Assembly: GCA_965204735.1 (NCBI GenBank)
Contig: OZ242008.1
Coordinates: 904,191 to 968,190, forward strand
Length of the DNA stretch: 64,000 nt
Source of the DNA: Longimicrobiales bacterium
GTDB taxonomy: Bacteria > Gemmatimonadota > Gemmatimonadetes > Longimicrobiales > Gaopeijiaceae
Direction of reading: 5' to 3'
Shown here: positions 1 through 64,000 of the stretch, piece after piece
Layout of the letters: each line of letters starts with the position of its first letter
Numbering within the stretch: position 1 is the first letter of the stretch
Position numbers and translations under genes: made by a program
Notes under the pieces: generated by a model
Seen by the model: the letters and a program-made list of their open reading frames with translations, nothing else
Told to the model about the DNA's origin: nothing
Databases searched by the model: none

Positions 1-1062
1 TTGCATGAACTCCAACCGATTCTTCAGCCCCGGGCAGCCGAGTTGGAGGCGATCCTGGAAGGAATGGAGTCGCTGACGGTTAGTCCGACCGTCGCATTGG
101 ACGCTTTGGAAGAAAGGTTGGCACATGAAGACAGGTGGCTGTTCGTGGGCTACGACGAACTGGACACGCTGGGCGGAACCCAGTGGTCCTTGATGGCAAG
201 AATGATTAGAGGATTGATGGCGTTCTGGTCCGGCTACGGCAGGCGGTGGCAGCGCCTGCGAGCCAAGATTTTTCTCCGATCCGACCTCTTTCGGCGACAC
301 GCCGACATGGGCACTGCCGATTTTGCCAAGCTCGCCGCCAATCGTGCCGAGCTAGTGTGGTCGAACGCGGCGATCCTTGGGATGTTGGTCAAGAGGATCG
401 CGAATACGTCGTCGGAGCTGGCGGAGTACTGCAGGGGTACGAAAACCAAAATCGGGTTCGAACAGCATGCCCGGCTGGGACTCATTCCACGAGTGGAGCG
501 TCCAGAGGACGCATTTCCGTTGTTGGAACGAATGGTTGGCGAGCACATGGGAGCCACCAGGAAGAAGGGCTATGTTCGCAACTGGATATTCACGCACTTG
601 CATGACGGCAACAAGCATATAAGCCCTCGAACGATGGTCCGGCTATTCGAGAACGCTGCCACCAAGGATGCGGCGAACCAACTAGTGTCCGCACCTCGGC
701 TGCTGCACCCTACTGCCCTTCGGCAGGGCCTGAGCGACGTAGCGAGAGACCACGTCACCCAAGGACATCACGAGTGGCCGTGGCTGGAAGGGGTCGAACG
801 TCGTCTCGCCGTGGAGCCGCTCGTACCATGGCCACGCAGGCGCTTCAATGCGCTGTTGTCGAAAGAGTGGAGCGGGGATTGGCATGCTTCCGGTCCTGCT
901 GTTCGACCGCCGACCGATCGACCGGCCGACCTTGCCGACTACCTGATTGAACTGGGAATCGTGCGAAAGCGCACGGACGACAGGATCGACGTTCCTGATC
1001 TCTATCTGTTTGGTCTTGGCCTTCGACGCAAGGGAGGGGTCAAGGCGAGAGCTGGCGCGTAG
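1..1062 (+). CDS. Hypothetical protein, 5'-truncated at window edge (possible NTPase-associated region)
   Basis: The frame is open from base 1 to TAG at 1060-1062. It has a 'FVGYDELDTLGG' Walker-B-like stretch. GC is visibly lower than in the adjacent metY. No family confidently recognised. Confidence 0.4.
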   Translation: MHELQPILQPRAAELEAILEGMESLTVSPTVALDALEERLAHEDRWLFVGYDELDTLGGTQWSLMARMIRGLMAFWSGYGRRWQRLRAKIFLRSDLFRRHADMGTADFAKLAANRAELVWSNAAILGMLVKRIANTSSELAEYCRGTKTKIGFEQHARLGLIPRVERPEDAFPLLERMVGEHMGATRKKGYVRNWIFTHLHDGNKHISPRTMVRLFENAATKDAANQLVSAPRLLHPTALRQGLSDVARDHVTQGHHEWPWLEGVERRLAVEPLVPWPRRRFNALLSKEWSGDWHASGPAVRPPTDRPADLADYLIELGIVRKRTDDRIDVPDLYLFGLGLRRKGGVKARAGA

Positions 1063-1232
1063 CAGGCAGGGCCGTCCGCGACGCGGCGGAGCCAGATGGC
1101 GGGCCTGCCGCCCCCCGGTAAGCATCCGGCTTCTTCGGCGTATCCTTGGGACCGCTCCGCGCAACGCGGGCGGGACGAACCCGGATCCCGCGCGACCGCA
1201 GGGACCCATCCCCCCGAGGAGAACCATCCGAA

Positions 1233-2507
1233 ATGAGAATCGAGACGCTGGCCGTCCACGCCGGCTACGAGCCCGACCCGACCACGAAGGCGGTGGCGGT
1301 GCCGATCTACCAGACCACCGCCTACGCCTTCGACGACACCCAGCACGGGGCTGACCTCTTCGACCTGAAGGTCGAGGGCAACATCTACACCCGGATCATG
1401 AACCCGACCCAGGCGGTGCTGGAGCAGCGGCTGGCGGCGCTGGAAGGGGGCGTCGGCGCCCTTGCGCTCTCGTCGGGACAGGCCGCTTCGACCTACGCGG
1501 TCCTGACCATCGCCGGCGCTGGCGACAACATCGTCAGCACGTCCACCCTCTACGGGGGCACCTACAACCTCTTCGCCCACACCTTCCCGCAGCTCGGGAT
1601 CGAGACGCGCTTCGTGGCGCCGAACGACTTCGACGCAGTCGCGGCGCAGATCGACGAGCGGACCAAGGCGGTCTACTGCGAATCGATCGGCAACCCCGCC
1701 GGGAACGTGGCGGACGTGGAGCGGATCGCCGAGGTGGCCCACGCCCAGGGCGTGCCGGTGATCGTCGACAACACGGTGCCCACCCCCTACCTCTCCCGCC
1801 CCTTCGAGCACGGCGCCGACATCGTGGTCCACTCGATCACGAAGTACATCGGAGGACACGGCACGATCATCGGCGGCGCCCTCGTCGACTCGGGGACCTT
1901 CGACTGGGCTGCCCACCCGGAGCGCTTCCCGAGCCTCACCCAGCCCGACGCCTCCTACCACGGCATGGTCTACACCGAGGCCGTGGGCGAGCTGGCCTAC
2001 ATCGTCCGGGCCAGGGTCGTGCCGCTCCGCAACATCGGCGCCGCCATCTCGCCCCACACCGCGTTTCTCGCCCTCCAGGGGCTGGAGACGCTCCCGCTGC
2101 GGATGGACCGGATATGCGACAACGCGACGGCGGTGGCCGAACACCTCCGGCAGCGTCCGCAAGTCGAATGGGTGCGCTACGCCGGACTGGCCGACAGCCC
2201 CGAGCAGCCTCTCCTTAAGAAGTACGCGGGCGGGCGCGCGGCGGGCATCCTCAGCTTCGGGATCAAGGGCGGTCGGGAAGCCGGCGCGCGCTTCATCGAC
2301 GCGCTGCAGCTCGTGACCCGCTTGGTGAACATCGGCGACGCCAAGTCGCTGGCCACCCATCCGGCCACCACCACGCACCGGCAGCTTTCGGAGAAAGAGC
2401 TGGCGGACACCGGCGTCACGGAGGACTTGGTGCGGCTCTCCATCGGGATCGAGCACGTGGACGACATCGTGGAGGACCTGGACCAGGCGCTGGCAGCGGC
2501 AGAGTAG
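1233..2507 (+). CDS. metY: O-acetylhomoserine/O-acetylserine sulfhydrylase (PLP-dependent Cys/Met metabolism family)
   Basis: The translation 'MRIETLAVHAGYEPDPTTKAVAVPIYQTTAYAFDD...NPTQAVLEQRLAALEGG' is typical of the family, with the PLP-lysine motif 'HSITKYIGGHG'. I placed the start at ATG 1233 rather than at the ORF-track start. Confidence 0.85.
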   Translation: MRIETLAVHAGYEPDPTTKAVAVPIYQTTAYAFDDTQHGADLFDLKVEGNIYTRIMNPTQAVLEQRLAALEGGVGALALSSGQAASTYAVLTIAGAGDNIVSTSTLYGGTYNLFAHTFPQLGIETRFVAPNDFDAVAAQIDERTKAVYCESIGNPAGNVADVERIAEVAHAQGVPVIVDNTVPTPYLSRPFEHGADIVVHSITKYIGGHGTIIGGALVDSGTFDWAAHPERFPSLTQPDASYHGMVYTEAVGELAYIVRARVVPLRNIGAAISPHTAFLALQGLETLPLRMDRICDNATAVAEHLRQRPQVEWVRYAGLADSPEQPLLKKYAGGRAAGILSFGIKGGREAGARFIDALQLVTRLVNIGDAKSLATHPATTTHRQLSEKELADTGVTEDLVRLSIGIEHVDDIVEDLDQALAAAE

Positions 2508-2775
2508 AGGAGTCGGGCCGGCGCTGGCCGGACGGTTTCGGGCCGACGACCTGCCTCTCCGACCAGCCGCAGACGCGACCTCTCAACCCCTCCGGACTCG
2601 GTCGCCGTGGGGTCGGAGGCGCGCCCGGAACCAAGGCGCGTCTCCGGTCCCATGGCGTCCGCGGTCCCGTGCTCCCACCTTGCAGTGCATTCCCAGCAAG
2701 CGCCCGCCGCACGCTTCCGGGTCGCCCGGCGGCAGTGCTTGGGCTTGCCACCACCGACCCCCATCGGAGTTCGTC

Positions 2776-3417
2776 ATGAAGTCTTGGACCCAAGCCCCGG
2801 CGGCATCCGTCGCCCTCGCGATCGTCGCTGCGGTCGCGGTCGCAGCCGGCTTCGCGCCCAGCGCCTTCGCCCAGACCCGGGTCCTCGGCCCAGCGGACGG
2901 CCACGACCTGCCCGCCACCGATCTGGAGCGCGTGGCCGTGGGCGCCGAGGCCCCGCTCTTCGCCTTGGAGTCCTTCGGCGGCGGGACCGTCGCCCTGGCG
3001 GAGTACCGAGGCGTGAAGAACGTCGTTCTCGTCTTCTACCGCGGGCACTGGTGACCCTGGTGCGCCCGTCAGCTCGGCGAGCTGAGAGACCTCTTGCCCC
3101 CGCACCTGACGGCGGAAACCGAGATCGTGACGGTTTCGGTGGACGACCAGGAGAAGCAGCAGATGATGATCGACAGGATCGTGGCGGAAGGCGGCGCGGT
3201 CCCGGACTTCACCATGCTCTCCGACCCGGACCACCGCGTGATCGACCGCTACGGCCTCTTCAACCCCGACTCGCGTCCGAACCGACCGGTTCCCCATCCA
3301 GCGACCTACGTGATCGACAAGGAGGGGATCGTGCGGTGGGGGTTCGTCGAGGTGGACTACCGGCTGCGGCCCTCCAACGAGGACGTCTTGGCGGCCCTGC
3401 AGGCCCTGGCAGGCTAG
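2776..3417 (+). CDS. Peroxiredoxin-like (AhpC/TSA, PRX_like2-type) thiol:disulfide oxidoreductase, predicted selenoprotein with in-frame UGA at 3052-3054
   Basis: ORFs 2680..3054 and 3094..3417 are in the same frame. The junction reads 'VLVFYRGHW-[UGA]-PWCARQLGEL', matching the family motif FYRGxWCPxC with UGA at the first Cys. The N-terminal signal peptide is 'MKSWTQAPAASVALAIVAAVAVAAGFAPSAFA'. The downstream part, 'TVSVDD...HPATYVIDKEGIVRW', completes a thioredoxin fold. Confidence 0.7.
3069..3085 (+). promoter_or_regulatory. Candidate bacterial SECIS hairpin
   Basis: The sequence tcagctc-ggc-gagctga forms a 7-bp stem with a G-containing apical loop. The stem begins 15 nt after the UGA at 3052-3054. 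It is short and I have not tested it against a SECIS model. Confidence 0.35.
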
Positions 3418-3418
3418 C

Positions 3419-3449
3419 GCCGGCCGTCCAGCTGGCGGGCGCGGCCGGC
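3419..3449 (+). terminator. Possible intrinsic terminator hairpin after the Prx-like gene
   Basis: The stem is gccggccg...cggccggc (8 bp) with a 15-nt loop, directly after stop 3415-3417. It is followed by 'ccgctttccc', a weak T tract. Confidence 0.3.
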
Positions 3450-3589
3450 CCGCTTTCCCAACGAAAAATGCGGGGTTCGCCAGCGGAAAAAAAATAGTCC
3501 CAACGAGACATGGGAACGCCCATCGGGGGGTATTAAACTCGGGTCACGCGGATCGAAGGCCCACCTTCCACCCATCCCGAGTCCTCCAG

Positions 3590-4258
3590 ATGAACCCTCC
3601 TCGTTGGCTCGCGCCTGGTCCTGCGCGGCGCTCTCTCCCCTCTCGGGGACGCAGCCGCCGGGCCGCAGCTCTGTCGATACTCCTCGCGACGCCGCTGACG
3701 GCGGCCGCCGCGGGGTTCATGGCAGCCGACCCGATGCGCTTGAGCCGCGCGGCAGCGCGGGCGCAGGTGATGGTCCTTGGGGGGACCTACGAAGGACGAG
3801 AAGGGGTGATCCTGCAGTCGGGGATGAACGACTGCGGACCGGCTGCGCTGGCGAACGTGCTGAAGGTCCTCGACATCGACGCGACTTCTCTGGATTCCCT
3901 GGAAGCGCTGGCCGGCACGGGTCCAGAGGGAACCTTGGCGAGCGGCCTCGTCCGCGCCGCCGCGGCGTTCGGCCTCCAGCTCGCCCTGACGCGAGTCGAA
4001 TGGGAGCGGCGGGGGCAGGTGCCGACGCCGTTCATCGCGTGGGTTCACGAGAGCCACTTCGTCGCCGTGACGGAACGGACCCAGGGCCGCTTCACGGTCT
4101 TGGATCCCCAGATGGGCCGCTACTCGATCGACGAATCCGCGTTCCGGTCGATCTGGACCGGGCAAGCGATCGTCCTTGCCCACCCGCCCAGAACTGCCGC
4201 GGCGACGCACGTCGCGGTCCCCCGATCCCCCGATTCTCGGGAGGAGGAAGCATCATGA
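3590..4258 (+). CDS. Peptidase C39 (bacteriocin-processing cysteine protease) domain protein, standalone, with N-terminal signal/anchor
   Basis: It has 'QSGMNDCGPAALANVL' (catalytic Cys context), 'WVHESHFVAVTE' (catalytic His context) and 'VLDPQMG'. The N-terminal hydrophobic segment is 'AAALSILLATPLTAAAAGFMA'. No ABC transporter domain is fused. The stop overlaps the next start as ATGA at 4255-4258. Confidence 0.8.
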   Translation: MNPPRWLAPGPARRSLPSRGRSRRAAALSILLATPLTAAAAGFMAADPMRLSRAAARAQVMVLGGTYEGREGVILQSGMNDCGPAALANVLKVLDIDATSLDSLEALAGTGPEGTLASGLVRAAAAFGLQLALTRVEWERRGQVPTPFIAWVHESHFVAVTERTQGRFTVLDPQMGRYSIDESAFRSIWTGQAIVLAHPPRTAAATHVAVPRSPDSREEEAS

Positions 4259-4551
4259 GCAAGTCTCGCGCTCTCGTTCTCGCCCTGTCCCTTTCGGTTG
4301 GCCTAGCCGGGATGAACGCAGGGCTTCCCGCAGGCGCCGCCGAAGCTGCACCCACCAGCGTCACGGCCTCGCCAGACACCCTGTCGGTCGCCGAAGCTCC
4401 GATCCCGACCGCTGTCGACGTGATGGGCAGCGGCCGCTGGTGGGGAAAGGCTTGGCGGCTGGCCAAGTGCGTCGGTCTCGGGATCCTCACCGGGCTTGTC
4501 AACCCAGCGTACAGCGGCGTCAAGTTCATGACCTGCTACTTCAGCGCCTGA
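4255..4551 (+). CDS. Precursor peptide P1 (signal-like N-terminus, Pro/Ala spacer, GSG motif, cationic/hydrophobic 2-Cys core)
   Basis: The RBS gggaggagga lies upstream. The peptide reads 'MSKSRALVLALSLSVGLAGMNAG...VDVMGSG|RWWGKAWRLAKCVGLGILTGLVNPAYSGVKFMTCYFSA'. It is paralogous to P2-P4. Confidence 0.6.
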   Translation: MSKSRALVLALSLSVGLAGMNAGLPAGAAEAAPTSVTASPDTLSVAEAPIPTAVDVMGSGRWWGKAWRLAKCVGLGILTGLVNPAYSGVKFMTCYFSA

Positions 4552-4642
4552 CTCGCTGCCGTCCCTTCGTCCGGGCTAAGCGTGCCGCGACAACCAAGTG
4601 TCGAGGCATTCCCACTCAACCCGTCTTCTCGGGAGGAACACC

Positions 4643-4936
4643 ATGAAGAAGTCCCGCAGACTCGTCTTCGTCCTGGCTCTTTCGACCGGACTCCTCGGCA
4701 TGAACGCTGGACCTCCAGGCGCACTGCCGGCGCGCCCGGGTGCCGACGCCCCGTCGGCCATGCTCGGGGCTGTTCCGACCCCAGTCACCGACGCCCTCGA
4801 CATCGCGGGCAGCGGCACGAAATGGAAGAGGTGGGCGTGCTGGACATGCTTCGGCGTCGGCGTTGCCGTCACCATGAGCCCCTTCGCAATAGTGGGCGCC
4901 CTCATCCTTGTCGGATGCGGAAAGGCGTGCTTCTAG
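4643..4936 (+). CDS. Precursor peptide P2 (GSG motif, 4-Cys hydrophobic core)
   Basis: The RBS gggagg lies upstream. The peptide reads 'MKKSRRLVFVLALSTGLLGMNAG...LDIAGSG|TKWKRWACWTCFGVGVAVTMSPFAIVGALILVGCGKACF'. It shares the upstream 'tctcgggagga' with P1. Confidence 0.6.
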   Translation: MKKSRRLVFVLALSTGLLGMNAGPPGALPARPGADAPSAMLGAVPTPVTDALDIAGSGTKWKRWACWTCFGVGVAVTMSPFAIVGALILVGCGKACF

Positions 4937-4978
4937 CCTAGCACACTCTCTGCCCCCTGCTCGCTACCCTCTGGCTGG

Positions 4979-4999
4979 CCGCGGCGACCTGCGCCGCGG
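4979..4999 (+). other. GC-rich hairpin between P2 and P3
   Basis: The sequence ccgcggcg-acctg-cgccgcgg forms an 8-bp stem with a 5-nt loop. No T tract follows. Confidence 0.25.
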
Positions 5000-5037
5000 A
5001 CTTCATTCGCTCATCTACCCACATCGGGAGACATGTC

Positions 5038-5331
5038 ATGAACAATTCTCGTTCTCGCACGGTCGTTCTCGCCCTCGCTCTCTCGCTCGGCCTCTCCGCA
5101 CCGGGCGCCACCCTGTCTTCGCCGTCGCCAAGCACGAGTCCTACGTCGGCCACGGTCGCCGATGTCCAGGGCGCAGGCTGGGGTGCAATCCTGGCCTGTG
5201 CGGGCTGTGTTGCCGGAGCCGTCGCCCTCATCGCGTCGGGTGGGAGCGCGGTCGCTGCGGCGCTCTCCGTCCGAGGGTCGTCGCTCGCTGCCGCAGTATG
5301 CGTCGCCGCCTGCGTCGAAGCGTTGAGGTAG
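5038..5331 (+). CDS. Precursor peptide P3 (GAG motif, 4-Cys Gly/Ala-rich core)
   Basis: The peptide reads 'MNNSRSRTVVLALALSLGLSAPG...VADVQGAG|WGAILACAGCVAGAVALIASGGSAVAAALSVRGSSLAAAVCVAACVEALR'. Confidence 0.6.
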   Translation: MNNSRSRTVVLALALSLGLSAPGATLSSPSPSTSPTSATVADVQGAGWGAILACAGCVAGAVALIASGGSAVAAALSVRGSSLAAAVCVAACVEALR

Positions 5332-5371
5332 CAGGCTTCCTTCCTCACCCCAAAACCAAAGGACACTAGCC

Positions 5372-5665
5372 GTGAGATACACAACACTTCGCCTGGCGGT
5401 GGCACTGCTGGCAGCCTTGTCCCTCGCCCAGTCCACAGCGACAGGCTACGTGCCGGTCGAACCGGCGGCAACAGACGTTCGTCCCGCACCGCTCGCAACG
5501 GCGGAAGGCGGCCTCGTCGGAGCTGGCTGGTTCTCTACGGCCGTCTGCATCGGATGCATAGCAGGGGCCTTAGTCACCGGCGGAGCCAGCATCGCCGGAC
5601 TAGTCCTGTGGGTGGCGGCGCATCCCATAATCACAGGGTTCTGCATCGGAGCCTGCGTAGCCTGA
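5372..5665 (+). CDS. Precursor peptide P4 (GAG motif, 4-Cys hydrophobic core; GTG start)
   Basis: The RBS aaagga lies 8 nt upstream of GTG 5372. The peptide reads 'MRYTTLRLAVALLAALSLAQS...GGLVGAG|WFSTAVCIGCIAGALVTGGASIAGLVLWVAAHPIITGFCIGACVA'. Confidence 0.6.
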   Translation: MRYTTLRLAVALLAALSLAQSTATGYVPVEPAATDVRPAPLATAEGGLVGAGWFSTAVCIGCIAGALVTGGASIAGLVLWVAAHPIITGFCIGACVA

Positions 5666-5682
5666 CGCCCGTCGGCTCGTTG

Positions 5683-5713
5683 GCCCGGGCGCGTCGAGTC
5701 GATGCGCCCGGGC
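5683..5713 (+). terminator. Strong GC hairpin after the last precursor gene (possible partial terminator/attenuator)
   Basis: The sequence gcccgggcgc-gtcgagtcgat-gcgcccgggc forms a perfect 10-bp stem with an 11-nt loop, 18 nt after the P4 stop. It is followed by 'cttctcccc', so there is no real U tract. Confidence 0.4.
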
Positions 5714-5738
5714 CTTCTCCCCCCAACCACGAGCGAAC

Positions 5739-6302
5739 ATGACGTTCTCGACTTCCCCCGCAAAGAAGAAGGCGATGGCCGCGGTCTCGGCGGCTGGCGC
5801 CCTCGCTCTCGCCGGGGCCCCCTTTCTGCTGCTGGACGCACCCGGAACCACAAGAGGACCGCCCGAGCCCCCCTGGTCCTTTCCGGCCGTCGCGGCGCAG
5901 GGCCTGCAGGGCCATCGCTGGAGCTCTACGGCCGACTTGGCTCGGCCGGCCGCTCTCATGTACGTCGACGAAGCGTGCGTTCACTGCAAGGCGGAGCTGC
6001 GCACCTGGGAATCGCTGGCTCCACGGGCCGACGGGGCGGAACTCTGGATCGTCGCTTCGCCGTCTTCGGACACGCGACAGGCTTCCTGGGCGCCGAGCTC
6101 GCTCCGAGGTCGCGTGCTCAGCGACGCCGACGGAAGCGTCGCGAGGGCACTGAACGTGAAGGCCGTGCCGGTCACCTTTTGGATCGATGCGACCGACACC
6201 GTGCGGTTCGTGCATGTCGGACGCAGCCCACGCCAGCGAATCGCGGAAACCATGCAGTCGATCGCCCGGACTGCACCAGCGCTGGAGACTCGTCCGAAAT
6301 GA
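5739..6302 (+). CDS. TlpA/thioredoxin-like thiol:disulfide oxidoreductase, membrane-anchored or exported
   Basis: It has the CxxC motif 'YVDEACVHCKAEL' and an N-terminal hydrophobic segment 'AAVSAAGALALAGAPFLLL'. The thioredoxin-fold tail reads 'AVPVTFWIDATDTVRFVHVG'. Confidence 0.7.
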   Translation: MTFSTSPAKKKAMAAVSAAGALALAGAPFLLLDAPGTTRGPPEPPWSFPAVAAQGLQGHRWSSTADLARPAALMYVDEACVHCKAELRTWESLAPRADGAELWIVASPSSDTRQASWAPSSLRGRVLSDADGSVARALNVKAVPVTFWIDATDTVRFVHVGRSPRQRIAETMQSIARTAPALETRPK

Positions 6303-6949
6303 CCGACGCGAGTTCGCGGAGCCTTTCCGCGGTCAAGAGGTTTCCCGGCCACTTGGTCCCGGGCATGGACGACATCCGCGCCCACAAGCCCATCCTGGCG
6401 CCCGTCGTCGCGGGGTGGCTCCTTGCCTTCGCCTCGGCCTGGTCCCTTTGGCCTTTCATGACGAGCGCGCTGCCCCCCGAGCAGATCGACGCCGTAGGCG
6501 TGCTGTTCTGGGGATCGGCCGTGCTGGCTCCCTTCTTGATGCTGGCGAAGGCCGGCGTGCTGGCCGTCGTGGGCTGGGCAGTCCTGATTCTGTCCAACTC
6601 AGACCGGCGCCTGCGTTCTCTATACTCGATTCTGCTGTACGGCGAGGCCGTTCTGGCGGCCCAGGGCGTCTTCGCGGCAATCTTGCTGCGGGCGACCACC
6701 GACGGCGCGCCACACTCTCCGGAAGACCTCAAGGCCGCCTTGGGGCTCGCGGCGCTGGCGCCTGCGTCCAGTCCGGTCTTGCAGGCCATGGCCAGCGGCC
6801 TTACGCTGCTGCATGTTGCTTGGTACGCCTTCCTGTATGTCTGCTTTCGACGAGCGCTCGATCTGGGGCGGCTTCCGGCGTGCGCGCTGGCTGCGCTGTT
6901 CTGGCTCGCGCTGCTGGGGTTTGCAGTCGCAGGAGCTTCGTTCCTCTAA
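6299..6949 (+). CDS. Polytopic membrane protein (Yip1-domain-like), candidate immunity/accessory protein
   Basis: The ATG overlaps the upstream stop as ATGA at 6299-6302. Several hydrophobic helices are visible (e.g. 'ILAPVVAGWLLAFASAWSLWPF', 'GVLAVVGWAVLILS', 'ACALAALFWLALLGFAVAGASFL'). Confidence 0.5.
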   Translation: MTDASSRSLSAVKRFPGHLVPGMDDIRAHKPILAPVVAGWLLAFASAWSLWPFMTSALPPEQIDAVGVLFWGSAVLAPFLMLAKAGVLAVVGWAVLILSNSDRRLRSLYSILLYGEAVLAAQGVFAAILLRATTDGAPHSPEDLKAALGLAALAPASSPVLQAMASGLTLLHVAWYAFLYVCFRRALDLGRLPACALAALFWLALLGFAVAGASFL

Positions 6950-6971
6950 CCAGCTGAGCTGATCGCGATCA

Positions 6972-7697
6972 ATGGTGAGCCTGAAGGAACTCAGCGTTCA
7001 GTATCCCAACTTCCGCCTTGAACCACTGAGTCTCGAATTCAGCGCTGGAGAGAAGGTCGCTCTGGTGGGCGCCAACGGCGCCGGCAAGAGCACCACGCTG
7101 AAGGCCATCGCCGGCCGATCCAGGGAGTACGAGGGCGCCGTGGAGATCCGCGGCCGGGAGGTGCGTTCCCAGCTCCCGGAGATCCGCACGAAGATCGGAT
7201 TCCTCCCGGAACGCCTCCTGGGGTTCGGGTGGATGTCGGTGGAGGAGCACTTGGCCTTCCTCTCCAACTTCTTTCCGACCTGGGACCACGGCTACGCGAG
7301 GGATCTCCTCCGCCGTCTCGACCTGCCTTCCGGCTCCAAGGTCGGCACGCTCTCGAAGGGGATGGCCGTAAAGCTCTCATTGGTCGCGGCCGAGGCGTTT
7401 CGTCCGCCCATCCTCATTCTCGACGAGCCTACGTCCGGCATCGACCCGCTCATGCGCGGCGAGCTGCTGGAAGTGGTCAATGAAGCGGTGCCCGACGGAC
7501 ACGACCGCTTGGTTCTATTCTCGAGCCACATCCTCGAAGACATCGAGCAGGTCTCGGACCGGGTGGTCATGTTGCGCCAGGGCAAGCTGGTAGGCGACAC
7601 CACCATTGCCGACCTTCGCGCCCGCGACCCGGAATCTTCCGTCTCCCAACTCCTCTACTCCGCACTGGCGTCCGATGAACCAACATCACCTGCGTAG
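6972..7697 (+). CDS. ABC transporter ATP-binding protein
   Basis: Walker A is 'GANGAGKST', the signature is 'LSKGMAVKLSL', Walker B is 'ILILDEPTSGIDP' and the H-loop is 'SSHIL'. Confidence 0.9.
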   Translation: MVSLKELSVQYPNFRLEPLSLEFSAGEKVALVGANGAGKSTTLKAIAGRSREYEGAVEIRGREVRSQLPEIRTKIGFLPERLLGFGWMSVEEHLAFLSNFFPTWDHGYARDLLRRLDLPSGSKVGTLSKGMAVKLSLVAAEAFRPPILILDEPTSGIDPLMRGELLEVVNEAVPDGHDRLVLFSSHILEDIEQVSDRVVMLRQGKLVGDTTIADLRARDPESSVSQLLYSALASDEPTSPA

Positions 7698-8382
7698 CCT
7701 TCTCCGGGTCGAGCTCCGTCGCAACCGCAGACACATCCTCGTAGGGCTCGGCCTAGCGGCTGCGGCTGTTCCGGTGCTGAGCCTCTTCGACCGCGCCGAC
7801 CCTTCGCCCCTGGGCGCTGTGTTGCTTGTGGCCACGATGAGCAGTGGTATTGGAGTCGTGGGCAACACGTTCAGGGACAAGTTCAACGGGCAACTCGAGT
7901 TTCTTACGACACTCCCGGTGCGCAGCAGCACTCTCGCCGCTGCCGTTTTCCTGGCAAATGCGCTGGCGTTCCTTCCCGTCCTTGCAGTTGCCACGGGCGT
8001 CGTGCACTGGGCGCTCTTGCCGAAGCTGGGTGTCGACGCCGGGGGCTGGTCGTGGGGCGCAGCTGCGGCAAGCTGGCTCCTTGTTTCGGCGTTCGCAGGC
8101 CTGAGCTGTGGGATGGTAGTACGCTTCGACATCAACAAGCTCAGTCTCGTGCCAGCTGCGGGGGTCGTCGTGGGTGTCCTGGGCGGCGATCACATCGATG
8201 GATGGGTGCGTGCCAAGGCACCGGCCGTCCTCGAGCTCGCGGCCGCCAGTGCCGACATGGCCTGGGTTCTTGGCGCGGCCGCCTTCTTTCTGCTCTTCGG
8301 CACGATGCTAGGCGCCGGCTTCTTCGTGGCTTGCCAAGGCTATGAGCGCTACCGGCCCAAGCCCGACGTCCTCGAGTGGTGA
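7675..8382 (+). CDS. ABC-2-type transporter permease (membrane component)
   Basis: It is a hydrophobic polytopic protein immediately following and overlapping the ATPase gene. The start at ATG 7675 ('MNQHHLRSLL') was chosen within ORF 7606..8382. Confidence 0.6.
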   Translation: MNQHHLRSLLRVELRRNRRHILVGLGLAAAAVPVLSLFDRADPSPLGAVLLVATMSSGIGVVGNTFRDKFNGQLEFLTTLPVRSSTLAAAVFLANALAFLPVLAVATGVVHWALLPKLGVDAGGWSWGAAAASWLLVSAFAGLSCGMVVRFDINKLSLVPAAGVVVGVLGGDHIDGWVRAKAPAVLELAAASADMAWVLGAAAFFLLFGTMLGAGFFVACQGYERYRPKPDVLEW

Positions 8383-8403
8383 GCCCCCGGCTCGATTGGC
8401 GAG

Positions 8404-10770
8404 CTACGGGCCCGGGAACGGCTCCTGCGCCGGCGTCCGACGCCAGGAGGTCAGCCCGGGAAGGGCGGCCAGCGCCGTCGTGCCTGCCACCAGCGTGCCG
8501 AGGATCACCGCCGCGCCGAAGCGCCGCGTGGGCGGAAAGTCGGAGAGGGCGAAGATTCCGAATCCGGCGACGATCACCGCGCACGCCGTCGCAATGGGCT
8601 TGGCCAAGTCGTCGCGGGCAGTGCGCCACGGGCCGCCTGGCCGCGCCGAGCCGCCGCCCAGGCGATGCACTCGCGTCACGAGGTGGATCATGGAGTCCAC
8701 ACCCATCGCCAGCGCCACGTTGGCCGCCGGCGACGTGACGATGTCCACGGCCACGCGCGCGTGCCCAAAGGCACCGAGGACGATTGCGGGAACGGCGGCC
8801 AAGCAGGCCAGCATCGCCGCGGCCGTCGCCATCGAACGGGAAACGAGAAAGCCTACCAGCAGAAAGAGACCGAGCAGGCCCCCCAGGCCCACCTTGAGGC
8901 TTCCGGCGACCAGCTTGCCCAGCCTGTCCTGCAGGTCGTACAGCCCCCCAGTGGCACTCACCGCCAGTCCGGCTCTCTCCGCCCGGCCCGCCAACCGCTC
9001 GACCACCGCCTCCCTGGGCTCCGTCCTGCCGCCCTCGATCATGCGCACCGAGTAGAGCGCCTCCCTTCGGTCTTCGCTCACGAACCCCCTGGCGATTCCG
9101 CCGAACTCGGGGCGCTCCAGGAATCCGATCAGCAGGGAGACCGGCAGGAAGTTCGCAAGCGGAAAGGTTCGGGCGTGGGCCAGGATCGGCGCCGGCGACA
9201 GCACGATGCCCGTGGCCGAGTCCGCTTCCAACGACTCCTGAAGGCGCCACATCCGACGGTAGCCCTCGTCGTTGTCGAGCCTCTCGTCGTCGGAGGACCT
9301 TACTGCAAGCAGCAGTGGACTGCTCCCTCCTTCCCGGTCGACGGCTTCGAGCCCAGGACGGATCGGCCCTCCGGAGTCGAAGTAGCTCAAGAGCCCCGGG
9401 TCCGTGTTCAGGCGGAACACTCCCGTGCCGACGAGGACCGCGAGAACTCCCATGGCGGCCAGAGGGAAAGGTCCAGGAAGGGACCACCCGGGAGGGCGTC
9501 GGCCGGTCGGCCGTTCCAACGCGTACAGGAGCGCTGGTCCCGACCCGACCCGCGCCCATGCGGGAAGGCGCCGGCCGGTCGGAGGTTCCAACCCGTCGAC
9601 GTCGTCCGCGACCGGCGCGTCCCGCCTCGTCGCCTCCGCCCGCCCCGCCGCTTCGGCCCGCCTCGTCGCGCTCGCCAGCCACCCCGGCAGCACCGCGAAC
9701 GCGCACGCCAGCGCAACCACCGTGCCCATTGCGCCTGCCGTTCCCAGCTCGCGCAACGGCTTCGCCGAGGCTGCCCACAGACTGACGAACCCCGCAAGGG
9801 TCGTGGCCATGCACCACAGCGAAGGCTTGATCGTCCGAGCCGCCGCCCGGCTCGCAGGGCACGAGGCCGATCCGGCGTCGGCATCCGGTCCGTCCCGGCT
9901 TTCGGCCCGGGCGCCCATCTCCCGACGCCACGCTGCCGTCAGGAAGACCGTGTGCGACAGCGTCAGCACGAAGGCGATCGTGACGATGTTCGCCGTCAGG
10001 AGCCCGATCCCGACGCCGGCGACCGCGGTGGCCAGCAGCGTCCCGGCGCAGGCGCAGATGCAGGACAGCATCGTGCCCGCGACGAGCCGGGCGTCTCGGT
10101 ACGCAATGGCGGCGACGAGCCCGAAGACCAGGAGCGCGGCTGCGCTGAAGACGCCCAGGTCCCGCGCGAGTCCCCGGCGGATCAGCTCCACGATCACCGG
10201 AACTCCCGACGCGAGAAGGCGGAACTCCCCGCGCTCGTGCTCGTCCAGCGCCGCTTCGATCTGCCGCGTCAGGGCCGCCGCGTCCGCTCCGTCCACCTGC
10301 AGTACCAAGTTCGTCGCGCCGGCAGGCGTCGCAGGGCCGCCTTCCTCGACGCCCCTCCTGCCCGACGGAACGAGCACGCGGCTCCACAGCGGGCTGGTCG
10401 GGTCCTGATTGGCCACGGAGAAGACTTCGCCGACGCCCGGAAGTCCTTCCAGCGCATCGCCCAGCGCAGCCACCCGATCCGCGTAGAGGGCTGCGCCGAC
10501 GTCCGGCGCCTCGGCCCGCACGATCACCAGCTCGCCGCCCCCCGAGTACCGCTCGGTCAGCTCCCGCGACTCGCGCAGCTGCGGGTCGCCGGGGGCGAAG
10601 AAGAAGTCCGCCTCCACCTGCGGAGCCAAGTCCACGCGAAGGACGACTCCGGCGACCAGCGTCGCCGCAACCACGACCGACGCAACCGGCGCAAGCCGTG
10701 GAAGTCGACGCCAGACCCACGGCAGCGGGCTCGACTGGGACCGGACGAACCGGGACACGGTGTCGACCAT
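8404..10770 (-). CDS. MMPL/RND-superfamily membrane transporter
   Basis: This is a 788-aa protein with two blocks of about 6 TM helices separated by soluble loops, the layout typical of MMPL/HpnN-like transporters. I recognised it by overall architecture only. Confidence 0.7.
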   Translation of the reverse strand: MVDTVSRFVRSQSSPLPWVWRRLPRLAPVASVVVAATLVAGVVLRVDLAPQVEADFFFAPGDPQLRESRELTERYSGGGELVIVRAEAPDVGAALYADRVAALGDALEGLPGVGEVFSVANQDPTSPLWSRVLVPSGRRGVEEGGPATPAGATNLVLQVDGADAAALTRQIEAALDEHERGEFRLLASGVPVIVELIRRGLARDLGVFSAAALLVFGLVAAIAYRDARLVAGTMLSCICACAGTLLATAVAGVGIGLLTANIVTIAFVLTLSHTVFLTAAWRREMGARAESRDGPDADAGSASCPASRAAARTIKPSLWCMATTLAGFVSLWAASAKPLRELGTAGAMGTVVALACAFAVLPGWLASATRRAEAAGRAEATRRDAPVADDVDGLEPPTGRRLPAWARVGSGPALLYALERPTGRRPPGWSLPGPFPLAAMGVLAVLVGTGVFRLNTDPGLLSYFDSGGPIRPGLEAVDREGGSSPLLLAVRSSDDERLDNDEGYRRMWRLQESLEADSATGIVLSPAPILAHARTFPLANFLPVSLLIGFLERPEFGGIARGFVSEDRREALYSVRMIEGGRTEPREAVVERLAGRAERAGLAVSATGGLYDLQDRLGKLVAGSLKVGLGGLLGLFLLVGFLVSRSMATAAAMLACLAAVPAIVLGAFGHARVAVDIVTSPAANVALAMGVDSMIHLVTRVHRLGGGSARPGGPWRTARDDLAKPIATACAVIVAGFGIFALSDFPPTRRFGAAVILGTLVAGTTALAALPGLTSWRRTPAQEPFPGP

Positions 10771-10821
10771 GGATTTCGACGCCTTGCTGGCCCCTTGAGG
10801 GGACGCCTTGCAGCCTTCTGC

Positions 10822-10888
10822 GGACGGGTCGGGGAACGGCTTGGACGGGTCGGGGAACGGCCCTTGGACGGGTCGGCGAACGGCCCCT
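10822..10888. repeat. Tandem repeat, about 22-24 bp x3 (ggacgggtcggggaacggc + 2-4 nt)
   Basis: There are three near-identical copies, at 10822-10840, 10843-10861 and 10866-10884. They lie in the divergent intergenic region between the MMPL gene and the SnoaL-like gene. Confidence 0.85.
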
Positions 10889-10954
10889 TCGCACGGCCGG
10901 AGCGCGGGCTGGACCGGAGCGCGCCGGGGTGGCTTGCGGGGCCGATTACAATAA

Positions 10955-11497
10955 GTGTATAGGCCGAAGCGATGCGACAGAGGAGGGAGGAGCGGCTTGA
11001 AGACCTTGAGGCTGGCCCTGGCAGGCGTTGCCGTCGCCGTTCTGGCGCCTGCCCTGCTCGGGGCGGCAGCGGTGCTCTCGACCGGAGCGACTCGGCCCGA
11101 CCAGGCCCGCGACCCCGAGTCCCAGGTGCGTGCCGCCGTCGTTGCGGCGCTGGAAGCCTGGACGACCGGCGACTTCGAGAGCCTGGCCGGCCACTACCGC
11201 CCGGACGCAAGAGGGTTCTTCCTCGAAGGAGCGCCTCTGGCGCGCGGCTTCGACGCGACAGCGCTGCAGCTGGCGTGGGACGCGGGGCTGCGCGCCGACA
11301 TGTCGGTCCGCGACCTGGACGTCCAAGTCCATGGAGAGACGGCTGCCTCCGTGGCCTACGTGGACGGGACCCTCGCCATGCCGGGCGGAGAGCCCCCGAT
11401 CGCCGGCACCTGGCGCTACTCCGAGGTGCGGATCGCCTCCGACGGCGCCTGGAAGGTCGTCCAGTACCACTTCTCGCGTCTTGCCGAAACGCCCTGA
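10955..11497 (+). CDS. SnoaL-like/DUF4440 (NTF2-fold) protein with signal peptide
   Basis: It has 'VRAAVVAALEAWTTGDFESLAGHYRPDA...WRYSEVRIASDGAWKVVQYHFS'. The start is uncertain; a TTG near 10997 with RBS ggaggag is an alternative. Confidence 0.6.
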   Translation: MYRPKRCDRGGRSGLKTLRLALAGVAVAVLAPALLGAAAVLSTGATRPDQARDPESQVRAAVVAALEAWTTGDFESLAGHYRPDARGFFLEGAPLARGFDATALQLAWDAGLRADMSVRDLDVQVHGETAASVAYVDGTLAMPGGEPPIAGTWRYSEVRIASDGAWKVVQYHFSRLAETP

Positions 11498-11523
11498 CGC
11501 TACCCCGCCCGACGGACCCGGCC

Positions 11524-13278
11524 ATGTCTGAAACCGATCTGACCCCTCTCGAAGCCTTTCTCGCCGACACCTCCGTCGATCTTGGATGGAGTCTTGTCCA
11601 GCGCTATTCGGTCCTCGTGCGGGAGTCCGGCACGCCGGACGAGCGCGACGCGGCCAACTTCGTCATCACGCAGCTGCGCGAGCGGGAGATCCGCGTCGAG
11701 GTTCACCAGCCCGACCTCTACCTGTCCGTTCCCGTCAGCGCGTCCGTGAGCGCGGCCGGGGCGGAGTTCGAGGCCAAGGCGCCTTCGTTCTCGGCGTCCA
11801 CCACGGCAAGGGGACTCGCCCGCAAGCCCGTCTTCGTCTCGGCGAAGCCGGCCGAGGAGACCGACGACATCCTCGAGGACGACAACGCCGACCCGCCGCC
11901 GGACGTGAAGGACAAGATCGTGGTCACCGAGGGCTACCCGACGCCGGTCTCCGTGGCCAAGTACGAAGCCGCCGGCGCCGCCGGCCAGATCTACATCAAC
12001 CCGGGCACGCGCATCCACTGGGGCACCTGCACCACCATATGGGGCTCACCCGGCGACTCGCAGCGGGATCAGCGGCCCAAGACCCCCGTCGCGGCGATCA
12101 GCCGGCTCGACGGCAACAAGCTCGTCGCCGCCATCGAGGACGGCCTGGACAAGGTCAATGTGCGCACCGAGCTGCGGGAGGGGTGGTCGCAATGTCTCGT
12201 GCCCGTGGCGCGAATCGACGGCAAGACGGACGAGTTCGTCCTGGTGCACGGACACTACGACTCGTGGGACGTGGGGATCGGCGACAACGCAGTGGGCGAC
12301 GCGACCCTGCTCGAGCTCGCCCGGATCTTCCACGAGAAGCGGGACCGCATGCGCCGCTCCCTCCGGGTCGCGTGGTGGCCGGCTCACTCCACGGGACGCT
12401 ACGCGGGCTCGGCTTGGTACGCCGACGCCTTCGCCCACGAACTCTCCCGACTCTGCGTCGCCACCGTCAACATCGACTCCCCGGGTTGCTGGCAGGCCAC
12501 GGAGTACGACGAGGTGCCCTGGATGGCCGAGGCGGGGTCGGTCTGCCGCGAAGCGATCAAGTCCGTGGCGGGCGTGGAACCCCAGGGTCGGCGTCCGCCG
12601 CGCGCCGGCGACTACTCCTTCAACCAGCTGGGGCTCACGTCGTTCTTCATGCTCCTTTCCAACATTCCTGCGGAGGAGCGGGCCCGCCTGGGCTTCTACC
12701 CCGTGGGAGGGTGCGGCGGCAACATCGTCTGGCACACGGAGAAGGACCGACTGGACGTTGCCGACCGGACCAACCTGGAACGCGACTTGCGGGTGTACGT
12801 CACGGCCGTCGGGCGCTTCCTTGCCGACGAAGTGCTGCCCCTGGACTTCCGAAAGACCGCCGAAGAGCTCGGCGAGGCCCTGGCAGGCTACGAGCCGAAG
12901 GTCGACAAGAAGGTTCTCTCGCTCCTTCCCCTGCGCAAGGAGTTCGAGAAGTTTCGCACCCAGCTGAACACCTTCTACGAACGAGTCGAGGCTGGGAGCA
13001 TCAAGCCCTCGGTGGCAAACGAGGCCATCATGGAGCTTTCCCGCGCCTTGGTCCACCTGGGGTATGCCGAAGGAGGCCGGTTCGAGCACGATTCGGCCAC
13101 GCCCAAGGTTCCCATTCCCAAGTTGGCCCGAATCCACGACCTGGCCCAAGCGGAGGAGTCGGAGCCCGAACGCGTGCCCTTCATCTACACCGAGCTTCGC
13201 CGCCAGCTCAACAAGGTCTTCGATCTTCTCTACCGAGCATCGCAGGCGGTGGCTCGGGCGAACAAGCAGGCGACATGA
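11524..13278 (+). CDS. M28-family metallopeptidase (aminopeptidase-like, PA domain)
   Basis: It has 'VHGHYDSWDVGIGDNAVGDATLLELARIF' (metal-ligand context) and 'WWPAHSTGRYAGSAWY'. The start is at ATG 11524. Confidence 0.75.
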   Translation: MSETDLTPLEAFLADTSVDLGWSLVQRYSVLVRESGTPDERDAANFVITQLREREIRVEVHQPDLYLSVPVSASVSAAGAEFEAKAPSFSASTTARGLARKPVFVSAKPAEETDDILEDDNADPPPDVKDKIVVTEGYPTPVSVAKYEAAGAAGQIYINPGTRIHWGTCTTIWGSPGDSQRDQRPKTPVAAISRLDGNKLVAAIEDGLDKVNVRTELREGWSQCLVPVARIDGKTDEFVLVHGHYDSWDVGIGDNAVGDATLLELARIFHEKRDRMRRSLRVAWWPAHSTGRYAGSAWYADAFAHELSRLCVATVNIDSPGCWQATEYDEVPWMAEAGSVCREAIKSVAGVEPQGRRPPRAGDYSFNQLGLTSFFMLLSNIPAEERARLGFYPVGGCGGNIVWHTEKDRLDVADRTNLERDLRVYVTAVGRFLADEVLPLDFRKTAEELGEALAGYEPKVDKKVLSLLPLRKEFEKFRTQLNTFYERVEAGSIKPSVANEAIMELSRALVHLGYAEGGRFEHDSATPKVPIPKLARIHDLAQAEESEPERVPFIYTELRRQLNKVFDLLYRASQAVARANKQAT

Positions 13279-14339
13279 CGGCGCGGAGCGCGTTCCTGCT
13301 GTCGGCGGTCGCGCTTGGGGCGCCCGGGGCGTCCCTCGGCCAGGAACAGGAACGCGTGTACGTGGCCAACCAGGCGTCGGCCAGCGTCTCGGTCGTCGAC
13401 GCCGCCAGCGGCGAAGTCGTGGAGACGATCGACTTGACCCGCTACGGCTTCGACGGCGACTCCCGGCCCCACCACACGGCGGCAGCCCCCGACGGAAGCC
13501 ACTGGTACGTCTCCTTGATCGGCGGCGGCCACGTCCTGCGCTTCGACGCCGACAACCGGCTCGTGGACCAAGTCCCCTTCGAGACGCCCGGGCTGCTGGC
13601 GGTCGACCGGGACTCGCACCGCCTCTACGTGGGCCGCTCGATGATGGCGGTGAACCCGCCCCGGCGGATCGGCGCAATCGACCGGCGGGACATGTCCATC
13701 GAAGAGGTGGACGTGTTCTTTCCGCGCCCCCACGCGTTGGCCGTCGATCCCCAGGGGGACCGGGTCTACGCGGCTTCGCTGGTCGAGAACCGGATCGCAG
13801 TGCTGAACGGCGCCTCCGGCGAGCTCGAGCTGGTGGACGTGGAAGGACCCGCCCACACCTTCGTGCAGTTCGCCCTCTCGCCCGACCGGAGCACTTTGGT
13901 CGCCACCGCCCAGCTTACCGGCAAGCTGCTGGTCTTTGACGCCTCGGGAAGCCGCCTGGAGCTCGTCCGTCAAGTGGACGTGGGAACCCAGCCGTGGCAT
14001 CCCGTCTTCTCGCCCGACGGCGCCCGCGTCTACTTCGGGGCCAAGGACGACGACGCCGTGGTGGTCGTGGACGCGGGAACGTGGAGCGTGGCGGAACGGA
14101 TCGAGGCGCCGGGGATCGTCGAGCCCCACGGCAGCGCGGTCACCGCGGACGGGCGCTGGCTCTTCGTCTCCAACCGCAACCTGAAGGGGACCTACGCTCC
14201 CCGGAGGGCCGCGGAGAAGAACTCGGACGTGGGGACGGTCGTGAAGATCGACACGCGAACCTTGACGGTGGTCCAAACGATCGAAGTGGGCGCCTATCCG
14301 GCGGGGATCTCCATTGCGCCGACGGGCGGGGGCGGATGA
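13275..14339 (+). CDS. YVTN/YncE-like beta-propeller repeat protein, secreted
   Basis: It has a signal peptide 'MTARSAFLLSAVALGAPGASLG'. Motifs of the form 'RVYVANQASASVSVVD', 'RLYVG' and 'RVYAAS' recur. The ATG overlaps the upstream stop. Confidence 0.7.
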   Translation: MTARSAFLLSAVALGAPGASLGQEQERVYVANQASASVSVVDAASGEVVETIDLTRYGFDGDSRPHHTAAAPDGSHWYVSLIGGGHVLRFDADNRLVDQVPFETPGLLAVDRDSHRLYVGRSMMAVNPPRRIGAIDRRDMSIEEVDVFFPRPHALAVDPQGDRVYAASLVENRIAVLNGASGELELVDVEGPAHTFVQFALSPDRSTLVATAQLTGKLLVFDASGSRLELVRQVDVGTQPWHPVFSPDGARVYFGAKDDDAVVVVDAGTWSVAERIEAPGIVEPHGSAVTADGRWLFVSNRNLKGTYAPRRAAEKNSDVGTVVKIDTRTLTVVQTIEVGAYPAGISIAPTGGGG

Positions 14340-16291
14340 GGCTTCGGCGGCCCCCGGTCGTTCCGCCGTTCGAGCCCAGGCGCGCCCTTCTGCTCGGCGT
14401 CCTCGGCGTGGCGTCCTCGGCGTTGGCGTGCGGACCACCCTCCCCGCCGCCCGGCGCGCCAACTCCCGCGTCTCCCACGTGGGAAAGAGTCGTGTACGAC
14501 ATCGAAGTCGTCGACTCCGCCGGCCGGCGGATCGCCCACCCCTTCCTCGGCGGGCTCAACTTGCCCCGGCCTCAGCTGGCCGACGCCGACGGGGACGGCG
14601 ACCTGGACCTGTTCGTGCAGGAAGCTTCGGATCAGGTCATGTACTTCGAGAACGCGGCGGAGAGGCCGATGACGGGGGCGGGCCGAGGGACGCCCGAGTA
14701 CCGCTGGGTCACCGACGCCTTCGGGGACCTCTCGGTGGGGGAGTGGTACCGCTTCGCCGACGTGGACCTGGACGGCGACCTGGACCTTCTGGCCGAGGAG
14801 CCGTTCAGCCGCATCCGCTTCTACCGCAACGACGGCGGCTCCGGCTCCGCGTCGTACGTGCTCGCGGCCGACACGCTCAGGGACGTGGACGGAGAGGCGA
14901 TATTCTCCGACCGCCAGAACATACCCAACGCCGCCGACATAGACTGCGACGGACGCCTGGACCTGCTGATCGGACGCTTGACGGGGACGATCACCCGCTA
15001 CGAGGCCGAGGGCGCCGACGAGGACGGGGTACCCCGCTTCCGCCACGTCACCGACTCCTTCGAGGGCATCGAGATCGTCGGCGCCCTGCAGGGAAGCCGC
15101 CACGGCGCGAACACGATGGCGCTGGGCGACGTGGACCAGGACGGGGACTACGACCTCTTCTGGGGCGACTTCTTCGAGGCGGGCCTGCTCTACATCGAGA
15201 ACACGGGCACGTGCGCCCGCCCCGTGCTGCGGGGGGCTCCTCGTCCCTTTCCTCTCCGCGCTCCGGTGGCCACTTCCGGCTACAACGCCCCGGCGCTGGG
15301 CGACGCCGACGGGGACGGGGACGTGGACTTGGTCATGGGCGTGCTGGGAGGTGCCTTCAACCCCAACCGCACCACGGTGGACAACCTCCACCTCTTCGAG
15401 CAGGACGACGAGGGCGGCTTCACGGCCGCGACCTCGCGGCTCCTCCCCGCGCTGGACGTGGGCAGCGAGTCCCTGCCCGCGCTCTCGGACCTGGACGGCG
15501 ACGGCGACCTGGACCTCCTGGTCGCGAACAAGATCGAGCCCACGAGCACGCGGACGGGAGCCCTGTACGCGTTCGAGAACACCGGCTCCCGGGAGGCTCC
15601 AGCCTTCGCCGCCCGCGGCGCGGCTCCCGGACTTCCCGAAGCGTACCACTACGCCCCCGCCTTCGGCGACCTGGACGGCGACGGTGACGAAGACCTCCTC
15701 CTGGGCCAGTGGCGGGATCGCGTCGCGTACTACCGGAACGACGGCCCCGGCCCGGGGCTGCTGCCTCGGTGGACCCTGGCGGACTCGGCGGCCGCCGTCC
15801 TCACCCGCGGCCGCAACACCACCCCCGCCCTGGGCGACCTGGACCGCGACGGCGATCTGGACCTCCTGGTCGGCGAGGCGTCCGGCGTCCTCAACTACTA
15901 CCGGAACGAAGGCGGCCCGACGGCGCCACGCTTCCAGCTGGTGACGGACCGCTTTCTGGAGATCGACGTGGGCCGGCGCAGCGTTCCCGCCCTGGTCGAC
16001 CTCGACGGCGACGGCGACCTGGACTTGGCGGTGGGCACGGAGGCTTCCGGCCTGCGGCTCTTCTTGAACGAGGGCGCCGCCGCCGGAGCGCCCAGCCGCA
16101 GCCGCGCTGCTCGCCCTGTCGGCGCTGCCGCCGACCCGCTCTTCGTCGAGACGGCGCCTTTCGGTCCCGACGTGCCGGCGTTCGCGACGCCCGCCTTCGC
16201 CGACATCGACGGCGACGGCGACCTGGACTTGGTCCTCGGCGGAGCGGGAGGCGGGCTCGTCGTGTACCGGCGAGCCGGGGCCGTTCCGTGA
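14336..16291 (+). CDS. FG-GAP/VCBS repeat lipoprotein (CRTAC1/ASPIC-like)
   Basis: It has a lipobox-like 'LLLGVLGVASSALAC'. There are at least 8 repeats of 'GD(L/V)D(G/R)DGDLDL'. The ATG overlaps the upstream TGA at 14336-14339. Confidence 0.8.
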   Translation: MRLRRPPVVPPFEPRRALLLGVLGVASSALACGPPSPPPGAPTPASPTWERVVYDIEVVDSAGRRIAHPFLGGLNLPRPQLADADGDGDLDLFVQEASDQVMYFENAAERPMTGAGRGTPEYRWVTDAFGDLSVGEWYRFADVDLDGDLDLLAEEPFSRIRFYRNDGGSGSASYVLAADTLRDVDGEAIFSDRQNIPNAADIDCDGRLDLLIGRLTGTITRYEAEGADEDGVPRFRHVTDSFEGIEIVGALQGSRHGANTMALGDVDQDGDYDLFWGDFFEAGLLYIENTGTCARPVLRGAPRPFPLRAPVATSGYNAPALGDADGDGDVDLVMGVLGGAFNPNRTTVDNLHLFEQDDEGGFTAATSRLLPALDVGSESLPALSDLDGDGDLDLLVANKIEPTSTRTGALYAFENTGSREAPAFAARGAAPGLPEAYHYAPAFGDLDGDGDEDLLLGQWRDRVAYYRNDGPGPGLLPRWTLADSAAAVLTRGRNTTPALGDLDRDGDLDLLVGEASGVLNYYRNEGGPTAPRFQLVTDRFLEIDVGRRSVPALVDLDGDGDLDLAVGTEASGLRLFLNEGAAAGAPSRSRAARPVGAAADPLFVETAPFGPDVPAFATPAFADIDGDGDLDLVLGGAGGGLVVYRRAGAVP

Positions 16292-16800
16292 ACCTTGCCG
16301 ACGTGCTGGCCGTCATCGAGAGCGCCAAGGTGCGGGACGAAGGGCGGCTGGAGGAGTTCGTCCGCGTCAAGGCGCCGCTGGCCACCCAGGAAGAGGTCGT
16401 CCAGGCGGCGGAGCTCGCCGTCGAGGTGATCGACACGGTGCCCGTGCTCCTCGCCCGCGCGGCCCAGGCCGCGAATCAACGGCGACTGGCCGTGGTGGTC
16501 ATGCCCCTCCTCGACCATGCCGCCCGGTACTTCGTGGACCCGGTGGACCTGATCCCGGAGATGACCCAGGGGCTGGCCGGCCTCCTCGACGACACGTACT
16601 TGGCCCTACGCATCCTCCAAAACCTGAACCGCGGACCCGAGCCCCTCTTCGATGCCGAGTTCGAGGAGCCTCTCCGCTTCCTCCGACGCTTGGTGGGCCG
16701 CGAGATCAGCCGCAAGCTGGACGCCGCGTCGATCTTCGCCCTGCAGGACGTTTCGACGGAGGTGGGCCGGGCGTGGGCGGCGATGGGACGCCAGTCGTAG
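16288..16800 (+). CDS. Hypothetical protein (weak DUF1232-like motif)
   Basis: The GTG overlaps the upstream TGA at 16288-16291. The motif 'DLIPEMTQGLAGLLDDTYL' loosely resembles the DUF1232 signature. Confidence 0.45.
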   Translation: MNLADVLAVIESAKVRDEGRLEEFVRVKAPLATQEEVVQAAELAVEVIDTVPVLLARAAQAANQRRLAVVVMPLLDHAARYFVDPVDLIPEMTQGLAGLLDDTYLALRILQNLNRGPEPLFDAEFEEPLRFLRRLVGREISRKLDAASIFALQDVSTEVGRAWAAMGRQS

Positions 16801-16932
16801 AGACGACCCGTTGCCCGTTCCCGCGGACCCGTTGCCCGTCCCCGCGATGGAACAGACGTTGAACCACTGTCGTAGAACCCTGAGATGGGCGACCTTGCTG
16901 GTGCGCAGCGTTCCACAAGACTGGGAGGCGAC

Positions 16933-17211
16933 ATGCTGATCATCGAGATGGCCGTCGGCGGGGCGGCAGCACTCTTCGGCCACGTGAAGTCGAAGGACTT
17001 CGTGCGCCGCCGGCTCCGCTACACGAGCGTGGTCGAGAAGCCGAGCGTCGGGATGGGGGTGGCGGCCGGCGCGGTCACCGCGGCGGGCGTGGCCGCCCTG
17101 CCCTTTGTGGGCATGCTGCCCATAGGACTGCTCGTCGGCGCCGGCGTGGGAACGGGCGTCGCCGCCGGGATCAAGCACGCGCGCAAGGGCGGGCCGTCGG
17201 ACGGATCGTGA
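16933..17211 (+). CDS. Small Gly/Ala-rich membrane protein (hypothetical)
   Basis: RBS gggagg precedes ATG 16933. Two hydrophobic segments are present. The stop overlaps the start of the MFS gene. Confidence 0.35.
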   Translation: MLIIEMAVGGAAALFGHVKSKDFVRRRLRYTSVVEKPSVGMGVAAGAVTAAGVAALPFVGMLPIGLLVGAGVGTGVAAGIKHARKGGPSDGS

Positions 17212-18470
17212 CGGAGCTCGGCTCCACCACGCCAATCCACCTGAACCGGCGAACCGTAGGGTCCTGGGCCCTCTTCGACTTCGCCAACTCCGTCTATCCG
17301 GCGGTCATGACGACGGCCGTCTTCCCGGTCTTCTACGTCCAGCACGTAGTGGGAGGAGACGGCGGCGAAGGGGAGCTGTGGTGGAGCTGGGCTGTGGCGC
17401 TGTCGGCGCTGCTCGTCGCCTTCTCCACCCCGTTCTTGGGCGCGCTCGCCGACCGCGCAGGCGCCCGCAAGCGCTTCTTCGTCTCCTACGTGGTGCTCTG
17501 CCTGGCCGGCGTCGCCGCCATGTCCACGCTGGAGGCGGGCATGGTCGTCCGGGGCTTCCTGCTCTTTGTGGTCGCGAACGTGGGCTTCGAGAGCGCCCTG
17601 GTCTTCTACAACTCCTACTTGCCCAGCATCGCGCCGCCCGAGAAGCAGGGACGGGTCTCGGGCCTCGGCTTCGGCGTGGGCTACGTGGGCTCGGCGCTGG
17701 GCCTGATGATGGCGATTCCGTTCGTGGACACGATTTGGATCGTCTGGCTCCTGGTCGCCGGCTTCTTCCTCCTCTTCTCCCTGCCCGCGTTCTTCTTCCT
17801 TCCCGCCGACAAGGGTCGGCGCAACGACGCCCCGGCCTCGACCGAACCCGGAGCACAGCAGAGTCTGGCCGCAATCGTCGTCGAAGTCTGGCGGCTCAAG
17901 AACCTCAGGAACTTCCTCGTCTCCTACTTCTTCTACATCGACGGCGTTCTGACGATCATCGCCATGGCCGGCGTCGTCGCGGTCGGCACCTTCGGGTTCG
18001 ACCAAGAAGGCGTGATCGTGCTGTTCTTGATCGTGCAGTTCTCTGCCCTGATCGGCGCCTTCGCCCTCGCCAAGCCCACCGACAGAGCCGGTCCCAAGAA
18101 GGTGCTCGGCGGCGTGCTGACGCTCTGGATCGCGGCGGGCGTCGCGGCGTACTTCATCCAGGGCCAAACCGCGTTCTACGTGCTGGCCATCATCGCCGGA
18201 CTGGGCCTGGGCTCCGTCCAGTCCGCCAGCCGCGCCGCCATGGCGTCCCTGATCCCCAAGGGCAAGGAGGCCGAGATGTTCGGCTTCTACGCCCTGTGCG
18301 GGAAGTCCTCGTCGGTGCTGGGACCGCTGCTCTTCGGCGGCGTCACCTATCTGGTCGGCGGGAATCAGCGCCCCGGCTTCCTGGTCCTGACCGCCCTCTT
18401 CGTCGTCGGCCTGATCCTCCTTCAGCGAGTCCGCGACCCGAAGGCTCCGGCTACTCCTTCCTACCGATAG
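17208..18470 (+). CDS. MFS transporter (UMF1/Atg22-like family)
   Basis: It has 'GSWALFDFANSVYPAVMTTAVFPVFY' and about 12 predicted hydrophobic helices. Confidence 0.75.
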   Translation: MTELGSTTPIHLNRRTVGSWALFDFANSVYPAVMTTAVFPVFYVQHVVGGDGGEGELWWSWAVALSALLVAFSTPFLGALADRAGARKRFFVSYVVLCLAGVAAMSTLEAGMVVRGFLLFVVANVGFESALVFYNSYLPSIAPPEKQGRVSGLGFGVGYVGSALGLMMAIPFVDTIWIVWLLVAGFFLLFSLPAFFFLPADKGRRNDAPASTEPGAQQSLAAIVVEVWRLKNLRNFLVSYFFYIDGVLTIIAMAGVVAVGTFGFDQEGVIVLFLIVQFSALIGAFALAKPTDRAGPKKVLGGVLTLWIAAGVAAYFIQGQTAFYVLAIIAGLGLGSVQSASRAAMASLIPKGKEAEMFGFYALCGKSSSVLGPLLFGGVTYLVGGNQRPGFLVLTALFVVGLILLQRVRDPKAPATPSYR

Positions 18471-19590
18471 CTCCGCCCCACGCGAAGGCGGCGACTCCGC
18501 CCGGGTGGTCCTTCCAAGCGTCCAGCGAGCGACGCCACGCCTCGAACTGCTCCGGGGCGACGACGCCGTGCTTGGTGGCCGCCTCCACGACGTCCGCTCC
18601 GAAGAACCACTCGCGGAGGAAGCCGTGGAAGAACTCCCTGTCCGCATCGGTGTGGAAGAGTTCGAAGGAGCCGTTCGCCTCCACCTCCGCGAAGCCGGCG
18701 TCGCGCAGGATTCCCTTGATCTTCGTGCCCATCTGGGGGTGACCGCCGTTGCCGGCCAAGAGGGCGGCGTAGGCGCCCCATGCCTGGTGCAGGCTGTCGA
18801 AGTCGGGTTCGATGAACGAGGAGGCGGTGTTCAGCTCCCGGACCGAGACGATGCCGCCGGGCTTCAGCACCCTCGCGACCTCGGCGAGGGCGGATGCGGT
18901 GTCGGGCACGTGCATGAGGACGGCGTTGCAGTGCACGACGTCGAACCAGCAATCCTCGAAGGGCAGGTCCGTCGCGTCGCCGACCTGAAAGGTGGCGTTC
19001 TCGTGGCCTCCCGCCTTGGCCGCCTCGGTCGCGGCCACCACCTGGGACGCCTCCACGTCGATCCCGTGGAGCTCGCCGGGGTCCACCGCCTTCGCCAAGC
19101 CGACCGAGATCGTGCCCTGTCCGCACCCGAAGTCGAGTACCCGCATTCCCGGACGCAGAAGGGGAAGAAGGTCGGCCGCGTGGGTCTCCGCGCTCCGACG
19201 CTTGAGCACCTGAAGAAACTCCTCGCCGTAGCCCATCGTGTAGGCAGGCCGGGGAGGATCGTCGGTTGCCGGCCCGCCGGGCGCCGGCCCGTCCGGTGGG
19301 GCGCCCCGATCTGATCCTTCGCGGTCTCCGGAGTCGCGCAGCGTGTCCCTCAGCTTCGCGTATCCTGTCCGCAGCTCGTCGGCCAGCCCCTCGGCCGTCG
19401 CCCGCACGTCTTCGGTGACTTCGCTGAGCTCGATCTCCGACAGGCGGGCCACGAACGACTTCCACTTGACCTCCATGCCGTCCAGCTCGTCGCGGACCTC
19501 CTCCGTCGCCCGGCGAGCCCTGCGGCGAAGTTCGTTCCGCTCGCCTTCCAGCCGCGATCTGAGATGCTCGACCCGTTCCTTCCAATCCAT
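18451..19590 (-). CDS. Class I SAM-dependent methyltransferase with N-terminal coiled-coil/charged extension
   Basis: It has 'RVLDFGCGQGTISVGLA' (motif I) and 'LKPGGIVSVRE'. RBS aaggaga lies upstream of ATG 19590. The rest of ORF 18451..20559 is antisense to the arsM-like gene and is rejected. Confidence 0.75.
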   Translation of the reverse strand: MDWKERVEHLRSRLEGERNELRRRARRATEEVRDELDGMEVKWKSFVARLSEIELSEVTEDVRATAEGLADELRTGYAKLRDTLRDSGDREGSDRGAPPDGPAPGGPATDDPPRPAYTMGYGEEFLQVLKRRSAETHAADLLPLLRPGMRVLDFGCGQGTISVGLAKAVDPGELHGIDVEASQVVAATEAAKAGGHENATFQVGDATDLPFEDCWFDVVHCNAVLMHVPDTASALAEVARVLKPGGIVSVRELNTASSFIEPDFDSLHQAWGAYAALLAGNGGHPQMGTKIKGILRDAGFAEVEANGSFELFHTDADREFFHGFLREWFFGADVVEAATKHGVVAPEQFEAWRRSLDAWKDHPGGVAAFAWGGAIGRKE

Positions 19591-19728
19591 CTTGCCCGTC
19601 TCCTTGGCGCGCCGATCGGGCCGCGGGTTGTCCGCCGCCCCGCGAAACATGATCGTATGTACCTTCCACTTCAAGGAGGCTGGGGAGACATCGCAGGCTT
19701 GGGAGAAGCCACAACGGAGGTGAATCGA

Positions 19729-20595
19729 ATGTCGATAGATGCGAGCGAGCTCCGTCGCGCCGTCCGTGATCGCTACGGCAGAGCGGCGGTGGAGGAGCAG
19801 GGGTGCTGCGGCCCGTCCAGCTGCGGCTGCGGGTCGGCGGAGGCGTCGCAGGCCGGCGAGGACGGCGGCGTGGCCACGGCGGACCAGATCGGGCGAGCAG
19901 TGGGATACGACGACGGCGAGCTGTCGAGCGTCCCCGAGGGGGCCAACCTGGGGCTGGGGTGCGGGAATCCCGTCGCCGTGGCCTCTCTGGCGCCGGGGGA
20001 AACGGTGGTCGACCTGGGATCGGGCGCCGGCTTCGACTGCTTCCTGGCGGCGGCGCGGGTCGGTCCAGCGGGGAAGGTGGTCGGCGTGGACATGACCCCC
20101 GAGATGGTGGAGCGCGCCCGCGACAATCAGGTCAAGGGCGGCTTCGCCAACGTCGAGTTTCGGCTGGGCGAGATCGAAGCGCTGCCCGTGGCCGACGGCC
20201 AGGCCGACGTCGTGATCTCGAACTGCGTCCTCAACCTCTCTTCGGACCGTCCGCGCGTGCTTGCGGAGGCGATGCGCGTGCTCAAGCCGGGAGGCAGGCT
20301 GATGATCTCCGACTTGGTTTCGGAGACGGAAGCGCCCGCCTTCGTCGCCGCGTCCAAGGAGGCGCTGGTGGGGTGCCTCCCCGTGCTCGCCTCGGAGTAC
20401 GAACGGGACTTGGCGGAGGCTGGCTTCCAGGACGTGAGAGTCGAGCAGGGCCGGCCCTACCCGGCGGAGCACATCTTCGGCGACCCCCAAGTGCAGGCCG
20501 TGGTGCGGGACGACTCCGAACGGGCCGCCGAAGCGAGGGCCTTTGCCGAGTCGATCCACGGAGGCGTCATCCAGGCGGTGAAGCCGCGGCCGTGA
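19729..20595 (+). CDS. arsM: Arsenite S-adenosylmethionine methyltransferase-like protein
   Basis: It has Cys-rich '[15 protein letters not shown]', 'GLGCGNP', '[13 protein letters not shown]', 'VISNCVLNL' and '[11 protein letters not shown]'. RBS ggagg precedes ATG 19729. Confidence 0.75.
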
Positions 20596-21101
20596 CTTCG
20601 CCGTCGCGGCCCGAGCAGCCCCCCAAGCAGCCTTCGGAGTCGGTGTCGGTCATCTCCGAACTCATGATGCCGCACCAGGTCAACAACGCCGGCAACATCT
20701 TCGGCGGCGAGCTGCTGGCGATGGTGGACCGCGTCGCGGCCGTCTGCGCCATGCGCCACGCCGGCCAGCCGTGCCTGACGATCGCCATCGACCGGGTCGA
20801 CTTTCGGGAGCCGATCTTCGCCGGCGAGCTGGTGACCTGCACCGCCCGGGTCAACTTCGTCGGCCGGACCTCGATGGAGATCGGCGTCGACGTGGAGGCC
20901 GAAGACCTGTTGTCGGGAGCGAAGCGGCGCACCAACACGTGTCTGTTGACCTTCGTGGCCGTCGGGACCGACGGCCGCCCCGTGCCCGTGCCTTCCCTGA
21001 GCCTGTGCGACAACGCCGCCGAGCGCCGCTTCAACGAAGGGAAGTTCCGCCGCAAGCTGCGCTTGGCCCTGGATCGCGGAGTGGTCGAAGAGGAGTCCTA
21101 G
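20592..21101 (+). CDS. Acyl-CoA thioesterase (hotdog fold)
   Basis: It has 'MMPHQVNNAGNIFGGELLAMVDRVAAVCA...IDRVDFREPIFAGELV...VGRTSMEIGV'. The GTG overlaps the upstream TGA. Confidence 0.75.
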   Translation: MTSPSRPEQPPKQPSESVSVISELMMPHQVNNAGNIFGGELLAMVDRVAAVCAMRHAGQPCLTIAIDRVDFREPIFAGELVTCTARVNFVGRTSMEIGVDVEAEDLLSGAKRRTNTCLLTFVAVGTDGRPVPVPSLSLCDNAAERRFNEGKFRRKLRLALDRGVVEEES

Positions 21102-21103
21102 CC

Positions 21104-23020
21104 CTAGCCTAGCCCGTCCCGCGCGCCGCGCCCGCGACCTTGCCGCTCCGCCCGGTACCAGTCCTGCCGCAACCAGTCCGCCAGCAGCCCGATCTCGTCG
21201 TCCGTCAGGACGCCGTCGCGGGCGAACGCCGGCATCCGGTCGTTGCGCTCGCCGTAGAACGTCGGGTGCGCGGGGTCGCCGATGATCCCGAGCAGCCATT
21301 CCCTCGACCCGTAGCCGGTCAGCGCTGGACCCCGCGGGACGTCCACGACGCCCTGGAACTCGTGGCATTCGGTGCAGCCCATCGACTGAGAACGGATCAG
21401 CGCCTCGCCCTCGGCAATCTCGCTTCGGTCGGCGGAATCGGCTGCTGCCTGATAGGACAACGCCGCCTGCGCCGACAGCGCCTTCACCACCTTGGCCAGG
21501 TCCTGCTGCTGCCCGTGGTCGAACCCGGCGACCCGGCGCTGCACCATGCGCACCATGCGTCCTCGGGCGAAGGCGGTGCCGCCGAAGTACTCCGGCGTCG
21601 CGACCCGCACCGGGTCCAAGAGGCCCGCGACCCACTCTCGGCTGGCGAATCCGTTCAGGTCCGGGGCCGTCGGCGGCTCGGCCAGCGCGCGGCCGCGGCC
21701 GTCGTGTCCGTCGAAGGCGTGGCAGCTGGCGCAGCGCTCTGCGAACAAGCGCGGCCCACGGGTCGACGGGTCGCTCCGCAACATGGCCAGGGCGCCGGCC
21801 GGCGGAATGCCCTGCGGTCCCAGCGCGAGCTCGACGGCTCGGGCCGCCTCGGCGCGGGCGTTCTCTTGGGCGAACACGAATTCGGGGTCCTGTCGGTCTT
21901 GGCGGTAGGCCTGCCAAGTGAGCAGCGCCGCTCCGATCAGGACGGCGGCGCCCACGCCCAGGTTGAAGCGGTGGCCCAGGCGCCACCGGCCCGCCACGGG
22001 CATCATCGCCACCAAGCCCAGCACCAGACCGGGGATCGCGATGGCGCCCAGCACCTCCGTGCCCGCCGGGAAGTACTTGAGCCACTGGAAGAGGAACATG
22101 AAGTACCACTCGGGGCGGGCCGCGGCGTACGGCTCGCTGGGGTCGGCGGGCGCTCCCAGCGTCGGACCTCCCGACAGGGCGACCAGCAGCAGCACGGCCG
22201 CCATCACCGCCAAGCACGCCACGGCGTCCCGCAACGCCTGGTCCGGCCAGAAGACTCCGTCCGGCGGGGCGCCGCGCCCGGCTACGGCACGGTCTTGGCC
22301 GCCCCCCGACTCGGCGCCAGTCTTGGCCGCGGCGCGGTCCCGGCCGACCCGCCTTCGCGCCGCCGGCTTCGCCGCCGTCAGGCCGTGTCGCCGGAAGAGG
22401 AAGACGTGCCCCGCCACCAAGAGCACGAGCGCCCCCGGCAGCACGCCGGCGTGGAGCGCGAAAAAGCGGGTCAGGGTCAGGTGGCCGTAGTCGGCGCCGC
22501 CTACCAGCACCTTCTGCAGGGCGGGGCCGATCACCGGCGCGACCGAGGCGATGCTGGTCGCCACCTTGGTGGCCCAGTAGCCCTTCTGGTCCCACGGGAG
22601 CAGGTAGCCCGTGAGCAGCAGCCCCAGCACCACGTGAAGCAGCGCCAACCCGAACCAGAAGTTGACCTCGCGCGGCGCCCGGTACGCGCCGTCCACGACG
22701 ACCTGCATCAGGTGAAGGACCAGCAGCACCACGGTGGCCTGGGCCATGTAGTGATGGATGCCGCGAAGCAGCCAGCCGCCCGCCATGACGTTCTGCACGT
22801 AGTGGACGCTCTCCCACGCGCCCTGCGCATTGGCGCTGTACGCCGCCCACAGCGCCACGCCGGTCGCGAACTGCACGACGATCGCGAACGCCAGCGTGCT
22901 GCCCCACACGTACCGCCACCGCGCGCCTCCCGGCACCGGTTCCACCAAGAGCTTGCGCAGAAGCTCCCGGTACCCGGTCCGGTCGTCCAGCCAAGCCAAG
23001 ACCGGCTTTGCGAAGCTCAC
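21104..23020 (-). CDS. Cytochrome b fused to C-terminal di-haem cytochrome c domain (bc-type complex subunit)
   Basis: The cytochrome b N-terminal part reads 'WRYVWGSTLAFAIVVQFATGVALW...RGIHHYMAQATVVLLVLH...GYLLPWDQKGYWAT'. Two CxxCH motifs are present ('CASCHAF' and 'CTECHEF'). GTG 23020 overlaps the Rieske stop. Confidence 0.8.
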   Translation of the reverse strand: MSFAKPVLAWLDDRTGYRELLRKLLVEPVPGGARWRYVWGSTLAFAIVVQFATGVALWAAYSANAQGAWESVHYVQNVMAGGWLLRGIHHYMAQATVVLLVLHLMQVVVDGAYRAPREVNFWFGLALLHVVLGLLLTGYLLPWDQKGYWATKVATSIASVAPVIGPALQKVLVGGADYGHLTLTRFFALHAGVLPGALVLLVAGHVFLFRRHGLTAAKPAARRRVGRDRAAAKTGAESGGGQDRAVAGRGAPPDGVFWPDQALRDAVACLAVMAAVLLLVALSGGPTLGAPADPSEPYAAARPEWYFMFLFQWLKYFPAGTEVLGAIAIPGLVLGLVAMMPVAGRWRLGHRFNLGVGAAVLIGAALLTWQAYRQDRQDPEFVFAQENARAEAARAVELALGPQGIPPAGALAMLRSDPSTRGPRLFAERCASCHAFDGHDGRGRALAEPPTAPDLNGFASREWVAGLLDPVRVATPEYFGGTAFARGRMVRMVQRRVAGFDHGQQQDLAKVVKALSAQAALSYQAAADSADRSEIAEGEALIRSQSMGCTECHEFQGVVDVPRGPALTGYGSREWLLGIIGDPAHPTFYGERNDRMPAFARDGVLTDDEIGLLADWLRQDWYRAERQGRGRGARDGLG

Positions 23021-23637
23021 GCGACGGGCGTCTTGTTCGGCGTCCCCGGCCGAAAGTTCTGGAAGCGGACCCACACTTCGCCGCCGTCCCGCACCTCGAC
23101 GTCCAGCGCGTCCAAGCCTCGCGGGCTGGGGCTGGACGGATCGTTCACGGCCCCGTCCAGTCCGAAGCTGCTCTTGTGGCAGGGGCACACGAACCGGGAC
23201 CGGTCGGCGGCCAGCGTCACGAAGCACCCCGCGTGAGGGCAGACCACGTTGAACGCCTTGACGCCCGCCGCGTCGCTCCGCCCGGCCGCATCGGGCAAGT
23301 TCTCCGCGTCCGGCCCGTCGTCCGTGCCCTGGGTCGTGCCGCCCCCGCTCTCGAGCCGCCGCAGATAGACTGCCCCCACGGGCACGCTCGCGAAGGTGTT
23401 CCAGGCGTCCACGCGGCTTGCGACCACCGGGAACTTGCGCGGCGCCCCGTCGTCCGGCAGCGCCGACAGCGTCGTGACTCGCACGAACCCCGCCTCCCTG
23501 CGTCGTCGGCGCAAGGGGTCCAGGGCGACACGCAGCCCGGACCAAAGGGGCGCCAGCAGAGCGAGCCCGACCGCTCCCGCTGCCGCCGCGCCCGCCAGGA
23601 AGCGCCGCCGGGCTGTCGAGCCGCTGGAATCCGCCAT
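23017..23637 (-). CDS. Rieske [2Fe-2S] protein with Tat signal
   Basis: It has 'RRRFLAGAAAAG' (twin-arginine), 'CPHAGC' and 'CPCHKSSF'. The start is ambiguous, at ATG 23637 or ATG 23721. Confidence 0.8.
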   Translation of the reverse strand: MADSSGSTARRRFLAGAAAAGAVGLALLAPLWSGLRVALDPLRRRRREAGFVRVTTLSALPDDGAPRKFPVVASRVDAWNTFASVPVGAVYLRRLESGGGTTQGTDDGPDAENLPDAAGRSDAAGVKAFNVVCPHAGCFVTLAADRSRFVCPCHKSSFGLDGAVNDPSSPSPRGLDALDVEVRDGGEVWVRFQNFRPGTPNKTPVA

Positions 23638-24146
23638 CTGCTCTCGGTCAACCCTCTGGGACGCCGTCCTACCCTCCCGCGCTCCGCCGGGGTCGTCGGC
23701 ACTGGGGCGGGAAGAGGCCATGTGGGTTCCCTGCTGAAGGATCGGGGGTCGAAAGAGGCGGGTCGGAACTCGGCGAGCTGCCTGCGCAAGGAAGGCGCCT
23801 GTGGACAGCGTTCTGCGAGCACGCAAGATATTGGTCCCGGCGGTCGCGGCGGGCAACATCCCGGGCCGTCGTCGCCACGACGTCGACCTGCGCATCGGAC
23901 GTGCCGTCGCCGAACGCCAGGACGCGCCGGCTTGGGGGGACGTCGGCCCGGCGGCGGCGGGAGGCGGCCAAGGCCCGGGCGGCTGTTCCCCGCACTCGGT
24001 TCGGCCTATCATGTATCCGTCGGCGTCGCCCCCGCGCCCGCGGACCGACTGCGATCACCGCTTGCACGAGGACGGCTCGATGAGCGTCGCCCCTCGCGCC
24101 CCGCGGACCGACCACCTGCCACGCACAGCCCCCAAGGGACCCGCCA

Positions 24147-27100
24147 ATGATCAGGATCGCGCGCCTCGTCGCCGTCGCTGCCGCCGTCGCAACCACCTCA
24201 CTGGCAGGACTCGCGCCGCCCGCGCCCGGCAGCGCCCAGAGCGCGAGCAGCGCCGACAGCCCGAACGCCTACCCGGAGAGCCTCTTCGCCGGATTGCGCT
24301 ACCGCTACGTGGGGCCGTCGAGGGGAGGACGGGTCACGGCCGTGGCGGGACACCGGGCGCATCCGTCCACCTTCTACATGGGGGCCACCGGCGGCGGCGT
24401 CTGGAAGACGACCGACTACGGCCACGTCTGGCGGAACCTCTCCGACGGCTACTTCGCCACTGCGTCCATAGGGGCGATCCGGGTCGCCGACTCGGACCCC
24501 AGCGTGGTCTACGTCTCCACGGGCTCCGACGGCATCCGCAGCAACGTCATCATCGGCACGGGCGTCTACAAGTCCACCGACGCGGGAGAGAGCTGGCGCC
24601 ACATGGGCTTGGAGCGGACGGGCAACACCGGCGCGATACTGATTCACTCCGAGGACCCGGAGCTGGTGTACGTGGCGGCGATCGGCAACCCCTTCGCGCC
24701 GAACCCGGAGCGGGGCGTCTACCGAAGCCGCGACGGCGGCGACAGCTGGGAGAACGTCCTCTTCGTCTCCGACAGCACGGGCGCGGTGGACCTGGAGTTC
24801 GCGCCCGACGACCCGTCCACGATCTACGCCAGCATGTGGCGCGGCGAACGCAAGCCCTGGACGATCATCTCCGGGGCGATGGAGGGCGGGGTCTACCGCT
24901 CCACCGACGGCGGCGACAGCTGGGAGCAGGCCACGGCCGGCCTCCCCACCGGCCTTCGCGGCAAGTCGGACTTGGCGGTGAGCGCCGCAGACCCGGACCG
25001 GGTGTACGTCCTCATGGAAGCGCCGGCCGACAGCGGCGGCGTCTTCCGTTCCGACGACCGGGGAGTCACGTGGCGGCACGTCTCGGACTTCGGCCCCATC
25101 CGCACCCGCGCCTTCTACTACACCAACCTGGAGGCGCACCCCACCGACCCCGACGTGCTCTGGGGAATGACCGAGGGCCATTGGATGTCCACCGACGGCG
25201 GCGAGAGCTGGACCGCCCAGCCCACGCCCCACGGGGACAACCACGACATGTGGATCAACCCGGACAACCCGGAGATCATGGTCCAGTCGAACGACGGCGG
25301 CGCGAACGTGTCGCTGGACGGCGGCGAGACCTGGTCCACCCAGTACAACCAGCCCACGGCCGAGCTCTACCAGGTCGACGTCTCCGACGACTTCCCGTAC
25401 CGGCTGTACGCGGGCCAGCAGGACAACTCGACGATCTCCGTGCCCAGCCTTCCCGAGCGTTCCGAGCCCGGCGGTCCCCAATCGGCGTGGGAAGCCCACG
25501 GCGGATGCGAGACCGGTCCCGTGGTGCCCAAGCCCGGCGACCCGGAGATCGTGTACGCCAACTGCAAGGGCCGGTTCGGGCTCTACAACCGGCGGACGGG
25601 ACAGGAGAAGCAGTACTACGTCGGCTTTGCCAACCTGTACGGCCACAACCCGAGGGACCTGGAGTTCCGCTTCCAGCGGGTGGTGCCGATCCACGTGTCG
25701 CCTCACGATCCGAACAAGGTGTACCACGGCTCCCAGTACGTGCACGTGACCACCAACGGGGGAGAGCTCTGGGAGACGATATCTCCGGACCTGACCGCGT
25801 TCACGCCCGAGACTCAGGTCGTGTCGGGGACGCCGATCACTCTCGACGTGACCGGCGAGGAGCACTTCTCGGTGCTCTACGACATCCAGGAATCGGTGCT
25901 GGAGCCGGGCGTGATCTGGGCGGGCGCCAACGACGGCCCGGTCCACGTGACTCGCGACGGCGGCGAGAACTGGGCGGACGCGACTCCGCCGGGGATCGGC
26001 CCCTACGGGCGAGTGCAGACGATCGCCGTGTCCCACCACGATCCGGCCAAGGCCTACGTCGCCGTCCTCCGCTACCAGCTGGGCGACTTTGCGCCGTACG
26101 CCTACCGGACCAACGACTACGGCGCGAGCTGGACGCGCATCACCACCGGCGACAACGGCGTCCCCGGCGATCATCCCGTGCGGGTCCTGCGCGAGGATCC
26201 GGAGAGGGAGGGCCTGCTTTACCTGGGAACCGAGTTCGGCGTGTTCGTGTCCTTCGACGACGGCGGCCGCTGGCAGCCCTTCCAGCTCAACCTGCCGGTC
26301 ACCCCGATCACCGACATGAAGGTGGTGCAGGGCGACTTGGCGCTCTCCACGATGGGACGCGGCTTCTGGATACTCGACAACCTGACGCCGCTTCACTCCT
26401 TGGACGCCGGGACGGCCGACGGCGGCGCTCACTTCTTCCCGGTGCGCGACCCCTACCGGCACCGCTACGGCGGCGGTGGCGGCGGGCGCTTCGGTCGGCG
26501 GGCGCCCCACTTGCCCGAGTACCCGCCCGCGGGCGCCAACATCGACTACGTGTTGCCCGAGGGGGCCGCAGGGCCGTTGACGCTGGAGATCGTGGACGCG
26601 GACGGGGCCGTGGTGCGCTCCTTTTCCAGCGACGCTCCCGGCGAGTACGAGGTCCCGGCCGAGCCCGGAATGCGGGAGTGGCGGCTGGAGCGCTTCGGCA
26701 CGCCGCGCCTGCCGGTTGGCCCCGGCGCTCACCGCTTCGTCTGGGACTTGGCCTACCCGGGGCCGTGGGACGCGAACCCGAACCGCTCGGGGCGCGGCGG
26801 CCCCATGGTCCCGCCGGGCGCCTACACGGCGCGCCTGACAGCTGGCGAGTGGAGCGCAAGCCAGAGCTTCGACGTGCGGATGGACCCGCGAGTCGTGGAC
26901 GAAGGCGTCGGCGCGGCCGAGGTGCGGCGGCAGGTCCACTTGGCGCTCCAGGTCCGGGACGCCCTGAGCGACGCCCGCCTGGCGGTCCGTCGCATCGGAG
27001 AAGCCCGGGAGCAGGGCGGCGGCAGCCTCTCCGCCGAAGTGGAGGCTGTCGAGCGCGAGCTGGTCACGGCTCCGATCCGCTACTCCCGTCCCATGCTTGT

Positions 27101-27263
27101 GGACCAGCTCCAGTACCTGTACGGCAACCTGACCCGCGCCGACCAGGAGCCGGGCCAGGACGCGGTCCGCCGCTACGAGCAGCTCGACGCCGCGCTGCAG
27201 GAGCACGTCCGCGCGCTGGAGCGGCTGCTGCGGGCCACGGTGTCGGACGGGAGCCCGGAGTGA
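24147..27263 (+). CDS. Sortilin/VPS10-like BNR (Asp-box) repeat protein, secreted
   Basis: It has a signal peptide 'MIRIARLVAVAAAVATTSLAG'. About 10 SxDxGxxW Asp-boxes are present (e.g. 'STDAGESW', 'SRDGGDSW', 'STDGGDSW', 'SLDGGETW'). Confidence 0.8.
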   Translation: MIRIARLVAVAAAVATTSLAGLAPPAPGSAQSASSADSPNAYPESLFAGLRYRYVGPSRGGRVTAVAGHRAHPSTFYMGATGGGVWKTTDYGHVWRNLSDGYFATASIGAIRVADSDPSVVYVSTGSDGIRSNVIIGTGVYKSTDAGESWRHMGLERTGNTGAILIHSEDPELVYVAAIGNPFAPNPERGVYRSRDGGDSWENVLFVSDSTGAVDLEFAPDDPSTIYASMWRGERKPWTIISGAMEGGVYRSTDGGDSWEQATAGLPTGLRGKSDLAVSAADPDRVYVLMEAPADSGGVFRSDDRGVTWRHVSDFGPIRTRAFYYTNLEAHPTDPDVLWGMTEGHWMSTDGGESWTAQPTPHGDNHDMWINPDNPEIMVQSNDGGANVSLDGGETWSTQYNQPTAELYQVDVSDDFPYRLYAGQQDNSTISVPSLPERSEPGGPQSAWEAHGGCETGPVVPKPGDPEIVYANCKGRFGLYNRRTGQEKQYYVGFANLYGHNPRDLEFRFQRVVPIHVSPHDPNKVYHGSQYVHVTTNGGELWETISPDLTAFTPETQVVSGTPITLDVTGEEHFSVLYDIQESVLEPGVIWAGANDGPVHVTRDGGENWADATPPGIGPYGRVQTIAVSHHDPAKAYVAVLRYQLGDFAPYAYRTNDYGASWTRITTGDNGVPGDHPVRVLREDPEREGLLYLGTEFGVFVSFDDGGRWQPFQLNLPVTPITDMKVVQGDLALSTMGRGFWILDNLTPLHSLDAGTADGGAHFFPVRDPYRHRYGGGGGGRFGRRAPHLPEYPPAGANIDYVLPEGAAGPLTLEIVDADGAVVRSFSSDAPGEYEVPAEPGMREWRLERFGTPRLPVGPGAHRFVWDLAYPGPWDANPNRSGRGGPMVPPGAYTARLTAGEWSASQSFDVRMDPRVVDEGVGAAEVRRQVHLALQVRDALSDARLAVRRIGEAREQGGGSLSAEVEAVERELVTAPIRYSRPMLVDQLQYLYGNLTRADQEPGQDAVRRYEQLDAALQEHVRALERLLRATVSDGSPE

Positions 27264-27338
27264 CGTCTGCCGTGCCGGCGTCTCGCGCTTGCTGCCGGAC
27301 GTGCGCGAGGGGCTGTTGGTGAGACAAGGTTCCGGCAC

Positions 27339-28148
27339 ATGGGCGACGAGTACTCGATCCTGTCCGAGAATCGAATGAGACCGACAACGCTGTTCCTTGC
27401 GTGGCAGGACAAGCGTGAACGGAGATGGTTTCCGGTGGGCAGGCTGGATGCCGATGGAGGACGTTCGCAGTACGTCTTCCGCTACACGCATGGTGCCGGC
27501 ATCGCGAAGCGAGACAGCGGATTCGCCCCTCTGTACGACTTTCCTCGTCTCGAGGACGTATACGAATCTCGTCGTCTGTTCCCGCTGTTCGAGAATCGAG
27601 TCATGAACCGGGGAAGAAGAAGCTTTCGAGACTACCTCGAGCTCTTGGCCATCGAGAACCCCGACCCGGACCCATTGGAGATCTTGGCGATTGACGGGGG
27701 ACGCCGAATGACCGACAACTTCGAGGTGTTTCCGAAGATCGAGAAGAGCGACGACGGTGAGTTTCGTTGCCGCTTCTTGCTCCATGGCTCCCGGCACGTC
27801 AGCCGTCCGGCGCAGGAGCGGCTGCTCAGGCTGGCGGAAGGAGAACGGCTGCACGTGGCCCTCGAGCTTACCAATCCGGCCATGCCACTCGCGGTCCAGC
27901 TTCAAACCGAAGACTACCACATGATCGGGTGGGCGCCTCGATACTTGGTCGCCGACTTGGCCGAGGCGATGGCTCACGCCCCGACCGAGTACAAGGCCAA
28001 TGTGGTCAGGACCAGCACAGAGGCGCTGTTCAAGCACAGCGTGTTGATCGAACTGAGCGGCTGCTGGCCCGAAGAGCACGAGCCCATGTCGTCCGAGAGC
28101 TATCAGCTGCTGGGCGGGGACGAGGAGGACGCGCTTCCATGGACCTGA
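27339..28148 (+). CDS. HIRAN-like domain protein with uncharacterised N-terminal domain
   Basis: The C-terminal half 'LHGSRHVSRPAQERLLRLAEGERLHVALELTNPAMPLAVQLQTEDYHMIGWAPRYLVADL' fits the HIRAN pattern (G-x-R-x...L..GE.L.L..E..NP.D..A..V...G..IG..PR). GC is lower than in the flanks. Confidence 0.45.
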   Translation: MGDEYSILSENRMRPTTLFLAWQDKRERRWFPVGRLDADGGRSQYVFRYTHGAGIAKRDSGFAPLYDFPRLEDVYESRRLFPLFENRVMNRGRRSFRDYLELLAIENPDPDPLEILAIDGGRRMTDNFEVFPKIEKSDDGEFRCRFLLHGSRHVSRPAQERLLRLAEGERLHVALELTNPAMPLAVQLQTEDYHMIGWAPRYLVADLAEAMAHAPTEYKANVVRTSTEALFKHSVLIELSGCWPEEHEPMSSESYQLLGGDEEDALPWT

Positions 28149-28915
28149 AGCTCCAAGGCAAAGTCGCCGCCGTGACCGGGGCCAGCCGAGGGCTGGGCTT
28201 CGCGATCGCGCGTTCTCTGGCGCAGGAAGGCGCGACGCTGGCGATCTGCGCCCGCGACGCTGGCGGGCTGGAGGCTGCCGCCGAGAGGCTTCGCCAGACG
28301 GGCGCCCAGGTGCTTGCGGTCCCGGCCGACGTCGCCGAAGGGGCCGCCGCCGGGCAGTTCGTGACGGCCGCCGCCGAGCGGTGGGGCAGGTTGGACGTGC
28401 TGGTCAACAATGTGGGCGGCAACCGTCGCGGCACGTTCGAGCAGACGACCGACCAGGACTGGCTGGAGATTGTCGAGCTCAACGTCTTGTCGGCGTTTCG
28501 GGCCAGTCGCAGCGCCATTCCCTGGATGCGGAAGGAAGGCGGGGGCGCAATCGTCTTCGTGTCGTCGGTCTTCGGACGGGAGAAGGGCGGTCCGGGGCTG
28601 TCGGTCTACAACACGACCAAGTCGGCGCTCATCTCCGCCGCCGGCATCATGGCGCTGGAGCTTGCTCCCGAAGGCATTCGCGTGAACTGCGTCGCCCCCG
28701 GCTCCATACGGTTCGAAGGGGGCAGCTGGGACAAGCGAGTCAAGGCGGATCCGGAAGGAATGAAGAAGTTCGTCGAGGCGAACCTGCCTCTTGGACGCTT
28801 CGGCCGGGCGGAAGAGGTGGGCGACATGGTGGCGTTCCTGGCGTCGGACCGGGCCAGTCTGATCACGGGAGCATGCGTTCCCGTGGACGGTGCCCAGGGA
28901 AGGTCGCTGGTGTAG
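28139..28915 (+). CDS. SDR-family oxidoreductase (FabG-like)
   Basis: It has 'GKVAAVTGASRGLGFAIA' (TGxxxGxG), 'NNVG', 'SSVFG...YNTTKSAL' (S/Y/K triad) and 'PGSIRF'. Confidence 0.85.
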   Translation: MDLKLQGKVAAVTGASRGLGFAIARSLAQEGATLAICARDAGGLEAAAERLRQTGAQVLAVPADVAEGAAAGQFVTAAAERWGRLDVLVNNVGGNRRGTFEQTTDQDWLEIVELNVLSAFRASRSAIPWMRKEGGGAIVFVSSVFGREKGGPGLSVYNTTKSALISAAGIMALELAPEGIRVNCVAPGSIRFEGGSWDKRVKADPEGMKKFVEANLPLGRFGRAEEVGDMVAFLASDRASLITGACVPVDGAQGRSLV

Positions 28916-28917
28916 CT

Positions 28918-28942
28918 CTAATCTAACCTAACCTAACCTAAC
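28918..28942. repeat. Pentanucleotide microsatellite (CTAAC)x4 plus one degenerate unit
   Basis: The sequence ctaat-ctaac-ctaac-ctaac-ctaac lies directly after the SDR stop, at the left edge of the low-GC island. Confidence 0.9.
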
Positions 28943-29093
28943 TTGACAGCACGTTACGCTCCCTCCGTTGGCGGATGGACAGGTCGCAAGGCGCTCAGGC
29001 CCGCGTCCAACGATTGCCGATCAGGTACTGCGAGGATCCGCGACTCCAGGACCTCCCAAACATCGCCGGCACGGGCCCTGCGACTCGCCCAGA

Positions 29094-32009
29094 TCAGTCA
29101 TCATCGATCAGCCCGAGTTCCCGGAGCGGTTCCAGGACACCGTTTTCCAGCTTGGCCTTGTCGAGCGCACCTTTCGCCTCGACGTTGATGGAGATCCTGT
29201 CGGCCAAGGCCGCGAGGTTGGCGAGAGCGTTCCACGCGCCGTAGAGGGTGTCCCGATCTGCGCTGAACGAAAGAGCGACAGCGTCCGCATCCAGGGTGGC
29301 CGGCGTCGTCGAAGCACTTGGCTCGGGGCTGTCCGGCGTCTCGCGTACCAACCCGGTGCTGAGCTCGGGGCTCGACCAAAGTTCCGCTCCGTCAACAGCT
29401 TCGGGCTGAGCGGGAAGCGCGGCCGGGAGGATCAAGAACCCCGAATCGAGATCGATTTCGTCCTCGGCTACGCCGCGGTCGAAGGCGACTTGGCTCGTGT
29501 CGATTCGATAACGGCCGTCCTCGCCAAGGGTCGGTCGGCCCGTGAAGTAGCCGAAGAAGCTGTTCTCGACGCCACGGGCGATGGCTCTGCGCACCACGTT
29601 GCCGGAAAGCAAGCGCGGGAAGCCAAGGAAGGAGAAGAACCCGGCAACCACCCGGGAGGTCGGAATTCCCGGCTCGGCGGATTCGACTTCTCCCAACCTG
29701 AACAGCTCGACGATCTTCCCCGGTGCCACGTCTTCGAAGACTCTGCGGTGCACCATCGTCAGCAGCTCCATCATGCGATCGTGGATCCGGGCGCGCTTCT
29801 TCTCGTCGAGGGTCGTCTGGAGCGGCCGACCTCTCATGCCGACGGCGTCCAACGACAGCGAACCGCTGTCCGTCGTCGGCAGCCGGATTTCTTCGTACAA
29901 CTTAAGCATCGCGGATTCGACCGCCGTTCTTTCGGTGGCGTCTCGTTCTCTGAGCTGACCCCTCTGCGCATCTGTAAGGTTGTGCTGCCGCCACCTCTGC
30001 AGGACCCGTTCGACGGCCGTCAGGTAGCGGACAGAGCGGCGAAGGCTCTCGACTTGGTCAGCCGACGGCACGGCGAGTCCAAGGCCATTGCGGAATTCGC
30101 GGGTACGGTTCCCGTGGTTCTCACAGAGATCTCTAGCTGTTTCTTTTTGCTCCCCCGTGGACTTGGCTGCGAACTCGAGCGGCAGATACGCGATCAGGAA
30201 CCGAGATTCCTGGTCTGGTACGTCCGCCGATGTGGCCGGCCACACGATCGCCGAGCGCTGGCCCGCAAGCCTCTCTTCGATCAGCGTCTTTATCTTGGTC
30301 CTGATACGGCCCTCGTCCCGGCCCACCGCTTCGGCTTCCTGCTCGACCAGCAACGTGACGTTGGGGTCCCGCTTGAAGCAGTACCGAACGCCGTCGAAGT
30401 GCAGGTAGAGACACTGTTCCTTGAGCTCCTTGAGACAGGCCTGAACGGTGGTGCTGTCGAGGTCTGGACCGACGCCGATGCTCAGCAGGTCGGGCTCGCT
30501 GATCCCGGGCGGCAACAGATCGCCGGCCGTGTCTTCCGAGCGGCGCAGGCCGCCGAAGGAATACATCAGCATGCATGTTGCCAGACGGGTAGCCGAGTGC
30601 TTGCCGGCCTCGGAGGTCACCTCCCGCGCGCGTCGGTCGTCGATCCGGCGGGTGCGAGCGTTTGTGCCGACGAAGTCATGCTCCAGACAAGCCTGAAAAT
30701 CCTCCCGCTGTCCGACCTCTTTGAAGAAGGCGAGGCGTACATCCGCGTCGTGCACGGGAACGTCGCCCGGGCCGAGCAAGAGGCGCGAGCTGCCGGCACG
30801 GTGAGCAGCGCGCAGGCAGGAAGCGAGAAACCGCAGGGCACCGCGAGTTCTCTGGAAATCGGGAATGGCCGCCCAACGCTCCCGCATCACGTCGATCAGG
30901 GCCGGATGGAATGGATAGGAAGACTGGATGCGATTCTGGAGCACCAAGCCGTCCTCTTCCGCCTGCTGCCGTTCCGACTCGCCGTGCGCTCGGGCGCGCC
31001 GCATCTGAGTGACTACGTCTCCGTAAGCCTTGGCGACGCTTCCCGCCACTTCCCGGTCCGGGGCTCCAGCCAGTAGCCGCCGCTGGATCACATTCAGGAT
31101 CTCGTTGCCCTCGACGGGCTCCCGCCGCTGGTCCTTGCGCGCCGCGAGATGCTCCACTGTGCGGAGCAGGCCCGTGTACTCGAGGGATTCGCGGTTGCTC
31201 GACTGCAACGAGTATACGAGCACCGCGTTATCCACGTTGCCGACCGCGACCGTAAGGCGTTTCAGAAATGAAAGCGTCTCGTCCCGAAGGGTGGTCTGCT
31301 CGATGCGCACCCCGCCAGCGCTAATGAGGTACTCCAGAACCTCGTCCAGGAGGATCAGGCTCGGGCCGTGCTTGAGCAGCTCGATGATCTGGTCTCCGCC
31401 TGGAGCAACTCGGCTATTGTCGTGCTCCCGGACGATCTCGTAGCCTTCCCGGCCCGCAAGTGCCCAAGCGATCCACCCCCAGACGGTCTTCGCGACGAAG
31501 CTCTCCTGCGGCACACGCTTTCCGACTCGAGCGTCAAAGAACTGCCCGTCGACGACTGCCACCCGTACTCCCTCCGGCCGCGGAAGTCCCGTTGCCTCCG
31601 GCAGTGCATCCAGGGCGGCCCTTGATCGGGCGCTGTGTAGCAGCGCGGCCAGCGTGTGCGACTTACCTCCGCCGAACGGTGTCAGCAACTTGAGCACGCG
31701 GTTGCCCTGGGAGCCTGCCAGCCGTCCCAGCACGTCCTCAAGCAGTGACTTCAGGCCGCCGGTAAGGTACGATGTCCCGAAGAAGCTGTCGGCGTCCCGG
31801 TAGACGACCGGAACACGTGGCAACGCCGAAGTCGGAACCTCGAGGTCCCTTCCTATCAGGTGGTCGGCCAGTGCCCCCAGGTCGAGTGCGAAGACGTCCT
31901 CCGAGAATTCTTCCGAGAGCACGTCAGGGTGCAGGTCTACGCATTGCAGCCAGGGTCGCCTAGCTACGTCCATGACTGTCGTTCTCCTGTGTTTAGGTTG
32001 GCTGGCCAT
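29094..32009 (-). CDS. DUF499-family P-loop ATPase
   Basis: Walker A is 'LTPFGGGKSHTLAAL' and Walker B is 'SLILLDEVLEY'. At 971 aa its N-terminal layout is typical of DUF499. RBS ggagaggg lies between the PIWI stop and ATG 32009. Confidence 0.75.
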   Translation of the reverse strand: MASQPKHRRTTVMDVARRPWLQCVDLHPDVLSEEFSEDVFALDLGALADHLIGRDLEVPTSALPRVPVVYRDADSFFGTSYLTGGLKSLLEDVLGRLAGSQGNRVLKLLTPFGGGKSHTLAALLHSARSRAALDALPEATGLPRPEGVRVAVVDGQFFDARVGKRVPQESFVAKTVWGWIAWALAGREGYEIVREHDNSRVAPGGDQIIELLKHGPSLILLDEVLEYLISAGGVRIEQTTLRDETLSFLKRLTVAVGNVDNAVLVYSLQSSNRESLEYTGLLRTVEHLAARKDQRREPVEGNEILNVIQRRLLAGAPDREVAGSVAKAYGDVVTQMRRARAHGESERQQAEEDGLVLQNRIQSSYPFHPALIDVMRERWAAIPDFQRTRGALRFLASCLRAAHRAGSSRLLLGPGDVPVHDADVRLAFFKEVGQREDFQACLEHDFVGTNARTRRIDDRRAREVTSEAGKHSATRLATCMLMYSFGGLRRSEDTAGDLLPPGISEPDLLSIGVGPDLDSTTVQACLKELKEQCLYLHFDGVRYCFKRDPNVTLLVEQEAEAVGRDEGRIRTKIKTLIEERLAGQRSAIVWPATSADVPDQESRFLIAYLPLEFAAKSTGEQKETARDLCENHGNRTREFRNGLGLAVPSADQVESLRRSVRYLTAVERVLQRWRQHNLTDAQRGQLRERDATERTAVESAMLKLYEEIRLPTTDSGSLSLDAVGMRGRPLQTTLDEKKRARIHDRMMELLTMVHRRVFEDVAPGKIVELFRLGEVESAEPGIPTSRVVAGFFSFLGFPRLLSGNVVRRAIARGVENSFFGYFTGRPTLGEDGRYRIDTSQVAFDRGVAEDEIDLDSGFLILPAALPAQPEAVDGAELWSSPELSTGLVRETPDSPEPSASTTPATLDADAVALSFSADRDTLYGAWNALANLAALADRISINVEAKGALDKAKLENGVLEPLRELGLIDDD

Positions 32010-32025
32010 CGGTCCGACCCTCTCC

Positions 32026-35000
32026 TTACAGGAACCATGGCGTGTTCTCCAGCGACGGGTGCAGCTCGAACGGTTCCGACTGTCGCAAGAACGCCGCGGT
32101 CAAATAGGCGATGTCCTTGGCGTACTTGAGTGTTATTGGCTCTCCACAAAACGCGTCGGTGGACGCCCAGTTCAGCTTCGTAAGGCTCAACACCTGAAGC
32201 GCCAGCACCCGCAAGTCCGGCCGACTGCCACGGTCGTTCGGTCTCTCAATCCATGCTGCTACCTCCAGTGGTCTTGCCGTCCCCATCATGCGACGAAACG
32301 GATTGTAACCTGTGGTGGACAGGTATAGCTTGTTGGTACCCACCTCAACGTAACTCCCTCGACGAAGGCTCCCATCCGTCTCCGGCCTATCATCGTAAAA
32401 GCGAACGTTGTGATGGGAATTGACCGAGACGAAAGCAAAGGTGCCCTCCGGGCGAACAGTTCGCGCCGATCGAAGAATCGCCTTCCGGTCGGCTCGTGCA
32501 AACTTCGCTGAATACTGGAACACCACGCGGGGAGTCGACGACAGTTGGGAATCTAGCCTCTTCAACACATCCTTGGCCAACTCGGCGAGGCGGAGATGTC
32601 GATCCTCAAAGTCAAAATAAGATGTGTTGCCCCGGTAAAACTCCCATCTTCCATATTGGTTGAACACGCTAGCAAAACCCATGATCCGACGGCCATCTCT
32701 GGACTGCGTGTAGGACAACCCCACAAAAAAATCCGCCTCTGGAATCGCATCCGGCAATACCCACGGCCGGACGCCGCACTTTGCACAAATGTTCAAGGCT
32801 AGATTCAGATCTTTCCAATCTGGATTCTCAAGCGTTGGCGTGTCGACCATCTGACATGGTACGCCTCGTTCCAACAGCAGTCTCTTATTGACGTAGTACG
32901 GTGCCAGGTGGTCGTCTCGAGCATATCCCTCTTCGGGGGTATGGACAAGGAAAATGGATCTAGGATGAAGGTTGGCTCGACTCCTCTGTCGCTGATGCAA
33001 GAGACGTTCAAGTTCTGCATGAATATCATCAACATGGCTCACCGTAGCAATCCCCGAATACCAGAATTTTGTCGCAAACGTTCGTTCGGAGCCGCGATAC
33101 TTGTACCGACCTCCAATCAAACGTTCGATCAGGCCTTCCATTCCTTGACGGACTGCAGTCAGACAAACCGGTACAAGCTCAATCTCCTGTGGGTCATCGC
33201 CATAGGAGCCATACTGTGTGATGCCGGCCCGGACATCCGGTGACAGCTGGCGCTGCCGAAACTCCACTTCCGGCTCTGGGAGTCGCCGAACGGTCAGTTC
33301 CTTTTCCGAAGGTCGCAGTCGTTCGGAAAGTCGAATCGGGTTGGTAGCGATATCGACGTCAAGATCGCAACATCGCAAAGGAAACAACTTGTCCGACAGA
33401 TATTTCACGCTTGCCAGAATCTTTTGAGCCCTCTCCCTAGCGGAACCCGGTCTCGTAACCAAGCTATGCTCTCGAATCGCAGCGGCAAGATCGAACGACG
33501 GTTCCTCCTTGTGCAGCATAGACTTCAACATCTCCACAGTGCAAATGGGAATGACGTCACTGATAGGGATAGTTTCTACCGTGCCGGTGTCAAGGAATCG
33601 TACTTCCGCAAACTCATCGTTAAATCCAGACAGATGTCCCCTGCGCCACTGTCCATTGTTTGCTATGCAACGATGGCCATCAAGTCTGGCTCGTGCAAAA
33701 TGCTGCTTCACAACCGTGAGATTTCTTACGTTGAGAGCAACGCATCTGTAATCGATACACAAATAGAAGCGTTGACCATACTGCCGGACCTGAAATTCGT
33801 ATGCCGGATAGAGTCGCACAATAGACCTCACCCCAACCGGTGTGCCGATCTCAGTGCGCCTCATGTGTGCAAGTATTCTGCTGAATCCATCTCGGTGTAT
33901 GAACCATCCATTTCCTTCTAACGCATCGCGAAGCGTTCGCACAAGCTGCCCATAACGTGATCCAAATACCTCATACCCTACCACGTTGTCCTGTTGCCGA
34001 AATCTCAACAGAAACAAATTGCTGAATTCCGTTGCGTTATCGTTGTTTGCCGCCGCTAGGAGCGCGGCTTCGCGCTCTTCCGCCCTGTTCTCAATCTGGA
34101 TCAATGTCTCGTTCGAAAGGAGACGATATGAGGGAGCCGGCAACCCGAGGGTCTCCATCGCCGTAACCATCTGCTTCGTGCCCTCGCTAATGGCCTGCAC
34201 ATAGGCCACACCACTCGGATCTCTCATTAGCTTCAGCCATTCTAGAAGCTTAGTATTCCTAGGCATCGAATCAAGTATGACGTCTGCCAACGAAAAACGC
34301 GGTGGTGGATCAGTGTCTCGCTGAATTATCCGGCCTGGATTCTTCACCACGAATGCATCCGTGTACGCCTCGCATTCAATCGGCACCCCGGTTCGATAGT
34401 CCCTATGCGCTAAGGCGTTCACGAGTGCTTCGTCAATGACGGTATAAGGAAATTCGGGCTCTTCGACGAAGCCACCGGTTGGCCGTCGCTTTTGATAGCG
34501 CTTAAAGAATGCGGACTCTCTGAAGAATGTCCTCGCCTCCCGGATCTGTTTCGTAACCGGACCTGTGAATTTTTGATCGAATGTCGGGAGACCACGTCTG
34601 GCATGGTCGTTGACCACCACTCCAAACCGCATTAGGCGAATGTGAGCTGCCGGAAGGACACGTTGCGGATTTGATCCAAAGAACAGAAGTCCGGCATATG
34701 TAAACCAATAGTCGTCATCGCGGCGAACCAATGCACCTGCCTCATAGAGCAGTCGTTCATCCGAGAAGCGTCTGGTTGCATCGGGGGAAAACACCTTGCG
34801 AAATTCTTTCAGAACGTCATCCGAAAGATCTGCAGGATCGTAGGGGCAGCAGAACGCGTTCTCGAAGTCGGTAAGGTTTTTTCTGTCCCGAAGCCGATCA
34901 CGCATCGCCTGCGTGACCAGGACGTTTTGAGGTCCGCGTCGCTCCCAAGCCTTCGGCCTAGCCCGAAGCGTCTCGCAAATGGCATTGGTCGCATAGGGGG

Positions 35001-35511
35001 CAAATAACAGACAAATAGTGTTGCTTTGGTCGGAATCATCGCGACATTCGTAAAGTCTAGCTTCGACGGCCTGATTGTGAAGGAGGCTCCCAATGTCAGT
35101 GAGGCTGTTTTTCTGACCTTCTGTCAGGTGGTTGACGCCTGCGACGTTGCCGTTGGACTCAATTCCGATCACCAGCAACCCACCTCTAACGTTGCTGTTG
35201 GCGAAGGCCGAAATGGTCTCGGTGATTCCGTCCCGGAGCTTCTTCAGTTGGTTTGTGAGCTCCCTGGGAGGGCTCCCCTTGCGGCCCGCAGCCTTACGAT
35301 CGAAGTGCTGGCCCTCGAAATCGTCATCCGAGGACTGGGTCAAGAAGCCCCAGTGACTTGCGGGATCGTCGTAGACTGCCCGTGGGGAGGGTTCCATCAG
35401 CACTTCCTCTTCGTGGGACGCCCAAGACGGCAGAGCCGGAATCGCCCAAAGGTTGCGGGCTTGGCCGTGCGTTTCCACCACCGGCGGTTCGCCGCTCTCA
35501 TCGGTCGTCAT
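32026..35511 (-). CDS. Schlafen/AlbA_2 + HATPase_c_4 N-terminal module fused to a catalytically inactive prokaryotic Argonaute (MID-PIWI)
   Basis: AlbA_2 shows as 'FEGQHFDRK...ISAFANSNVRGGLLVIGIESNGNVAGV' and HATPase_c_4 as 'IDEALVNALAHRDYRTGVPIECEAYTDAFVVKNPGRI'. The MID pocket has 'YYVNK...CQMV...ICAKCG'. PIWI shows as 'LNLALNICAKCGVRPWVL', 'FFVGLSYTQ' (no catalytic Asp) and 'EPITLKYAKDIAYL'. The start is uncertain: 35586, 35511 or 35397, the last with RBS gaggaag. Confidence 0.8.
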   Translation of the reverse strand: MTTDESGEPPVVETHGQARNLWAIPALPSWASHEEEVLMEPSPRAVYDDPASHWGFLTQSSDDDFEGQHFDRKAAGRKGSPPRELTNQLKKLRDGITETISAFANSNVRGGLLVIGIESNGNVAGVNHLTEGQKNSLTDIGSLLHNQAVEARLYECRDDSDQSNTICLLFAPYATNAICETLRARPKAWERRGPQNVLVTQAMRDRLRDRKNLTDFENAFCCPYDPADLSDDVLKEFRKVFSPDATRRFSDERLLYEAGALVRRDDDYWFTYAGLLFFGSNPQRVLPAAHIRLMRFGVVVNDHARRGLPTFDQKFTGPVTKQIREARTFFRESAFFKRYQKRRPTGGFVEEPEFPYTVIDEALVNALAHRDYRTGVPIECEAYTDAFVVKNPGRIIQRDTDPPPRFSLADVILDSMPRNTKLLEWLKLMRDPSGVAYVQAISEGTKQMVTAMETLGLPAPSYRLLSNETLIQIENRAEEREAALLAAANNDNATEFSNLFLLRFRQQDNVVGYEVFGSRYGQLVRTLRDALEGNGWFIHRDGFSRILAHMRRTEIGTPVGVRSIVRLYPAYEFQVRQYGQRFYLCIDYRCVALNVRNLTVVKQHFARARLDGHRCIANNGQWRRGHLSGFNDEFAEVRFLDTGTVETIPISDVIPICTVEMLKSMLHKEEPSFDLAAAIREHSLVTRPGSARERAQKILASVKYLSDKLFPLRCCDLDVDIATNPIRLSERLRPSEKELTVRRLPEPEVEFRQRQLSPDVRAGITQYGSYGDDPQEIELVPVCLTAVRQGMEGLIERLIGGRYKYRGSERTFATKFWYSGIATVSHVDDIHAELERLLHQRQRSRANLHPRSIFLVHTPEEGYARDDHLAPYYVNKRLLLERGVPCQMVDTPTLENPDWKDLNLALNICAKCGVRPWVLPDAIPEADFFVGLSYTQSRDGRRIMGFASVFNQYGRWEFYRGNTSYFDFEDRHLRLAELAKDVLKRLDSQLSSTPRVVFQYSAKFARADRKAILRSARTVRPEGTFAFVSVNSHHNVRFYDDRPETDGSLRRGSYVEVGTNKLYLSTTGYNPFRRMMGTARPLEVAAWIERPNDRGSRPDLRVLALQVLSLTKLNWASTDAFCGEPITLKYAKDIAYLTAAFLRQSEPFELHPSLENTPWFL

Positions 35512-38314
35512 CCTCCAGGGCGAGTTCCGTCTGTCCGAAGATAGGGCCTTCGCTCTCTCGATCATAAGCGGCCCCTTCAACGACACTTCGCCAATTGGCG
35601 TTCAGCTTGGAGAGGGCGCGCAACTCGGTGGTCGTGGTCGCGTCCTGCGCCTCGGGGCGTGAAAGCACTGGCGCACAGAGTGCCTGAGTGACCAACCGGA
35701 GCTGCTCCTGGCTCGGTCGCGCCGACTTCAGGAACTCCCGGACCTGGATCGGCCGGTGGTCGAGCAACCAGAGCAGCCGGTGGATGACGTCGATTAGCGG
35801 GGCCTGTCGGCCGTTCGTACTGATGCCCAGCCCGTCGTCGCTACCGCGCTCCTCGAAGGTCCGGACGCGGAATTTGCTCCTGGACTTCTCGACCAGGCAC
35901 GGAGGGGGGCCGGAGAGCCCCTGTGGACCGTCGATCTCGATGCCCTGCGGATAGCAGAACACGTACGCGTCGCCGGCCTGGATGAGGGATTCACGATAGG
36001 TAAACCTCCATAGGACGTAGAAGCGCGTCTCTGGGTCCACGGAGCCGACGGCTGCTCCACGCAAACCGAAGATCTCGTCAAGCATGACATCAAGTACGAC
36101 GCCCTCGACGTCGCGGAGGTAGAGTTCGGCGGGCACGATTTCGCCGTTGGCGTACTCGACCTTGGCGAACCGCGTGTAGGCACGCAGGCCCGCGCCGACC
36201 GCAGCCATAAGGAGGTCTGCACCTCCAATTCCCTTGCCTCCCGCCCATAGGGTCGTCACGCGTTCGCGTGCGATGTGGAGAAGCTCCGGCTTTACCTGTG
36301 CCTCGTACCGCCCGGTCTCGGTCGTTTCGCGGCGGCGAGCGACGAAAAAGATGCTGTCGGAAAGCGCGGCGGCACCGAGCGCGTTGACCCTTCCTCGAGA
36401 CTCCGTCTGCACCGGCCATGCCTCGGTGACCGTGAGCCCCGCCCCAACTAGCGCACGAATCAATGTGGCCCATCCCTCCGTCGTTCGGTGGGCGTAGACG
36501 CAGACCAGTGGGGCACCCGGCTTCAGGACGCGACGGGCTTCTGCGAACGAGCGGCGCATCATGTCTTGATAGTGCATGTTCGCCTTCTTTGCGTCCCCGC
36601 CGTGCTCGCTCGGCTGTGCGACCGCCTCGCGCCGCTTGGGCGGCACAGGCAACGTGAAGTGCTCGGGGTAGAGATCACCGACGATGCGCTTCAGCCATAC
36701 GTAGAAGAACGCGGACAGATCCGCGTAGTATATGCTGCTATAGTACGGCGGGTCGGTGACCACCGCGTCGAAGGTCTCGTCGTTGTAGAACAGCTTTTCC
36801 GCGTTGCCGCGCGCAACAACCGATGGCTGGCCGACCTTGGCGAGCTCTCGAATACAGTACGCTTCCCGGTCCAGCGCGAAGGGGAGGCAGCCCTGGGTGT
36901 GCGCTAACCCATTGATCTCTGAGAAATCGTAAATCATCTTCAGGGCTTGCCGATCACCAATAGCTCCTATCGTCCTCTGCACTCTGGGCTCCCACCGAGA
37001 GAACTTGTTGAATGTGACGACGAAACGGCCGAACGCCATCGCGAAATAGGTCGACAGCGCTCGTGCCCGGTCCTCGGCCATACCCTCCTTCAGCATTTCG
37101 GCGTGGGCCTGTCGAATGTTTTTGATCAGGGTCAACAGGACCAGTAGCTGTCGAGGCGTGAATAGTTCGCGATACGTATTCACTCCATAGTTAGGAAGTT
37201 GGTCACCAAGTTTCCCTTGAAGCATACCACCAGGAGGCTCACAACCGAGTTCCCCCTCAAGCTTCTCCAAACGCTGCTCTATCTCGTCCGCCGGCAACTC
37301 TACCGTGACATCCGGGGGCAAGTATACTTTGGTTCGCCTTTTCCTCGATTTACCTTCTGGCGGCAACGAAACCACTACGGCAGCAAGCGATTCTTTCATC
37401 CTGTCGACTGTCGCCATTTCCTTGACGTGATCGGCAGGGGCAGGTGTATTGCATGCGACGCAGACCGCTTGTCCCGCGCCAGTCTGCGCCTCTTGTTGGG
37501 AGACTTCTCGGATGGACGCACCGGAAACGATGTCCCAGCAAAGTCGGTTGCCATCTTCGATTTGGGGAACAGCGGCAACGGCTCCGTTCTTCTTGCGTAG
37601 CCAAGCTTGGCGAACGAGCGGCACCGACGTGCCGCATCCCGGCCGACGACAGGGCACAGTGCGCGCCCAGATGCAAGCGATCAGGGTTGCTTCGCGCGAC
37701 GGAGTGGGTGAATCTGATGTCCGGTTTCCGAAGAGGGTGATCTGGGAAGCGACCGCGTCCGATTCAGGTATCCGGACGTCTGGGTAAAGGTCGCCAACAT
37801 CCTTCTTCACGCGTTCGAGGACAACCCGACCCCAGTGTTCGAAGTCGTCGGCCAACTTCGGTCCGAACGTCTGTGGATACGCTAGCGTACATAGTTCGAT
37901 CAGGTGGGCTACCGGGTTGTAGTCGAGCGCGTGGCTCTCGCAACCGAGACGGGCGGCCTCGAGCGGAATCGCACCTCCGCCCGCAAATGGGTCCAGCACC
38001 TTCGGCGTCCGGCCACCGTGCGCCTCCAGGATGTGTCTGCGAGCCTTCTTGACGACTTCCGGATCCGGCTTGAACGCAGCGAGGTTGGCAACGAAAGACG
38101 CGGCTTCCCTACGCTCGTCGTCCGATTCCGGCGCAGCGACTAGGGCGGCGTAGACCGCGGCGCGCGATGCGGTGATCGGACGGCGAGCGGGCCAGTAGTG
38201 GATCATCTCCACGTATCGCCGGGGATGCAGCTTCTCGTGGGATGCGATGGCGTTGAGCGCGTCAAGAGGAAGGTAGTCCTCGATCAGTCGGCGGTCATCC
38301 ATGATCCATGTCAT
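35498..38314 (-). CDS. DUF1156-type DNA methyltransferase (DPPY motif, Zn-ribbon insert)
   Basis: It has the DUF1156 N-terminus 'RLIEDYLPLDALNAIASHEKLH...IHYWPARRP', motif I 'VLDPFAGGGAIPLEAARLG' and motif IV 'VVTDPPYYSS'. Cys pairs 'CRRPGC' and 'CVAC' are present. The start is at 38314 or 38302, and both overlap the helicase 3' end. Confidence 0.8.
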   Translation of the reverse strand: MTWIMDDRRLIEDYLPLDALNAIASHEKLHPRRYVEMIHYWPARRPITASRAAVYAALVAAPESDDERREAASFVANLAAFKPDPEVVKKARRHILEAHGGRTPKVLDPFAGGGAIPLEAARLGCESHALDYNPVAHLIELCTLAYPQTFGPKLADDFEHWGRVVLERVKKDVGDLYPDVRIPESDAVASQITLFGNRTSDSPTPSREATLIACIWARTVPCRRPGCGTSVPLVRQAWLRKKNGAVAAVPQIEDGNRLCWDIVSGASIREVSQQEAQTGAGQAVCVACNTPAPADHVKEMATVDRMKESLAAVVVSLPPEGKSRKRRTKVYLPPDVTVELPADEIEQRLEKLEGELGCEPPGGMLQGKLGDQLPNYGVNTYRELFTPRQLLVLLTLIKNIRQAHAEMLKEGMAEDRARALSTYFAMAFGRFVVTFNKFSRWEPRVQRTIGAIGDRQALKMIYDFSEINGLAHTQGCLPFALDREAYCIRELAKVGQPSVVARGNAEKLFYNDETFDAVVTDPPYYSSIYYADLSAFFYVWLKRIVGDLYPEHFTLPVPPKRREAVAQPSEHGGDAKKANMHYQDMMRRSFAEARRVLKPGAPLVCVYAHRTTEGWATLIRALVGAGLTVTEAWPVQTESRGRVNALGAAALSDSIFFVARRRETTETGRYEAQVKPELLHIARERVTTLWAGGKGIGGADLLMAAVGAGLRAYTRFAKVEYANGEIVPAELYLRDVEGVVLDVMLDEIFGLRGAAVGSVDPETRFYVLWRFTYRESLIQAGDAYVFCYPQGIEIDGPQGLSGPPPCLVEKSRSKFRVRTFEERGSDDGLGISTNGRQAPLIDVIHRLLWLLDHRPIQVREFLKSARPSQEQLRLVTQALCAPVLSRPEAQDATTTTELRALSKLNANWRSVVEGAAYDRESEGPIFGQTELALEDDDR

Positions 38315-41300
38315 CCGGTCTCCCGCAAACCTCTGCCTGATCCACCGTCTCCTGATCGAAAGCGGCCTGTTCCACAGCCCTTGCCGGGAGATCATAGTAT
38401 CGTGCGGCCACGACCTCCTTCTTGGCGTAGTCCAAGTGCTTGGCGGGGTTCTGGATCATCAGCGGAGTCGGGTCCGGGTTGTCCAACGGATCCCAGACGA
38501 CATAAAGCCAGTAGGTGTCGGCGAGCTGTTGCGCCTTGTACCACTCGTTGGTGGTCAGCCGGACGGGCTGGCCGCGTTGTCGGCCCTTGACCTCGATGCG
38601 GCGCACACCGGTCACAGGGTCCCGGTAGCCCGTCTGTGGGTCCGGCGGCGCCAGGCTTCGAACGTCGAAGCCGATCTTCTGGTGCCCGACCCGCTCGCAC
38701 TCGCGGCCCTGGGCCTCCTCATAGGCGACGACAACGTCCTCCGCGGCAACCTCGACCCGCTGCGTCAACGCCGGGTCGGGTTCCTCTCTGAATACGAGGG
38801 CGCGCTCCGTATCCGTGTCGGGAGGCAGTACCAAGCAGCTCGCTATGTGCCGCACGGGACCGTGCCGGGCGATGCGAAGCCGCTCAATACCGGCCAGGCG
38901 CTCCTCCTGTGTGCGTTGCAGATCGGCAAGATCCTGTTCCGCACGCTGACGTGCCAGCGTTACTTCCGGCTCTTTTGGCTCCCGGGCCCGTAGCCCCATC
39001 ACCCGATCCTGCGAGGCACGGGCACGAGCGGCGAAAGACTTCTCGAGATAGTCGCGCGCTACTTCCGCATAGTGGCCGCGTTCGGCCTGGGCGTCTCGCC
39101 GCCGCTGCATCTGGATCGTCGCCTTGACATAGTCGCCGACGAGGCCTTGGTCGATCCCGGGCAAGGTCACGGACGGACTCGGATGGGCAGGCAGATCGAT
39201 GAGCGCGTCCGGCGGCACTGTGCTGAAACGATCCGCAACGGCGATATCTTCGCCGCCCTCCTCCCGCACGGCCACCAGCTCGGAATGTATCGTCGTCGCC
39301 TCGCCCTTGGTGTTCTGGCCCTGTACTGGAATCTCGTAGAAATGGAGACGGTAGGGAGATTTCCCGTGCGGGTCCACGTACACGGCCGTCTGGCCCGCAA
39401 GCCGCTCGCCAAGGCTGTCTTGCAACCTCTCGTCCACGGCGGCGTAGAGCGGATGTCCGGGACCGACGAGTACGGCGTCAAGGTGCCGATCCTGCTCCAG
39501 GTGCTCCTTGTAGAAGGTCAGCTTGCGGTAGCTCGCCTCGGGCTTCCCATGGCGCCGGACCGCGGCAAGGCGCTCGGAGCGGAGCTCGGCGCGCACGTGC
39601 TCGATCCGCCAGAGTCCGTCCGCTCTTGGCTCTGTCCGCAGGCCCACCGCCCTGGCAGCGTTCAAGAAGTGGGATTCGACATAGCGAGGCATGAGCCGCC
39701 GCTCCTCCGTTTCCAAGTTTGCCCGTGCGAAGGACGAAAAATCTACGTGGGCGCGGGCCAATGCAATCCCAGTCGCGTCTTCGTACAGATCGAGCTGCTT
39801 CGGATCGATCCGCTCAATCGCATCGAGATAGTCGTCGAGGCGGCGCGGCTCATAGGCCACCTCCCGAAGCATTTCCGGCAGGTTGACCTTGTTCAGGGAG
39901 AGCACTTCGCCGACGACGTCGAACACTCGATCGCCGAGCGCATCCCGCATCCGGTTCAACTTGCTCAGCAGGCGCTCCAGAATACGTCCTTCGATGACTG
40001 GCTGACCGTCCTGCGACGAAGTGGCGACGAAATTGAAGGCGTACACATCGCGAGACTGCCCGATGCGGTGGATGCGGCCAAGTCGCTGTTCGAGACGGGT
40101 TGGGTTCCAAGGCAGATCGTAGTTGACCATCAGGTGACAGAACTGGAGGTTGATGCCCTCTCCGGCGGCCTCCGTCGCCACGCAGATCTGGCGGCTAGTT
40201 CGGAAATCTTCTTGAGCCTGCTTGCGCTCGTGCGGGTTCATCCCGCCGTGAATTTCGCATGTCGAATACCCCCAGGACTCGAGATGGCTCCTCAGGTGGT
40301 TCAGCGTGTCCCGGTGCTCGGTGAAGATAAGGAGCTTACCGCGTCCGTCCTTCAGTTCGTCGAATTCCGTTCGTTCCAGGCACTCGCGCAATGCGACGAG
40401 CTTGGAATCGAGGCCGCCTTCGCGCAATCGGCCTACGCTCGTCGCGAGGTCCCGTAGCGCCGCGACCTCGGCCCGTAGCTGACCCAAGGCGAGGGCCGCT
40501 GTAGTCTCGTCGATGAGACAATCGCGAGATGCGTCGTCGAGGTCGTCTTCGTCCTGTTCTACGTCGGCAACTTGACCTGATGCCTGCGCGAGTCGTCTCG
40601 CCCGCTGGGCAGGGGGCAAGTTGTCGAGTTCGTCAACCAATTCTCTTAGCCGTGTTCGACGACGAATCAGCGATTCGTGAATTGCGCGGGTAGAGCTGGC
40701 CAAGCGACGTTGAAATACCGTGCGCACGAGAGCGACGCTGTTCTTTCGCCTTCCGGTCGTTTGTGGAAGGAACTCATTGATGTATGCCGTTACCGCCTTG
40801 TAAACCGCGTACTCTTGTTCGCTGAGCGCAAAGCTGACCGTGTGTACGTGGCGGTCCGCAAACAACCGACGCCCATGCAGGTCCTTGAGGTCTTCCTTGA
40901 GCCGTCGAAGCGACCACGGGCAATCTTGGCCGAGTTGTAGTACATCGCGTCGAACATGAGCGGCTTCTTCGCCTACGCGATGGGGTTCGGGGAACAGGTC
41001 CCGGTCGATAAGCCGGATGAAGTGTGCGAACCGGTCATCGTCACCGTGATGAGGCGTGGCTGTCAAGAGCAGCAGGTGGTCGCAATGTTCGGAGAGCCGC
41101 TCGGCGAGCTGGTAGCGCTTCGTGCGCTCAATCCCGTCCCCGCGACCGGTGGAGTACTTGGTACGAGCACTGCACTTGTGGGCTTCGTCGATGATGACGA
41201 GGTCCCAGTGCTGCCGCCACACGCGCTCCCGCACCTCGTCCCGCTTGGCGTAGTCGATGGAAGACACGATCTGCGTCTCTCGCTCCCATAGGTTTAGGAA

Positions 41301-41930
41301 CTGCTGCTGGTCGTTCGCGGAGTGAACGACCTGGAACGTTTCATTGAAGAAGCGGAGTAGCTCGTCCTGCCACTGAATGGTCAACGGTGCCGGAACGAGG
41401 ATCAGGCAACGCTCGACGGCCTCTCGGAGCTTGAGTTCCTTGATGAGAAGGCCGGCCATGATCGTCTTCCCCGCGCCCGGATCGTCGGCGAGCAGGAAAC
41501 GCAGGCGCGGCTGTGGTAGCATCCTACGGTAAACCGCGTCGATTTGATGAGGCAGAGTGCGGATGCCGGAAAGGCTGACCGCAAAGTGACGATCGAAGGT
41601 GTACGCCAAGCGGATACGAGCCGATTCGATCAAGAGCCGCATCTCCTCGGGATCGGCGGGTTGCGCCGCAGCGACTTCCCGTGGGTGATCACCCGACGCT
41701 ACAGCAGCGGCGGCTTCCTCCGAAGAGATGATGGCCTCTTCAAGCGCTCCGTCGGGCAGGCGCACCCGGCATTCGTAGCCGGCGGAATCAGGTGCCGCAA
41801 GCGTTCTGACGTCTTCGAGGACGACAGGTACATCGAAGTGCCCCGGTAGCGAGAGTCGTCGTCCGACCCATTCCGACAACTGGGCCTTCGTCTTCCCGTT
41901 CGTCTCGTTCTTGAGTGCCTGTAGCGTCAT
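38295..41930 (-). CDS. SNF2-family helicase with C-terminal DUF3883/restriction-endonuclease-like domain
   Basis: Motif I is 'LADDPGAGKT', II is 'VIIDEAHK', III is 'LLLTATPHHG' and VI is 'QRLGRIHRIGQ'. The C-terminus reads 'RIEVKGRQRG..VRLTTNEWYKAQQLADTYWLYVVWDP'. The start is at ATG 41930; GTG 41993 is also possible. Confidence 0.8.
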   Translation of the reverse strand: MTLQALKNETNGKTKAQLSEWVGRRLSLPGHFDVPVVLEDVRTLAAPDSAGYECRVRLPDGALEEAIISSEEAAAAVASGDHPREVAAAQPADPEEMRLLIESARIRLAYTFDRHFAVSLSGIRTLPHQIDAVYRRMLPQPRLRFLLADDPGAGKTIMAGLLIKELKLREAVERCLILVPAPLTIQWQDELLRFFNETFQVVHSANDQQQFLNLWERETQIVSSIDYAKRDEVRERVWRQHWDLVIIDEAHKCSARTKYSTGRGDGIERTKRYQLAERLSEHCDHLLLLTATPHHGDDDRFAHFIRLIDRDLFPEPHRVGEEAAHVRRDVLQLGQDCPWSLRRLKEDLKDLHGRRLFADRHVHTVSFALSEQEYAVYKAVTAYINEFLPQTTGRRKNSVALVRTVFQRRLASSTRAIHESLIRRRTRLRELVDELDNLPPAQRARRLAQASGQVADVEQDEDDLDDASRDCLIDETTAALALGQLRAEVAALRDLATSVGRLREGGLDSKLVALRECLERTEFDELKDGRGKLLIFTEHRDTLNHLRSHLESWGYSTCEIHGGMNPHERKQAQEDFRTSRQICVATEAAGEGINLQFCHLMVNYDLPWNPTRLEQRLGRIHRIGQSRDVYAFNFVATSSQDGQPVIEGRILERLLSKLNRMRDALGDRVFDVVGEVLSLNKVNLPEMLREVAYEPRRLDDYLDAIERIDPKQLDLYEDATGIALARAHVDFSSFARANLETEERRLMPRYVESHFLNAARAVGLRTEPRADGLWRIEHVRAELRSERLAAVRRHGKPEASYRKLTFYKEHLEQDRHLDAVLVGPGHPLYAAVDERLQDSLGERLAGQTAVYVDPHGKSPYRLHFYEIPVQGQNTKGEATTIHSELVAVREEGGEDIAVADRFSTVPPDALIDLPAHPSPSVTLPGIDQGLVGDYVKATIQMQRRRDAQAERGHYAEVARDYLEKSFAARARASQDRVMGLRAREPKEPEVTLARQRAEQDLADLQRTQEERLAGIERLRIARHGPVRHIASCLVLPPDTDTERALVFREEPDPALTQRVEVAAEDVVVAYEEAQGRECERVGHQKIGFDVRSLAPPDPQTGYRDPVTGVRRIEVKGRQRGQPVRLTTNEWYKAQQLADTYWLYVVWDPLDNPDPTPLMIQNPAKHLDYAKKEVVAARYYDLPARAVEQAAFDQETVDQAEVCGRPDDMDHG

Positions 41931-42300
41931 TTGGGCGTGTGATTGGCCAGGAGACAATCCAAGACAGCACGTCAAGATACTACTAGGGAACACGCCGGAT
42001 GTCCACCGGGGCCTGGAGAGAGCGGCCTACCACGGCAGAAACGGTCATGTTTGGTCGCATATCCCTATATGATCCAGGGTCCTGAACGGGCTGCTGAGGT
42101 AGGCGACGGCGACGAAGTTCTCGGTGGACGCGGTACCGCGGGCCCGGAGTTTCGCCGCCTAGACCAGCGAGTTCATGGCCTCCAGTATCCCGTTTCTGAT
42201 CCGCGAGCGGAACCACGCTACGCGATGCCCCTCGTCCGGCCGGTCCCCCACAGCCCCGTCCGCCCCGGGCGGAACCCGGAGACCCGGACGCAGGACCGCC

Positions 42301-43395
42301 TCAGACGAAGCGGTAGAGCCTTACGTCCAGGGACCGCGTCGCCCGTTCGGCGTCCCGCCACTGGACCATGATCGGGCTCTGGTAGGTGCCGCTGGGGATC
42401 ACGCTGGTTCCGTCGCCGGCGAGGTCGAGCACAGGGAGGCTGATCTGCCGCTTCATGCGCAGGAAGTGGGAGACGGGGACCGCCAGCGCCCGATTCACGA
42501 TCCGCTCCACGACCGACCTGCGCACGCCCATTCGATCCAGCAGCGTGTTGAGGACCTGCACGGCGTCGAACTGGGCGTAGTTGAGGGTCTTGGCGGGAAT
42601 GGCCCGGGGGTCCCGCAAGGCGTTTCGGCCTCGCTCGGCCATGAACCGCAGGGGATCCGCCAGCACTTCCCGCAGGTCGTGCGTCATGAGCAGCGTTTCG
42701 TACTCGTTGACCGTCAAGCCGGCGTTCCGCTCGTCGGGCGCGAGGGAGACGTCGAGTCGGCCGAAGGACACTCCGTGAGCTTGCGCAAGCTTCCGCAGCT
42801 CTTCCATGACCCCGAGGTTCGGGTCCCGCAGGTTGCATGCGTCGAGGGCGTGGGACGGCGCCTCCACGTCCAGGGTCAGGCGGGCGACTTCGGTCTCGCC
42901 GCCGTAGGCCACCACCGTGGTGCGCCGGCGTCTCGTTCCCGCGTCGTGGACCCCGTCGAGCTCCACGAACCACACCGGGTCGTCCCGCTGCTCGTAGGAC
43001 ACGCAGTTCTTCAGCCCCGCGCCGATGAAGGTGAGGTGCGAGTCGGCGTTCTTGGGCTCGTTGGCCCGCTGCTCCTCCGACAACTCGGTGCGCAGGTGAA
43101 GCTTGTCGTGGACGTAGCCGGCGTCCGGCGGAAAGAGCTTGCGGAAGACCTGGAGGAACTCCTGCACGTTCTCGTCGTCGTGCTCCAGCCTCTCGGCGAT
43201 CCGCTGGTCCAGGTAGCCCGCCGTCGTGTGGTCGGAGACGTAGAGCGCCTTGGGGAACTGGGTGAAGCTGCTCCCGAACTCCTTGGCCAGGCTTCCCCGC
43301 ACGTCGATCAGCTCGATCCGCGACGAAGGCTTGATTCGCAGGACGGCCTGGAACGGACCGTTGCCCGACGAGCTGCGGTGCTCCAGCTCAATCAC
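42301..43395 (-). CDS. YjbQ/UPF0047-like domain protein with long C-terminal extension
   Basis: The N-terminal half has 'YVSDHTTAGYL...NADSHLTFIGAGL', resembling the UPF0047 signature. It uses a GTG start. Function is unknown. Confidence 0.5.
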   Translation of the reverse strand: MIELEHRSSSGNGPFQAVLRIKPSSRIELIDVRGSLAKEFGSSFTQFPKALYVSDHTTAGYLDQRIAERLEHDDENVQEFLQVFRKLFPPDAGYVHDKLHLRTELSEEQRANEPKNADSHLTFIGAGLKNCVSYEQRDDPVWFVELDGVHDAGTRRRRTTVVAYGGETEVARLTLDVEAPSHALDACNLRDPNLGVMEELRKLAQAHGVSFGRLDVSLAPDERNAGLTVNEYETLLMTHDLREVLADPLRFMAERGRNALRDPRAIPAKTLNYAQFDAVQVLNTLLDRMGVRRSVVERIVNRALAVPVSHFLRMKRQISLPVLDLAGDGTSVIPSGTYQSPIMVQWRDAERATRSLDVRLYRFV

Positions 43396-43623
43396 GGGGA
43401 CGCTTCTCGATCACCGGGCGCTTCCCAGCTCAATCACGGGCACTTCCCTGCAAGAGTTGCCGCCTGCCCAACTGCCGCCGAACCCACCAATTTCCACCGA
43501 ACAGTCGGAAACGGCAAGCCTTGCCCTGCCTTTCGGGCGGCGGCTATCGTTGCGGGTCCAGCCGGGGGGCCGGCAGGGGGCCGGCGGGTCGGGGCGCAAG
43601 TCGCAGGGACAAGGAGTGGGCCA

Positions 43624-44094
43624 ATGTCGCGAGCCGGGAGTCTGGTCAAGGAGCTGGAGACGTCCCTCAAGTACTTCAAGGCCACGCTGGCCGTCTTCGA
43701 AGAGGGCGATTCGGGGTTCGCGCCCCGGACCGAGCTGTACACCGTGGCGGGGCACGTCGCCCACACGGCGGACTCGGTGGAGTGGTTCGTCGAAGGGGCG
43801 TTCGGCCAGGGATGGAACACGGACTTCGAGGCGCTGATCGCCGCTGCCCGGGCCGTCGCGTCCTTGTCGGAGGCCGTCGAGTGGCTCGACCGGGCGTATG
43901 CGGGAGCGGTCGAGGCGGTCGGCGCCGCAAGCGACGAAGAGCTGGCCGAACCGATCCCCGACCGGCGGATCATGGCCGGAGCGCCTCGGGCGGCGATCGT
44001 CGGCGGCATCGTGGACCACACCGCCCACCACCGGGGCTCGCTTGCCGTTTACGCCCGACTTCTCGGCAAGACGCCGGCAATGCCTTACGGCTGA
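43624..44094 (+). CDS. DinB-superfamily protein
   Basis: It is a four-helix-bundle type protein with His ligands 'AGHVAHTADS' and 'IVDHTAHHRGSL'. RBS aaggag precedes ATG 43624. Confidence 0.7.
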   Translation: MSRAGSLVKELETSLKYFKATLAVFEEGDSGFAPRTELYTVAGHVAHTADSVEWFVEGAFGQGWNTDFEALIAAARAVASLSEAVEWLDRAYAGAVEAVGAASDEELAEPIPDRRIMAGAPRAAIVGGIVDHTAHHRGSLAVYARLLGKTPAMPYG

Positions 44095-44125
44095 TCAGGC
44101 GTCAGGCCGGGCCGGGACGGTTCGC

Positions 44126-45550
44126 CTACACCACCCAGTGCCCGATCAGGGCGCAGATGGGAACCGTGATCAGCGTCCGCAACAGGAAGACGGCCAGCAA
44201 GTCGCCGACGCCCAGCGGCAACTTCGACTTGAGCAGGAAAGCGCCCACTTCCGACATGTAGACGAGCTGGGTCGCCGACGCGCAGGCGACGACGAAGCGC
44301 GTCAGCTCGCTGTCGATTCCCTGGGCCAGGACGACCGGGAGGAACTGGTCGGCGAAGCCTACCAGGAGCGCCGGCGCCGCGGCGGCGGCCTCGGGCAACC
44401 GCAGGAGCTCGACGAACGGGATCAGCGGGTACGAGAGCCACTCGAAGAGCGGAGTGTGGTGGGCGACGGCCAGGGCCGAGGTCCCGACCACCATCACAAG
44501 AGGCATGAGCCCGAACCAGATGTCGAGGGTCGTTCCAGCGCTGCCGCGGGCCAGCGCCCTGGCGGAAGGCGCGCGGGCCGCCCGGGCGATGGCCAGCTCG
44601 ACGGCTCGGGAGAGCGCGCCGCGGCCGGTCGGGGTCGCCTCGGGGGGCGGCGGCCCGGCGGGAGAGTAGCGGTCGCGCTTCCGGGAAAGGGGCGGGATGC
44701 GCGGCAAGAGCGCCGCCGCCGCAACTCCGCTGACGACCAGGGCGGCGTACACGAAGAAGAAGCGATGGCCCACGCCCGCCACGTCGGCGACCACCTTGGC
44801 GAACGCCACCGACACCACCGAGAAGCCGAGGGCGATCACCGACGCTTCCCGCTCGGTGTAGTAGCCTGCGTCGAACTGCTTCGTGGTGATGACCACGCCC
44901 ACCGTCGAAGAGCCGAACCACGACGCTGCGCAATCCACGGCGGAGCGGCCCGGCAGCGTCAGCACGGGCCTGCACACTGGGCGCGCCAGCGTGCCGACGA
45001 ACTCCATGAGGCCGAAGTCGGTCAGAAACGGCATCAGCGCCGACGCGACGAGGAAGACCGCGAAGATCACGGTCATCAGCTCCCGAAGGATCGTCCCGCC
45101 GGTGTCGGGCGATGCGAGCCACGTCGGTCCCGTGTCGAAGAGGACCATGCACGCGCCCGTCGCCGCCGCGACTCGCAGGAGCACGCCGGCAGGAGCGGCG
45201 ACGAAGGCCCGGGACAGCTGGCTGGGCCGCTGCCTCCAGCGTGGGCGCATGACCAGTCCATAGGCGGATGCGACCGCCGAAAGGCAGAGAGTCGCCGCGA
45301 CCAGCCATGGCAGGGCGCCCCCCAGCAGCGCCTTGACCCCGTCCACCACGATCCCGATCCCGATGTTCAGGCCGTTGCCGGTGGGCAGCGGGGTCAGGAA
45401 GAAGAGGACGCCCAGCGACGACGGCAGCACGAAGCGCGCCAGGGATGGGGGTCTGGCGGGCCCCGACGGGGCGCCGGCGCGGGGACGGATCGGCGCGGAG
45501 GAGCGCCGGGCCCCGGAGCTGCCGGAGCCGGGCGGCGAGGAGTCGCTCAT
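44126..45550 (-). CDS. YjiH-like nucleoside-recognition (Gate) domain membrane protein
   Basis: It is a polytopic membrane protein with 'FVLPSSLGVLFFLTPLPTGNGLNIGIGIVVDGVKALL', similar to the YjiH family N-terminus. Confidence 0.6.
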   Translation of the reverse strand: MSDSSPPGSGSSGARRSSAPIRPRAGAPSGPARPPSLARFVLPSSLGVLFFLTPLPTGNGLNIGIGIVVDGVKALLGGALPWLVAATLCLSAVASAYGLVMRPRWRQRPSQLSRAFVAAPAGVLLRVAAATGACMVLFDTGPTWLASPDTGGTILRELMTVIFAVFLVASALMPFLTDFGLMEFVGTLARPVCRPVLTLPGRSAVDCAASWFGSSTVGVVITTKQFDAGYYTEREASVIALGFSVVSVAFAKVVADVAGVGHRFFFVYAALVVSGVAAAALLPRIPPLSRKRDRYSPAGPPPPEATPTGRGALSRAVELAIARAARAPSARALARGSAGTTLDIWFGLMPLVMVVGTSALAVAHHTPLFEWLSYPLIPFVELLRLPEAAAAAPALLVGFADQFLPVVLAQGIDSELTRFVVACASATQLVYMSEVGAFLLKSKLPLGVGDLLAVFLLRTLITVPICALIGHWVV

Positions 45551-45610
45551 GGGTTCGCTTCCAGGGACGAGGGCGACGCAATGGCTGGGACCCGCCTATA
45601 TTGGGCGATC

Positions 45611-46399
45611 ATGATCTCGCTCGCAGGCCGGACCGCCGTGGTCACGGGGGCAGCCAAGGGCATCGGCGCCGCGTGCGCCCGGGCCTTCGCCGAGCACGGC
45701 GCCAATGTGGTGCTGGCCGACGTCCTTGCCGAACGCTGCTCCGAGACCGCCGCCGAGATCGCCGAAGCCACAGGCCGCGACACGCTGGCGGTCGAGGCCG
45801 ACGTCGGCGACGAAGGCGACTGCGCCCGAACGCTGGACGCCTGCACCGAACGGTTCGGGCAGTGCGACATCCTCCTCAACAACGCCGGGATCATCGTCTC
45901 GGGCTCGATCCTGGACGCCGATCCGGCCGACTTCGACCGGGTGCTGGCGGTGAACCTCCGGGGCCCGTTCATCCTCGGCCGGCTGGTCGCCCGCCACATG
46001 GTGGAGCGCCGAGTCGCCGGCACGATCATCAACATGTCGTCCACCAACGCCGTGGTGACGATCCCCAACCAGCTGGCCTACGCCGTCTCCAAGGGCGGAA
46101 TCGCCCAGCTCACCAAGGTCATGGCCGTGGCGCTGGCGCCTCACGACATCCGAGTCAACGCCATCGGCCCCGGCACGATATCCACCGACATCGTCGACGC
46201 CGTCATCGAGGACGACGAGGCCCGGCGCACCGTGCTCTCCCGAACCCCGCTGGGACGGTTCGGCGACCCGGCGGAAGTGGCGCGGGTGGCCGTGTTCCTC
46301 GCCAGCGACTACGCCTCGTACGTCACCGGCGACACGATCTATCCCGACGGCGGCCGGCTCTCCCTCAACTACACCGTTCCGCTGCGCCACGACGGCTAG
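45611..46399 (+). CDS. SDR-family oxidoreductase
   Basis: It has 'GRTAVVTGAAKGIGAACA', 'NNAGI' and 'SSTNA...YAVSKGGIAQL'. The alternative start is ATG 45581. Confidence 0.85.
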   Translation: MISLAGRTAVVTGAAKGIGAACARAFAEHGANVVLADVLAERCSETAAEIAEATGRDTLAVEADVGDEGDCARTLDACTERFGQCDILLNNAGIIVSGSILDADPADFDRVLAVNLRGPFILGRLVARHMVERRVAGTIINMSSTNAVVTIPNQLAYAVSKGGIAQLTKVMAVALAPHDIRVNAIGPGTISTDIVDAVIEDDEARRTVLSRTPLGRFGDPAEVARVAVFLASDYASYVTGDTIYPDGGRLSLNYTVPLRHDG

Positions 46400-46413
46400 G
46401 GCGCCCGCTTCCC

Positions 46414-49400
46414 ATGCCCAGAGCCCGACTGGCCATCGACATCGGGGGCACCTTCACGGACGTCGCGCTGGAGGCCGACGGCCGACTCTTCACCGTCAAG
46501 GCGCTTACCACCCGCGCCGCGCCGGAACAGGGCGTCATGGCGGGCGTGGCCATGGCGATGCGGGCGTCGGCGGCTGGAGGGTCCGGCGTCGCCGCCCGGG
46601 CGGTCCGACCCGACGACGTGGGCTTGGCGATCCACGGCACGACCCTCGCCACCAATGCGATCATCGAGCGGAAGGGAGCGCGAACGGCCCTCTTGACCAC
46701 GGCCGGGCACCGCGACGCGCTGGAAATGGCCCACGAGAACCGCTTCGAGCAGTACGACGTCGGGGTGGACCGGCCGCCGCCGCTGGTGCCGCGTCGCCTG
46801 CGCTTGCCCGTGACGGAGCGGGTGGACAGGAACGGGCGCGTGCTGGTTCCCCTGGACGAGGCGTCGCTGCGGACGCTGCTCCCCATCTTGGACGACGCGG
46901 GGGTGGAAGCGGTGGCGGTGGGCTTCATTCACGGCTATGCGAACCCGAGTCACGAGCAGCGGGTGCGCGAGTTCCTGGCTGCGGAGCGTCCGCGAGTGGC
47001 GGTGACGCTGGCGTCGGAGGTGTGCCCGGAGGTGCGGGAGTACGAGCGGCTCTCGACGGCGTGCGCCAACGCCTACGTGCAGCCCCTCATGTCCCGCTAC
47101 CTGAAGGGCCTCGCCGACTCGCTTCGGGAGGCGGGGTTCTCGTGTCCGTTCCTCCTCATGACCTCCAGCGGGGGACTCGCGACGCTGGCGACGGCCGTCG
47201 CGGCGCCGGTGCGGCTGGTGGAGTCGGGGCCTGCGGGCGGCGCGATCCTGGCCGCGCACTTGGCGCGGACCCTGGGGCTGGGCGACGTGCTCTCCTTCGA
47301 CATGGGGGGCACCACCGCAAAGCTGTGCATCGTCGACGGGGGAAGGCCGCTGACGTCGCGCACCTTCGAAGTCGCCCGCAGCTACCGCTTCCAGAAGGGC
47401 AGCGGTCTGCCAGTGCGGGTCCCGGTGATCGAGATGGTGGAGATTGGCGCGGGGGGCGGCTCCATAGCCGAAGTGGACGACCTGGGTCGAGTGCGGGTGG
47501 GGCCGGCGAGCGCCGGATCGGACCCGGGTCCGGCAGCGTACGGGATGGGCGGCGAGCGCCCCACCGTGACCGACGCCGACCTGACGCTGGGAAGGCTCGA
47601 CCCGGCCCTCTTTGCGGGGGGCGCGATCCCGCTGGACGCCGGGGCGGCCGCTGCCGCCCTAGACGGGCACGTGGGGACCAAGCTCGGAATCGAAGCGGCG
47701 GCGGCTGCCCGAGCGATCGGCGAGGTGGTGGACGAGAACATGGCCAACGCCGCCAGGACCCACGCCGCGGAGTGGGGCAAGGCAATGGCCGGCCGGGCGC
47801 TGGTGGCGTTCGGGGGCGCGGCGCCGATCCATGCGGCGCGCCTGGCGGAGAAGCTGGAGATCGACCGGATCGTGGTGCCCCGCAACGCGGGCGTGGGCTC
47901 GGCCGTGGGCTTCCTGCTGGCGCCCATCTCGTACGAGGTCGTGCGCAGCCGGTACATGCGGCTCTCGCGCTTCGACGCCCCGCTGGTGTCGAAGGTCCTG
48001 GCCGAGATGCGGGCCGAAGCTGCGGAGGTGGTGTCGCAGGGCGCCCCGGGGGCCGTTGCCGACGAGCGGGCCCGCGCCTACATGCGCTACGCCGGCCAGG
48101 GACACGAAATCGGCGTCGATCTTCCCGACGGAATCGAAGGCGAAGACGGCGGCCCGCTGCTGCGCGAAGCGTTCGACTGCGCCTACGAGGCGATGTTCGG
48201 CCGCACGATCCCCGGCCTCGACGTGGAGGTCCTGAGCTGGACGCTGGCGCTGGCGGCGGACGCGGACGACCACCAGCCGACGCCGGACCGCGCGCCGACG
48301 GGTGCGATGGACGACCATTGGCCGACGGCGGAACGGGTGCCGACCGAGGGTCGCGTGCCGACGGACGACCGCGTGCGCTCCATAGGCCCCCTTCCGGCGA
48401 AGAGCCGCCTGCGCGCCGAGGCGACGCTCCCGGCGACCGTTGTAACAACCGCCTGGGCGACAGGCGCCGACCGAAGCGCGGTCCCCGTCGCGACGTACCG
48501 TCGCCGCGAGCTGACCCCGGGTGACCGCGTCGCGGGACCGGCCCTCGTGACCGAAGCTCAGACCACCACGGTCGTGCCGGCCGGCTTCCAGGCGGAGACG
48601 CTGCCCAGCGGCGACCTGCTGCTGGTGCGAGGCCGGCTCGCGAGGGACCAGCACGCCGCCGGCGTACAGGCGAGCCGGCCCGCCGCGACGCCGCCAACGC
48701 CTCCCGGAGCTGGGGCCACCGTCTCGCCCGGCCCGAGCGCCGGCACGTCGGACGCCTCGCCCACCAAGCCGGAGGCCGGAAGCGAGTCCCGAGGCGTCCT
48801 CGAGGGCCAGATCATGTGGAGCCGGCTCCTGTCGGTCGTCGAAGAACAAGCCCGGACGCTGGTTCGGACCGCCTTCTCGACGCCGGTTCGGGAGGCGGGC
48901 GACCTCTCGGCGGGCGTCTTCGACGTGTCCGGACGGATGCTGGCCCAAGCAGTCACGGGCACGCCGGGACACGTCAACGCAATGGCCGAGTCGGTCGCCG
49001 AGTTCCTGGCCGAGTTCCCCGCCCACAAGCTCTCCGAGGGCGACGTGCTCGTCACCAACGACCCTTGGAAGGGCACCGGGCACCTCAACGACTTCACCGT
49101 CGTCACCCCCGCCTTCCACGGCGGACGGCTGGCGGCCCTCTTCGCCGCCACGAGCCACATCGCCGACGTGGGCGGACGAGGGTTCGGAGCGGACGCCGGC
49201 CAAGTGTACGAAGAGGGCATCCGCATCCCCATCGGCCACCTGATTCGCGACGGTCGGCTGGACGCCACTTTGATGCGCCTAGTGCGGGCCAACGTTCGCG
49301 AGCCCGACGTGGCCGAGGGCGACCTGCACTCGCTGGTGGCGTGCAACCGCACCGGGCGCCGGCGACTGTCGGCGATGATGACCGAGTTCGGAATCGACTC

Positions 49401-50457
49401 GATCGCGGCGCTGGCCGACTCGATCGTGGACACGTCCCGACGCTCGATGCTGGAGCGGATCGGTCGGCTGAAGCCGGGCGCCTACCGGAACAGAGCGACA
49501 ATCGACGGCTACGACAGCGACCTGGAGCTGCACTGCGCCTTGACCGTGTCGTCCGCCGGCATTCGGATCGACTTCGACGGATCCTCGCCGGTCTCGGAGT
49601 TCGGGATCAACGTGCCCCTCACCTACACCCGCGCGTACGCGTCCTTCGGGGTCCGATGCATTGTGGGCCCGGACGTGCCCAACAACGCGGGCTCCCTCGG
49701 CGTCGTCGAAGTCGCGGCGCCTCCGGGCTCGCTCCTCGACGCGCCCTTTCCATCGGCGGTCTCGGCGCGTCATGCGGTCGGCCAGATGCTCCCCGACGTG
49801 GTGCTGGGATGCCTGAGGCAGGCAATGGACGAACCGGTCCCGGCAGAAGGCGCGTCGTGCCTCTGGAACCCGGTCCTGATGGGCGGGCGAGGGCTCTCGG
49901 GCGGCGACTACCGCGATTCGGCGCCGTTCGTGGTGAACCCCTTCCACACCGGGGGCACGGGGGCGCGCCCCGGCAAGGACGGGCTCTCGGCCACTGCATT
50001 CCCCTCGGGCGTCCGCAGCACCCCGGTCGAGATCACCGAGACGGTGGCCCCGTTGATCTTCTGGCGGAAGGAGTACGTCGCCGACTCCGGGGGTCCGGGG
50101 CAGTACCGGGGCGGGCTGGGCCAGGTCATGGAAGTTGCCCACGCCGACGGCGCCCCCTTCGCCGTCTCCAAGATGTTCGAGCGGATCAGGAACCCGGCCC
50201 GAGGTCGGGACGGGGGCGCTCCGGGCGCTCCGGGCCGCGTGCGCGTGGTCGGCCCGCAGGGCGGCGAGCTGCGGGGCAAGGGCAAGGAAGTGGTCCCCCG
50301 CGGACACCGGCTGGTCATGGAGACTCCGGGCGGCGGTGGATTGGGAGACCCGCGCCGTCGGGACCCGGCAATGGTGGAACGGGACGTGCGGAACGGCTAC
50401 GTGTCGGCGGAAGCGGCCGCCCGGGTCTATGGAGCGACGACGAAGGACGAGCCGTAG
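46414..50457 (+). CDS. Hydantoinase/oxoprolinase A-B fusion protein (HyuA-like + HyuB-like in one frame)
   Basis: The A part reads 'LAIDIGGTFTDVAL...AIHGTTLATNAIIERKG...FDMGGTTAKLCIV'. The B part reads 'IMWSRLLSVVEEQARTLVRTAFSTPVREAGDLSAGVFD...VTNDPWKGTGHLNDFTVVTP'. The two are joined by a Pro/Ser/Thr-rich linker with no stop. An internal start for the B part cannot be excluded. Confidence 0.75.
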   Translation: MPRARLAIDIGGTFTDVALEADGRLFTVKALTTRAAPEQGVMAGVAMAMRASAAGGSGVAARAVRPDDVGLAIHGTTLATNAIIERKGARTALLTTAGHRDALEMAHENRFEQYDVGVDRPPPLVPRRLRLPVTERVDRNGRVLVPLDEASLRTLLPILDDAGVEAVAVGFIHGYANPSHEQRVREFLAAERPRVAVTLASEVCPEVREYERLSTACANAYVQPLMSRYLKGLADSLREAGFSCPFLLMTSSGGLATLATAVAAPVRLVESGPAGGAILAAHLARTLGLGDVLSFDMGGTTAKLCIVDGGRPLTSRTFEVARSYRFQKGSGLPVRVPVIEMVEIGAGGGSIAEVDDLGRVRVGPASAGSDPGPAAYGMGGERPTVTDADLTLGRLDPALFAGGAIPLDAGAAAAALDGHVGTKLGIEAAAAARAIGEVVDENMANAARTHAAEWGKAMAGRALVAFGGAAPIHAARLAEKLEIDRIVVPRNAGVGSAVGFLLAPISYEVVRSRYMRLSRFDAPLVSKVLAEMRAEAAEVVSQGAPGAVADERARAYMRYAGQGHEIGVDLPDGIEGEDGGPLLREAFDCAYEAMFGRTIPGLDVEVLSWTLALAADADDHQPTPDRAPTGAMDDHWPTAERVPTEGRVPTDDRVRSIGPLPAKSRLRAEATLPATVVTTAWATGADRSAVPVATYRRRELTPGDRVAGPALVTEAQTTTVVPAGFQAETLPSGDLLLVRGRLARDQHAAGVQASRPAATPPTPPGAGATVSPGPSAGTSDASPTKPEAGSESRGVLEGQIMWSRLLSVVEEQARTLVRTAFSTPVREAGDLSAGVFDVSGRMLAQAVTGTPGHVNAMAESVAEFLAEFPAHKLSEGDVLVTNDPWKGTGHLNDFTVVTPAFHGGRLAALFAATSHIADVGGRGFGADAGQVYEEGIRIPIGHLIRDGRLDATLMRLVRANVREPDVAEGDLHSLVACNRTGRRRLSAMMTEFGIDSIAALADSIVDTSRRSMLERIGRLKPGAYRNRATIDGYDSDLELHCALTVSSAGIRIDFDGSSPVSEFGINVPLTYTRAYASFGVRCIVGPDVPNNAGSLGVVEVAAPPGSLLDAPFPSAVSARHAVGQMLPDVVLGCLRQAMDEPVPAEGASCLWNPVLMGGRGLSGGDYRDSAPFVVNPFHTGGTGARPGKDGLSATAFPSGVRSTPVEITETVAPLIFWRKEYVADSGGPGQYRGGLGQVMEVAHADGAPFAVSKMFERIRNPARGRDGGAPGAPGRVRVVGPQGGELRGKGKEVVPRGHRLVMETPGGGGLGDPRRRDPAMVERDVRNGYVSAEAAARVYGATTKDEP

Positions 50458-50568
50458 CCGTCCGACGCCCCCGAGCCGTAGCCGTCCGACGCCCCCGAGC
50501 CGCAGCCGTCCGACGCCCCCGAGCCGCAGCCGTCCGACGCCCCCGAGCCATAGCTGTCCGACGCCCCC
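50449..50568. repeat. 24-bp tandem repeat x5 (gagccgtagccgtccgacgccccc)
   Basis: There are five head-to-tail copies. Copy 1 contains the hyuAB stop codon. The copies differ mainly at one position, TAG versus CAG. Confidence 0.9.
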
Positions 50569-50817
50569 GAAACTGGTCGGGAGATCGGGAGCGCCAAGTC
50601 GGGGTGGGAGCGCCAGGTCGGGAGATCGGGAGTCCCGCTGCCAGGTGTAACATCCGCCCAGATCGTCGTATGAATGTCGCAGAGGGCGCCGACCGTCCGG
50701 TCGGAGAACGGGGCCGCTCGCCGTGAGAACGCTCGGCGGCGTGAGAGCGCCGACCGCTCGCCGCGAGAGTGCCGACCGCTCGGCGCCCGGGGCCTCGCCG
50801 CATGAAGGAGCAGCACG

Positions 50818-51636
50818 ATGAGCGCCGCATCCCCACGTCGGGTCAGGATCCTGGACTTCGCGCGTCGCAAGGAGGCGGGCGAGCCCATCGTCATGCTCAC
50901 CGCCTACGACGCCCTCTTCGCGTCGCTGCTGGACGCGGCGGGGGTGGACGCGATCCTGGTGGGCGACTCCCTCGCCACCGTCCTCTGCGGCAAGGAGACG
51001 ACCCTTTCCGCCACGGTGGACCAGATGATCTACCACGGGCGCATCGTCCAGAGAGGGGTGCGACGGGCCTTGGTGGTCGTGGACATGCCGTTCATGAGCT
51101 ACCAGGTGTCGCCCGAGGACGCGGTTCGGAACGCGGGACGCATCCTCAAGGAGACGGGGGCGGGCGCCGTCAAGCTGGAAGGGGGCGCGGAGGCGGCGCC
51201 GGCGGTCGAGGCCATCGTCGCGGCCGGGGTTCCGGTCATGGGACACCTGGGCTTCACGCCCCAGTCGGTGCACCAGATCGGGGGCGCGCGGGTCCAAGGA
51301 CGGGCGGACGGAGCAGTGGAGAAGCTGGTCCGCGACGCCAAGGCGATCGAAGACGCAGGCGCGTTCTCGGTCCTCCTGGAACTCGTCGTCGGCCCCGTCG
51401 CCAAGGAGGTGACCGACGCCCTGCGCGTGCCCACCGTGGGCATCGGCGCGGGACCTCACTGCGACGGCCAGCTCCTGATCCTCCACGACATGCTGGGACT
51501 GAACGAAGGCTTCAGCCCTCGCTTCCTGAAGCGCTTCGCGGAACTCGGCGCCGAGGTGCGGTCGGCAGTCGGCCGATACGCGCAGGAAGTGCGCGAAGGG
51601 GTCTACCCTGAAGCCGACTATGTCCACTGGGAGTAG
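50818..51636 (+). CDS. panB: 3-methyl-2-oxobutanoate hydroxymethyltransferase
   Basis: It has 'PIVMLTAYDALFASLLDAAGVDAILVGDSLATV' and 'VVVDMPFMSYQ...VKLEGG...GHLGFTPQS'. RBS aggag is upstream. Confidence 0.9.
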   Translation: MSAASPRRVRILDFARRKEAGEPIVMLTAYDALFASLLDAAGVDAILVGDSLATVLCGKETTLSATVDQMIYHGRIVQRGVRRALVVVDMPFMSYQVSPEDAVRNAGRILKETGAGAVKLEGGAEAAPAVEAIVAAGVPVMGHLGFTPQSVHQIGGARVQGRADGAVEKLVRDAKAIEDAGAFSVLLELVVGPVAKEVTDALRVPTVGIGAGPHCDGQLLILHDMLGLNEGFSPRFLKRFAELGAEVRSAVGRYAQEVREGVYPEADYVHWE

Positions 51637-51857
51637 CGGCGAGCGCCCCTCGATGCCGCCCGTCGGTCCTCACGTCTGCCTGAAGCCGACCACGTCCACT
51701 GGCAGGTAGCGACGAGCGCCCCCGTCGATGCCGTCCGTCGGTCCTCACGTCTGCCAGAAGCCGACCCACGTCCACCGGCAGGTAGCGACGAGCGCCCCCG
51801 TCGATGCCGCCCGACCGTCCTCACGTCCGCCCAGGTCATGTCCACCGGGAGTAGCTG
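51608..51857. repeat. About 73-76-bp tandem repeat, about 3.4 copies, first copy includes the panB 3' end and stop
   Basis: Units begin 'c[tc]gaagccgac..cgtccac[tc]gg[gc]ag(g)tagcg[ga]cgagcgccc...tcctcacgtc[tc]gc'. The copies are about 90% identical by eye. Confidence 0.85.
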
Positions 51858-52040
51858 ACACAGGGCTGTCCGATTGACTATTTTGGATTTCTACTATCCA
51901 AAATGTCCCATCGAATGTCCGTTGAACGTCCGTTCCGATGTCCCGCCTGGTGTCCGTGGATGTCCCGTTCGCATGTCCATCCGGAGCCGTTGTCCATCCG
52001 GAGCCGTTCGGATGTCGACCTAGAGCCGTTCGGGCCCCCG

Positions 52041-52484
52041 TCAGTTGTTCGGCGCCCCCGCCTCGATCCAGGCTCGGACGACCGCGATCTCGTTCTCGGG
52101 CACCGGGTCGCCTTCCTCGGGCATGTCGCCTTCGACGATCATCTCGAGGAGGAAGCTGTTCTCGGCGCTCCCCGCTTCGACGACGGACCCGAACTCGGAG
52201 CCGATCATCACCCGCTCGTACTCCAGCAGGTTGAGGCCGGCTTCGGTGCGGGGCTTGCCGTCGTCCCCCACGGCACCGTGGCACTGGGCGCACCGCTCCA
52301 TGAAGATCGGCAGGACGTCGTCGGCGAAGCTCACGGTGTCGGCGGCCGGGCTGGTGGACGCCACCGGCTGGGAAGCGGGGCTGGTCCCGGCGGCGAGGAC
52401 GACGGCAACGGCGACGAGGGCCGGCACGCTCCGAGAAGCGCGCCCGCCCTGAAGAGCGCGGCCGGTGGACGGAGAGCGGATCAT
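52041..52484 (-). CDS. Planctomycete-type cytochrome c (PSCyt1-like) domain protein, exported
   Basis: It has 'FADDVLPIFMERCAQCHG' (CxxCH) and an N-terminal hydrophobic segment. RBS gggagg precedes ATG 52484. Confidence 0.65.
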   Translation of the reverse strand: MIRSPSTGRALQGGRASRSVPALVAVAVVLAAGTSPASQPVASTSPAADTVSFADDVLPIFMERCAQCHGAVGDDGKPRTEAGLNLLEYERVMIGSEFGSVVEAGSAENSFLLEMIVEGDMPEEGDPVPENEIAVVRAWIEAGAPNN

Positions 52485-52519
52485 GTCGGTGGGCCTCCCT
52501 TGGGGGCTTGTGCGAAGCG

Positions 52520-53167
52520 TCAGCCGATGCCCTCGGCCTTCATGAGAAGCTCCAGGTGCTGGGCCGCCTGGGCCAAGCCGCCTTCGCCCTCGCCCCAGGA
52601 GATGCGCCCGTTGCCGTCGGCGTCCATTCCGGACACGATGGCGTCGGCCATGGCGGCGATCTCCTCGGCCAGCGCGCGCGCCGCGTCCACGTCGGAGGCG
52701 GCTTCGACCTCGGCCGCCTTCTCCTGGATGCTTTGGGCCCAAGCCGCCACGTTCTCCGCCGCCGTCTTGACGTGGACCGAGTGCGCCTTGACCGCGTCCG
52801 ACGCGTCGTCGGACTCGCCGGCCATGCCGATGTGCCGGGCCACGGCCTGCGCGGCCTTGACGAGCCCGTAGCCCTTCCCGGGACCGCGCTCGGCGCTGGC
52901 GTCCACGGCGTGGAGGACGTGCATGACGTGGCGCTTGATCCCGTCCAGGTCCGGCGCCGTTGCCGCCAGCTTCGCGTGCTGGGCCGCGATCTCGGCCTCG
53001 GCTTGGGCCGCCGCCAGCAAGCCCATGTTCTCCGGCGTGTCGTTCCACCGGTCAGCCACGTGGCCGACGTGCCGGTGGGCGGCGCTCTGGGCGGAAGCGG
53101 TTGCGGCGAACCCCACCAGCAGGGTCGCGGTCAGCGCGGTCGTGACTGCCTTCTTCGAGTTGGCCAT
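52520..53167 (-). CDS. Secreted all-helical hypothetical protein with C-terminal EF-hand-like loop
   Basis: It has a signal peptide 'MANSKKAVTTALTATLLVGFAATASA', His-rich helices and 'DADGNGRISWGE'. RBS ggagga is upstream. Confidence 0.55.
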   Translation of the reverse strand: MANSKKAVTTALTATLLVGFAATASAQSAAHRHVGHVADRWNDTPENMGLLAAAQAEAEIAAQHAKLAATAPDLDGIKRHVMHVLHAVDASAERGPGKGYGLVKAAQAVARHIGMAGESDDASDAVKAHSVHVKTAAENVAAWAQSIQEKAAEVEAASDVDAARALAEEIAAMADAIVSGMDADGNGRISWGEGEGGLAQAAQHLELLMKAEGIG

Positions 53168-53295
53168 GGTTCCTCCTTGTCGGCCGGTCCAAGTTCCGGA
53201 AGCGTCATAATTGCGGCAACCAAGGCGATCCGACAAGATGCACCGCTGGGCCGGCCCCCGCCCTCGCCACTCTCTCGCACGAAAACGGCAGCGCC

Positions 53296-54102
53296 ATGCA
53301 CTCCTCTTGCCGCCCAGTCCCCGCCGTCCTCCTTCTGGTGTCGGTGGCCGCTCCCCTGCCGGGGTGTTCGGGCAATGGGGCCTCGACCGGCTCCCAGGCC
53401 TCCCAAGCGCCCCTCGTCCGGATGCTTTCCGACGGCAGCGCCGTGTTCGGGATCTTCCCCGGCGACGCGACGCCCGCGGACGGCGCCGAGCGGGGCCGCA
53501 ACCGGGAGGTGGACTTCGTCTTCTACTCGCTGGAGTCGGGGCCCTTCGACATCGAGGCGATGGCGGCCTTCCGGGCCGGGGTCGCCGAGGGCGCCGCGCC
53601 GGCGCCGCCGCATCCGCTCGTGCTCCGCGTGCCGCCGGTTCGGGACGGGGTGGAGCAGGCACGGGCGAACGTGGCCGTGGCGGTGGCGGCGGGAGTGGCC
53701 GGGGTCGTGTTCCCTCACGTGGAGTCGAGGGACGATGCGGCGGCCGCGGTGTCGTCGATGGGCGAGGGATCATGGCCGGGCAACCCCGGCGGGTCGCTGG
53801 CGACCATGCTGATCGTCGAGGACAGGGCCGGCGTCGAGCGGGTGGACGAGATCGTCGCCACCCCTGGCGTGAGCGTCGTCTTCGCCGGGCCGGGCGATCT
53901 TCGCCGAGCGTACGAAGGGGACATGGCCGCCGTCGAGGAGGCGATCCAGGCAGTGCTGGCGGCGTGCATGGCCCACGGCGTTCCGTGCGGGATCACCGCC
54001 GGGCCCGGCGACGTCGGCCGCCGGATCGAAGAGGGCTTCCGCGTCTTCATCGTGAGCGACCCTGTCGCCGTGACCGTCGGACGGGCGGCCGCGGGGCGAT
54101 AG
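53296..54102 (+). CDS. HpcH/HpaI aldolase/citrate-lyase-family protein with apparent lipoprotein signal
   Basis: It has 'VVFPHVESRDDAAAAV' and 'MLIVEDRAGVERVDEIVATPGVSVVFAGPGDL'. The N-terminus 'LLLVSVAAPLPGCSG' looks like a lipobox, which is unusual for this family, so the start may be mis-set. Confidence 0.6.
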   Translation: MHSSCRPVPAVLLLVSVAAPLPGCSGNGASTGSQASQAPLVRMLSDGSAVFGIFPGDATPADGAERGRNREVDFVFYSLESGPFDIEAMAAFRAGVAEGAAPAPPHPLVLRVPPVRDGVEQARANVAVAVAAGVAGVVFPHVESRDDAAAAVSSMGEGSWPGNPGGSLATMLIVEDRAGVERVDEIVATPGVSVVFAGPGDLRRAYEGDMAAVEEAIQAVLAACMAHGVPCGITAGPGDVGRRIEEGFRVFIVSDPVAVTVGRAAAGR

Positions 54103-54203
54103 CCCGAAGGGGGAGCCGGGCTTAGGCTGGACTTGGGCCGGAGGCGAATGCGCCGGCCCGCGCGCCTCTCCGCGCACGCACGCCCCAACGCCGGACCGAG
54201 CCA

Positions 54204-57029
54204 ATGGAAGTCCACCGCACACGTTCCCACGTCTCCCTGGCCGGCCGCGTCCGCCGGACCCTTCCACCGGGTTCCGTCCTTCTGGCGTGCGCCGCCCACG
54301 CCGTCGCCGCCGGGCCTGCGGCCGCCCATCTCGTCGCCGCCCATGTCGCCGCCGGGCCTGCGGCCGCGCATCTCGTCGCCGCCGACGCTGCCGTTCCATC
54401 CCGTCTCGGCACTGCCCAAGCCGTCGCGGTCCAGCCCCAAGCCGTCGCGGTCCAACGCCAAGCCGCCCAATCGACCATTCCCTCGCCCGCCGAGTTCTTC
54501 GGCCACGAGATGGGGGCGGACCGGAAGCTGGCCCGCTGGGACAAGCTTGTGGAGTACTACGAGCTCATCGCGGAGCGCAGCGACCGGGTTCAGGTCGTGC
54601 ACATGGGACCGTCCACCCTGGGCGAGCCCTTCCTGTCGATCTTCGTGTCGTCGCCGGAGAACCTGGAGCGGCTTGCAGAGATCAAGCGCATGAACGCGGT
54701 CCTTCAGGATCCCAGGGGACGCTCCCCGTCCGAGGTCGACGCGGCCGTGCGCGACGGCAAAGTGGTGTTCGTGCAGTCGTACGCGCTCCACTCCACGGAA
54801 GTGGCGGCAAGCCAGTCGGCGGCGGAGATCACCTACCTCTTCGCCACCCGCGACGACCCGGAGATCCGCCAGATACTCGACAACACCCTGTCGATCCTCA
54901 TCCCCGCCTTCAACCCCGACGGCATCGGCATCGTCGCCGAATGGTACGACCGCTGGGTGGGGACCGAGTACGAAGGAGCGAGTCTCCCGGAGCTCTACCA
55001 CCACTACATCGGCCACGACAACAACCGGGACGCCTTCATGCAGAACACTGTCGAGTCTCGCTACGGCGCCGAGATCCTCTTCCGGGAGTGGGTTCCGCAG
55101 GCGTACATCGACCATCACCAGATGGGAGCGTACACGGCGCGCATCTACCTTCCGCCCTACGCCGAGCCGATCCGGCCCGAGGGCGACCCGCTGGTGTGGC
55201 GCGAGATGTCGTGGTACGGCGCCCACATGGCGTACCGCATGGAGGAAGCCGGCTTCGAGGGCACGGTGAACGCCGCCATCTACTCGGGCTGGGGGCACTT
55301 CGGATTCCACTGGATTACGCCGTTTCACAACATTGCCGGAATGCTCACCGAGTCCGCCAGCGCCCGCTTGGCCACGCCGTTGTACGTGCACCCGGACCAG
55401 CTCCGGGGCTCGCGCCAGCTCCCCGAGTACGAGGCGCAGACGACCTTCCCCAACCCGTGGCGCGGAGGGTGGTGGCGAGTGCGCGACATTGTGGAGCGCC
55501 AGATCGTGGCCACGTTCTCGCCTCTGGAGATCGCCGCCAAGAACCGGGAAACCGTGCTTCGCAACGCGTACAACAAGGCGAGCCGCCAGATTCGGCGCGG
55601 GACGGAGGGCGACGTCAAGGCGTATGTGATCCCCGCCACTCAGCACGACCCCCTCACCATGAGGAAGATGGTGAACAAGTTGCTGCTGCAAGGCGTCGCC
55701 GTGGCGCGCGCGCCCTCCGAGTTCGTCCACGAGGGGCGGGTGTACGGCCCAGGCAGCTACGTCGTGTCCCTGGCGCAGCCGAAGCGCGGAGTGATCCGCT
55801 GGCTGCTCGGGCGCACCTTCTACCCGGACAACAGCTACACGCGCACGGCCGCCGGCGATCCGATCCGCCCCTACGACATGTCCGGCGACGTGATCGCCGA
55901 GTTCATGGGCGTTCGCGTGGACCCGGCGCACACGCCCGTGGAGGCGCCGCTGTCGGCCGTGGACGGGCCTGCGACTCCTGCCGGCGAGGTGTCCGCCGGC
56001 GCGGGCGGGTACACCTTGGACGGCGCACTCAACGACGCCTTCAAGGCGGTGAACATGCTCTTCGACGCGGGGGTGGAGGTGCGCCGGGCGAGCCACCGCG
56101 ACGCGGCAGGCGGCAGCGGCCCTGTCGAAGGTCGGGCCGGTCGCGAGGGGATGGTCGCAGGCGACTTCGTCGTCGGTTCCGACGCGCCGGAGCCTCTCCT
56201 TCGCCAAATCGCCGAGGCCACGGGCGTGGACTTCACCCCGTGGGACGGTGCCTCCGACGACCCGCCCGTCCATTCCATTGCCCGGCAGCGCATCGGCATG
56301 TACAAGCGCTACTACGGCGGCAACATGGACGAGGGGTGGACCCGCTGGCTGCTGGAGGAGTTCGGCTTTTCCTACGCGAGCCTGCTCGACGACGAGATCG
56401 TGGCGGGCGACCTCCACGATCGCTGGGACGTGATCGTCCTTCCCGCGGACAGCAAGGAGATGATGCTCGGCCCCACCGACGGGAGCGGGGGCGGCCGAGG
56501 CCCCGACCCGAGCGGCACGCCGCCCGACTACCGCAGCGGCTTCGGCCAAGCCGGGGCGGAAGCGCTGGAAGCCTTCGTCGAGAACGGAGGAACGCTGGTC
56601 ACCTTCGCCCAGGCCGGCCAACTCGTGCTCGACGAGTTCGACGTGCCCGTCCGCAACGCCGTCGCGGGGATGTGGGGAAACGAGTTCTGGGCGCCGGGCT
56701 CCACGCTTCGCGCAAGGGTGGACACGTCCAGCCCCTTCGCCTACGGGATGCCGGAAGACGCCCTGGCGACCTACTTGGCGGGCGGCCAGGTCTACGAGAC
56801 GGTTCCGGGGGCGCGAAGCGCCGACGTCCGACGCATCGTTACCTACGTGGACCGCGACATCCTCCAGAGCGGGTGGCTCCTCGGGGAAGACGCAATAGCC
56901 GGAAAGGCCGCCATGGTGTCGGTCGCCCACGGCGAGGGCACGATCGTCATGATCGGATTCCGCGCCCAGCACCGCGCCCAGACCCACGGCACCTTCAAGC
57001 TCTTCTTCAACGCGCTTGTGGGGCGCTGA
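54204..57029 (+). CDS. M14-family metallocarboxypeptidase-like protein with C-terminal GATase1-like region
   Basis: It has 'SIFVSSPENL', 'IPAFNPDGIGIVAEWYDRW' and 'YHHYIGHDNNRD'. The N-terminus contains tandem duplications ('VAAGPAAAHLVAAH' x2 and 'AQAVAVQ' x2). The start is uncertain. Confidence 0.7.
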   Translation: MEVHRTRSHVSLAGRVRRTLPPGSVLLACAAHAVAAGPAAAHLVAAHVAAGPAAAHLVAADAAVPSRLGTAQAVAVQPQAVAVQRQAAQSTIPSPAEFFGHEMGADRKLARWDKLVEYYELIAERSDRVQVVHMGPSTLGEPFLSIFVSSPENLERLAEIKRMNAVLQDPRGRSPSEVDAAVRDGKVVFVQSYALHSTEVAASQSAAEITYLFATRDDPEIRQILDNTLSILIPAFNPDGIGIVAEWYDRWVGTEYEGASLPELYHHYIGHDNNRDAFMQNTVESRYGAEILFREWVPQAYIDHHQMGAYTARIYLPPYAEPIRPEGDPLVWREMSWYGAHMAYRMEEAGFEGTVNAAIYSGWGHFGFHWITPFHNIAGMLTESASARLATPLYVHPDQLRGSRQLPEYEAQTTFPNPWRGGWWRVRDIVERQIVATFSPLEIAAKNRETVLRNAYNKASRQIRRGTEGDVKAYVIPATQHDPLTMRKMVNKLLLQGVAVARAPSEFVHEGRVYGPGSYVVSLAQPKRGVIRWLLGRTFYPDNSYTRTAAGDPIRPYDMSGDVIAEFMGVRVDPAHTPVEAPLSAVDGPATPAGEVSAGAGGYTLDGALNDAFKAVNMLFDAGVEVRRASHRDAAGGSGPVEGRAGREGMVAGDFVVGSDAPEPLLRQIAEATGVDFTPWDGASDDPPVHSIARQRIGMYKRYYGGNMDEGWTRWLLEEFGFSYASLLDDEIVAGDLHDRWDVIVLPADSKEMMLGPTDGSGGGRGPDPSGTPPDYRSGFGQAGAEALEAFVENGGTLVTFAQAGQLVLDEFDVPVRNAVAGMWGNEFWAPGSTLRARVDTSSPFAYGMPEDALATYLAGGQVYETVPGARSADVRRIVTYVDRDILQSGWLLGEDAIAGKAAMVSVAHGEGTIVMIGFRAQHRAQTHGTFKLFFNALVGR

Positions 57030-57043
57030 AGAACCGGCTCCGC

Positions 57044-58213
57044 ATGCCCAAGGTCAGCCCGGAAGTGCTTCGGTGGGCCAGGACGACCGCCGGATTCCGA
57101 CTCGACGAAGCCGCCCGCCGACTTGGGCTCGCTGAAGCACGGGGAATCGAGCCCGTGGACCGCTTGCACGCGCTGGAGGTCGGGGACGACGTTCCCACCC
57201 GCGCGATGCTGTCGAAGATGGCCCGCCAGTATCGTAGACCGCTGGCAGCGCTCTACCTGCCGAAGCCCCCACCAAAGGGAAGACGGGCTCACGATCTCCG
57301 ATCCCCCGCAACTAATCGCTCTACTGCCGACGACGCGAGGCTGGACGCGCTGATCCGCGACGCCAAGACCCGACAAGCGCTGCTCAAGTCGGCAATGCTT
57401 GACGTGGACGAAGCCAAGGCCTTGCCCTTCGTGGGCTCCGTGCACATGGACGACGGAGCGTCCGCCGTCTTGGCGTCGATTCGACAGACGTTGCGCATGC
57501 CACTTGACGAATACCGACAAGCCTCCAGTATCGACGAGGCGTTTCGCAGGCTCCGCGGCCGGGTAGAAGCCGCAGGCATATTCGTGGTTCTGCTTGGAGA
57601 CCTCGGCAGCCACCACACTCGCTTCGAGGCCGATCTCTTCCGCGGATTATGTTTGGCTGATCACATGTTGCCGTTTGTGGTGCTCAATCCAAACGACCAC
57701 CGTAGTGCTTGGCCTCTGACGCTGTTGCACGAGCTGGCGCACCTGTGGCTTGGACAAACCGGCGTGAGCGGCGGCCTGCCGGAACGATCGGTAGAGAAGT
57801 TCTGCAACAGAGTCGCTTCCGAGTACTTGCTGCCCTCGGAGGAACTGTCCGCTTCGGACTTGCCCGTGCAGGGAAGTTCTTGCGACTTGACGGATTCTGT
57901 TGCAGAATACGCCCGGGATCGACACGTGAGTGGATCCATGGTAGCCTATCGCTTGCACTTGCAAGGTGCTTTGGACCGGGAGACTTGGCTCAAGCTGGCC
58001 CGCCACTATGCGAAGGCTTGGCGCAGAGGTGATGAACAAGCACGCCAACGGGAGACAGCTGTCAATTACTACGTGGTTCGCAAGCATCGCTTAGGCACTA
58101 GGCTTGTCGAGACGACAAGCCGTCTGCTGGCCGCCGAAGCACTGACGACGACCAAGGCGGCTCGTATCCTCGGCACGAGCCCCAAGGTCGCGCACAGAGT
58201 CTGCGACCACTGA
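57044..58213 (+). CDS. XRE-type HTH + ImmA/IrrE (DUF955) zinc metallopeptidase domain protein
   Basis: The N-terminal HTH-like region reads 'LRWARTTAGFRLDEAARRLGL'. The HExxH motif is 'LLHELAHLWLGQ', and 'FCNRVASEYLLPSEEL' follows it. Only the last part of ORF 54287..58213 is real. Confidence 0.75.
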   Translation: MPKVSPEVLRWARTTAGFRLDEAARRLGLAEARGIEPVDRLHALEVGDDVPTRAMLSKMARQYRRPLAALYLPKPPPKGRRAHDLRSPATNRSTADDARLDALIRDAKTRQALLKSAMLDVDEAKALPFVGSVHMDDGASAVLASIRQTLRMPLDEYRQASSIDEAFRRLRGRVEAAGIFVVLLGDLGSHHTRFEADLFRGLCLADHMLPFVVLNPNDHRSAWPLTLLHELAHLWLGQTGVSGGLPERSVEKFCNRVASEYLLPSEELSASDLPVQGSSCDLTDSVAEYARDRHVSGSMVAYRLHLQGALDRETWLKLARHYAKAWRRGDEQARQRETAVNYYVVRKHRLGTRLVETTSRLLAAEALTTTKAARILGTSPKVAHRVCDH

Positions 58214-58221
58214 GTGTTGTT

Positions 58222-58400
58222 GTGCGTTAGCTGCTCGATGCGAATGTCTTGATTGATGCCAATCGGGACTACTACCCGATGAATCGGGTGCCCGAATTCT
58301 GGGAAGTGGCTTGCGCACCAGGGTCGGAAAGGAGTCATCAAGATACCCTGCGCTGCATCGGCAACTACAGCGTCGGCGGCCTCCGCTGGTGCCAGTCGCT
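58222..58400 (+). pseudogene. Decayed DUF4411 (PIN-like) gene fragment
   Basis: The frame reads GTG-CGT-TAG then 'LLDANVLIDANRDYYPMNRVPEFWEVA'. This matches the DUF4411 N-terminus (M.YLLDANVLI.A...YY....P.FW.WL) with a stop where Tyr is expected. Similarity then degrades (a +1 shift gives 'LAHQGRKGVIKIP'), and the region runs into the convergent amidase gene. Confidence 0.5.
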
Positions 58401-60110
58401 GCTCTGCTGGAAGGCGTGGGCAACGCTGAGCAGCTTGTCGTCCGCGAAGAGGGCGCCGATCAGCGTGGTCGTCAGGGGCATTTCGGTCGGATTGTCCGCG
58501 TCGGGGTTGCGTACGCCGAAGTCGTAGGGGACGACGACTGCCGGATGACCGGTTTGGTTGGTCAGGCCCACGAGACCGGAGCCGCTGACGAACATGTCGA
58601 AGTCGTCCATGACCTCGGCCATGCGCTTCATGACGACCAAGCGCCGGCGCTGCGACTGGACGAACTCCAACGCGCCCACCTGGCGACCGCCGCGGAACCG
58701 GCCGCGGCGACGACGCTGCGCCTCGTCCAGGTCGTCGGGGAGGGGCTCGGGCTCGCCGTTCCTTGCGACATGGAAGTCGAATGCGGCGGCGGACTCGACG
58801 CTGAGCGCGTTGGAGCGGCCGTCGGGGAGTTCGGGCATGGGGCGCAGCTCGGCGCCGAGAGCCCGCAGCTGCTCCAGGAACGACTCCGGGGCGTCCTCGG
58901 TCCAGCCGATGCGCAGTGCCGCGAACTCCGGCGCCGGGTCGAAGCGGAACGGGGTCGTCAAGGACCCGGGGTCCTTCTCGTCGGCCCCGTGGATCGCGTT
59001 GAAGACGAGAGCGCAGTCGAGCGCGCTTCGGCACATCGGTCCCGTCTTGTCCATGCTCCACGAGAGCACCATGCCGCCGTACCGGCTGACCCGACCAAAG
59101 GTGGGTCGCAGAGCCGTCAACCCGCACCGGCGGGAGGGCGACACAATGGACCCCTGGGTCTCCGTGCCGATGGCGAAGGCGACGCAGCCCGCCGCCGTCG
59201 CGGAGCCGGGACCTGCCGAGGAGCCGCTGGAGCCCTCGTCGAGGTTCCACGGATTCAAGGTCCGTCCGCGGTACCAGCGGTCGCCCCGAGCGAACTCCCC
59301 GGTCGCCAGCTTGGCCGCCAGCACGGCGCCGGCGTTCCGCAGCCGGCGGGCGACCTCCGAGTCCTCGCGAGTGAACCGGGTCCGAAAGTCGGCGGCGCCC
59401 CACGTGGTGCGGGTGCCGGACGCGGCGAAGAGGTCCTTCAGGCCGTAGGGAATGCCGTGGAGCGGGCCGCGCCACCTGCCCTCGCGGCTCTCGGCGTCGG
59501 CTTGGCGGGCTTCCTCCTGGGCCCGGCCTTCGAGAATGGTCACTGCGCAGAGGAGGATCGGGTCCAGGCGCTTGAGGCGGTCCAGGTACACGCTGGTCAG
59601 CTCCTCCGACGTGACCACTCGCTCCCGGATCAGGGCCGCCTGGCGGTGCACCGGAAGGAACGCCAACTCCCGCTCGGTGGAGGGAGCCGGCCCCGTCCAT
59701 GGTTCGATGGGCACTTCGGTCCGCTCGAAGGGGTTGCCGCCGGCCTCCTGCCAAAGCTTCTCCAAGAGGGCGCCGGTGCCCCCCGGGTACGCCTGGAAGT
59801 GCAGGGCAGGGGGTTCGCCGTTGCCCAGCTGCACGAGCGGCGCCTCTTGGGGGTGCGGGACGGACGCGAACCCCGCATCGGTGGTCGCGGGCCGGTCTCG
59901 TTCGATCGAGATGGCAGGCGAACCCGGGGTCCCCAGCGCGTCCGAGGCCAGAGCGCCCGTCGTCGCCGCCGCGGCAACCTTCAAGAATCCGCGACGCTCG
60001 ACTGTAGGTGCCTCTCGGGGCGGGGGCGGGCGGTCGCGGTCGCGATCTGCGCGACGGCCGGGGTTTCCGATGCCCTGCCGTCCGTTGGAGTCGTTGCGGC
60101 CCACGCTCAT
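58365..60110 (-). CDS. Amidase-signature family amidase with Tat signal
   Basis: It has 'ERRGFLKVAAAATTGALAS', 'GIPYGLKDLF' and 'EGSSGSSAGPGSATAAG' (GSS signature). Confidence 0.8.
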   Translation of the reverse strand: MSVGRNDSNGRQGIGNPGRRADRDRDRPPPPREAPTVERRGFLKVAAAATTGALASDALGTPGSPAISIERDRPATTDAGFASVPHPQEAPLVQLGNGEPPALHFQAYPGGTGALLEKLWQEAGGNPFERTEVPIEPWTGPAPSTERELAFLPVHRQAALIRERVVTSEELTSVYLDRLKRLDPILLCAVTILEGRAQEEARQADAESREGRWRGPLHGIPYGLKDLFAASGTRTTWGAADFRTRFTREDSEVARRLRNAGAVLAAKLATGEFARGDRWYRGRTLNPWNLDEGSSGSSAGPGSATAAGCVAFAIGTETQGSIVSPSRRCGLTALRPTFGRVSRYGGMVLSWSMDKTGPMCRSALDCALVFNAIHGADEKDPGSLTTPFRFDPAPEFAALRIGWTEDAPESFLEQLRALGAELRPMPELPDGRSNALSVESAAAFDFHVARNGEPEPLPDDLDEAQRRRRGRFRGGRQVGALEFVQSQRRRLVVMKRMAEVMDDFDMFVSGSGLVGLTNQTGHPAVVVPYDFGVRNPDADNPTEMPLTTTLIGALFADDKLLSVAHAFQQSSDWHQRRPPTL

Positions 60111-60123
60111 CCTCTCCCGGCTT

Positions 60124-60402
60124 CTATCCGCCCGAGACGGCTTGCATGAACAGCACCGTGTCGCCCTCGGCCACCGGCCCGTCCCATCCGTCCATCCATC
60201 GGGTGTTCACGCCGTTGTGGAAGCACAGCACGTGCTCCCGGAACCGCCCCGACTCGTCGAAGAGGTGGGGCTTGAGGCGTGGTTCCCGGCGAACCAAGTC
60301 GCCGAAGACGTCCCGAAGCGTGTCGCCCGAAGCCGACATCTCCCGAACGCCGCCGGTGACGGGCTCGAGCAGCGAGGGCAGGGCAATGGTCACCGAGGCC
60401 AT
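60124..60402 (-). CDS. MoaD/ThiS-family ubiquitin-like sulfur-carrier protein
   Basis: This is a 92-aa protein ending in 'AVSGG'. Its ATG overlaps the upstream stop as ATGA at 60399-60402. Confidence 0.7.
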   Translation of the reverse strand: MASVTIALPSLLEPVTGGVREMSASGDTLRDVFGDLVRREPRLKPHLFDESGRFREHVLCFHNGVNTRWMDGWDGPVAEGDTVLFMQAVSGG

Positions 60403-61490
60403 CACCCGCTCCACGCCGACACGTGGAGGATTCGCGGCAAGTGGACGGGCAGGTTGATCCAGCTTTCCCCCAAGTCGGCGCTGGCGTGCACGGTGCCGGC
60501 CGTGGTGCCCATGTAGACGCCGTCCGGGTCCACGTTGTCGACGCACATGGCGCCCCGCAGGACCGTGCCCCAGGCATGGGCCGACGGCAGCCCGGCGGAC
60601 GCGGAGTGCCAGCTGTCGCCCCGGTCGGTGCTGCGGAATACCTGAAGGGCGCCGCCGGCGGGCACCCGGTGCTCGTCGCTCTCTTGGGGCACGGCGAAGA
60701 GCGCTCGGCCTCCGGCGTCGACGACGAGGGGAAAGCCGAACGCGGAAGGCAGGCCGTCTTCGTTGCGCTCCCAGAACTCCCCCCCGTCGGCGCTCCGATA
60801 CATGCCCGAGTGGTCCTGCCGGTAGAGGCGGTTCGGGTCGGCGGGATCCTGGGCCAAGCCGTGCACGCAGCTGCCGATCTCCTTGTGCTCCTTGTCTTCC
60901 AGAACCGTCGACACGCCCCGGTTCTTGGGAATCCACGCGGCGCCGCCGTCGTCGGTGCGGAAGACGCCGACTGCCGAGATGCCGCACCACATCCGTTTCG
61001 GGTCGTCCTCGCTGAAGAGGAGGGCGTGGCAGCAGAGGCCGCCGGCGCCGGGCATCCATCCGCCGCGGGTCTCGTGGTCGTTCAGCCCGGGCACGGGCGC
61101 CCACTTCCGCCCGCCGTTGGCGCTGGCGAAGAGGCCCGCGTCCTGCACTCCGGCGTAGAGGACGCCCCGGTTCTCCTTCAGGGTCCACACCTGCCGGAGC
61201 CGTCGGTCGCCCCCGTCGGCGTACGCCGGTCCCTCGGCAACCTGCTCCCACTGATCCGGGCCCGGAACCGCGCCTCCCACCGTCGCCGCGCGCCCGTCCC
61301 GAGTCGAGTACAGCGCCGGCCCGTAGATGTCGCTGGCGACTGCGGCCATGAAGCGCCCGTCGCTCAGCCGAACTCCCGCCGTGACCTTCCATCCCTTGAA
61401 GAACGGCCCCGTCACGTCCCACTCGCGCCGGTCCCGGCTCGTGAGCCAGAACCCGCCTTTCGCAGTCCCCACCAAGAGTCGCGCGCTCAT
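60402..61490 (-). CDS. BNR/Asp-box beta-propeller (sialidase-fold) protein
   Basis: It has the Asp-boxes 'RTDDGGAAW', 'RSADGGEFW', 'RSTDRGDSW' and 'SADLGESW'. Confidence 0.7.
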   Translation of the reverse strand: MSARLLVGTAKGGFWLTSRDRREWDVTGPFFKGWKVTAGVRLSDGRFMAAVASDIYGPALYSTRDGRAATVGGAVPGPDQWEQVAEGPAYADGGDRRLRQVWTLKENRGVLYAGVQDAGLFASANGGRKWAPVPGLNDHETRGGWMPGAGGLCCHALLFSEDDPKRMWCGISAVGVFRTDDGGAAWIPKNRGVSTVLEDKEHKEIGSCVHGLAQDPADPNRLYRQDHSGMYRSADGGEFWERNEDGLPSAFGFPLVVDAGGRALFAVPQESDEHRVPAGGALQVFRSTDRGDSWHSASAGLPSAHAWGTVLRGAMCVDNVDPDGVYMGTTAGTVHASADLGESWINLPVHLPRILHVSAWSG

Positions 61491-61566
61491 CCCTGTCCCC
61501 CTGTGCCATTCCTTCCGCCCCGAGCGGCGGTCGGGAGAGAAGATACGACCAAGCCGTCCGTCGCGG

Positions 61567-62748
61567 CTATTGCGAGGCCCGCGCCATCACGTCCTCGACG
61601 ACGGCGCAGGCGAACGCCCGCTGCTCGGCCGTGATCGTGGGGTGGACTGGGAACGTCAAGCACGTCTCGCTCACTTGCTTGGCGTTGGGCAAGCGCCGAC
61701 CGGGCCGCCACCCCGTCCCGTCGAAGGCGGCTTCGCGGTAGATCTCGGGGCAGATGTCCTTGTAGGAGCAAGGAACCCCCGCGGAGCTGATCTCGGCGAC
61801 CACCCGGTTCCGGTTCCAGCCGGCCGCCAACCGCTCGGGCCGCACGAAGGCGTGCCAGCGGTAGTACGCGTGGCGGACGTGCTTGGGAACCGCCGGAACC
61901 CGCATGGCGTCGAACTGCCTGCAAGCGCTTGCCAGCGCGTCGGCGTTGCGCGTGCGCGCAACGGACCACTCGGCCATGCGGCGCAGCTGGAGCCGCCCCA
62001 GGGCCGACTGCATCTCCGTCAGTCGCCAGTTGGTGCCGAAGGAGTCGTGAACCCAGCGGAAGCCCGGCGGATGCGGCCGGTCGAAGACCGCCTCCCACGA
62101 CTTGCCATGGTCCTTGTACGACCAAGCCGCGTCCCAGAGGCTCCGATCGCTGGTGGTGACCATCCCGCCTTCGCCGCCCGTCGTCATGATCTTGTCCTGG
62201 CAGAACGACCACGCGGCGACGTCGCCGATCCCGCCCACGCTCCGCCCGCGGTAGCGCGCGCCGTGAGCCTGGGCGCAGTCCTCCACCACGACGGCCCCCC
62301 GATCCCGCGCCAGCTTCGCGATGGGGTCCATCTCGCACGGCCAGCCGGCCAAGTGGACGCACACGACCGCGCGGGTTCGGGACGTCCAGGCCGCCTCCAC
62401 GGAACCGGGGGTGAAGTTCTGGGAATCGAGGTCGATGTCGGCGAACACCGGCCGCGCTCCCACGTTCACGATGCAGCTTGCGGACGCGATGAAGGACCGG
62501 GGCGTGACGATCACGTCGTCGCCCTCTCCGACGCCCGCGACGCGCAGGGCCAACTCGAGGGCCACGGTGCCGTTCGCCACGGCAACGGCGTGGTCGGCGC
62601 CCGCGAACGCCGCGAACTCCTTCTCGAAGGCCCGGCCTTCCTCTCCGGTCCAGTAGTTCACGCGGTTGGACCGCAGGACCCGGGCGGCGGCCCGAACCTC
62701 TTCCTCGCCGTAGCAGGGCCAGGGTGCGAAGGTCGGCTGCGCAATCAC
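61567..62748 (-). CDS. DegT/DnrJ/EryC1/StrS-family PLP-dependent aminotransferase
   Basis: It has 'NYWTGEEGRAFEKEFAAFAGADHAVAVANGTVALELAL', 'VIVTPRSFIASA' and 'SFCQDKIMTTGEGG'. The start was set at GTG 62748 to avoid overlapping the divergent DCC gene. ATG 62910 is an alternative. Confidence 0.8.
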   Translation of the reverse strand: MIAQPTFAPWPCYGEEEVRAAARVLRSNRVNYWTGEEGRAFEKEFAAFAGADHAVAVANGTVALELALRVAGVGEGDDVIVTPRSFIASASCIVNVGARPVFADIDLDSQNFTPGSVEAAWTSRTRAVVCVHLAGWPCEMDPIAKLARDRGAVVVEDCAQAHGARYRGRSVGGIGDVAAWSFCQDKIMTTGGEGGMVTTSDRSLWDAAWSYKDHGKSWEAVFDRPHPPGFRWVHDSFGTNWRLTEMQSALGRLQLRRMAEWSVARTRNADALASACRQFDAMRVPAVPKHVRHAYYRWHAFVRPERLAAGWNRNRVVAEISSAGVPCSYKDICPEIYREAAFDGTGWRPGRRLPNAKQVSETCLTFPVHPTITAEQRAFACAVVEDVMARASQ

Positions 62749-62827
62749 GTCGTGTCGTCTGTCATGGTTGGCTCCGGCCGGGCCGACGGAGGTGGCCCGC
62801 GGGGATGGTCTGGACCAAGTTGGCGAA

Positions 62828-63373
62828 ATGGACCCCTCACCTCCAAATCGCGAGGCTCCACCCAACAGCGCTCGCCCTGGGCCGGGCTCGGCCCGTGCGG
62901 TCCGCCCGGTCATCCTCTTCGACGGCGTGTGCAACCTGTGCAACGCCATGGTCCGATGGGTCGTGGAGCACGACGTCCACGGCCACTTCCGCTTCGCTCC
63001 TCTTCAGTCCAAGGAGGCGCGTCGGCTCTTGAGTGCCGCCGGTGCGGACATGGGCTGCGCGGACGCGGGCGCCGGAGACGCCGCCCCCCGGGGCGCCAAG
63101 CCCGACAGCGGCGCGACGCCCCCGGGCAGCAACGACACCGTGGCGCTGGTGGACCAGGACGGAGTTCACCTGCGGTCTGCCGCGGCGATCCGCGTGGCCA
63201 AGCGCTTGGACTTTCCGTGGTCGCTGCTGGGGTGGCTGTCCGCCGCGCCGCGCCCCCTCCGCGACGCCGCCTACGACTTCGTGGCCAGGAACCGCTACCG
63301 CTGGTTCGGGCGAAGAGCGACTTGCCCGGTGCCCGGTCCCGGCTTGGCCGAGCGGTTTCTGGACTCGGAGTAA
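62828..63373 (+). CDS. Thiol-disulfide oxidoreductase DCC family (DUF393)
   Basis: It has 'VILFDGVCNLCNAMVRWVVEHD' (CxxC) and 'YDFVARNRYRWFG'. The start is uncertain, at 62768 or 62828. Confidence 0.75.
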   Translation: MDPSPPNREAPPNSARPGPGSARAVRPVILFDGVCNLCNAMVRWVVEHDVHGHFRFAPLQSKEARRLLSAAGADMGCADAGAGDAAPRGAKPDSGATPPGSNDTVALVDQDGVHLRSAAAIRVAKRLDFPWSLLGWLSAAPRPLRDAAYDFVARNRYRWFGRRATCPVPGPGLAERFLDSE

Positions 63374-63399
63374 GTGTTTCGTCCGCCGCCGGCCGCGTG

Positions 63400-63975
63400 T
63401 CATTGGCCCTCCCTCGGGTGCTTGACCCAGTCGTTCAGCAAGTAGATCGCCCCTCCGTCGAAGGCGGCGACCAGCTCGTGGTCGGGCGGATGCGCTTCCA
63501 CGAGCTCCCTGGCGAACGTCCGCGCAGTGTCGGCGGGGCTCCTCAGGTAGAGCACGAAGAGGCGCCCGCCGTCGGCCTTCCCGGCGCTCGCCGGCCCCAG
63601 CCAAGGTTCGGAGGTCGACGTCTCCGGCGCCACTCGGTGCACCGACCAACGGCCTTCGGACGTCCCCAGGGGGAAGTAGAAGCCTGCGTCGTTGTCGATC
63701 CGGCCGAAGTGCTTCATGTGGAGCACCGCGAAGTTCGCCAGCCAGTTGATCGTGGTGAAGTAGTCGCCGGATTCCATCCGGCCCGCTGTTGCCGCCGCCA
63801 TGGCCGGCAAGCGCCACGCCGGGCCAGGCGGCTTGATGTACGTCCCGGGCTGCGCCGACCAAAGGGCGAGGGCGCCGGCAACCAGCACGGTCGCAGTCCA
63901 TACAGCCGCGCTCCGGCCGGGTCCCGCAGCGACCCTTGGCCAACGGATTCCCATCCGGGCGACGGCCTGCTCCAA
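63400..63975 (-). CDS. Hypothetical membrane-anchored protein
   Basis: It is a 191-aa ORF with one N-terminal hydrophobic helix 'AAVWTATVLVAGALALW'. No family recognised. Confidence 0.4.
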   Translation of the reverse strand: MEQAVARMGIRWPRVAAGPGRSAAVWTATVLVAGALALWSAQPGTYIKPPGPAWRLPAMAAATAGRMESGDYFTTINWLANFAVLHMKHFGRIDNDAGFYFPLGTSEGRWSVHRVAPETSTSEPWLGPASAGKADGGRLFVLYLRSPADTARTFARELVEAHPPDHELVAAFDGGAIYLLNDWVKHPREGQ

Positions 63976-64000
63976 GGCGAACGCCGCACCGACGCCTGCT

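Follow-up and report, generated by a model that had tools for sequence, protein, structure and literature searches.

The window, a stretch of 64,000 nucleotides from a Longimicrobiales bacterium (Gemmatimonadota), carries at 3590-8382 nine genes in the same orientation (all on the + strand): a standalone C39 peptidase, four paralogous precursor peptides, a thioredoxin-fold protein, a five-transmembrane (5-TM) Yip1-type protein, an ABC ATPase and an ABC-2-like permease. We found the same cassette again in about 16 other loci, two different genomic neighbourhoods among them, carried by Longimicrobiales-type Gemmatimonadota and metagenome relatives. The gene order (C39, peptides, thioredoxin, Yip1, ABC, permease) persists as identity falls from 86% to about 30%, and also in unrelated neighbourhoods (L016/L018, L070 and L073); because the complete arrangement recurs in independent loci, the one in the window is no product of chance. 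Longimicrobiales-type genomes hold the cassette at a fixed chromosomal site, with the gene of a selenocysteine peroxiredoxin on one side and an M28 peptidase gene on the other; it also occurs outside this neighbourhood, was not found on viral contigs, and looks vertically inherited within the clade rather than strain-variable. An MMPL/RND gene adjoins it only in the closest relatives, and no outer-membrane export component is encoded in the cassette or its neighbours. One locus (L010) has the cassette without the ABC transporter. In another (L071), a clean 555-bp deletion has removed the peptide genes together with the 3' end of C39, and the thioredoxin, Yip1, ABC and permease genes are still 99.7% identical to those of L070; this reads as a 'toxin lost, immunity kept' pattern, which we count for a toxin/immunity reading.

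Upstream lies a conserved putative promoter/operator region (3497-3539, + strand), with a dyad GTCCCA-N8-TGGGA (3497-3515), a -35-like TGGGAA (3511-3516), a 17-nt spacer and a -10-like TAAACT (3534-3539). Eleven loci share this block, even with a different upstream gene (invariant columns TCCCA...ATG..A.CGC.C...TA...T), and it is from this conservation that we infer a promoter; a generic sigma-70 scan did not call the region. The first-pass annotation had very tentatively proposed a -10 element 'tattaa' at 3531-3536, which overlaps the conserved hexamer by 3 nt and gives way to it.

The C39 cysteine peptidase (222 aa, 3590-4258, +) is assigned by Pfam PF03412 (3.9e-25; 88.6 bits, cut-off 22), its catalytic set and homologue conservation. 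Q76, C82 (NDCGPAAL), H156 (SHFVAV) and D172 align with the ComA and PCAT1 peptidase domains among the PDB sequence matches and are invariant in 19 homologues, and the peptidase is never joined to an ABC exporter. The N-terminus is Arg-rich, and the hydrophobic segment at about residues 25-46 would be a signal anchor or Tat/Sec-like signal. All 19 homologues carry 3-8 K+R ahead of the hydrophobic stretch and 2-4 behind it; by the hydropathy and charge rules used here for signal-peptide and topology calls, an N-in/C-out orientation is predicted for every one of them, with the catalytic domain in the periplasm and not in the cytoplasm. These comparisons support the earlier proposal of a standalone, exported peptidase. 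No match to NCBIfam C39_FapD was obtained at E<=0.1, and the C-terminal half is weakly FilB-like (9.5e-06). The TGA of the C39 gene shares ATGA (4255-4258) with the ATG of the first precursor gene, as previously noted, and this coupling of peptidase to first substrate is seen in 8 lineages.

The four precursors, 28-41% identical in pairs, each have a purine-rich ribosome-binding site (GGAGGAGG, GGGAGGAA, GGGAGA and AAAGGA for P1-P4). P1 (98 aa, 4255-4551, +) consists of a Sec-like signal, a spacer, DVMGS-G (hyphen at the leader/core border) and a 39-aa cationic core (+5) with two Cys. P2 (97 aa, 4643-4936, +) has DIAGS-G and a 40-aa core (CWTC...CGKAC, charge +4); P3 (97 aa, 5038-5331, +) has DVQGA-G and a 51-aa Gly/Ala-rich core (CAGC...CVAAC); P4 (97 aa, GTG start, 5372-5665, +) has GLVGA-G and a 46-aa core (CIGC...CIGAC). 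Orthologues of P1 are P0029, P0034, P0036, P0037 and P0041, those of P2 occur in L001, L002 and L008, and those of P3 in almost every locus. Compared with their L008 orthologues, all four show dN/dS below 1 (0.33-0.67) and are therefore real genes; Pfam and NCBIfam searches with the window peptides gave no matches. The N-termini of the P1 and P2 cores are cationic and Trp-rich, as is typical of membrane-active toxins.

Every sequence statement of the first-pass annotation checks out, including the GSG/GSG/GAG/GAG motifs and the core Cys pattern (CxxC and CxxxC pairs in P2-P4, two single Cys in P1). Comparative evidence likewise supports the Sec-type N-termini it had described: the precursors start with the n/h/c arrangement typical of Sec signals, the h-region being 10-14 residues long. 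Genomes hold 2-6 diverging paralogues with conserved leaders and variable cores; three tandem paralogues of L001 have leaders 88-93% identical versus cores 35-47%, the break falling at GSG. Orthologous cores are strongly conserved (e.g. GGxSIxGL...C...C). Over all precursors, most cores hold four Cys and some two or none, and core hydropathy is TM-like. In an AlphaFold2 model of P4, residues 2-23 form a signal helix, the spacer (23-50) is disordered, and the core folds into helices 52-70, 74-83 and 85-96 (pLDDT 72-81), so that in the model the structured core begins directly after the motif.

Among 49 precursors from 13 loci, 48 share a Sec-like signal, a spacer and [V/I/L]-x-G-[A/S/G], followed by the G or Q that opens a 30-54-aa hydrophobic core; in these 48 the motif falls exactly on the leader/core border. 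The hydrophobic residue and the Gly two positions on are invariant, the residue after this Gly is A/S/G in 79%, and the next is G or Q (VVGGQ, VIGGQ, VVGAQ). Ten of the 48 have R, T, N or Q at position -1, which is unusual among C39 substrates. The motif is in the canonical -4/-2/-1 double-glycine register, and the cut is therefore more likely at G-[S/A]↓G than behind G-x-G, where it had originally been placed.

The precursor genes are followed by a membrane-anchored thioredoxin-fold thiol:disulfide oxidoreductase (187 aa, CVHC, 5739-6302, +), with Pfam AhpC-TSA (1.4e-07) and Redoxin matches, DsbE/ResA-like NCBIfam matches and DsbE/CcmG-type PDB matches; a hydrophobic segment at 12-34, after KKK, forms an N-in anchor. 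Proteins with the TlpA/DsbE fold mostly act as reductants. Every cassette homologue has a C-x-[H/Y/F]-C active site, and the dipeptides (VH, IH, LH, YH, PH, VY, PY, AF) resemble those of oxidases and isomerases more than those of CxPC reductases; of the earlier label 'TlpA-like', the TlpA/DsbE-type fold stands, whereas the dipeptide is closer to DsbA, DsbC and PDI.

The next gene overlaps the thioredoxin gene end as ATGA and encodes a 5-TM protein (216 aa, 6299-6949, +) with a divergent Yip1 domain, putatively an immunity or transporter-accessory component. The window's own copy matches no Pfam family; in its family of 81 representatives, 16 of 65 members match Pfam Yip1 (best 4.9e-17), close relatives over the full length, which sharpens the previous description 'polytopic membrane protein'. 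It is found in every complete cassette, and peptide genes are invariably accompanied by those of C39, the thioredoxin-fold protein and this membrane protein, in line with the earlier proposal and not with housekeeping families unlinked to C39. The ABC ATPase (241 aa, DrrA/PmtA/GldA type, 6972-7697, +; Pfam ABC_tran 1.1e-26) matches PmtA best in NCBIfam (5.2e-41), then GldA, DrrA and lantibiotic-protection ATPases. The ABC-2-like permease (235 aa, about 6 TM by hydropathy profile, + strand), whose gene most likely extends over 7675-8382, has only weak ABC2_membrane matches. With 27-67% identity to other loci, versus 58-86% for the ATPase, it is the fastest-diverging cassette protein, as expected if it tracks the peptide substrates.

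From comparative sequence analysis, analogy and inference, we propose a pathway to which we give an even chance. The conserved promoter/operator would drive the operon; Sec-type signals would export the 97-98-aa precursors; and the N-terminal segment would hold C39 in the inner membrane with its Q/C/H/D domain in the periplasm, where it would cut the pro-peptides at [V/I/L]-x-G-[A/S/G]↓[G/Q] and free the 30-54-aa cores. The thioredoxin-fold protein would then form or isomerise the N-proximal CxxC and C-terminal CxxxC disulfides, stapling a small helical bundle, and the Yip1-like protein with the ABC-2 transporter may expel membrane-active peptides from the inner membrane and so protect the producer, by analogy with YknW and YknXYZ against the SDP toxin, with Pmt and with LanFEG. 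The mature peptides would most likely be a multi-peptide membrane-active bacteriocin or cannibalism-type toxin set, the least certain step. The invariant catalytic set, predicted N-in/C-out orientation and missing exporter fusion of C39 argue for this pathway, as do the shared precursor plan and border motif, ATGA coupling, L001 leader/core break, AlphaFold2 core start, oxidase/isomerase-like dipeptides, conserved cassette order, Yip1 family membership, permease divergence and L071 deletion. Against it stand the missing outer-membrane exporter, the fixed chromosomal site, dN/dS below 1, R/T/N/Q at -1 and the L010 cassette. The cores also have the hydrophobicity to be arrested in the Sec translocon, so that products possibly stay in the inner membrane, and an alternative job of the thioredoxin could be to keep the one catalytic Cys of C39 in reduced form. 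If true, the pathway would give two-membrane bacteria a novel route to bacteriocin-like peptides, with an unusual order of steps: export by the general secretory system would precede trimming, which a protease of a normally cytoplasmic type would carry out outside the cytoplasm.

The fixed position and clade-wide synteny, the purifying selection on strongly conserved orthologous cores, their TM-like hydrophobicity, the missing outer-membrane exporter, the adjoining redox gene and the TlpA/DsbE-type fold would also suit resident small inner-membrane proteins with envelope housekeeping duties, e.g. thiol/redox or metal handling through periplasm-facing CxxC/CxxxC. C39 would then be a maturation protease only, the thioredoxin would service the cysteines, and Yip1/ABC would aid insertion or quality control. 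We consider this possible, if doubtful, given the 2-6 diverging paralogues per genome with variable cores, the cores with two or no Cys, the cassettes beyond the peroxiredoxin/M28 neighbourhood, the deletion variant that retains all but the peptides and C39 end, and the toxin-like N-termini of P1 and P2.

C39 domains usually act in the cytoplasm. With PCAT structures matched and PmtA as the closest ATPase match, the N-terminal stretches might not be export signals, C39 might face the cytoplasm and trim the leaders off on that side, and the ABC-2 transporter might export the cores as Pmt does PSMs; this is improbable in view of the Arg cluster ahead of the hydrophobic segment in 19/19 homologues, the Sec layout of the precursors, the N-in anchor of the thioredoxin-fold partner, L010, and FapD as a C39 able to work in the periplasm. 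Streptococcal C39 peptidases process double-glycine pheromones, and ComA is matched here; nevertheless, secreted signals of ComC/BlpC type are very improbable, as neither a histidine kinase nor a response regulator is encoded in or beside the cassette at any locus, the 30-54-aa, very hydrophobic, mostly four-Cys cores differ from known pheromones, and a dedicated ABC-2/Yip1 pair suits protection more than sensing. Fap- or Fil-type fibre or surface-structure biogenesis, with a periplasmic C39 maturing subunits, could draw on FapD and the FilB likeness; it is just as remote, since the C39_FapD model is not matched, FapF-like pores, ushers and Q/N-rich repeat subunits are absent, the peptides lack family matches, and the AlphaFold2 model shows helical, hydrophobic cores.

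Among known systems, PCAT/AMS-processed double-glycine bacteriocins and class II microcins (ComA, LagD, CvaB, PCAT1) share with the cassette a C39 with Q/C/H/D, a motif with hydrophobic -4, Gly -2 and Gly/Ala/Ser -1, tandem paralogous, GxxxG-rich, partly cationic peptides, and transporter genes in the operon. Their C39, however, is the cytoplasmic N-domain of an ABC exporter, whereas that of the cassette is separate, anchored and predicted to face the periplasm, its precursors carry Sec-type signals and have 39-79 residues ahead of the site, and its transporter is of ABC-2 (DrrA/PmtA-like) type with no membrane-fusion protein or TolC-like partner.

SdpC of Bacillus subtilis is reportedly Sec-dependent. 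Its product SDP resembles the proposed products as a hydrophobic disulfide peptide of about 40 residues cut from a Sec-exported precursor by operon-encoded factors. There, SdpAB and not C39 does the processing, the 203-aa precursor yields one peptide only, YknYZ is MacB-type with a membrane-fusion protein, and the host is monoderm. The likeness extends to protection: an ABC transporter needing the Yip1-family protein YknW shields the producer from this 42-aa toxin (PMC4887032). In pediocin-type class IIa operons, PedC/PapC is a thioredoxin-like CxxC protein beside 4-Cys precursors, a dedicated oxidoreductase that improves correct disulfide formation (PMC4919988); its partner is a PCAT and its host Gram-positive, and the likeness drawn here is one of role.

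FapD of the Pseudomonas Fap functional-amyloid operon is, like the cassette C39, standalone with an export signal; it is itself exported by Sec, and in the periplasm its targets are Sec-exported proteins encoded in its own operon (PMC5557850). The window C39 has no detectable membership in the NCBIfam FapD model; FapD substrates are amyloid subunits or the pore, with cleavage sites that are not clear, whereas the cassette's substrates are short peptides, rich in Cys and hydrophobic, whose site is clearly of double-glycine type, and there is no FapF pore. The extracytoplasmic C39, first taken for a non-canonical route, thus keeps its predicted topology and gains a precedent; the combination seen in this cassette is undescribed.

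We found nine co-oriented genes between positions 3590 and 8382 of the window (GC ~68%), encoding a C39 peptidase (3590-4258), the four paralogous 97-98-aa precursor peptides P1 (4255-4551), P2 (4643-4936), P3 (5038-5331) and P4 (5372-5665), a thioredoxin-fold protein (Trx; 5739-6302), a protein with five transmembrane segments (5-TM protein; 6299-6949), an ABC ATPase (6972-7697) and a permease (7675-8382). ATGA overlaps join the C39 gene to the P1 ORF and the Trx gene to the 5-TM gene, and the catalytic contexts, G-[SA]-G motifs, Cys patterns and ribosome-binding sites that the first-pass annotation had reported for this locus were all present. A tblastn search with the peptide set revealed no further peptide copies in the rest of the window. 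The closest genome relatives were two Longimicrobiales (Gemmatimonadota) MAGs, with C39 identities of 72% and 69%. The gene order (C39, peptides, Trx, Yip1-like 5-TM protein, ABC ATPase, permease) is the same in every locus long enough to show it, and the ABC pair is absent from one related locus, L010. A peroxiredoxin gene on one side and an M28 peptidase gene on the other flank the cassette in most Longimicrobiales-type loci; in L016/L018, L070/L071 and L073 it lies in other surroundings, and it therefore forms a self-contained unit.

The window C39 matched Peptidase_C39 (Pfam PF03412) at 3.9e-25 (88.6 bits against a gathering cut-off of 22), with residues 72-198 aligned to profile positions 3-130 of 133. 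Alignment with ComA and PCAT1 covered Gln76, Cys82, His156 and Asp172 in conserved contexts, all invariant in 19 homologues, which marks the protein, as far as its sequence tells, as a bona fide C39 peptidase. Fusion to an ABC exporter was never observed: the window protein has 222 aa, all relatives have 158-261 aa, and the NCBIfam PCAT models cover the peptidase part alone (55 bits vs a cut-off of 853). Every homologue carries 3-8 Lys/Arg residues (Arg-rich) directly before a hydrophobic segment of ~19 residues, and 2-4 after it. The segment would be an N-in anchor or a twin-arginine/Sec-like signal, and because of this charge asymmetry and the positive-inside rule the catalytic domain is predicted to be extracytoplasmic either way. 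A scan of viral contigs recovered no member of this C39 family.

We then assembled 49 precursor peptides from 13 loci, 48 of which share one plan: a basic N-terminus with an h-region of 10-14 residues, a Pro/Ala/Thr/Ser spacer, the motif, and a hydrophobic core of 30-54 aa. The leaders, which begin with the basic n-region and hydrophobic h-region, span 39-79 aa. All 48 motifs have V/I/L at position -4 and G at -2, with A, S or G at -1 in 38 and G (33) or Q (14) at +1, a regularity partly imposed by the search pattern; even so, in 48/49 peptides the match coincides with the border between leader and core. Since many members read VVGG-Q, VIGG-Q or VVGA-Q, the register is that of a classical double-glycine site, and the cut in the window peptides would therefore probably be G-[S/A]↓G, one residue earlier than the cleavage after G-x-G proposed in the first-pass annotation. 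The cores contain CxxC...CxxxC in 38 of 48 cases, two Cys in nine and none in one. Three tandem paralogues in L001, a locus closely related to the window, have leaders with 88-93% identity in protein and 93-95% in DNA, and cores with only 35-47% identity, with the break at GSG; this pattern is the signature of leader/core precursor families. Cores of orthologous peptides are conserved, and dN/dS for the four peptides is 0.33-0.67.

The AlphaFold2 model of P4 runs from a signal helix through a disordered spacer into a three-helix core directly after the motif (pLDDT 72-81), a predicted geometry that would allow CxxC and CxxxC to lie next to each other; Foldseek returned no significant match for this model in the PDB. 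The peptide family is tiny, with 17 matches in a database of 5.8 billion proteins, and the peptides gave no Pfam or NCBIfam match even at E=10, apart from a sub-threshold hit of P2 to DUF6153, which we set aside as compositional. GlyGly-CTERM/PEP-CTERM-type sorting signals were also rejected, as there is no passenger domain and only the disordered spacer precedes the motif. L010 additionally holds, at 8467-8692, two 36-aa ORFs that correspond to the peptide core alone, lacking signal and leader (e.g. MLWITCLAYAGFTSLSPIAGVGAIYACTRAVLDTWG), and these may be decayed or mis-started precursor genes.

Trx has a TlpA/DsbE-type fold, with DsbE/ResA/CcmG matches and an AhpC-TSA match of 31.9 bits (cut-off 26), and is anchored by an N-terminal KKK followed by a hydrophobic segment (12-34). 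Its CVHC site and AVP loop are conserved, and in the different cassettes the active site reads C-x-[H/Y/F]-C (CVHC, CIHC, CLHC, CYHC, CPHC, CVYC, CPYC, CAHC and CAFC). This dipeptide style is that of DsbA, DsbC and PDI, unlike the C-x-P-C of reductants, which none of the cassette proteins has, and a role as oxidase or isomerase is plausible. A dedicated oxidoreductase, PedC, is known for a bacteriocin with four Cys (PMC4919988).

The window 5-TM protein itself had no Pfam match, Yip1 (PF04893) included, even at E=10. A full HMMER search returned a family of 81 representatives, and 16 of the 65 members scanned matched Yip1 (best 4.9e-17); in relatives related to the query at 1e-21 to 1e-33, the match to Yip1 spans positions 10-171 of 173 and stays slightly under the cut-off. 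Membership of the window protein in the Yip1 family thus rests on transitive homology. Its AlphaFold2 model reached a pLDDT of 47 from a shallow alignment of seq­uences numbering 7 and was left unused, and a DsbB/VKOR-like role was rejected, as the protein has no conserved Cys. In Bacillus subtilis, the ABC transporter YknXYZ needs YknW, a Yip1-family protein, to protect cells from the toxin SDP, a 42-aa peptide with a disulfide (PMC4887032). The cassette ATPase (ABC_tran 1.1e-26, PmtA 5.2e-41) most resembles PmtA, DrrA and ATPases of lantibiotic protection, and the permease has six hydrophobic segments with weak ABC2_membrane matches; as a separate ATPase and 6-TM permease, the pair has the make-up of ABC-2 exporters (DrrAB, Pmt, LanFEG-like). 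Within the cassette the permease diverges fastest: its identity to other loci is 27-67%, vs 58-86% for the ATPase.

Comparison of the cassette loci L070 and L071 revealed a deletion variant. L071 (at 5282) lacks 555 bp of L070 (2330-2884) in a clean deletion between otherwise equal loci, which truncates the C39 gene at its 3' end and takes out peptide 1 together with the leader of peptide 2. The genes for Trx, the Yip1-like protein, the ABC ATPase and the permease are intact in L071 and 99.7% identical to those of L070. Such a deletion is the pattern expected when a producer turns into a resistant non-producer; both contigs come from assemblies, and it may be an assembly artefact.

A non-coding block upstream of the C39 gene (window 3497-3575) exceeds the proteins in conservation. 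Within it, ~45 nt are conserved in 11 loci, with a dyad (GTCCCA-N8-TGGGA) and then TGGGAA and TAAACT at a spacing of 17 nt. TGGGAA is -35-like and TAAACT -10-like, a conserved 5'-UTR stretch follows (CACGCGGATCGAAGGCCCAC in close relatives), and the block probably holds a promoter and operator. A generic promoter/terminator scan called no promoter and only chance-level terminator-like hairpins inside genes; Rfam had no match anywhere in the window, this block included. A sigma-54 promoter was rejected, the -12 element being absent.

Just upstream of the cassette lies an AhpC/TSA peroxiredoxin gene with a signal peptide (2776-3417, + strand), which gene callers split into two ORFs. An in-frame TGA (3052-3054) occupies the position of the peroxidatic Cys (FYRGHW-TGA-PWC, giving a U-x-x-C motif), and 14 nt downstream of it stands a hairpin (TCAGCTCG-GC/TG-GAGCTGA). 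TGA and hairpin are invariant, synonymous positions included, in nine loci (the window, L001, L003, L004, L008, L010, L011, L013 and L014), and the gene probably encodes a selenocysteine enzyme with a SECIS element. On the other side, an MMPL/RND (HAE3/HpnN-like) transporter gene (8404-10770, - strand) is convergent with and abuts the permease gene; of the related loci, those closest to the window (L001, L002 and L008) share this gene, and the more distant cassettes lack it. GC3 is 0.67-0.82 in the cassette genes vs 0.85-0.93 in flanking genes (O-acetylhomoserine sulfhydrylase, peroxiredoxin, MMPL, M28), which points to differing codon usage or, despite the conserved synteny, an older foreign origin.

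The best-supported model has five steps, and we put it at roughly even chances: the precursors would be exported via Sec, cut by the C39 at the double-glycine-type site in the periplasm and stapled by disulfides; the Yip1-like protein and ABC-2 pair would give self-protection or expulsion; and the products would act as membrane-active bacteriocins or in a cannibalism-like manner. Sequence logic and conservation underlie the first three steps, analogy the last two. The main rival takes the products for small proteins that reside in the membrane and serve the envelope or redox balance; it is favoured by fixed synteny, purifying selection, cores resembling TM segments and the absence of an outer-membrane exporter, and we regard it as a serious contender of about half the weight. 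Three further readings fit worse. Cytoplasmic processing, to be set beside the predicted extracytoplasmic catalytic domain, appears improbable, and a role of the products as pheromones more improbable still. Equally slight are the prospects of Fap/Fil-type fibre biogenesis, and none of the loci contains Fap-like genes (FapF pore, FapB/C subunits).

A metagenome scan showed that in other, unrelated lineages (L032, L049, L051, L069; L047, L054, L063; L057, L059; L030) standalone C39s with N-terminal hydrophobic segments adjoin small ORFs that combine a Sec-like signal with a V-x-G-[G/A]-type motif, for example '...PVVSGAKAISQTEKADVTGRCGCP...KPGYGFGTTGHYGPPGQGF...' and '...AADFTGGGTLIIAGSTTALVLLIVLLVILL'; these small ORFs had no Pfam or NCBIfam match. 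The pairing suggests a wider class of exported C39s with Sec-exported substrates, beyond this cassette. Tentatively, and at somewhat less than even chances, exported anchored C39s may represent a general, undescribed Sec-dependent double-glycine maturation in diderms (Sec signal plus GG-type site, trimmed in the periplasm), coupled here with Dsb-like oxidation to yield a new class of disulfide-stapled helical bacteriocins under Yip1/ABC-2 immunity.

If the five-step route is right, this would be the first bacteriocin-like system in which the removal of a double-glycine leader is uncoupled from ABC export and occurs in the periplasm, and genome-mining rules that demand a PCAT, or discard candidates with signal peptides, would miss such loci. 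It would also provide a defined substrate for an exported C39, a class known, to our knowledge, only from FapD, with unclear targets. Furthermore, to judge from the cassette, Gemmatimonadota, a phylum abundant in soils and sediments from which we know of almost no characterised natural products, would harbour an untapped family of hydrophobic peptides stapled through Cys. An anchored leader protease with a dedicated oxidoreductase and Yip1/ABC-2 protection could serve periplasmic peptide production.

The literature searched contained no description of this cassette. It falls outside the PCAT/AMS systems, in which the C39 is fused to an ABC exporter and leaders are short and without a Sec signal, because its C39 is unfused to a transporter and its leaders are Sec signals. 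FapD is likewise a periplasmic C39 (PMC5557850); the window enzyme gave no match to the FapD equivalog model (NCBIfam NF058616) at E≤0.1, and its putative substrates are entirely different. The cassette would work like a double-glycine bacteriocin system; with double-glycine-leader peptides (class II bacteriocin/microcin precursors) its precursors share, at the leader/core border, Gly at -2, a hydrophobic residue at -4 and, in most cases, Gly, Ala or Ser at -1.

What the first reader, a model, noticed from the sequence alone, without database searches (positions are those of the whole stretch)
29094..41993. Four-gene operon embedding an Argonaute (PIWI) fusion inside a helicase / DUF1156-methyltransferase / DUF499-ATPase cassette
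**What the sequence shows.** Four long minus-strand genes are packed with overlapping or very short junctions.
- The helicase stop (38295-38297) lies inside the MTase 5' end.
- The MTase stop at 35498 overlaps two of the three candidate PIWI starts (35586 and 35511); the third, 35397, would leave a gap of about 100 nt.
- The PIWI stop and the DUF499 ATG are 14 nt apart, with an RBS between them.

The gene order is:
1. An SNF2 helicase with a C-terminal DUF3883/REase-like module.
2. A DUF1156 DPPY DNA methyltransferase.
3. A Schlafen(AlbA_2)+HATPase_c_4+MID-PIWI protein.
4. A DUF499 P-loop ATPase.

**Established knowledge (from memory, not verified here).** The helicase/DUF1156/DUF499 trio has been flagged in comparative defence-island surveys as a recurrent R-M-like module whose mechanism is unresolved. 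DUF1156 methylases also occur in DISARM class 1. Prokaryotic Argonautes are normally described as separate guide-directed systems, paired with SIR2, TIR, nuclease or membrane effectors.

**Inference.** A catalytically dead pAgo sits in the middle of a methylation-based cassette. This suggests a composite system in which nucleic-acid-guided target sensing by PIWI is coupled to ATP-driven helicase, ATPase and nuclease-like effectors. Methylation would provide self-protection. I do not recognise this arrangement as a named system.
Basis: partly seen in the sequence, partly recalled or inferred. Interest (0 to 1): 0.9.

Follow-up and report, generated by a model that had tools for sequence, protein, structure and literature searches.

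The report
Schlafen-Argonaute nested inside Hma defence operon
A known self-contained anti-phage gene (a Schlafen-ATPase-Argonaute fusion) was inserted long ago into the middle of a known restriction-like three-gene operon (Hma), so this is two stacked immune systems sharing one operon, not a new four-part machine.

Summary
They are hmaA (SNF2 helicase with a NOV_C nuclease), hmaB (DUF1156 methylase with a DPPY motif), a 1123-aa Schlafen + GHKL-ATPase + inactive long-B Argonaute, and hmaC (DUF499 ATPase). Both parts already have names. The trio is the Hma system, also called the Type-1 BREX-related system. The Argonaute belongs to the SLFN-pAgo family, shown in a 2026 preprint to defend on its own. 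In sister loci the Argonaute is flanked by direct repeats of about 265-280 nt that duplicate the hmaB-end/hmaC-start junction. The window keeps eroded relics of the same scar. The arrangement recurs in at least 10 diverged loci, all within one Argonaute subclade (at least 71% identity). Only 2 of 80 species-level genome loci for the family have it. A nested Hma relative lacks the Argonaute and has an intact ATGA junction. Three Argonautes of the subclade sit outside Hma, and one still carries an hmaB fragment. The Argonaute is under purifying selection and has lower GC than its neighbours. Hma operons are a published insertion hotspot for defence genes. Best reading: two independent, co-expressed layers. 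Interest is moderate to low.

The parts
38295..41930 (-). hmaA: SNF2/DEAH helicase with a C-terminal NOV_C PD-(D/E)xK nuclease. Likely 1211 aa from ATG 41930; the maximal ORF starts at GTG 41993. Motifs in 1232-aa ORF numbering: GAGKT173, DEAH269, QRLGRIHR636, D1110...E1134-x-K1136.
   Evidence: (PADLOC HmaA 5e-189)
38472..38753 (-). NOV_C (formerly DUF3883) nuclease domain of HmaA.
   Evidence: PF13020, 3e-15, aa 1081-1174 of the 1232-aa ORF; nickase activity of this domain shown for Halomonas HmaA in PMC11232893
35498..38314 (-). hmaB: DUF1156 N6-adenine-type DNA methyltransferase with motif I VLDPFAGGG and motif IV DPPY. Its start overlaps the hmaA stop (ATG 38314, or ATG 38302 as ATGGATGA).
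   Evidence: (HmaB 9e-108)
35397..35501 (-). Eroded relic of a duplicated hmaC 5' end (insertion scar). It now forms a 34-codon bridge ORF whose ATG overlaps the hmaB stop (ATGA) and whose TGA overlaps the pAgo ATG (TGATG).
   Evidence: (window_up extends to q219 of the L098 junction)
32026..35397 (-). SLFN-pAgo: 1123-aa Schlafen + GHKL ATPase + long-B Argonaute (N-PAZ-MID-PIWI with no slicer site). GC is 0.536 against 0.62-0.64 for the hma genes.
   Evidence: (PDLC02394, 1547 bits)
34921..35313 (-). Schlafen (AlbA_2) nuclease domain: E28-x4-D33-x-K35 motif and SAFAN box at residues 63-67. Position 71 is Arg.
   Evidence: motif definition from the preprint
34108..34500 (-). GHKL (HATPase_c_4) ATPase domain with the N-box E323-x3-N327.
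   Evidence: 22 bits, below cut-off; 3lmm_A, 3e-16
32029..33240 (-). MID-PIWI region. Guide 5'-end pocket residues Y834, K838, Q849 and K873 are conserved. The first slicer Asp is replaced by the invariant S895.
31974..32025 (-). Spacer between the pAgo stop and the hmaC start. Its 3' part aligns with the hmaB 3' end, so it is a relic of the right-hand repeat. It carries the AGGAGA ribosome-binding site for hmaC.
29094..31973 (-). hmaC: DUF499 ORC/Cdc6-like AAA+ ATPase, 959 aa from ATG 31973. P-loop GGGKS and Walker B LILLDE are present.
   Evidence: HmaC 1e-95; P0121, 100% identity, 959 aa

Best explanation
The locus is an Hma operon, also called a Type-1 BREX-related operon. It is a restriction-modification-like system made of hmaA, hmaB and hmaC. 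A complete, self-sufficient SLFN-pAgo defence gene was inserted once, in an ancestor, exactly at the hmaB|hmaC junction. The two systems most likely act as independent layers that share one transcript.

**Layer 1 (Hma).** The HmaB methylase marks host DNA. The HmaC ATPase helps recognise or scan DNA. The HmaA SNF2 translocase-nickase attacks unmarked invader DNA.

**Layer 2 (SLFN-pAgo).**
- The inactive Argonaute core loads small RNA guides and recognises complementary invader DNA.
- The Schlafen domains then cut tRNA and abort the infection.

**Insertion history.**
- The insertion duplicated about 280 nt of the junction.
- Recombination between the two copies can pop the gene out again and restore the ATGA-coupled junction.
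- In the window lineage the scar has shrunk to a short bridge ORF that probably couples pAgo translation to hmaB.

**Basis of each step.**
- Shown here: gene and motif identity, the scar, presence/absence polymorphism, purifying selection and the GC difference.
- From the literature: that RzAgo and HmaA each work alone.
- Inferred: the biochemical steps in this organism, co-transcription, translational coupling and repeat-mediated excision.
For: **Identity and integrity.**
- PADLOC, Pfam and NCBIfam hits for all four genes.
- Catalytic and binding residues are intact and invariant in 74 family members.
- Hma motifs are intact.
- The fold search returns RsAgo at 1e-21 and an AlbA_2-HATPase protein (3lmm) at 3e-16.

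**Insertion scar.**
- Direct repeats of 265-280 nt (86-90% identity) flank the pAgo in L001 and L002. Each repeat is the hmaB 3' end plus the hmaC 5' end.
- The left repeat ends at the same hmaC position in 5 loci. The right repeat starts within 17 nt in 7 loci.
- The window keeps eroded relics of both copies.

**Foreign composition.** The pAgo gene is 5.5-15 GC points below the adjacent hma genes in every embedded locus, and 7-15 points in all but L088.

**Independence of the two systems.**
- L098 has hmaB and hmaC overlapping by ATGA with no pAgo. Its HmaC nests inside the pAgo-bearing clade with 98% bootstrap.
- The pAgos of L081 and L087 lie outside Hma but nest inside the embedded clade with 100% bootstrap. 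L006 also lies outside Hma and falls inside the subclade, with weaker internal support (76-84%).
- L087 retains 130 nt of the hmaB 3' end at E = 3e-30.
- Only 2 of 80 genome loci have Hma flanks, and 56 of the 80 have at least 3 kb on both sides.
- Eight more distant Hma loci have no pAgo.

**Not a dead passenger.** pAgo dN/dS is 0.10-0.23, against 0.10-0.34 for the hma genes.

**Literature.**
- RzAgo alone protects cells, and the authors saw no conserved partner.
- HmaA alone defends, and about 66.5% of hma systems carry inserted genes.
- Sister loci carry Gabija, toxin-antitoxin pairs and a Schlafen-ATPase-TPR gene between hmaA and hmaB.
Against: - The pAgo-in-Hma arrangement has persisted through substantial divergence (71-91% protein identity, dS up to about 1.4) in at least 10 loci at several chromosomal positions. 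In the window it has become more compact. That could reflect selection for keeping the two together.
- Other SLFN-pAgo subclades also sit inside other methylase-containing operons: type I RM, and an N6_N4 methylase with a UvrD-like helicase. This hints at a non-random affinity.
- The roles of HmaB and HmaC are not experimentally established. Liu et al. (2024) saw no methylation-type protection effect for T4.
- Autonomy was shown for RzAgo, which by comparison with other Bacteroidota members (L043, L069) is probably only about 41-46% identical. It was not shown for this protein.
- No expression data are available, and the promoter/terminator scan was uninformative.
Confidence: 0.75

Rival explanations
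1. Selected synergy without a physical complex. The two systems are biochemically separate, but linkage is favoured because they help each other. For example, the pAgo may act as an abortive-infection backstop when methylated or anti-restriction phages escape Hma. Alternatively, Hma nicking or translocation on invader DNA may boost guide or target availability for the pAgo.
For: - The linkage has lasted a long time and the junctions have become compact, with a bridge ORF.
- SLFN-pAgos are nested independently in at least three kinds of methylase-containing operon.
- L081's pAgo lies next to a DrmC-like gene.
- A 2025 preprint reports Schlafen-ATPase-wHTH genes linked to BREX/BR core loci in at least 1017 taxa and reads them as backup effectors.
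Against: - Defence genes cluster for many reasons, and hma is a general hotspot that also takes Gabija, toxin-antitoxin pairs, Septu and PARIS.
- Loss and escape events leave both partners intact.
- At least 75% of family loci have no RM-like immediate neighbour in my survey.
Confidence: 0.2
2. True composite system. The Argonaute is the nucleic-acid-guided sensor of a four-protein machine that directs the HmaA helicase-nuclease and the HmaC ATPase to targets, with HmaB methylation preventing self-attack.
For: - The genes are packed on one strand with overlapping or short junctions.
- The pAgo is catalytically dead and so needs an effector.
- The arrangement recurs in at least 10 loci.
Against: - The pAgo already has a fused, motif-intact Schlafen effector and a GHKL switch, and a family member works alone.
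- The scar shows a late insertion into a pre-existing, ATGA-coupled operon.
- A nested pAgo-less Hma exists, and so do Hma-less pAgos.
- pAgo and Hma gene trees disagree. L099's pAgo and HmaB group with L001 while its HmaC groups with L002/L083, each at 100%. L086 has a foreign HmaB.
- Only 2 of 80 family loci are Hma-linked.
Confidence: 0.07
3. Inert passenger. The pAgo is a non-functional or unexpressed hitch-hiker left by a recombination accident.
For: It is clearly an insertion with lower GC than its neighbours. No promoter of its own was detected.
Against: - The full-length ORF is intact in every locus examined.
- dN/dS is 0.10-0.23.
- All catalytic and binding residues are conserved.
- A conserved ribosome-binding leader and stop-start overlaps precede the ATG.
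Confidence: 0.02

Closest known systems
Hma system (PADLOC, Payne et al. 2021, PMC8565338; Liu et al. 2024, PMC11232893), also called the 'Type-1 BREX-related (BR) system' (bioRxiv 10.1101/2025.10.09.681413); earlier noted as the COG1743 methylase / DUF499 / SWI2-SNF2-nuclease operon (PMC7641849)
   Same: - The same three proteins are present: SNF2 helicase with NOV_C nuclease, DUF1156 methylase and DUF499 ATPase.
- The gene order is the same and PADLOC hits are strong (5e-189, 9e-108, 1e-95).
- hmaA and hmaB are translationally coupled.
   Different: The hmaB|hmaC junction is ATGA-coupled in relatives such as L098. Here it is interrupted by a 3.4-kb Argonaute gene.
SLFN-pAgo family (RzAgo of Runella zeae; Kuzmenko et al., bioRxiv 10.64898/2026.05.29.728809, May 2026)
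   Same: - The architecture matches: AlbA_2 Schlafen + GHKL ATPase + PAZ-MID-PIWI without slicer residues.
- The length matches (1123 aa, within 1071-1187).
- The motifs match: E(x)4DxK, SAFAN, the GHKL Glu and the MID Tyr/Lys.
- A full-length PADLOC pAgo model matches (PDLC02394).
   Different: - The authors reported no conserved linkage with specific partners. Here one subclade (at least 71% identity) is mostly embedded between hmaB and hmaC.
- Position 71, which probably corresponds to RzAgo D72, is Arg in the window.
- Activity of this protein is untested.
Defence-gene insertion hotspot within hmaABC (Liu et al. 2024, PMC11232893)
   Same: Other defence genes lie inside the hma operon. About 66.5% of hma systems carry insertions, including Septu, PARIS, Ppl, an AAA_21 gene pair between hmaB and hmaC in Halomonas, and GmrSD-like genes. 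Sister loci here carry Gabija and toxin-antitoxin pairs between hmaA and hmaB.
   Different: An Argonaute was not among the reported cargo. The junction-duplication scar of about 280 nt and the pop-out polymorphism were not described.
SLFN-pAgo within a type I R-M operon in Poribacteria (Fig. 1f of the same 2026 preprint), and Schlafen-ATPase-wHTH auxiliary effectors of BREX/BR loci (2025 BREX preprint)
   Same: A Schlafen-ATPase-bearing defence gene is nested among the genes of a methylation-based restriction operon. I confirmed hsdR-pAgo-hsdS in L056 and L065.
   Different: The host operon is of a different kind (type I R-M or BREX, not Hma). The BREX/BR auxiliary proteins lack the Argonaute core.
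Effector-coupled inactive pAgo systems (short pAgo SPARTA/SPARSA/SPARDA; long-B BPAN/BPAS/BPAM)
   Same: A catalytically dead Argonaute acts as a guide-dependent sensor that switches on a toxic effector, leading to abortive infection.
   Different: In those systems the partner effector is obligately co-encoded across the family. Here the effector is fused into the same polypeptide, and the neighbouring Hma genes are not conserved partners.

Membership tests
SLFN-pAgo (long-B Argonaute with Schlafen-ATPase module) | N-terminal Schlafen AlbA_2 domain with the E(x)4(D/E)xK nuclease motif and the SAFAN box | tested here: met
   Pfam SLFN_AlbA_2 at 9e-9. E28, D33, K35 and S63-A-F-A-N67 are present and conserved in 74 family members.
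SLFN-pAgo (long-B Argonaute with Schlafen-ATPase module) | GHKL-type ATPase domain (PF13749) with a catalytic Glu | tested here: met
   HATPase_c_4 scores 22 bits, below the 26-bit cut-off. The N-box E323-x3-N327 is invariant. The fold matches the AlbA_2+HATPase_c_4 protein 3lmm_A at 3e-16. Many homologs carry precomputed PF13749 hits.
SLFN-pAgo (long-B Argonaute with Schlafen-ATPase module) | Full long-pAgo core (N-PAZ-MID-PIWI) | tested here: met
   Foldseek hits to full-length RsAgo (1e-21, about 815 aligned columns against a 755-residue target) and to other long Agos. MID-PIWI sequence hits in the PDB. Caveat: the model has mean pLDDT 67.8 and a poor PIWI C-terminus. PAZ is inferred from alignment coverage and was not inspected residue by residue.
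SLFN-pAgo (long-B Argonaute with Schlafen-ATPase module) | No DEDX slicer tetrad in PIWI | tested here: inconclusive
   The position of the first catalytic Asp (the GxD motif) is the invariant S895. The other three tetrad positions were not mapped. The preprint states that the family lacks the tetrad.
SLFN-pAgo (long-B Argonaute with Schlafen-ATPase module) | Belongs to the monophyletic clade that contains RzAgo | tested here: inconclusive
   The full-length PADLOC model PDLC02394 matches at 1547 bits. The family scan recovered Bacteroidota members (Spirosoma, Niastella) at 41-46% identity over the full length. The RzAgo sequence itself was not available for comparison.
SLFN-pAgo (long-B Argonaute with Schlafen-ATPase module) | RNA-guided DNA recognition that activates ATP-dependent tRNA cleavage and phage defence | not testable with these tools
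   Needs biochemistry and phage assays. Only conservation of the residues mutated in RzAgo could be checked.
Hma / Type-1 BREX-related system | HmaA: SNF2-family helicase fused to a C-terminal NOV_C PD-(D/E)xK nuclease | tested here: met
   Pfam SNF2-rel_dom, Helicase_C and NOV_C; PADLOC HmaA at 5e-189 over nearly the full length. Motifs I, II and VI and D...ExK are present.
Hma / Type-1 BREX-related system | HmaB: large DUF1156/COG1743 N6-type DNA methyltransferase | tested here: met
   DUF1156 at 2e-10 and N6_N4_Mtase; PADLOC HmaB at 9e-108; DPPY and FxGxG-like motifs present.
Hma / Type-1 BREX-related system | HmaC: DUF499 ORC/Cdc6-like AAA+ ATPase | tested here: met
   DUF499 at 2e-30; PADLOC HmaC at 1e-95; NCBIfam DUF499_antiphage at 6e-55, below the equivalog cut-off; P-loop GGGKS and Walker B LILLDE present.
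Hma / Type-1 BREX-related system | The three genes form one same-strand operon | tested here: met
   The strand and order match pAgo-less relatives L089-L098. One foreign gene is inserted, as in about two thirds of hma systems according to PMC11232893.
Hma / Type-1 BREX-related system | Anti-phage activity; methylation-based self/non-self discrimination | not testable with these tools
   Needs phage assays and methylome data.
Obligate pAgo-partner composite system (as for short pAgo + APAZ effector, or long-B pAgo + BPAN nuclease) | The partner genes co-occur with the pAgo across the pAgo family or subclade, and neither is found intact alone among close relatives | tested here: not met
   Only 2 of 80 genome loci are Hma-linked. 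Within the embedded subclade, 3 pAgos have no Hma and 1 nested Hma has no pAgo, and all these genes are intact. Gene trees are incongruent.

The most novel reading that the evidence does not exclude
SLFN-pAgos, and Schlafen-ATPase modules in general, may be selectively recruited into methylation-based restriction operons because the two layers cooperate. Such operons include Hma/BR, type I R-M, an N6_N4-methylase/UvrD module and DISARM-adjacent sites. For example, restriction or translocation activity on unmethylated invader DNA could supply guides or expose target DNA. Alternatively, the Argonaute could fire abortive infection specifically when restriction is evaded. In that case the 280-nt junction repeats would act as portable homology arms. 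They would let the pAgo cassette hop between Hma operons by RecA-dependent integration and excision of a circular intermediate.
Probability: 0.15. Interest if true: 0.65.

Novelty: new member of a known kind. Interest (0 to 1): 0.35.

Why it matters
The result turns a supposedly new four-part guided restriction machine into a clear, datable example of one defence system nested inside another.

- **Annotation.** The locus should be labelled Hma (Type-1 BR) plus SLFN-pAgo.
- **Evolution of defence islands.**
  - It documents an insertion scar, a precise-loss allele and escape events. Together these show that both partners are separable.
  - It extends the published hma insertion hotspot to an Argonaute cargo at the hmaB|hmaC junction.
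  - It qualifies the recent statement that SLFN-pAgos have no conserved partners. One subclade is stably Hma-embedded, and others sit in type I R-M or methylase-helicase operons.
- **Experiments.** The compact four-gene window version is a convenient natural construct. It could be used to test whether an RM-like layer and a guided abortive-infection layer are merely additive or synergistic.

Tried and rejected
- **Pfam Piwi.** Pfam alone did not recover Piwi in the window protein. I did not treat this as refutation because PADLOC, PDB sequence hits, homologs with Piwi hits and the fold search all recover it.
- **TUDOR hit.** The sub-threshold hit at aa 642-683 of the long ORF was ignored as a likely spurious match inside the Argonaute core.
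- **The repeat finder.** It found no repeats in the window. The relics appeared only in the alignment with sister loci.
- **Promoter/terminator scan.** It found no more sites than expected from shuffles and is uninformative for a 60-70% GC organism.
- **Mobile-element markers.** No tRNA gene lies in the window, and no integrase or transposase was found among the ORFs scanned next to the island. A classical integrative element was therefore not supported.
- **Metagenome scan.** Seeding with HmaC gave only 8 distant loci at 55-67% identity. They served as pAgo-less outgroups but were too distant to date the insertion.
- **Bootstrap.** The Biopython bootstrap timed out and was replaced by a numpy NJ bootstrap. 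The trees are distance-based only.
- **Structure model.** The AlphaFold model is of moderate quality (pLDDT 67.8, pTM 0.40). I used it only for fold-level assignment.
- **Not attempted.** I did not determine the source organism. Complex prediction (pAgo with HmaA or HmaC) is not available with these tools.
- **Pseudogene idea rejected.** I considered that L085's split hmaB and hmaC show Hma decay next to an intact pAgo. I did not rely on this, because frameshifts in long-read metagenome assemblies are a likely artefact.

Full report
**1. Observation**

The four long minus-strand ORFs are present at the stated coordinates. They lie in a stretch of lower GC (0.53-0.64) between flanks of about 0.70.

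- ORF 38295-41993 has SNF2-rel_dom, ResIII, Helicase_C and NOV_C (formerly DUF3883).
- ORF 35498-38395 has DUF1156 and N6_N4_Mtase.
- ORF 32026-35586 has SLFN_AlbA_2 and a sub-threshold HATPase_c_4 hit.
- ORF 29094-32009 has DUF499.

Pfam itself gives no Piwi hit for the third ORF. Other evidence for PIWI is strong:
- PADLOC's full-length pAgo model PDLC02394 matches end to end at 1547 bits.
- The C-terminal 250-300 residues match solved pAgo MID-PIWI chains: 9om4_B at 3e-9, short pAgos, RsAgo at 9e-8 and AaAgo.
- Many close homologs carry precomputed Piwi hits.

The junctions are as described. Homology and independent gene calls on identical metagenome contigs refine the starts.
- hmaA starts at ATG 41930 (1211 aa).
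- hmaB starts at ATG 38314 or 38302 and overlaps the hmaA stop.
- The pAgo starts at ATG 35397 (1123 aa).
- hmaC starts at ATG 31973 (959 aa).
- So the pAgo-hmaC spacer is 52 nt, not 14 nt.

**2. What the parts are called**

PADLOC names three of the proteins HmaA (5e-189), HmaB (9e-108) and HmaC (1e-95).
- Hma (helicase, methylase, ATPase) was proposed by Payne et al. in 2021. They found 1638 instances in 26 phyla (PMC8565338).
- It was tested in Halomonas meridiana. HmaA alone defends against T4, and its NOV_C nickase activity is essential (PMC11232893).
- A 2025 preprint reclassifies the same trio as the 'Type-1 BREX-related system' (10.1101/2025.10.09.681413).
- The arrangement had been noted earlier alongside EVE domains (PMC7641849).

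The third gene belongs to the SLFN-pAgo family, described in May 2026 (10.64898/2026.05.29.728809).
- It is a monophyletic long-B group of 1071-1187 residues.
- Members carry an AlbA_2 Schlafen domain, a GHKL ATPase and PAZ-MID-PIWI without the slicer tetrad.
- RzAgo binds RNA guides and recognises DNA. It tetramerises on ATP, cuts tRNA with its Schlafen domain and protects cells on its own.

The window protein has the defining residues.
- The Schlafen nuclease motif E28-x4-D33-x-K35 and the SAFAN box (63-67) are present.
- The GHKL residues E323 and N327 are present.
- The MID residues Y834, K838, Q849 and K873 are present.
- Ser895 stands where the first slicer Asp would be.
- All of these are invariant or nearly so in 74 family members.

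An AlphaFold model (pLDDT 67.8) finds full-length RsAgo as its best structural match (1e-21). It also matches the AlbA_2+HATPase_c_4 protein 3lmm at 3e-16.

The Hma motifs are intact too:
- GAGKT, DEAH, QRLGRIHR and D...ExK in HmaA.
- DPPY in HmaB.
- GGGKS and LILLDE in HmaC.

**3. Does the synteny recur?**

A scan of one genome per species with a family alignment returned 80 loci from many phyla.
- Only L001 and L002 have HmaB upstream and HmaC downstream of the pAgo. Both are Gammaproteobacteria MAGs with pAgos 76-77% identical to the window's.
- 56 of the 80 loci have at least 3 kb on both sides.

I then sampled close pAgo and HmaC homologs from metagenome assemblies.
- This added embedded loci L083, L084, L085, L086, L088, L097 and L099.
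- Four more pairs are inferred from matching contig lengths.
- The four-gene core therefore recurs in at least 10 diverged loci, at several chromosomal positions.
- All of them fall within one pAgo subclade (at least 71% identity).
- Hma relatives at 55-67% HmaC identity have the same gene order and no pAgo.

**4. The pAgo is an insertion**

- *Direct repeats.* In L001 and L002 the pAgo gene is flanked by direct repeats of 280 and about 265 nt at 86-90% identity. Each repeat consists of the last 120-135 nt or so of hmaB plus the first 144 nt or so of hmaC.
- *Shared boundaries.* I mapped the flanks against the uninterrupted junction of L098. The left copy ends at the same hmaC position in five loci. 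The right copy begins within 17 nt in seven loci. This fits one ancestral event.
- *Ancestral junction.* It was an ATGA stop-start overlap.
- *Relics in the window.* Its '100-nt gap' after the hmaB stop begins ATGAGAGCGGCGAACCGCC, a decayed hmaC start. The bases just before hmaC ATG 31973 align with the hmaB 3' end.
- *Composition.* In every embedded locus the pAgo gene is 5.5-15 GC points below its hma neighbours, and 7-15 points in all but L088.

**5. The two systems separate cleanly**

- L098 has hmaB and hmaC overlapping by ATGA with no pAgo. It shares Gabija upstream and IetAS downstream with pAgo-bearing relatives. Its HmaC nests inside the pAgo-bearing clade with 98% NJ bootstrap. That fits precise loss, most simply by recombination between the repeats.
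- The pAgos of L081 (84% identical, the closest homolog outside the window's own 90% cluster) and L087 lie outside Hma. They nest inside the embedded clade at 100% support.
- L087 is flanked by transposases. It still carries 130 nt of the hmaB 3' end right after its pAgo (E = 3e-30).
- L006 (73%) also lacks Hma.
- Gene trees disagree in places. L099's pAgo and HmaB group with L001 while its HmaC groups with L002/L083, each at 100%. L086 has an HmaB from a distant clade. The modules therefore recombine.
- The pAgo is not decaying. Its dN/dS is 0.10-0.23, equal to or lower than the hma genes.

**6. Context from the literature**

- Liu et al. report that about 66.5% of hma systems carry inserted genes. 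These include Septu, PARIS, Ppl, an AAA_21 pair between hmaB and hmaC in all Halomonas, and GmrSD-like genes. They call the region a defence-gene insertion hotspot.
- My sister loci show the same behaviour. Between hmaA and hmaB they carry Gabija (GajA 1e-243, GajB 3e-217), PIN/RHH toxin-antitoxin pairs, a Schlafen-ATPase-TPR protein and unknown ORFs.
- The window is the most compact version, with no cargo other than the pAgo.
- No paper in the searchable library mentions an Argonaute in an Hma/DUF499 operon.
- The SLFN-pAgo authors state that they saw no conserved linkage with specific partners.

**7. Mechanism**

The best-supported reading is two autonomous layers on one transcript.
- *Hma layer.* It works as an RM-like system: HmaB methylates self DNA, the HmaC ATPase senses or scans, and the HmaA translocase-nickase restricts. 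The roles of HmaB and HmaC are proposals from the literature, not shown.
- *SLFN-pAgo layer.* It works as a guided abortive-infection system: an RNA guide recognises invader DNA, ATP drives GHKL tetramerisation, and the Schlafen domain cuts tRNA.
- *Expression.* In the window, the scar has been reduced to a 34-codon ORF. Its ATG overlaps the hmaB stop and its TGA overlaps the pAgo ATG. L097 and L088 show the same design with 23 and 21 codons. This suggests that pAgo translation has become coupled to hmaB. That would be integration at the level of expression, not of protein function.

**8. What keeps the door open**

- The linkage has lasted through considerable divergence.
- A survey of the largest ORF on each side of the pAgo in the genome loci found restriction-type neighbours in about a fifth to a quarter of cases. 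Among 73 upstream neighbours, 14 matched ResIII, 8 HSDR_N and 4 N6_N4_Mtase. HsdS, HsdM and UvrD appeared downstream.
- Poribacteria loci L056 and L065 show hsdR-pAgo-hsdS.
- L004 and L011 have a same-strand N6_N4 methylase just upstream and a UvrD-like helicase just downstream. L005 and L071 share the same ORF layout, although their neighbours were not scanned one by one.
- L081's pAgo abuts a DrmC-like gene.
- The 2025 BREX preprint reports Schlafen-ATPase-wHTH genes with BREX/BR loci in at least 1017 taxa.
- A selected synergy between RM-like systems and Schlafen-based abortive infection is therefore possible but unproven.

**9. Verdict**

- The annotation is correct.
- The 'composite guided restriction machine' reading is not supported.
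- The locus is a new example of a known phenomenon, defence genes nested in the hma hotspot. It has a newly described cargo family and an unusually clear insertion scar.
- Novelty: new member of a known kind. Interest: about 0.35.

Noticed in passing
window 35397-35501 (minus strand); also L097 6506-6577 and L088 9936-10001: A short bridge ORF of 34, 23 and 21 codons respectively. It starts on the hmaB stop (ATGA) and stops on the pAgo start (TGATG). In the window it derives from the decayed hmaC 5' relic. It may couple pAgo translation to hmaB.
   Followed up: partly
L001 9449-9728 and 13401-13680; L002 9677-9940 and 13443-13705: Direct repeats of about 265-280 nt (86-90% identity) flank the pAgo gene. 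Each is the hmaB 3' end plus the hmaC 5' end. They would allow RecA-type pop-out. L098 looks like the precise-excision product.
   Followed up: yes
L087 13479-13565 (downstream of its pAgo): A transposase-flanked SLFN-pAgo outside any Hma operon still carries about 130 nt of the hmaB 3' end (82% identity, E = 3e-30). It therefore escaped from an Hma operon.
   Followed up: yes
L088 3257-7128; L098 3341-7209; L099 1-2668; probably L001 921-4894: A complete Gabija system (GajA 1e-243, GajB 3e-217 in L088) is inserted between hmaA and hmaB in several sister loci. Others carry PIN/RHH toxin-antitoxin pairs (L084, L085) or a Schlafen-ATPase-TPR protein (L086 1044-3020).
   Followed up: partly
L083 16526-20114; the same genes in L002, L098 and L099: An IetAS system (IetA 9e-150, IetS 8e-301) lies directly downstream of hmaC. 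The Hma operon is therefore the core of a larger defence island in those genomes. The window lacks it.
   Followed up: partly
L083 2914-5988 (also L002 4385-5988 and L098 784-2963): Three to four conserved ORFs (438, 304 and 198 aa in L083) lie between hmaA and hmaB. They have no Pfam or PADLOC hits and are candidate unknown defence cargo.
   Followed up: no
L004 7148-15487; L011 7057-15486; same ORF layout in L005 and L071: Another SLFN-pAgo subclade (62% identity; Binatia, Phycisphaerae, Planctomycetota) sits between two same-strand genes. Upstream is an N6_N4 methylase of 930-965 aa, ending about 50 nt before the pAgo. Downstream is a UvrD-like helicase of about 690 aa, starting 25-45 nt after it. 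The flanking families differ from those of Hma.
   Followed up: partly
L056, L065 (similar ORF layout in L057, L059, L078; Poribacteria); L037: The SLFN-pAgo lies between an EcoEI-type hsdR and hsdS of a type I R-M operon. In L037 it lies after a HindI-type hsdR. This matches the Poribacteria example in the 2026 preprint.
   Followed up: partly
L086 7194-10004: The HmaB of this locus is only 44% identical to the window's, while the adjacent pAgo (77%) and HmaC (75%) are close. It groups with a distant HmaB clade (98% bootstrap). The methylase appears to have been swapped within the operon, possibly changing specificity.
   Followed up: partly
window pAgo residue 71 (nt 35185-35187); the same in L097: Arg occupies the Schlafen pocket position that by spacing corresponds to RzAgo D72. 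D72A makes RzAgo hyperactive. The column is E or D in 46 of 74 family members and variable otherwise. The equivalence was not confirmed against the RzAgo sequence.
   Followed up: partly
window-L001 and window-L002 gene comparisons: Synonymous divergence of the pAgo (dS 1.24 and 1.42) exceeds that of the flanking hma genes (0.70-0.89). In addition, the window+L097 pAgo clade is basal in the pAgo tree but nested in the HmaC tree. The cause may be cassette exchange between Hma operons or a composition shift.
   Followed up: partly
L081 367-1221: The closest pAgo homolog outside the window's own 90% cluster (84% identity) is not in Hma. It lies next to a DrmC-like PLD gene (2e-71) and a PhdYeFM-domain gene, so it may sit at the edge of a DISARM-type system.
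   Followed up: partly
L048, L049, L052, L054 (cyanobacteria): These homologs align only from about residue 163 of the query, so they may lack or have replaced the N-terminal Schlafen part. Three of them have an SNF2-type helicase on the opposite strand just upstream.
   Followed up: no
L001 about 9860-9960: A long GC-rich inverted repeat (GGGAGCGCGGGCGTCCCGCCCGC...GCGGGCGGGACGCCCGCGCTCCC) lies between the hmaC relic and the pAgo start. It could be a REP-like element or a terminator.
   Followed up: no
window 42301-43395 (minus strand): A 364-aa ORF with a plausible protein sequence and no Pfam hit lies on the same strand as hmaA and ends about 370 nt before the hmaA start at ATG 41930. Its function is unknown, and it is unclear whether it belongs to the island.
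   Followed up: no
window 27339-28148 (plus strand): A 269-aa ORF with a weak HIRAN-domain hit (1.5e-4, below cut-off) lies near the left edge of the island, about 0.9 kb from the hmaC stop. An SDR gene lies between them.
   Followed up: no

Follow-up and report, generated by a model that had tools for sequence, protein, structure and literature searches.

Fusions of Schlafen domains to long-B Argonautes (pAgos) were noted by Ryazansky et al. 2018 (PMC6299218), and Kuzmenko et al. (bioRxiv 10.64898/2026.05.29.728809) have since defined the SLFN-pAgo clade and worked out the mechanism of one of its members, RzAgo from Runella zeae (WP_028663822.1). According to that preprint, SLFN-pAgo is an RNA-guided DNA sensor that aborts phage infection by tRNA cleavage, and the group is monophyletic, comprising 78 proteins of 1071-1187 aa with two clades of SLFN domains and module exchange between families (bioRxiv 10.64898/2026.05.29.728809). 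RzAgo by itself protects a heterologous host, its defence is lost upon the exchanges D32A (nuclease) and E314A (ATPase), and no conserved partner of the SLFN-pAgos was found (bioRxiv 10.64898/2026.05.29.728809). The second described system that concerns the present locus is Hma, in which insertions occur in 66.5% of the systems and the hmaB-hmaC junction is a published hotspot (Liu et al. 2024). A close linkage of Schlafen RNases to BREX/BR core loci has, in addition, been reported for at least 1017 taxa, and these RNases were interpreted as backup effectors (PMC12839542).

Here, we analysed a stretch of DNA of 64 kb (the window), in which one gene encodes a single polypeptide with a Schlafen nuclease, a GHKL ATPase and a long-B Argonaute that is catalytically dead. 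We consider it likely that this protein is an autonomous member of the SLFN-pAgo family, carried as cargo in the hmaB-hmaC hotspot of a restriction-like Hma (type-1 BREX-related) operon. The positions of the gene, its domains and its neighbours are given in Table 1.

Table 1. The SLFN-pAgo gene of the window, its domains and the flanking Hma genes (positions in the window).
Feature	Position	Strand	Remarks
SLFN-pAgo coding sequence	32026..35397	-	1123 aa + stop; start from homologue lengths, onset of the PADLOC match and Shine-Dalgarno motif
Schlafen/AlbA_2 nuclease domain	34918..35397	-	residues ~1-160 (1123-aa numbering); Pfam PF04326, E 8.7e-9
GHKL/HATPase_c_4 ATPase region	34048..34917	-	residues ~161-450; Bergerat motif DEALVN (E323, N327)
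L1/PAZ-like/L2 region	33193..34047	-	residues ~451-735; approximate inferred borders; AF2 model, Foldseek
MID domain	32773..33192	-	residues ~736-875; 5'-end pocket Y834, K838, Q849, K873
PIWI domain	32026..32772	-	residues ~876-1123; DEDX-less; S895, S963, K1094 at Asp positions
HmaA	38295..41993	-	SNF2 helicase + C-terminal NOV_C (PD-(D/E)XK-type) nuclease; first operon gene
HmaB	35498..38395	-	DUF1156 N6-type DNA methyltransferase; stop 100 nt ahead of pAgo start
HmaC	29094..32009	-	DUF499 AAA+ ATPase; ATG 16 nt past pAgo stop

The reading frame at 32026..35586 on the reverse strand is open over 1186 codons and its translation has a single terminal stop. Judged from the sequence, the true start of the SLFN-pAgo is almost certainly the ATG at 35397 (M64 of the long ORF), which gives a protein of 1123 and not 1186 aa, because the homologues are 1119-1127 aa long and align from that Met, because a GAGGAAG Shine-Dalgarno motif sits 6 nt upstream and because the additional 63 codons overlap the methylase gene upstream at its end. 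The GTG at 35586 was ruled out as a start in favour of this ATG, and the extension of the longest ORF up to it is probably untranslated. A gene-fusion or frameshift artefact was excluded, as over 100 homologues from many phyla have this length and align end to end; together with the open ORF, these full-length homologues place the N- and C-terminal halves in one gene with no hidden stop, as the sequence-only reading had assumed. That reading had also placed the NALAHRDY motif at 34396-34419 and the TCC serine codon at 32713-32715, and both positions are exact. The stretch from YYVNK to AKCG and the stretch around SAFAN are present as described, but they span 32773-32898 (previously 32779-32898) and 35134-35214 (previously 35161-35214), respectively.

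The Pfam model SLFN_AlbA_2 matches residues 92-222 of the long ORF with a score over its gathering threshold, and HATPase_c_4 (PF13749) matches at 400-493 with 22.0 bits, just under its 26-bit cutoff; the latter domain is annotated in many homologues of the window protein. In Foldseek searches, the best match of the N-terminal 450 aa was the COG2865-type protein DIP2311 (3lmm; E 1e-17), followed by the mammalian SLFN13, SLFN12, SLFN14, SLFN11 and SLFN5. 3lmm was matched by the ATPase region in the sequence search as well, and histidine-kinase CA domains were matched weakly by fold. FEGQHFDRK (E28, D33, K35) represents the nuclease motif E(x)4(D/E)xK, and the SAFAN box occupies residues 63-67 of the 1123-aa protein. 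Column counts over 69 family members revealed that E28, K35, S63 and F65 are invariant (69/69), as are E323 and N327 of the GHKL domain. Pfam, fold matches to 3lmm and the Schlafens, and conserved motifs therefore agree with the earlier proposal of a Schlafen/AlbA_2 plus HATPase_c_4 extension on an Argonaute, in which the HATPase_c_4 match itself lies below the cutoff. The similarity pattern of the N-terminal 200 aa is unlike that of the remainder of the protein.

One residue of the nuclease site deviates. Position 71 is an Arg in the window protein (codon AGA at 35185-35187) and E or D in 66 of 69 relatives. R71 most likely corresponds to RzAgo D72 and SLFN11 D252. The D72A exchange in RzAgo makes defence stronger, not weaker, and a change of SLFN11 D252 likewise raises activity (bioRxiv 10.64898/2026.05.29.728809); a positive charge in the metal site could, however, act differently from D72A. 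The rare Arg at a position whose mutation renders RzAgo hyperactive is thus a natural variant of note.

For the whole protein, the best fold match in Foldseek was RsAgo, an RNA-guided, DNA-binding long-B pAgo (E 4e-32, about 800 aligned columns, TM 0.64 normalised to RsAgo). Profile matches of the core were to EcAgo, RsAgo and AaAgo, and PIWI matches were obtained in a phmmer search of the PDB. The Pfam Piwi model did not reach E 0.01 on the window protein, though it is annotated in many homologues, and since this match is missing, homology was established through PADLOC, PDB profiles and the fold search. In profile alignments to solved pAgos, PYYVNK of the MID domain aligns with RsAgo PYIHTK (Y463/K467), CQMV with the position of RsAgo Q478 and AKCG with K506, and Y, K, Q and K are each present in all 69 family members, so that the intact Y-K-Q-K pocket noted before is positionally homologous to that of RsAgo. 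Within the PIWI domain, the profile alignment pairs the catalytic residues D502 (GID), D571 (RDG) and D683 of AaAgo with the S of GLS, the S of YSA and the K of KYAKD. S895 is found in 66 and S963 in 68 of the 69 members; no member has an acidic residue at the first or third tetrad position (S or A in 69/69), and the fourth is K in the window protein and G in most of the 69. An alternative alignment restoring the tetrad was rejected, as D889 (in ADFFVG), the one invariant Asp in the vicinity, pairs with a non-catalytic Asp of AaAgo. The DEDX tetrad is thus absent, which upholds the earlier observation, and the combination found in the alignment, PIWI without DEDX and a YK-type MID pocket, is that of long-B pAgos (Ryazansky et al. 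2018).

The GHKL domain and MID are separated by approximately 290 residues that fold as a helix and a beta-rich region, with a long helix at residues 475-495 and beta-rich structure including a small barrel at 498-617 in the secondary structure of the AF2 model. A match to Tudor below the cutoff (E 2.6e-4) was not taken as a separate domain but read as the small beta-barrel of this PAZ-like region. Whether residues 500-800 represent L1/PAZ/L2 or an APAZ-like region had been raised as a check, and the short-pAgo/APAZ alternative is excluded by the match over about 800 columns to full-length RsAgo, which favours a long-pAgo region. Accordingly, the protein contains more than MID and PIWI, and its neighbours are Hma proteins and not APAZ. 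Fold matches and intact motifs hence support the function predicted before, that of a guide-binding, non-slicing, long-B-like Argonaute with a fused Schlafen/ATPase effector.

The PADLOC pAgo model PDLC02394 aligns from position 2 to 1121 of its 1121 positions with residues 66-1186 of the long ORF (1547 bits). We identified 309 homologues at E <= 1e-5, and the best 120 of the 309 have identities of 52% or more and, with few exceptions, full length. The family is thus much larger than the 78 proteins of the preprint. Among representative genomes at species level, 94 stretches hold relatives; the 80 relative loci are spread across many phyla, including Cyanobacteria, Bacteroidota and Poribacteria, which the preprint names. 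A protein identical to that of the window (P0001) has been assembled independently from another data source, and the closest relative (P0002) is 84% identical. All RzAgo-type motifs, i.e. E(x)4DxK, SAFAN, the GHKL E...N and the MID Y/K, are present except for the third acidic nuclease residue, and D33, E323, N327, Y834 and Y1092 track RzAgo D32, E314, N318, Y828 and Y1086 with small and locally consistent offsets. Orthology with RzAgo appears probable from the shared architecture, these motifs and numbering offsets, and the statement of monophyly in the preprint. The sequence-only reading did not recognise the fusion as one already described, but it is on record in Ryazansky 2018 (PMC6299218), in the PADLOC HMM of 2023 and in the preprint (bioRxiv 10.64898/2026.05.29.728809). 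With the architecture on record from 2018 and a mechanistic explanation from 2026, no new class is at stake.

The genes flanking the pAgo gene belong to an operon in which, as in Hma/type-1 BR, a SNF2 helicase-nuclease, a DUF1156 methyltransferase and a DUF499 ATPase are encoded together. HmaA matches Pfam SNF2-rel_dom, Helicase_C and NOV_C and PADLOC HmaA (E 5.3e-189), HmaB matches Pfam DUF1156 and N6_N4_Mtase, PADLOC HmaB (E 8.6e-108) and NCBIfam DUF1156_antiphage, and HmaC matches Pfam DUF499 (E 2e-30) and PADLOC HmaC (E 1.1e-95); the NCBIfam antiphage models for DUF499 and DUF1156 were matched under their equivalog cutoffs. The start of HmaB is uncertain because its longest ORF overlaps HmaA. 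The GGAGA ribosome-binding site of HmaC abuts the pAgo stop codon, and no promoter-like or terminator-like sites were found in the two intergenic gaps of 100 nt and 16 nt on either side of the pAgo gene. A search for the borders of the 13-kb cassette found no tRNA in the 64-kb window and no integrase among the flanking ORFs scanned, which gave housekeeping-type matches or no matches. GC3 is 0.58 for the pAgo gene, 0.72-0.77 for the Hma genes and 0.85-0.93 for host genes, which we counted toward a foreign origin.

In related Hma operons, HmaB either directly adjoins HmaC or is separated from it by other cargo, i.e. MNT+HEPN, AAA_21+DUF4276, an AbiGi-like gene or an unknown gene. Of the 10 loci in the closest subclade (72-84% identity), 7 have retained the gene order HmaB-pAgo-HmaC, and the three others, among them that of the closest relative, which lies outside any Hma operon, have no Hma genes. 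Of the 80 species-level relatives, 78 lack Hma genes near the pAgo, and only two loci (L001, L002) have them; in some relatives (L099, L102) the neighbouring Hma genes are fragmented. No conserved partner emerged across 81 loci, in which no flanking protein family was common to more than 9. SLFN-pAgo genes are also found co-directionally inside two other types of methylase-bearing operon, type I R-M and one encoding a 950-aa type-III-like MTase together with a UvrD-like helicase, which make up about 18 of the 81 loci. The three kinds of operon, including Hma, are unrelated to each other.

By homology to RzAgo, the MID pocket of the window protein would anchor the 5' ends of small-RNA guides, and the protein with its guide would be kept in an inactive polymer, from which it would be freed when the guide pairs with complementary invader DNA. 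Tetramers would then be assembled through ATP binding by the GHKL domains, and the paired Schlafen domains within the tetramer would constitute the active RNase, whose cutting of tRNA would stop translation and lead to abortive infection. The PIWI domain is predicted to sense the target without cutting it. With regard to the locus, the pAgo gene is probably co-transcribed with the Hma operon as a second, abortive-infection layer.

It might be speculated that the SLFN-pAgo is functionally integrated with Hma in this lineage, either as an abortive-infection backup upon Hma failure or in that Hma activities shape its guides or targets, for example if Hma methylation status and the processing of invader DNA by the helicase-nuclease affect guide or target choice. 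Some functional coupling could be accommodated by the HmaB-pAgo-HmaC order of 7/10 subclade loci, which stem from different genomes and vary in the additional cargo that their operons have at other places, and the tight spacing without terminators found, the co-directional pAgo genes in about 18/81 loci of the two other operon types and the published linkage of Schlafen RNases to BREX/BR loci in at least 1017 taxa (PMC12839542) point in the same direction. We nevertheless regard integration as unlikely, as 78/80 species-level relatives as well as the closest relative and two more members of the subclade have no Hma, Hma operons related to this one work although their slot is empty or holds unrelated cargo, RzAgo suffices by itself and no conserved partner is reported in the preprint. 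Moreover, the slot is a general insertion hotspot, and co-inheritance of pAgo and Hma may thus reflect linkage only. The same observations, i.e. the sufficiency of RzAgo, the relatives without Hma (78/80 and P0002) and the Hma operons without a pAgo, do not support the earlier suggestion that the operon partners supply the effector function. A broader version, that SLFN-pAgos are selectively recruited to methylase-bearing restriction-type operons as a coupled two-layer system in which R71 is a tuned, more active state tolerated through coupling, appears rather doubtful. If true, failure of the restriction layer would trigger the Argonaute-Schlafen abortive response, or the DNA processing of that layer would feed it.

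The autonomous SLFN-pAgo favoured here would lose its effector if R71 disabled metal binding, leaving a guide-binder in a nuclease-impaired or decaying copy. An Arg where 66/69 relatives have E or D would fit such a loss, and the fragmented Hma genes next to the pAgo in L099 and L102 indicate that such cassettes can decay. However, the ORF is intact over 1123 codons with all remaining motif residues kept, the identical protein was assembled from an independent data source, and both RzAgo D72A and the SLFN11 D252 change increase activity, and we consider impairment or decay of the window copy improbable. Least probable, and in our view very unlikely, is that a Schlafen-ATPase module was fused to an Argonaute independently and convergently, which would make the protein a new architecture outside the published clade. 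The likeness to RzAgo was judged by motifs and numbering rather than by direct sequence alignment, and the two SLFN clades and module exchange of the preprint, along with the differing similarity pattern of the N-terminal 200 aa, would accommodate a separate origin. Against it stand length, domain order, diagnostic motifs, phyla and numbering offsets, all of which fit the published clade, the existence of a full-length PADLOC HMM and the description of the group as monophyletic with 1071-1187 aa.

The three modules of this immune protein and the inactive state of its slicer site were correctly recognised from raw sequence. An Argonaute can be cargo of the hmaB-hmaC hotspot, an arrangement that is stably inherited in one proteobacterial subclade.

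Compared with RzAgo, the window protein has the same order of SLFN (AlbA_2), GHKL ATPase and L1/PAZ/MID/PIWI, its 1123 aa fall within the class of 1071-1187 aa, and the motifs are shared, as is the absence of the PIWI tetrad. Like other SLFN-pAgos it is encoded among defence genes, which include BREX-like and R-M modules, but it differs by the Arg in place of the third acidic residue (Asp/Glu) and by the nesting of its gene between the Hma methylase and ATPase genes, a context absent from the preprint. The long-B proteins RsAgo (PDB 5awh, 6d8p) and EcAgo (PDB 23wq) are the best profile and fold matches and share the YKQK pocket and the inactive PIWI domain; by analogy, the guide of the window protein would be RNA and its target DNA. 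RsAgo-type proteins, in contrast, have no fused effector, and other long-B systems rely on separate effector proteins. The SLFN-pAgo core is without a canonical N domain, as seen in the RzAgo structure, and the window protein has about 80 aa fewer than RsAgo in the stretch ahead of the MID tyrosine. Schlafen-GHKL proteins ('Schlatpase', COG2865) such as DIP2311 (PDB 3lmm) have the same two-domain fold as the N-terminal 450 aa, and their genes often lie within BREX and DUF499 (Hma/BR) operons; the stand-alone forms, however, end in a wHTH and not in an Argonaute core, and the sensor therefore differs. Short pAgos (SPARTA, SPARSA), several of which are among the top sequence matches of the PIWI part, similarly couple an inactive MID-PIWI sensor to an abortive-infection effector, but in them L1/PAZ is missing and an APAZ partner, either separate or fused, is required, whereas no APAZ protein accompanies the window protein. 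The Hma system, or type-1 DUF499-centred BREX-related system (Payne 2021; Liu 2024; PMC12839542), has the same HmaA, HmaB and HmaC, and inserted defence genes have already been published for it; the reported cargo comprises Septu, PARIS, Ppl, AAA_21 pairs and GmrSD-like genes, and Argonaute cargo is unmentioned in the literature searched. The architecture is already described, and as a known family is found here in a known insertion hotspot, the gene is a good example of both and no new kind of system.

The long minus-strand ORF that contains the pAgo gene (Table) is open over all its 1186 codons and, as proposed in the sequence-only reading, unites Schlafen/AlbA_2, HATPase_c_4 and Argonaute regions in one frame. 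Pfam places SLFN_AlbA_2 at long-ORF residues 92-222 (E 8.7e-9) and HATPase_c_4 at residues 400-493 (22 bits, slightly below the 26-bit cutoff), and its Piwi model gave no match at E 0.01. The C-terminal half is identified as a pAgo by PADLOC-DB, in which model PDLC02394 aligns residues 66-1186 with model positions 2-1121 of 1121 (1547 bits) and about 20 further pAgo models match the final 300-450 residues; a phmmer search against PDB sequences matched short pAgos, AaAgo and RsAgo over long-ORF residues 886-1173. The motif coordinates reported earlier were exact or near-exact on recheck. The frame from 35586 stands, but translation most likely starts at the ATG at 35397 (Met64 of the long ORF), because the homologues are 1119-1127 aa long and align from this residue, a Shine-Dalgarno sequence (GAGGAAG) is located 6 nt upstream, and the additional 63 codons would extend into the upstream gene at its 3' end. 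Residues are numbered here for the 1123-aa protein; adding 63 gives the earlier long-ORF numbering. A protein search yielded 309 matches at E <= 1e-5, the best 120 of which share at least 52% identity, nearly all at full length. Of 94 relatives detected when one genome per species was scanned, 80 were kept, among them Gammaproteobacteria, Alphaproteobacteria, Acidobacteriota, Planctomycetota, Bacteroidota/Rhodothermales, Cyanobacteria, Poribacteria, Chloroflexota, Gemmatimonadota and one Nitrososphaera MAG.

Searching a profile of 22 family members against PDB sequences indicated that the MID and PIWI motifs are positionally homologous to those of RsAgo and AaAgo. PYYVNK aligns with PYIHTK of RsAgo, the residues of which we take to be Y463 and K467 (the chain index differs by one residue at most), the Q of PCQMV with the Q478 position and the K of AKCG with K506, and AaAgo D502 (GID), D571 (RDG) and D683 (YSD) correspond to the Ser of GLS, the Ser of YSA and the Lys of KYAKD. 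None of Y834, K838, Q849 and K873 varies among 69 family members; Ser occupies position 895 in 66 of them (Ala in three) and position 963 in 68 (Ala in one), and position 1094 is Gly in 56. Together, column counts and PDB alignment indicate that the intact Y-K-Q-K pocket and the loss of the DEDX tetrad, both noted before for the window copy, extend throughout the family.

An AlphaFold2 model of the protein, built from the 69-sequence alignment (mean pLDDT 80, pTM 0.69), had its best Foldseek PDB matches in the RsAgo ternary complexes 5awh and 6d8p (E ~4e-32 to 8e-32; about 800 aligned columns, TM 0.64-0.65 normalised to RsAgo), with AaAgo, PIWI-clade and human Argonautes ranking next. By this match the predicted region upstream of MID is that of a long pAgo, L1/PAZ/L2, and in the model an APAZ identity is ruled out. 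The stretch preceding Y463 in RsAgo is about 80 residues longer than that from the GHKL end to the MID tyrosine in the window pAgo, a shortening that would fit the absence of a canonical N domain as in RzAgo, the SLFN-pAgo of Runella zeae (Kuzmenko et al., bioRxiv 10.64898/2026.05.29.728809). A weak Tudor match coincides with five consecutive short beta-strands in the model, which probably form the small barrel of the PAZ-like region. Modelled separately, residues 1-450 (pLDDT 88) best matched DIP2311 from Corynebacterium diphtheriae, a COG2865-type AlbA_2 + HATPase_c_4 protein (3lmm; E 1.2e-17, 454 columns); SLFN13, SLFN12, SLFN14, SLFN11 and SLFN5 followed with E 2e-5 to 1e-3, and matches to histidine-kinase catalytic domains were weak. 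Motifs and models uphold the reading as a putative guide-binding, non-slicing, long-B-like Argonaute with a fused Schlafen/ATPase module.

The three same-strand neighbours of the pAgo make up the Hma system (Payne et al. 2021), since renamed the type-1 DUF499-centred BREX-related system (PMC12839542). The pAgo is positioned between HmaB and HmaC with gaps of 100 nt and 16 nt, respectively, neither of which contains a terminator-like site, and the HmaC ribosome-binding site adjoins the pAgo stop codon, making co-transcription with the operon likely. HmaA probably starts downstream of the GTG at 41993, since a sigma-70-like site overlaps this codon; the PADLOC HmaA match starts at residue 78. 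About 950 nt past the HmaC end, a candidate ORF with a weak HIRAN-domain match, which may or may not belong to the island, partly overlaps the longest ORF of an SDR gene. GC3 is nested, decreasing from the host genes through the Hma genes of the 29094-41993 cassette to the pAgo, and pAgo GC is below that of its neighbours in every relative examined, in any context (L001, L002, L096, L098, L100-L102).

Features of the window and of loci of relatives (L handles: SLFN-pAgo homologues or related Hma operons)
Locus	Feature	Position	Strand	Description
Window	HmaA	38295-41993	minus	SNF2 helicase + NOV_C nuclease; PADLOC E 5e-189
Window	HmaB	35498-38395	minus	DUF1156 methylase; PADLOC E 9e-108
Window	pAgo, long ORF	32026..35586	minus	GC3 0.58
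Window	HmaC	29094-32009	minus	DUF499 ATPase; PADLOC E 1e-95
Window	Hma genes			GC3 0.72-0.77
Window	host genes around island			GC3 0.85-0.93
Window	Schlafen domain	34798-35397	minus	first 200 alignment columns
Window	Tudor match	33538-33663	minus	long-ORF residues 642-683; E 2.6e-4, below cutoff
Window	sigma-70-like site	41977-42005	minus	5' end of HmaA ORF; one of two in 14-kb region
Window	candidate ORF	27339-28148	plus	weak HIRAN-domain match, E 1.5e-4, below cutoff
L096	SLFN-pAgo	2420-5791		closest relative (84%)
L088, L091	hmaB|hmaC cargo			MNT+HEPN pair
L092	hmaB|hmaC cargo			AAA_21 ATPase + DUF4276
L082	hmaB|hmaC cargo			AbiGi-like gene
L085, L086	hmaB|hmaC cargo			unknown 304-aa gene
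L100; L102	hmaA|hmaB junction	1197-5053; 1257-5128		complete Gabija pair (GajA, GajB)
L001	upstream of hmaB	921-4894		Gabija pair GajA, GajB
L098; L099	hmaA|hmaB junction	4894-6859; 634-1278		PIN/FitA toxin-antitoxin pairs
L087	hmaA|hmaB junction	5164-6996		OLD-family nuclease
L087, L093	short Class I pAgo	54-1181	plus	directly upstream of HmaA
L099; L102	DUF1156 methylase gene	4196-7727; 5125-7939		split into several ORFs
L099	DUF499 ATPase gene	11565-14491		split
L004, L005, L011, L053	HEC-05-like/MTase/SLFN-pAgo/UvrD set	about 3500-15500
L009, L057	same set			partial

No support was obtained for the earlier proposal that the operon partners help to supply the effector or regulatory function. 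The order HmaB-pAgo-HmaC is found in seven of ten loci of the subclade sharing 72-84% identity (window, L001, L002, L098, L099, L100 and L102) and is absent from L101, L006 and the closest relative, L096. Among the 80 relatives' loci, tblastn with the three Hma proteins detected Hma genes in only two (L001, L002), and after all-against-all clustering of flanking ORFs no flanking family recurred at more than 9 of the 81 loci. RzAgo on its own confers phage protection in a heterologous host (Kuzmenko et al. 2026). No SLFN-pAgo is present in the 15 related Hma operons that a metagenome scan with HmaC identified at 48-67% identity; HmaB directly adjoins HmaC in six, and the others bear different genes at this junction (Table). 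Liu et al. 2024 described the hma operon as an insertion hotspot for defence genes, 66.5% of systems containing insertions and all Halomonas having an AAA_21 pair that separates hmaB from hmaC; Argonautes are not mentioned as cargo. We concluded that the window pAgo is probably autonomous cargo, acquired at the hotspot by an ancestor of the subclade and co-inherited since; a functional tie to Hma appears unlikely.

The hmaA|hmaB junction is empty in the window and occupied by cargo in several relatives; HmaA was not found within the 10-kb flank of L001. In L087 and L093 an Hma operon without SLFN-pAgo is preceded by a distinct short pAgo (PADLOC pAgo_I E 2e-119; 27% identity to the window PIWI), the gene of which seems to lack its 5' part, since the match starts only at model position 128 of 455. 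The split Hma genes of L099 and L102, in which the embedded pAgo is intact, reflect either the decay of Hma around a pAgo still under selection or frameshifts introduced by long-read assembly.

Across the 81 loci, SLFN-pAgo genes also occur co-directionally inside two further methylase-bearing operon types, which together with Hma make up about 18 loci. One has the recurrent order HEC-05-like ATPase, 950-aa type-III-like methyltransferase, SLFN-pAgo and UvrD/NERD-like helicase; in L004, L005, L009, L011, L053 and L057 the methyltransferase is directly upstream of the pAgo, which starts 8-60 nt downstream of it, and the helicase follows. The other, found in at least 9 of 81 loci, is a type I R-M operon in which the pAgo has HsdM upstream of it or is followed by HsdS and HsdR; one such case, from Poribacteria, has been published (Kuzmenko et al. 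2026). Close linkage of Schlafen RNases to BREX/BR cores is reported for at least 1017 taxa (PMC12839542). The pattern is compatible with both hotspot cargo and layered defence.

The fusion itself, which the sequence-only reading did not recognise in this operon context, is known: Ryazansky et al. 2018 (PMC6299218) reported N-terminal fusions of Schlafen (PF04326) to several long-B pAgos, and Kuzmenko et al. (bioRxiv, 30 May 2026) defined the 'SLFN-pAgos' as a monophyletic long-B group of 78 proteins (1071-1187 aa) from 16 bacterial phyla, in which SLFN and a GHKL ATPase ('Schlatpase') precede PAZ-MID-PIWI without the tetrad. RzAgo uses 18-23 nt RNA guides with 5'-A against DNA targets and forms helical filaments that are induced by the guide and taken apart by target binding; its tetramerisation is ATP-driven via the GHKL residues E314 and N318, and its tRNA cleavage requires E(x)4(D/E)xK (D32 essential) and the SAFAN box; in phage defence the D32A and E314A mutants are defective and D72A hyperactive (Kuzmenko et al. 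2026). The window pAgo has the corresponding motifs FEGQHFDRK (E28, D33, K35), SAFAN (63-67) and DEALVN (E323, N327) as well as Y834/K838 and Y1092, and D33, E323, N327, Y834 and Y1092 are shifted by +1, +9, +9, +6 and +6 relative to RzAgo D32, E314, N318, Y828 and Y1086, as would be expected of homologues with few indels. The sole deviation from the motifs compared is position 71, immediately preceding the invariant GG downstream of SAFAN, which is Arg in the window (codon AGA, 35185-35187, minus strand; R134 of the long ORF) and Glu in 63, Asp in three, Lys in one and Thr in one of the 69 members. Its distance from D33, 38 residues, equals that between the SLFN11 residues we take to be E214 and D252, and by this spacing it is probably the counterpart of RzAgo D72 and SLFN11 D252. 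Mutation of either raises activity (Kuzmenko et al. 2026), and R71 need not inactivate the window nuclease, since D72A strengthens defence by RzAgo. The window and L096 proteins share 82-96% identity over alignment columns 201-1127 and just 68-70% over the Schlafen domain, where L096 is no nearer than more distant relatives, suggesting replacement of, or recombination within, this module.

For the SLFN-pAgos no conserved partner genes were detected, and their neighbours were often R-M, TA and BREX modules (Kuzmenko et al. 2026). The window pAgo is a further member of this known, recently characterised family, and its context joins two published facts, the location of SLFN-pAgos near R-M/BREX-like modules and the role of hma as an insertion hotspot.
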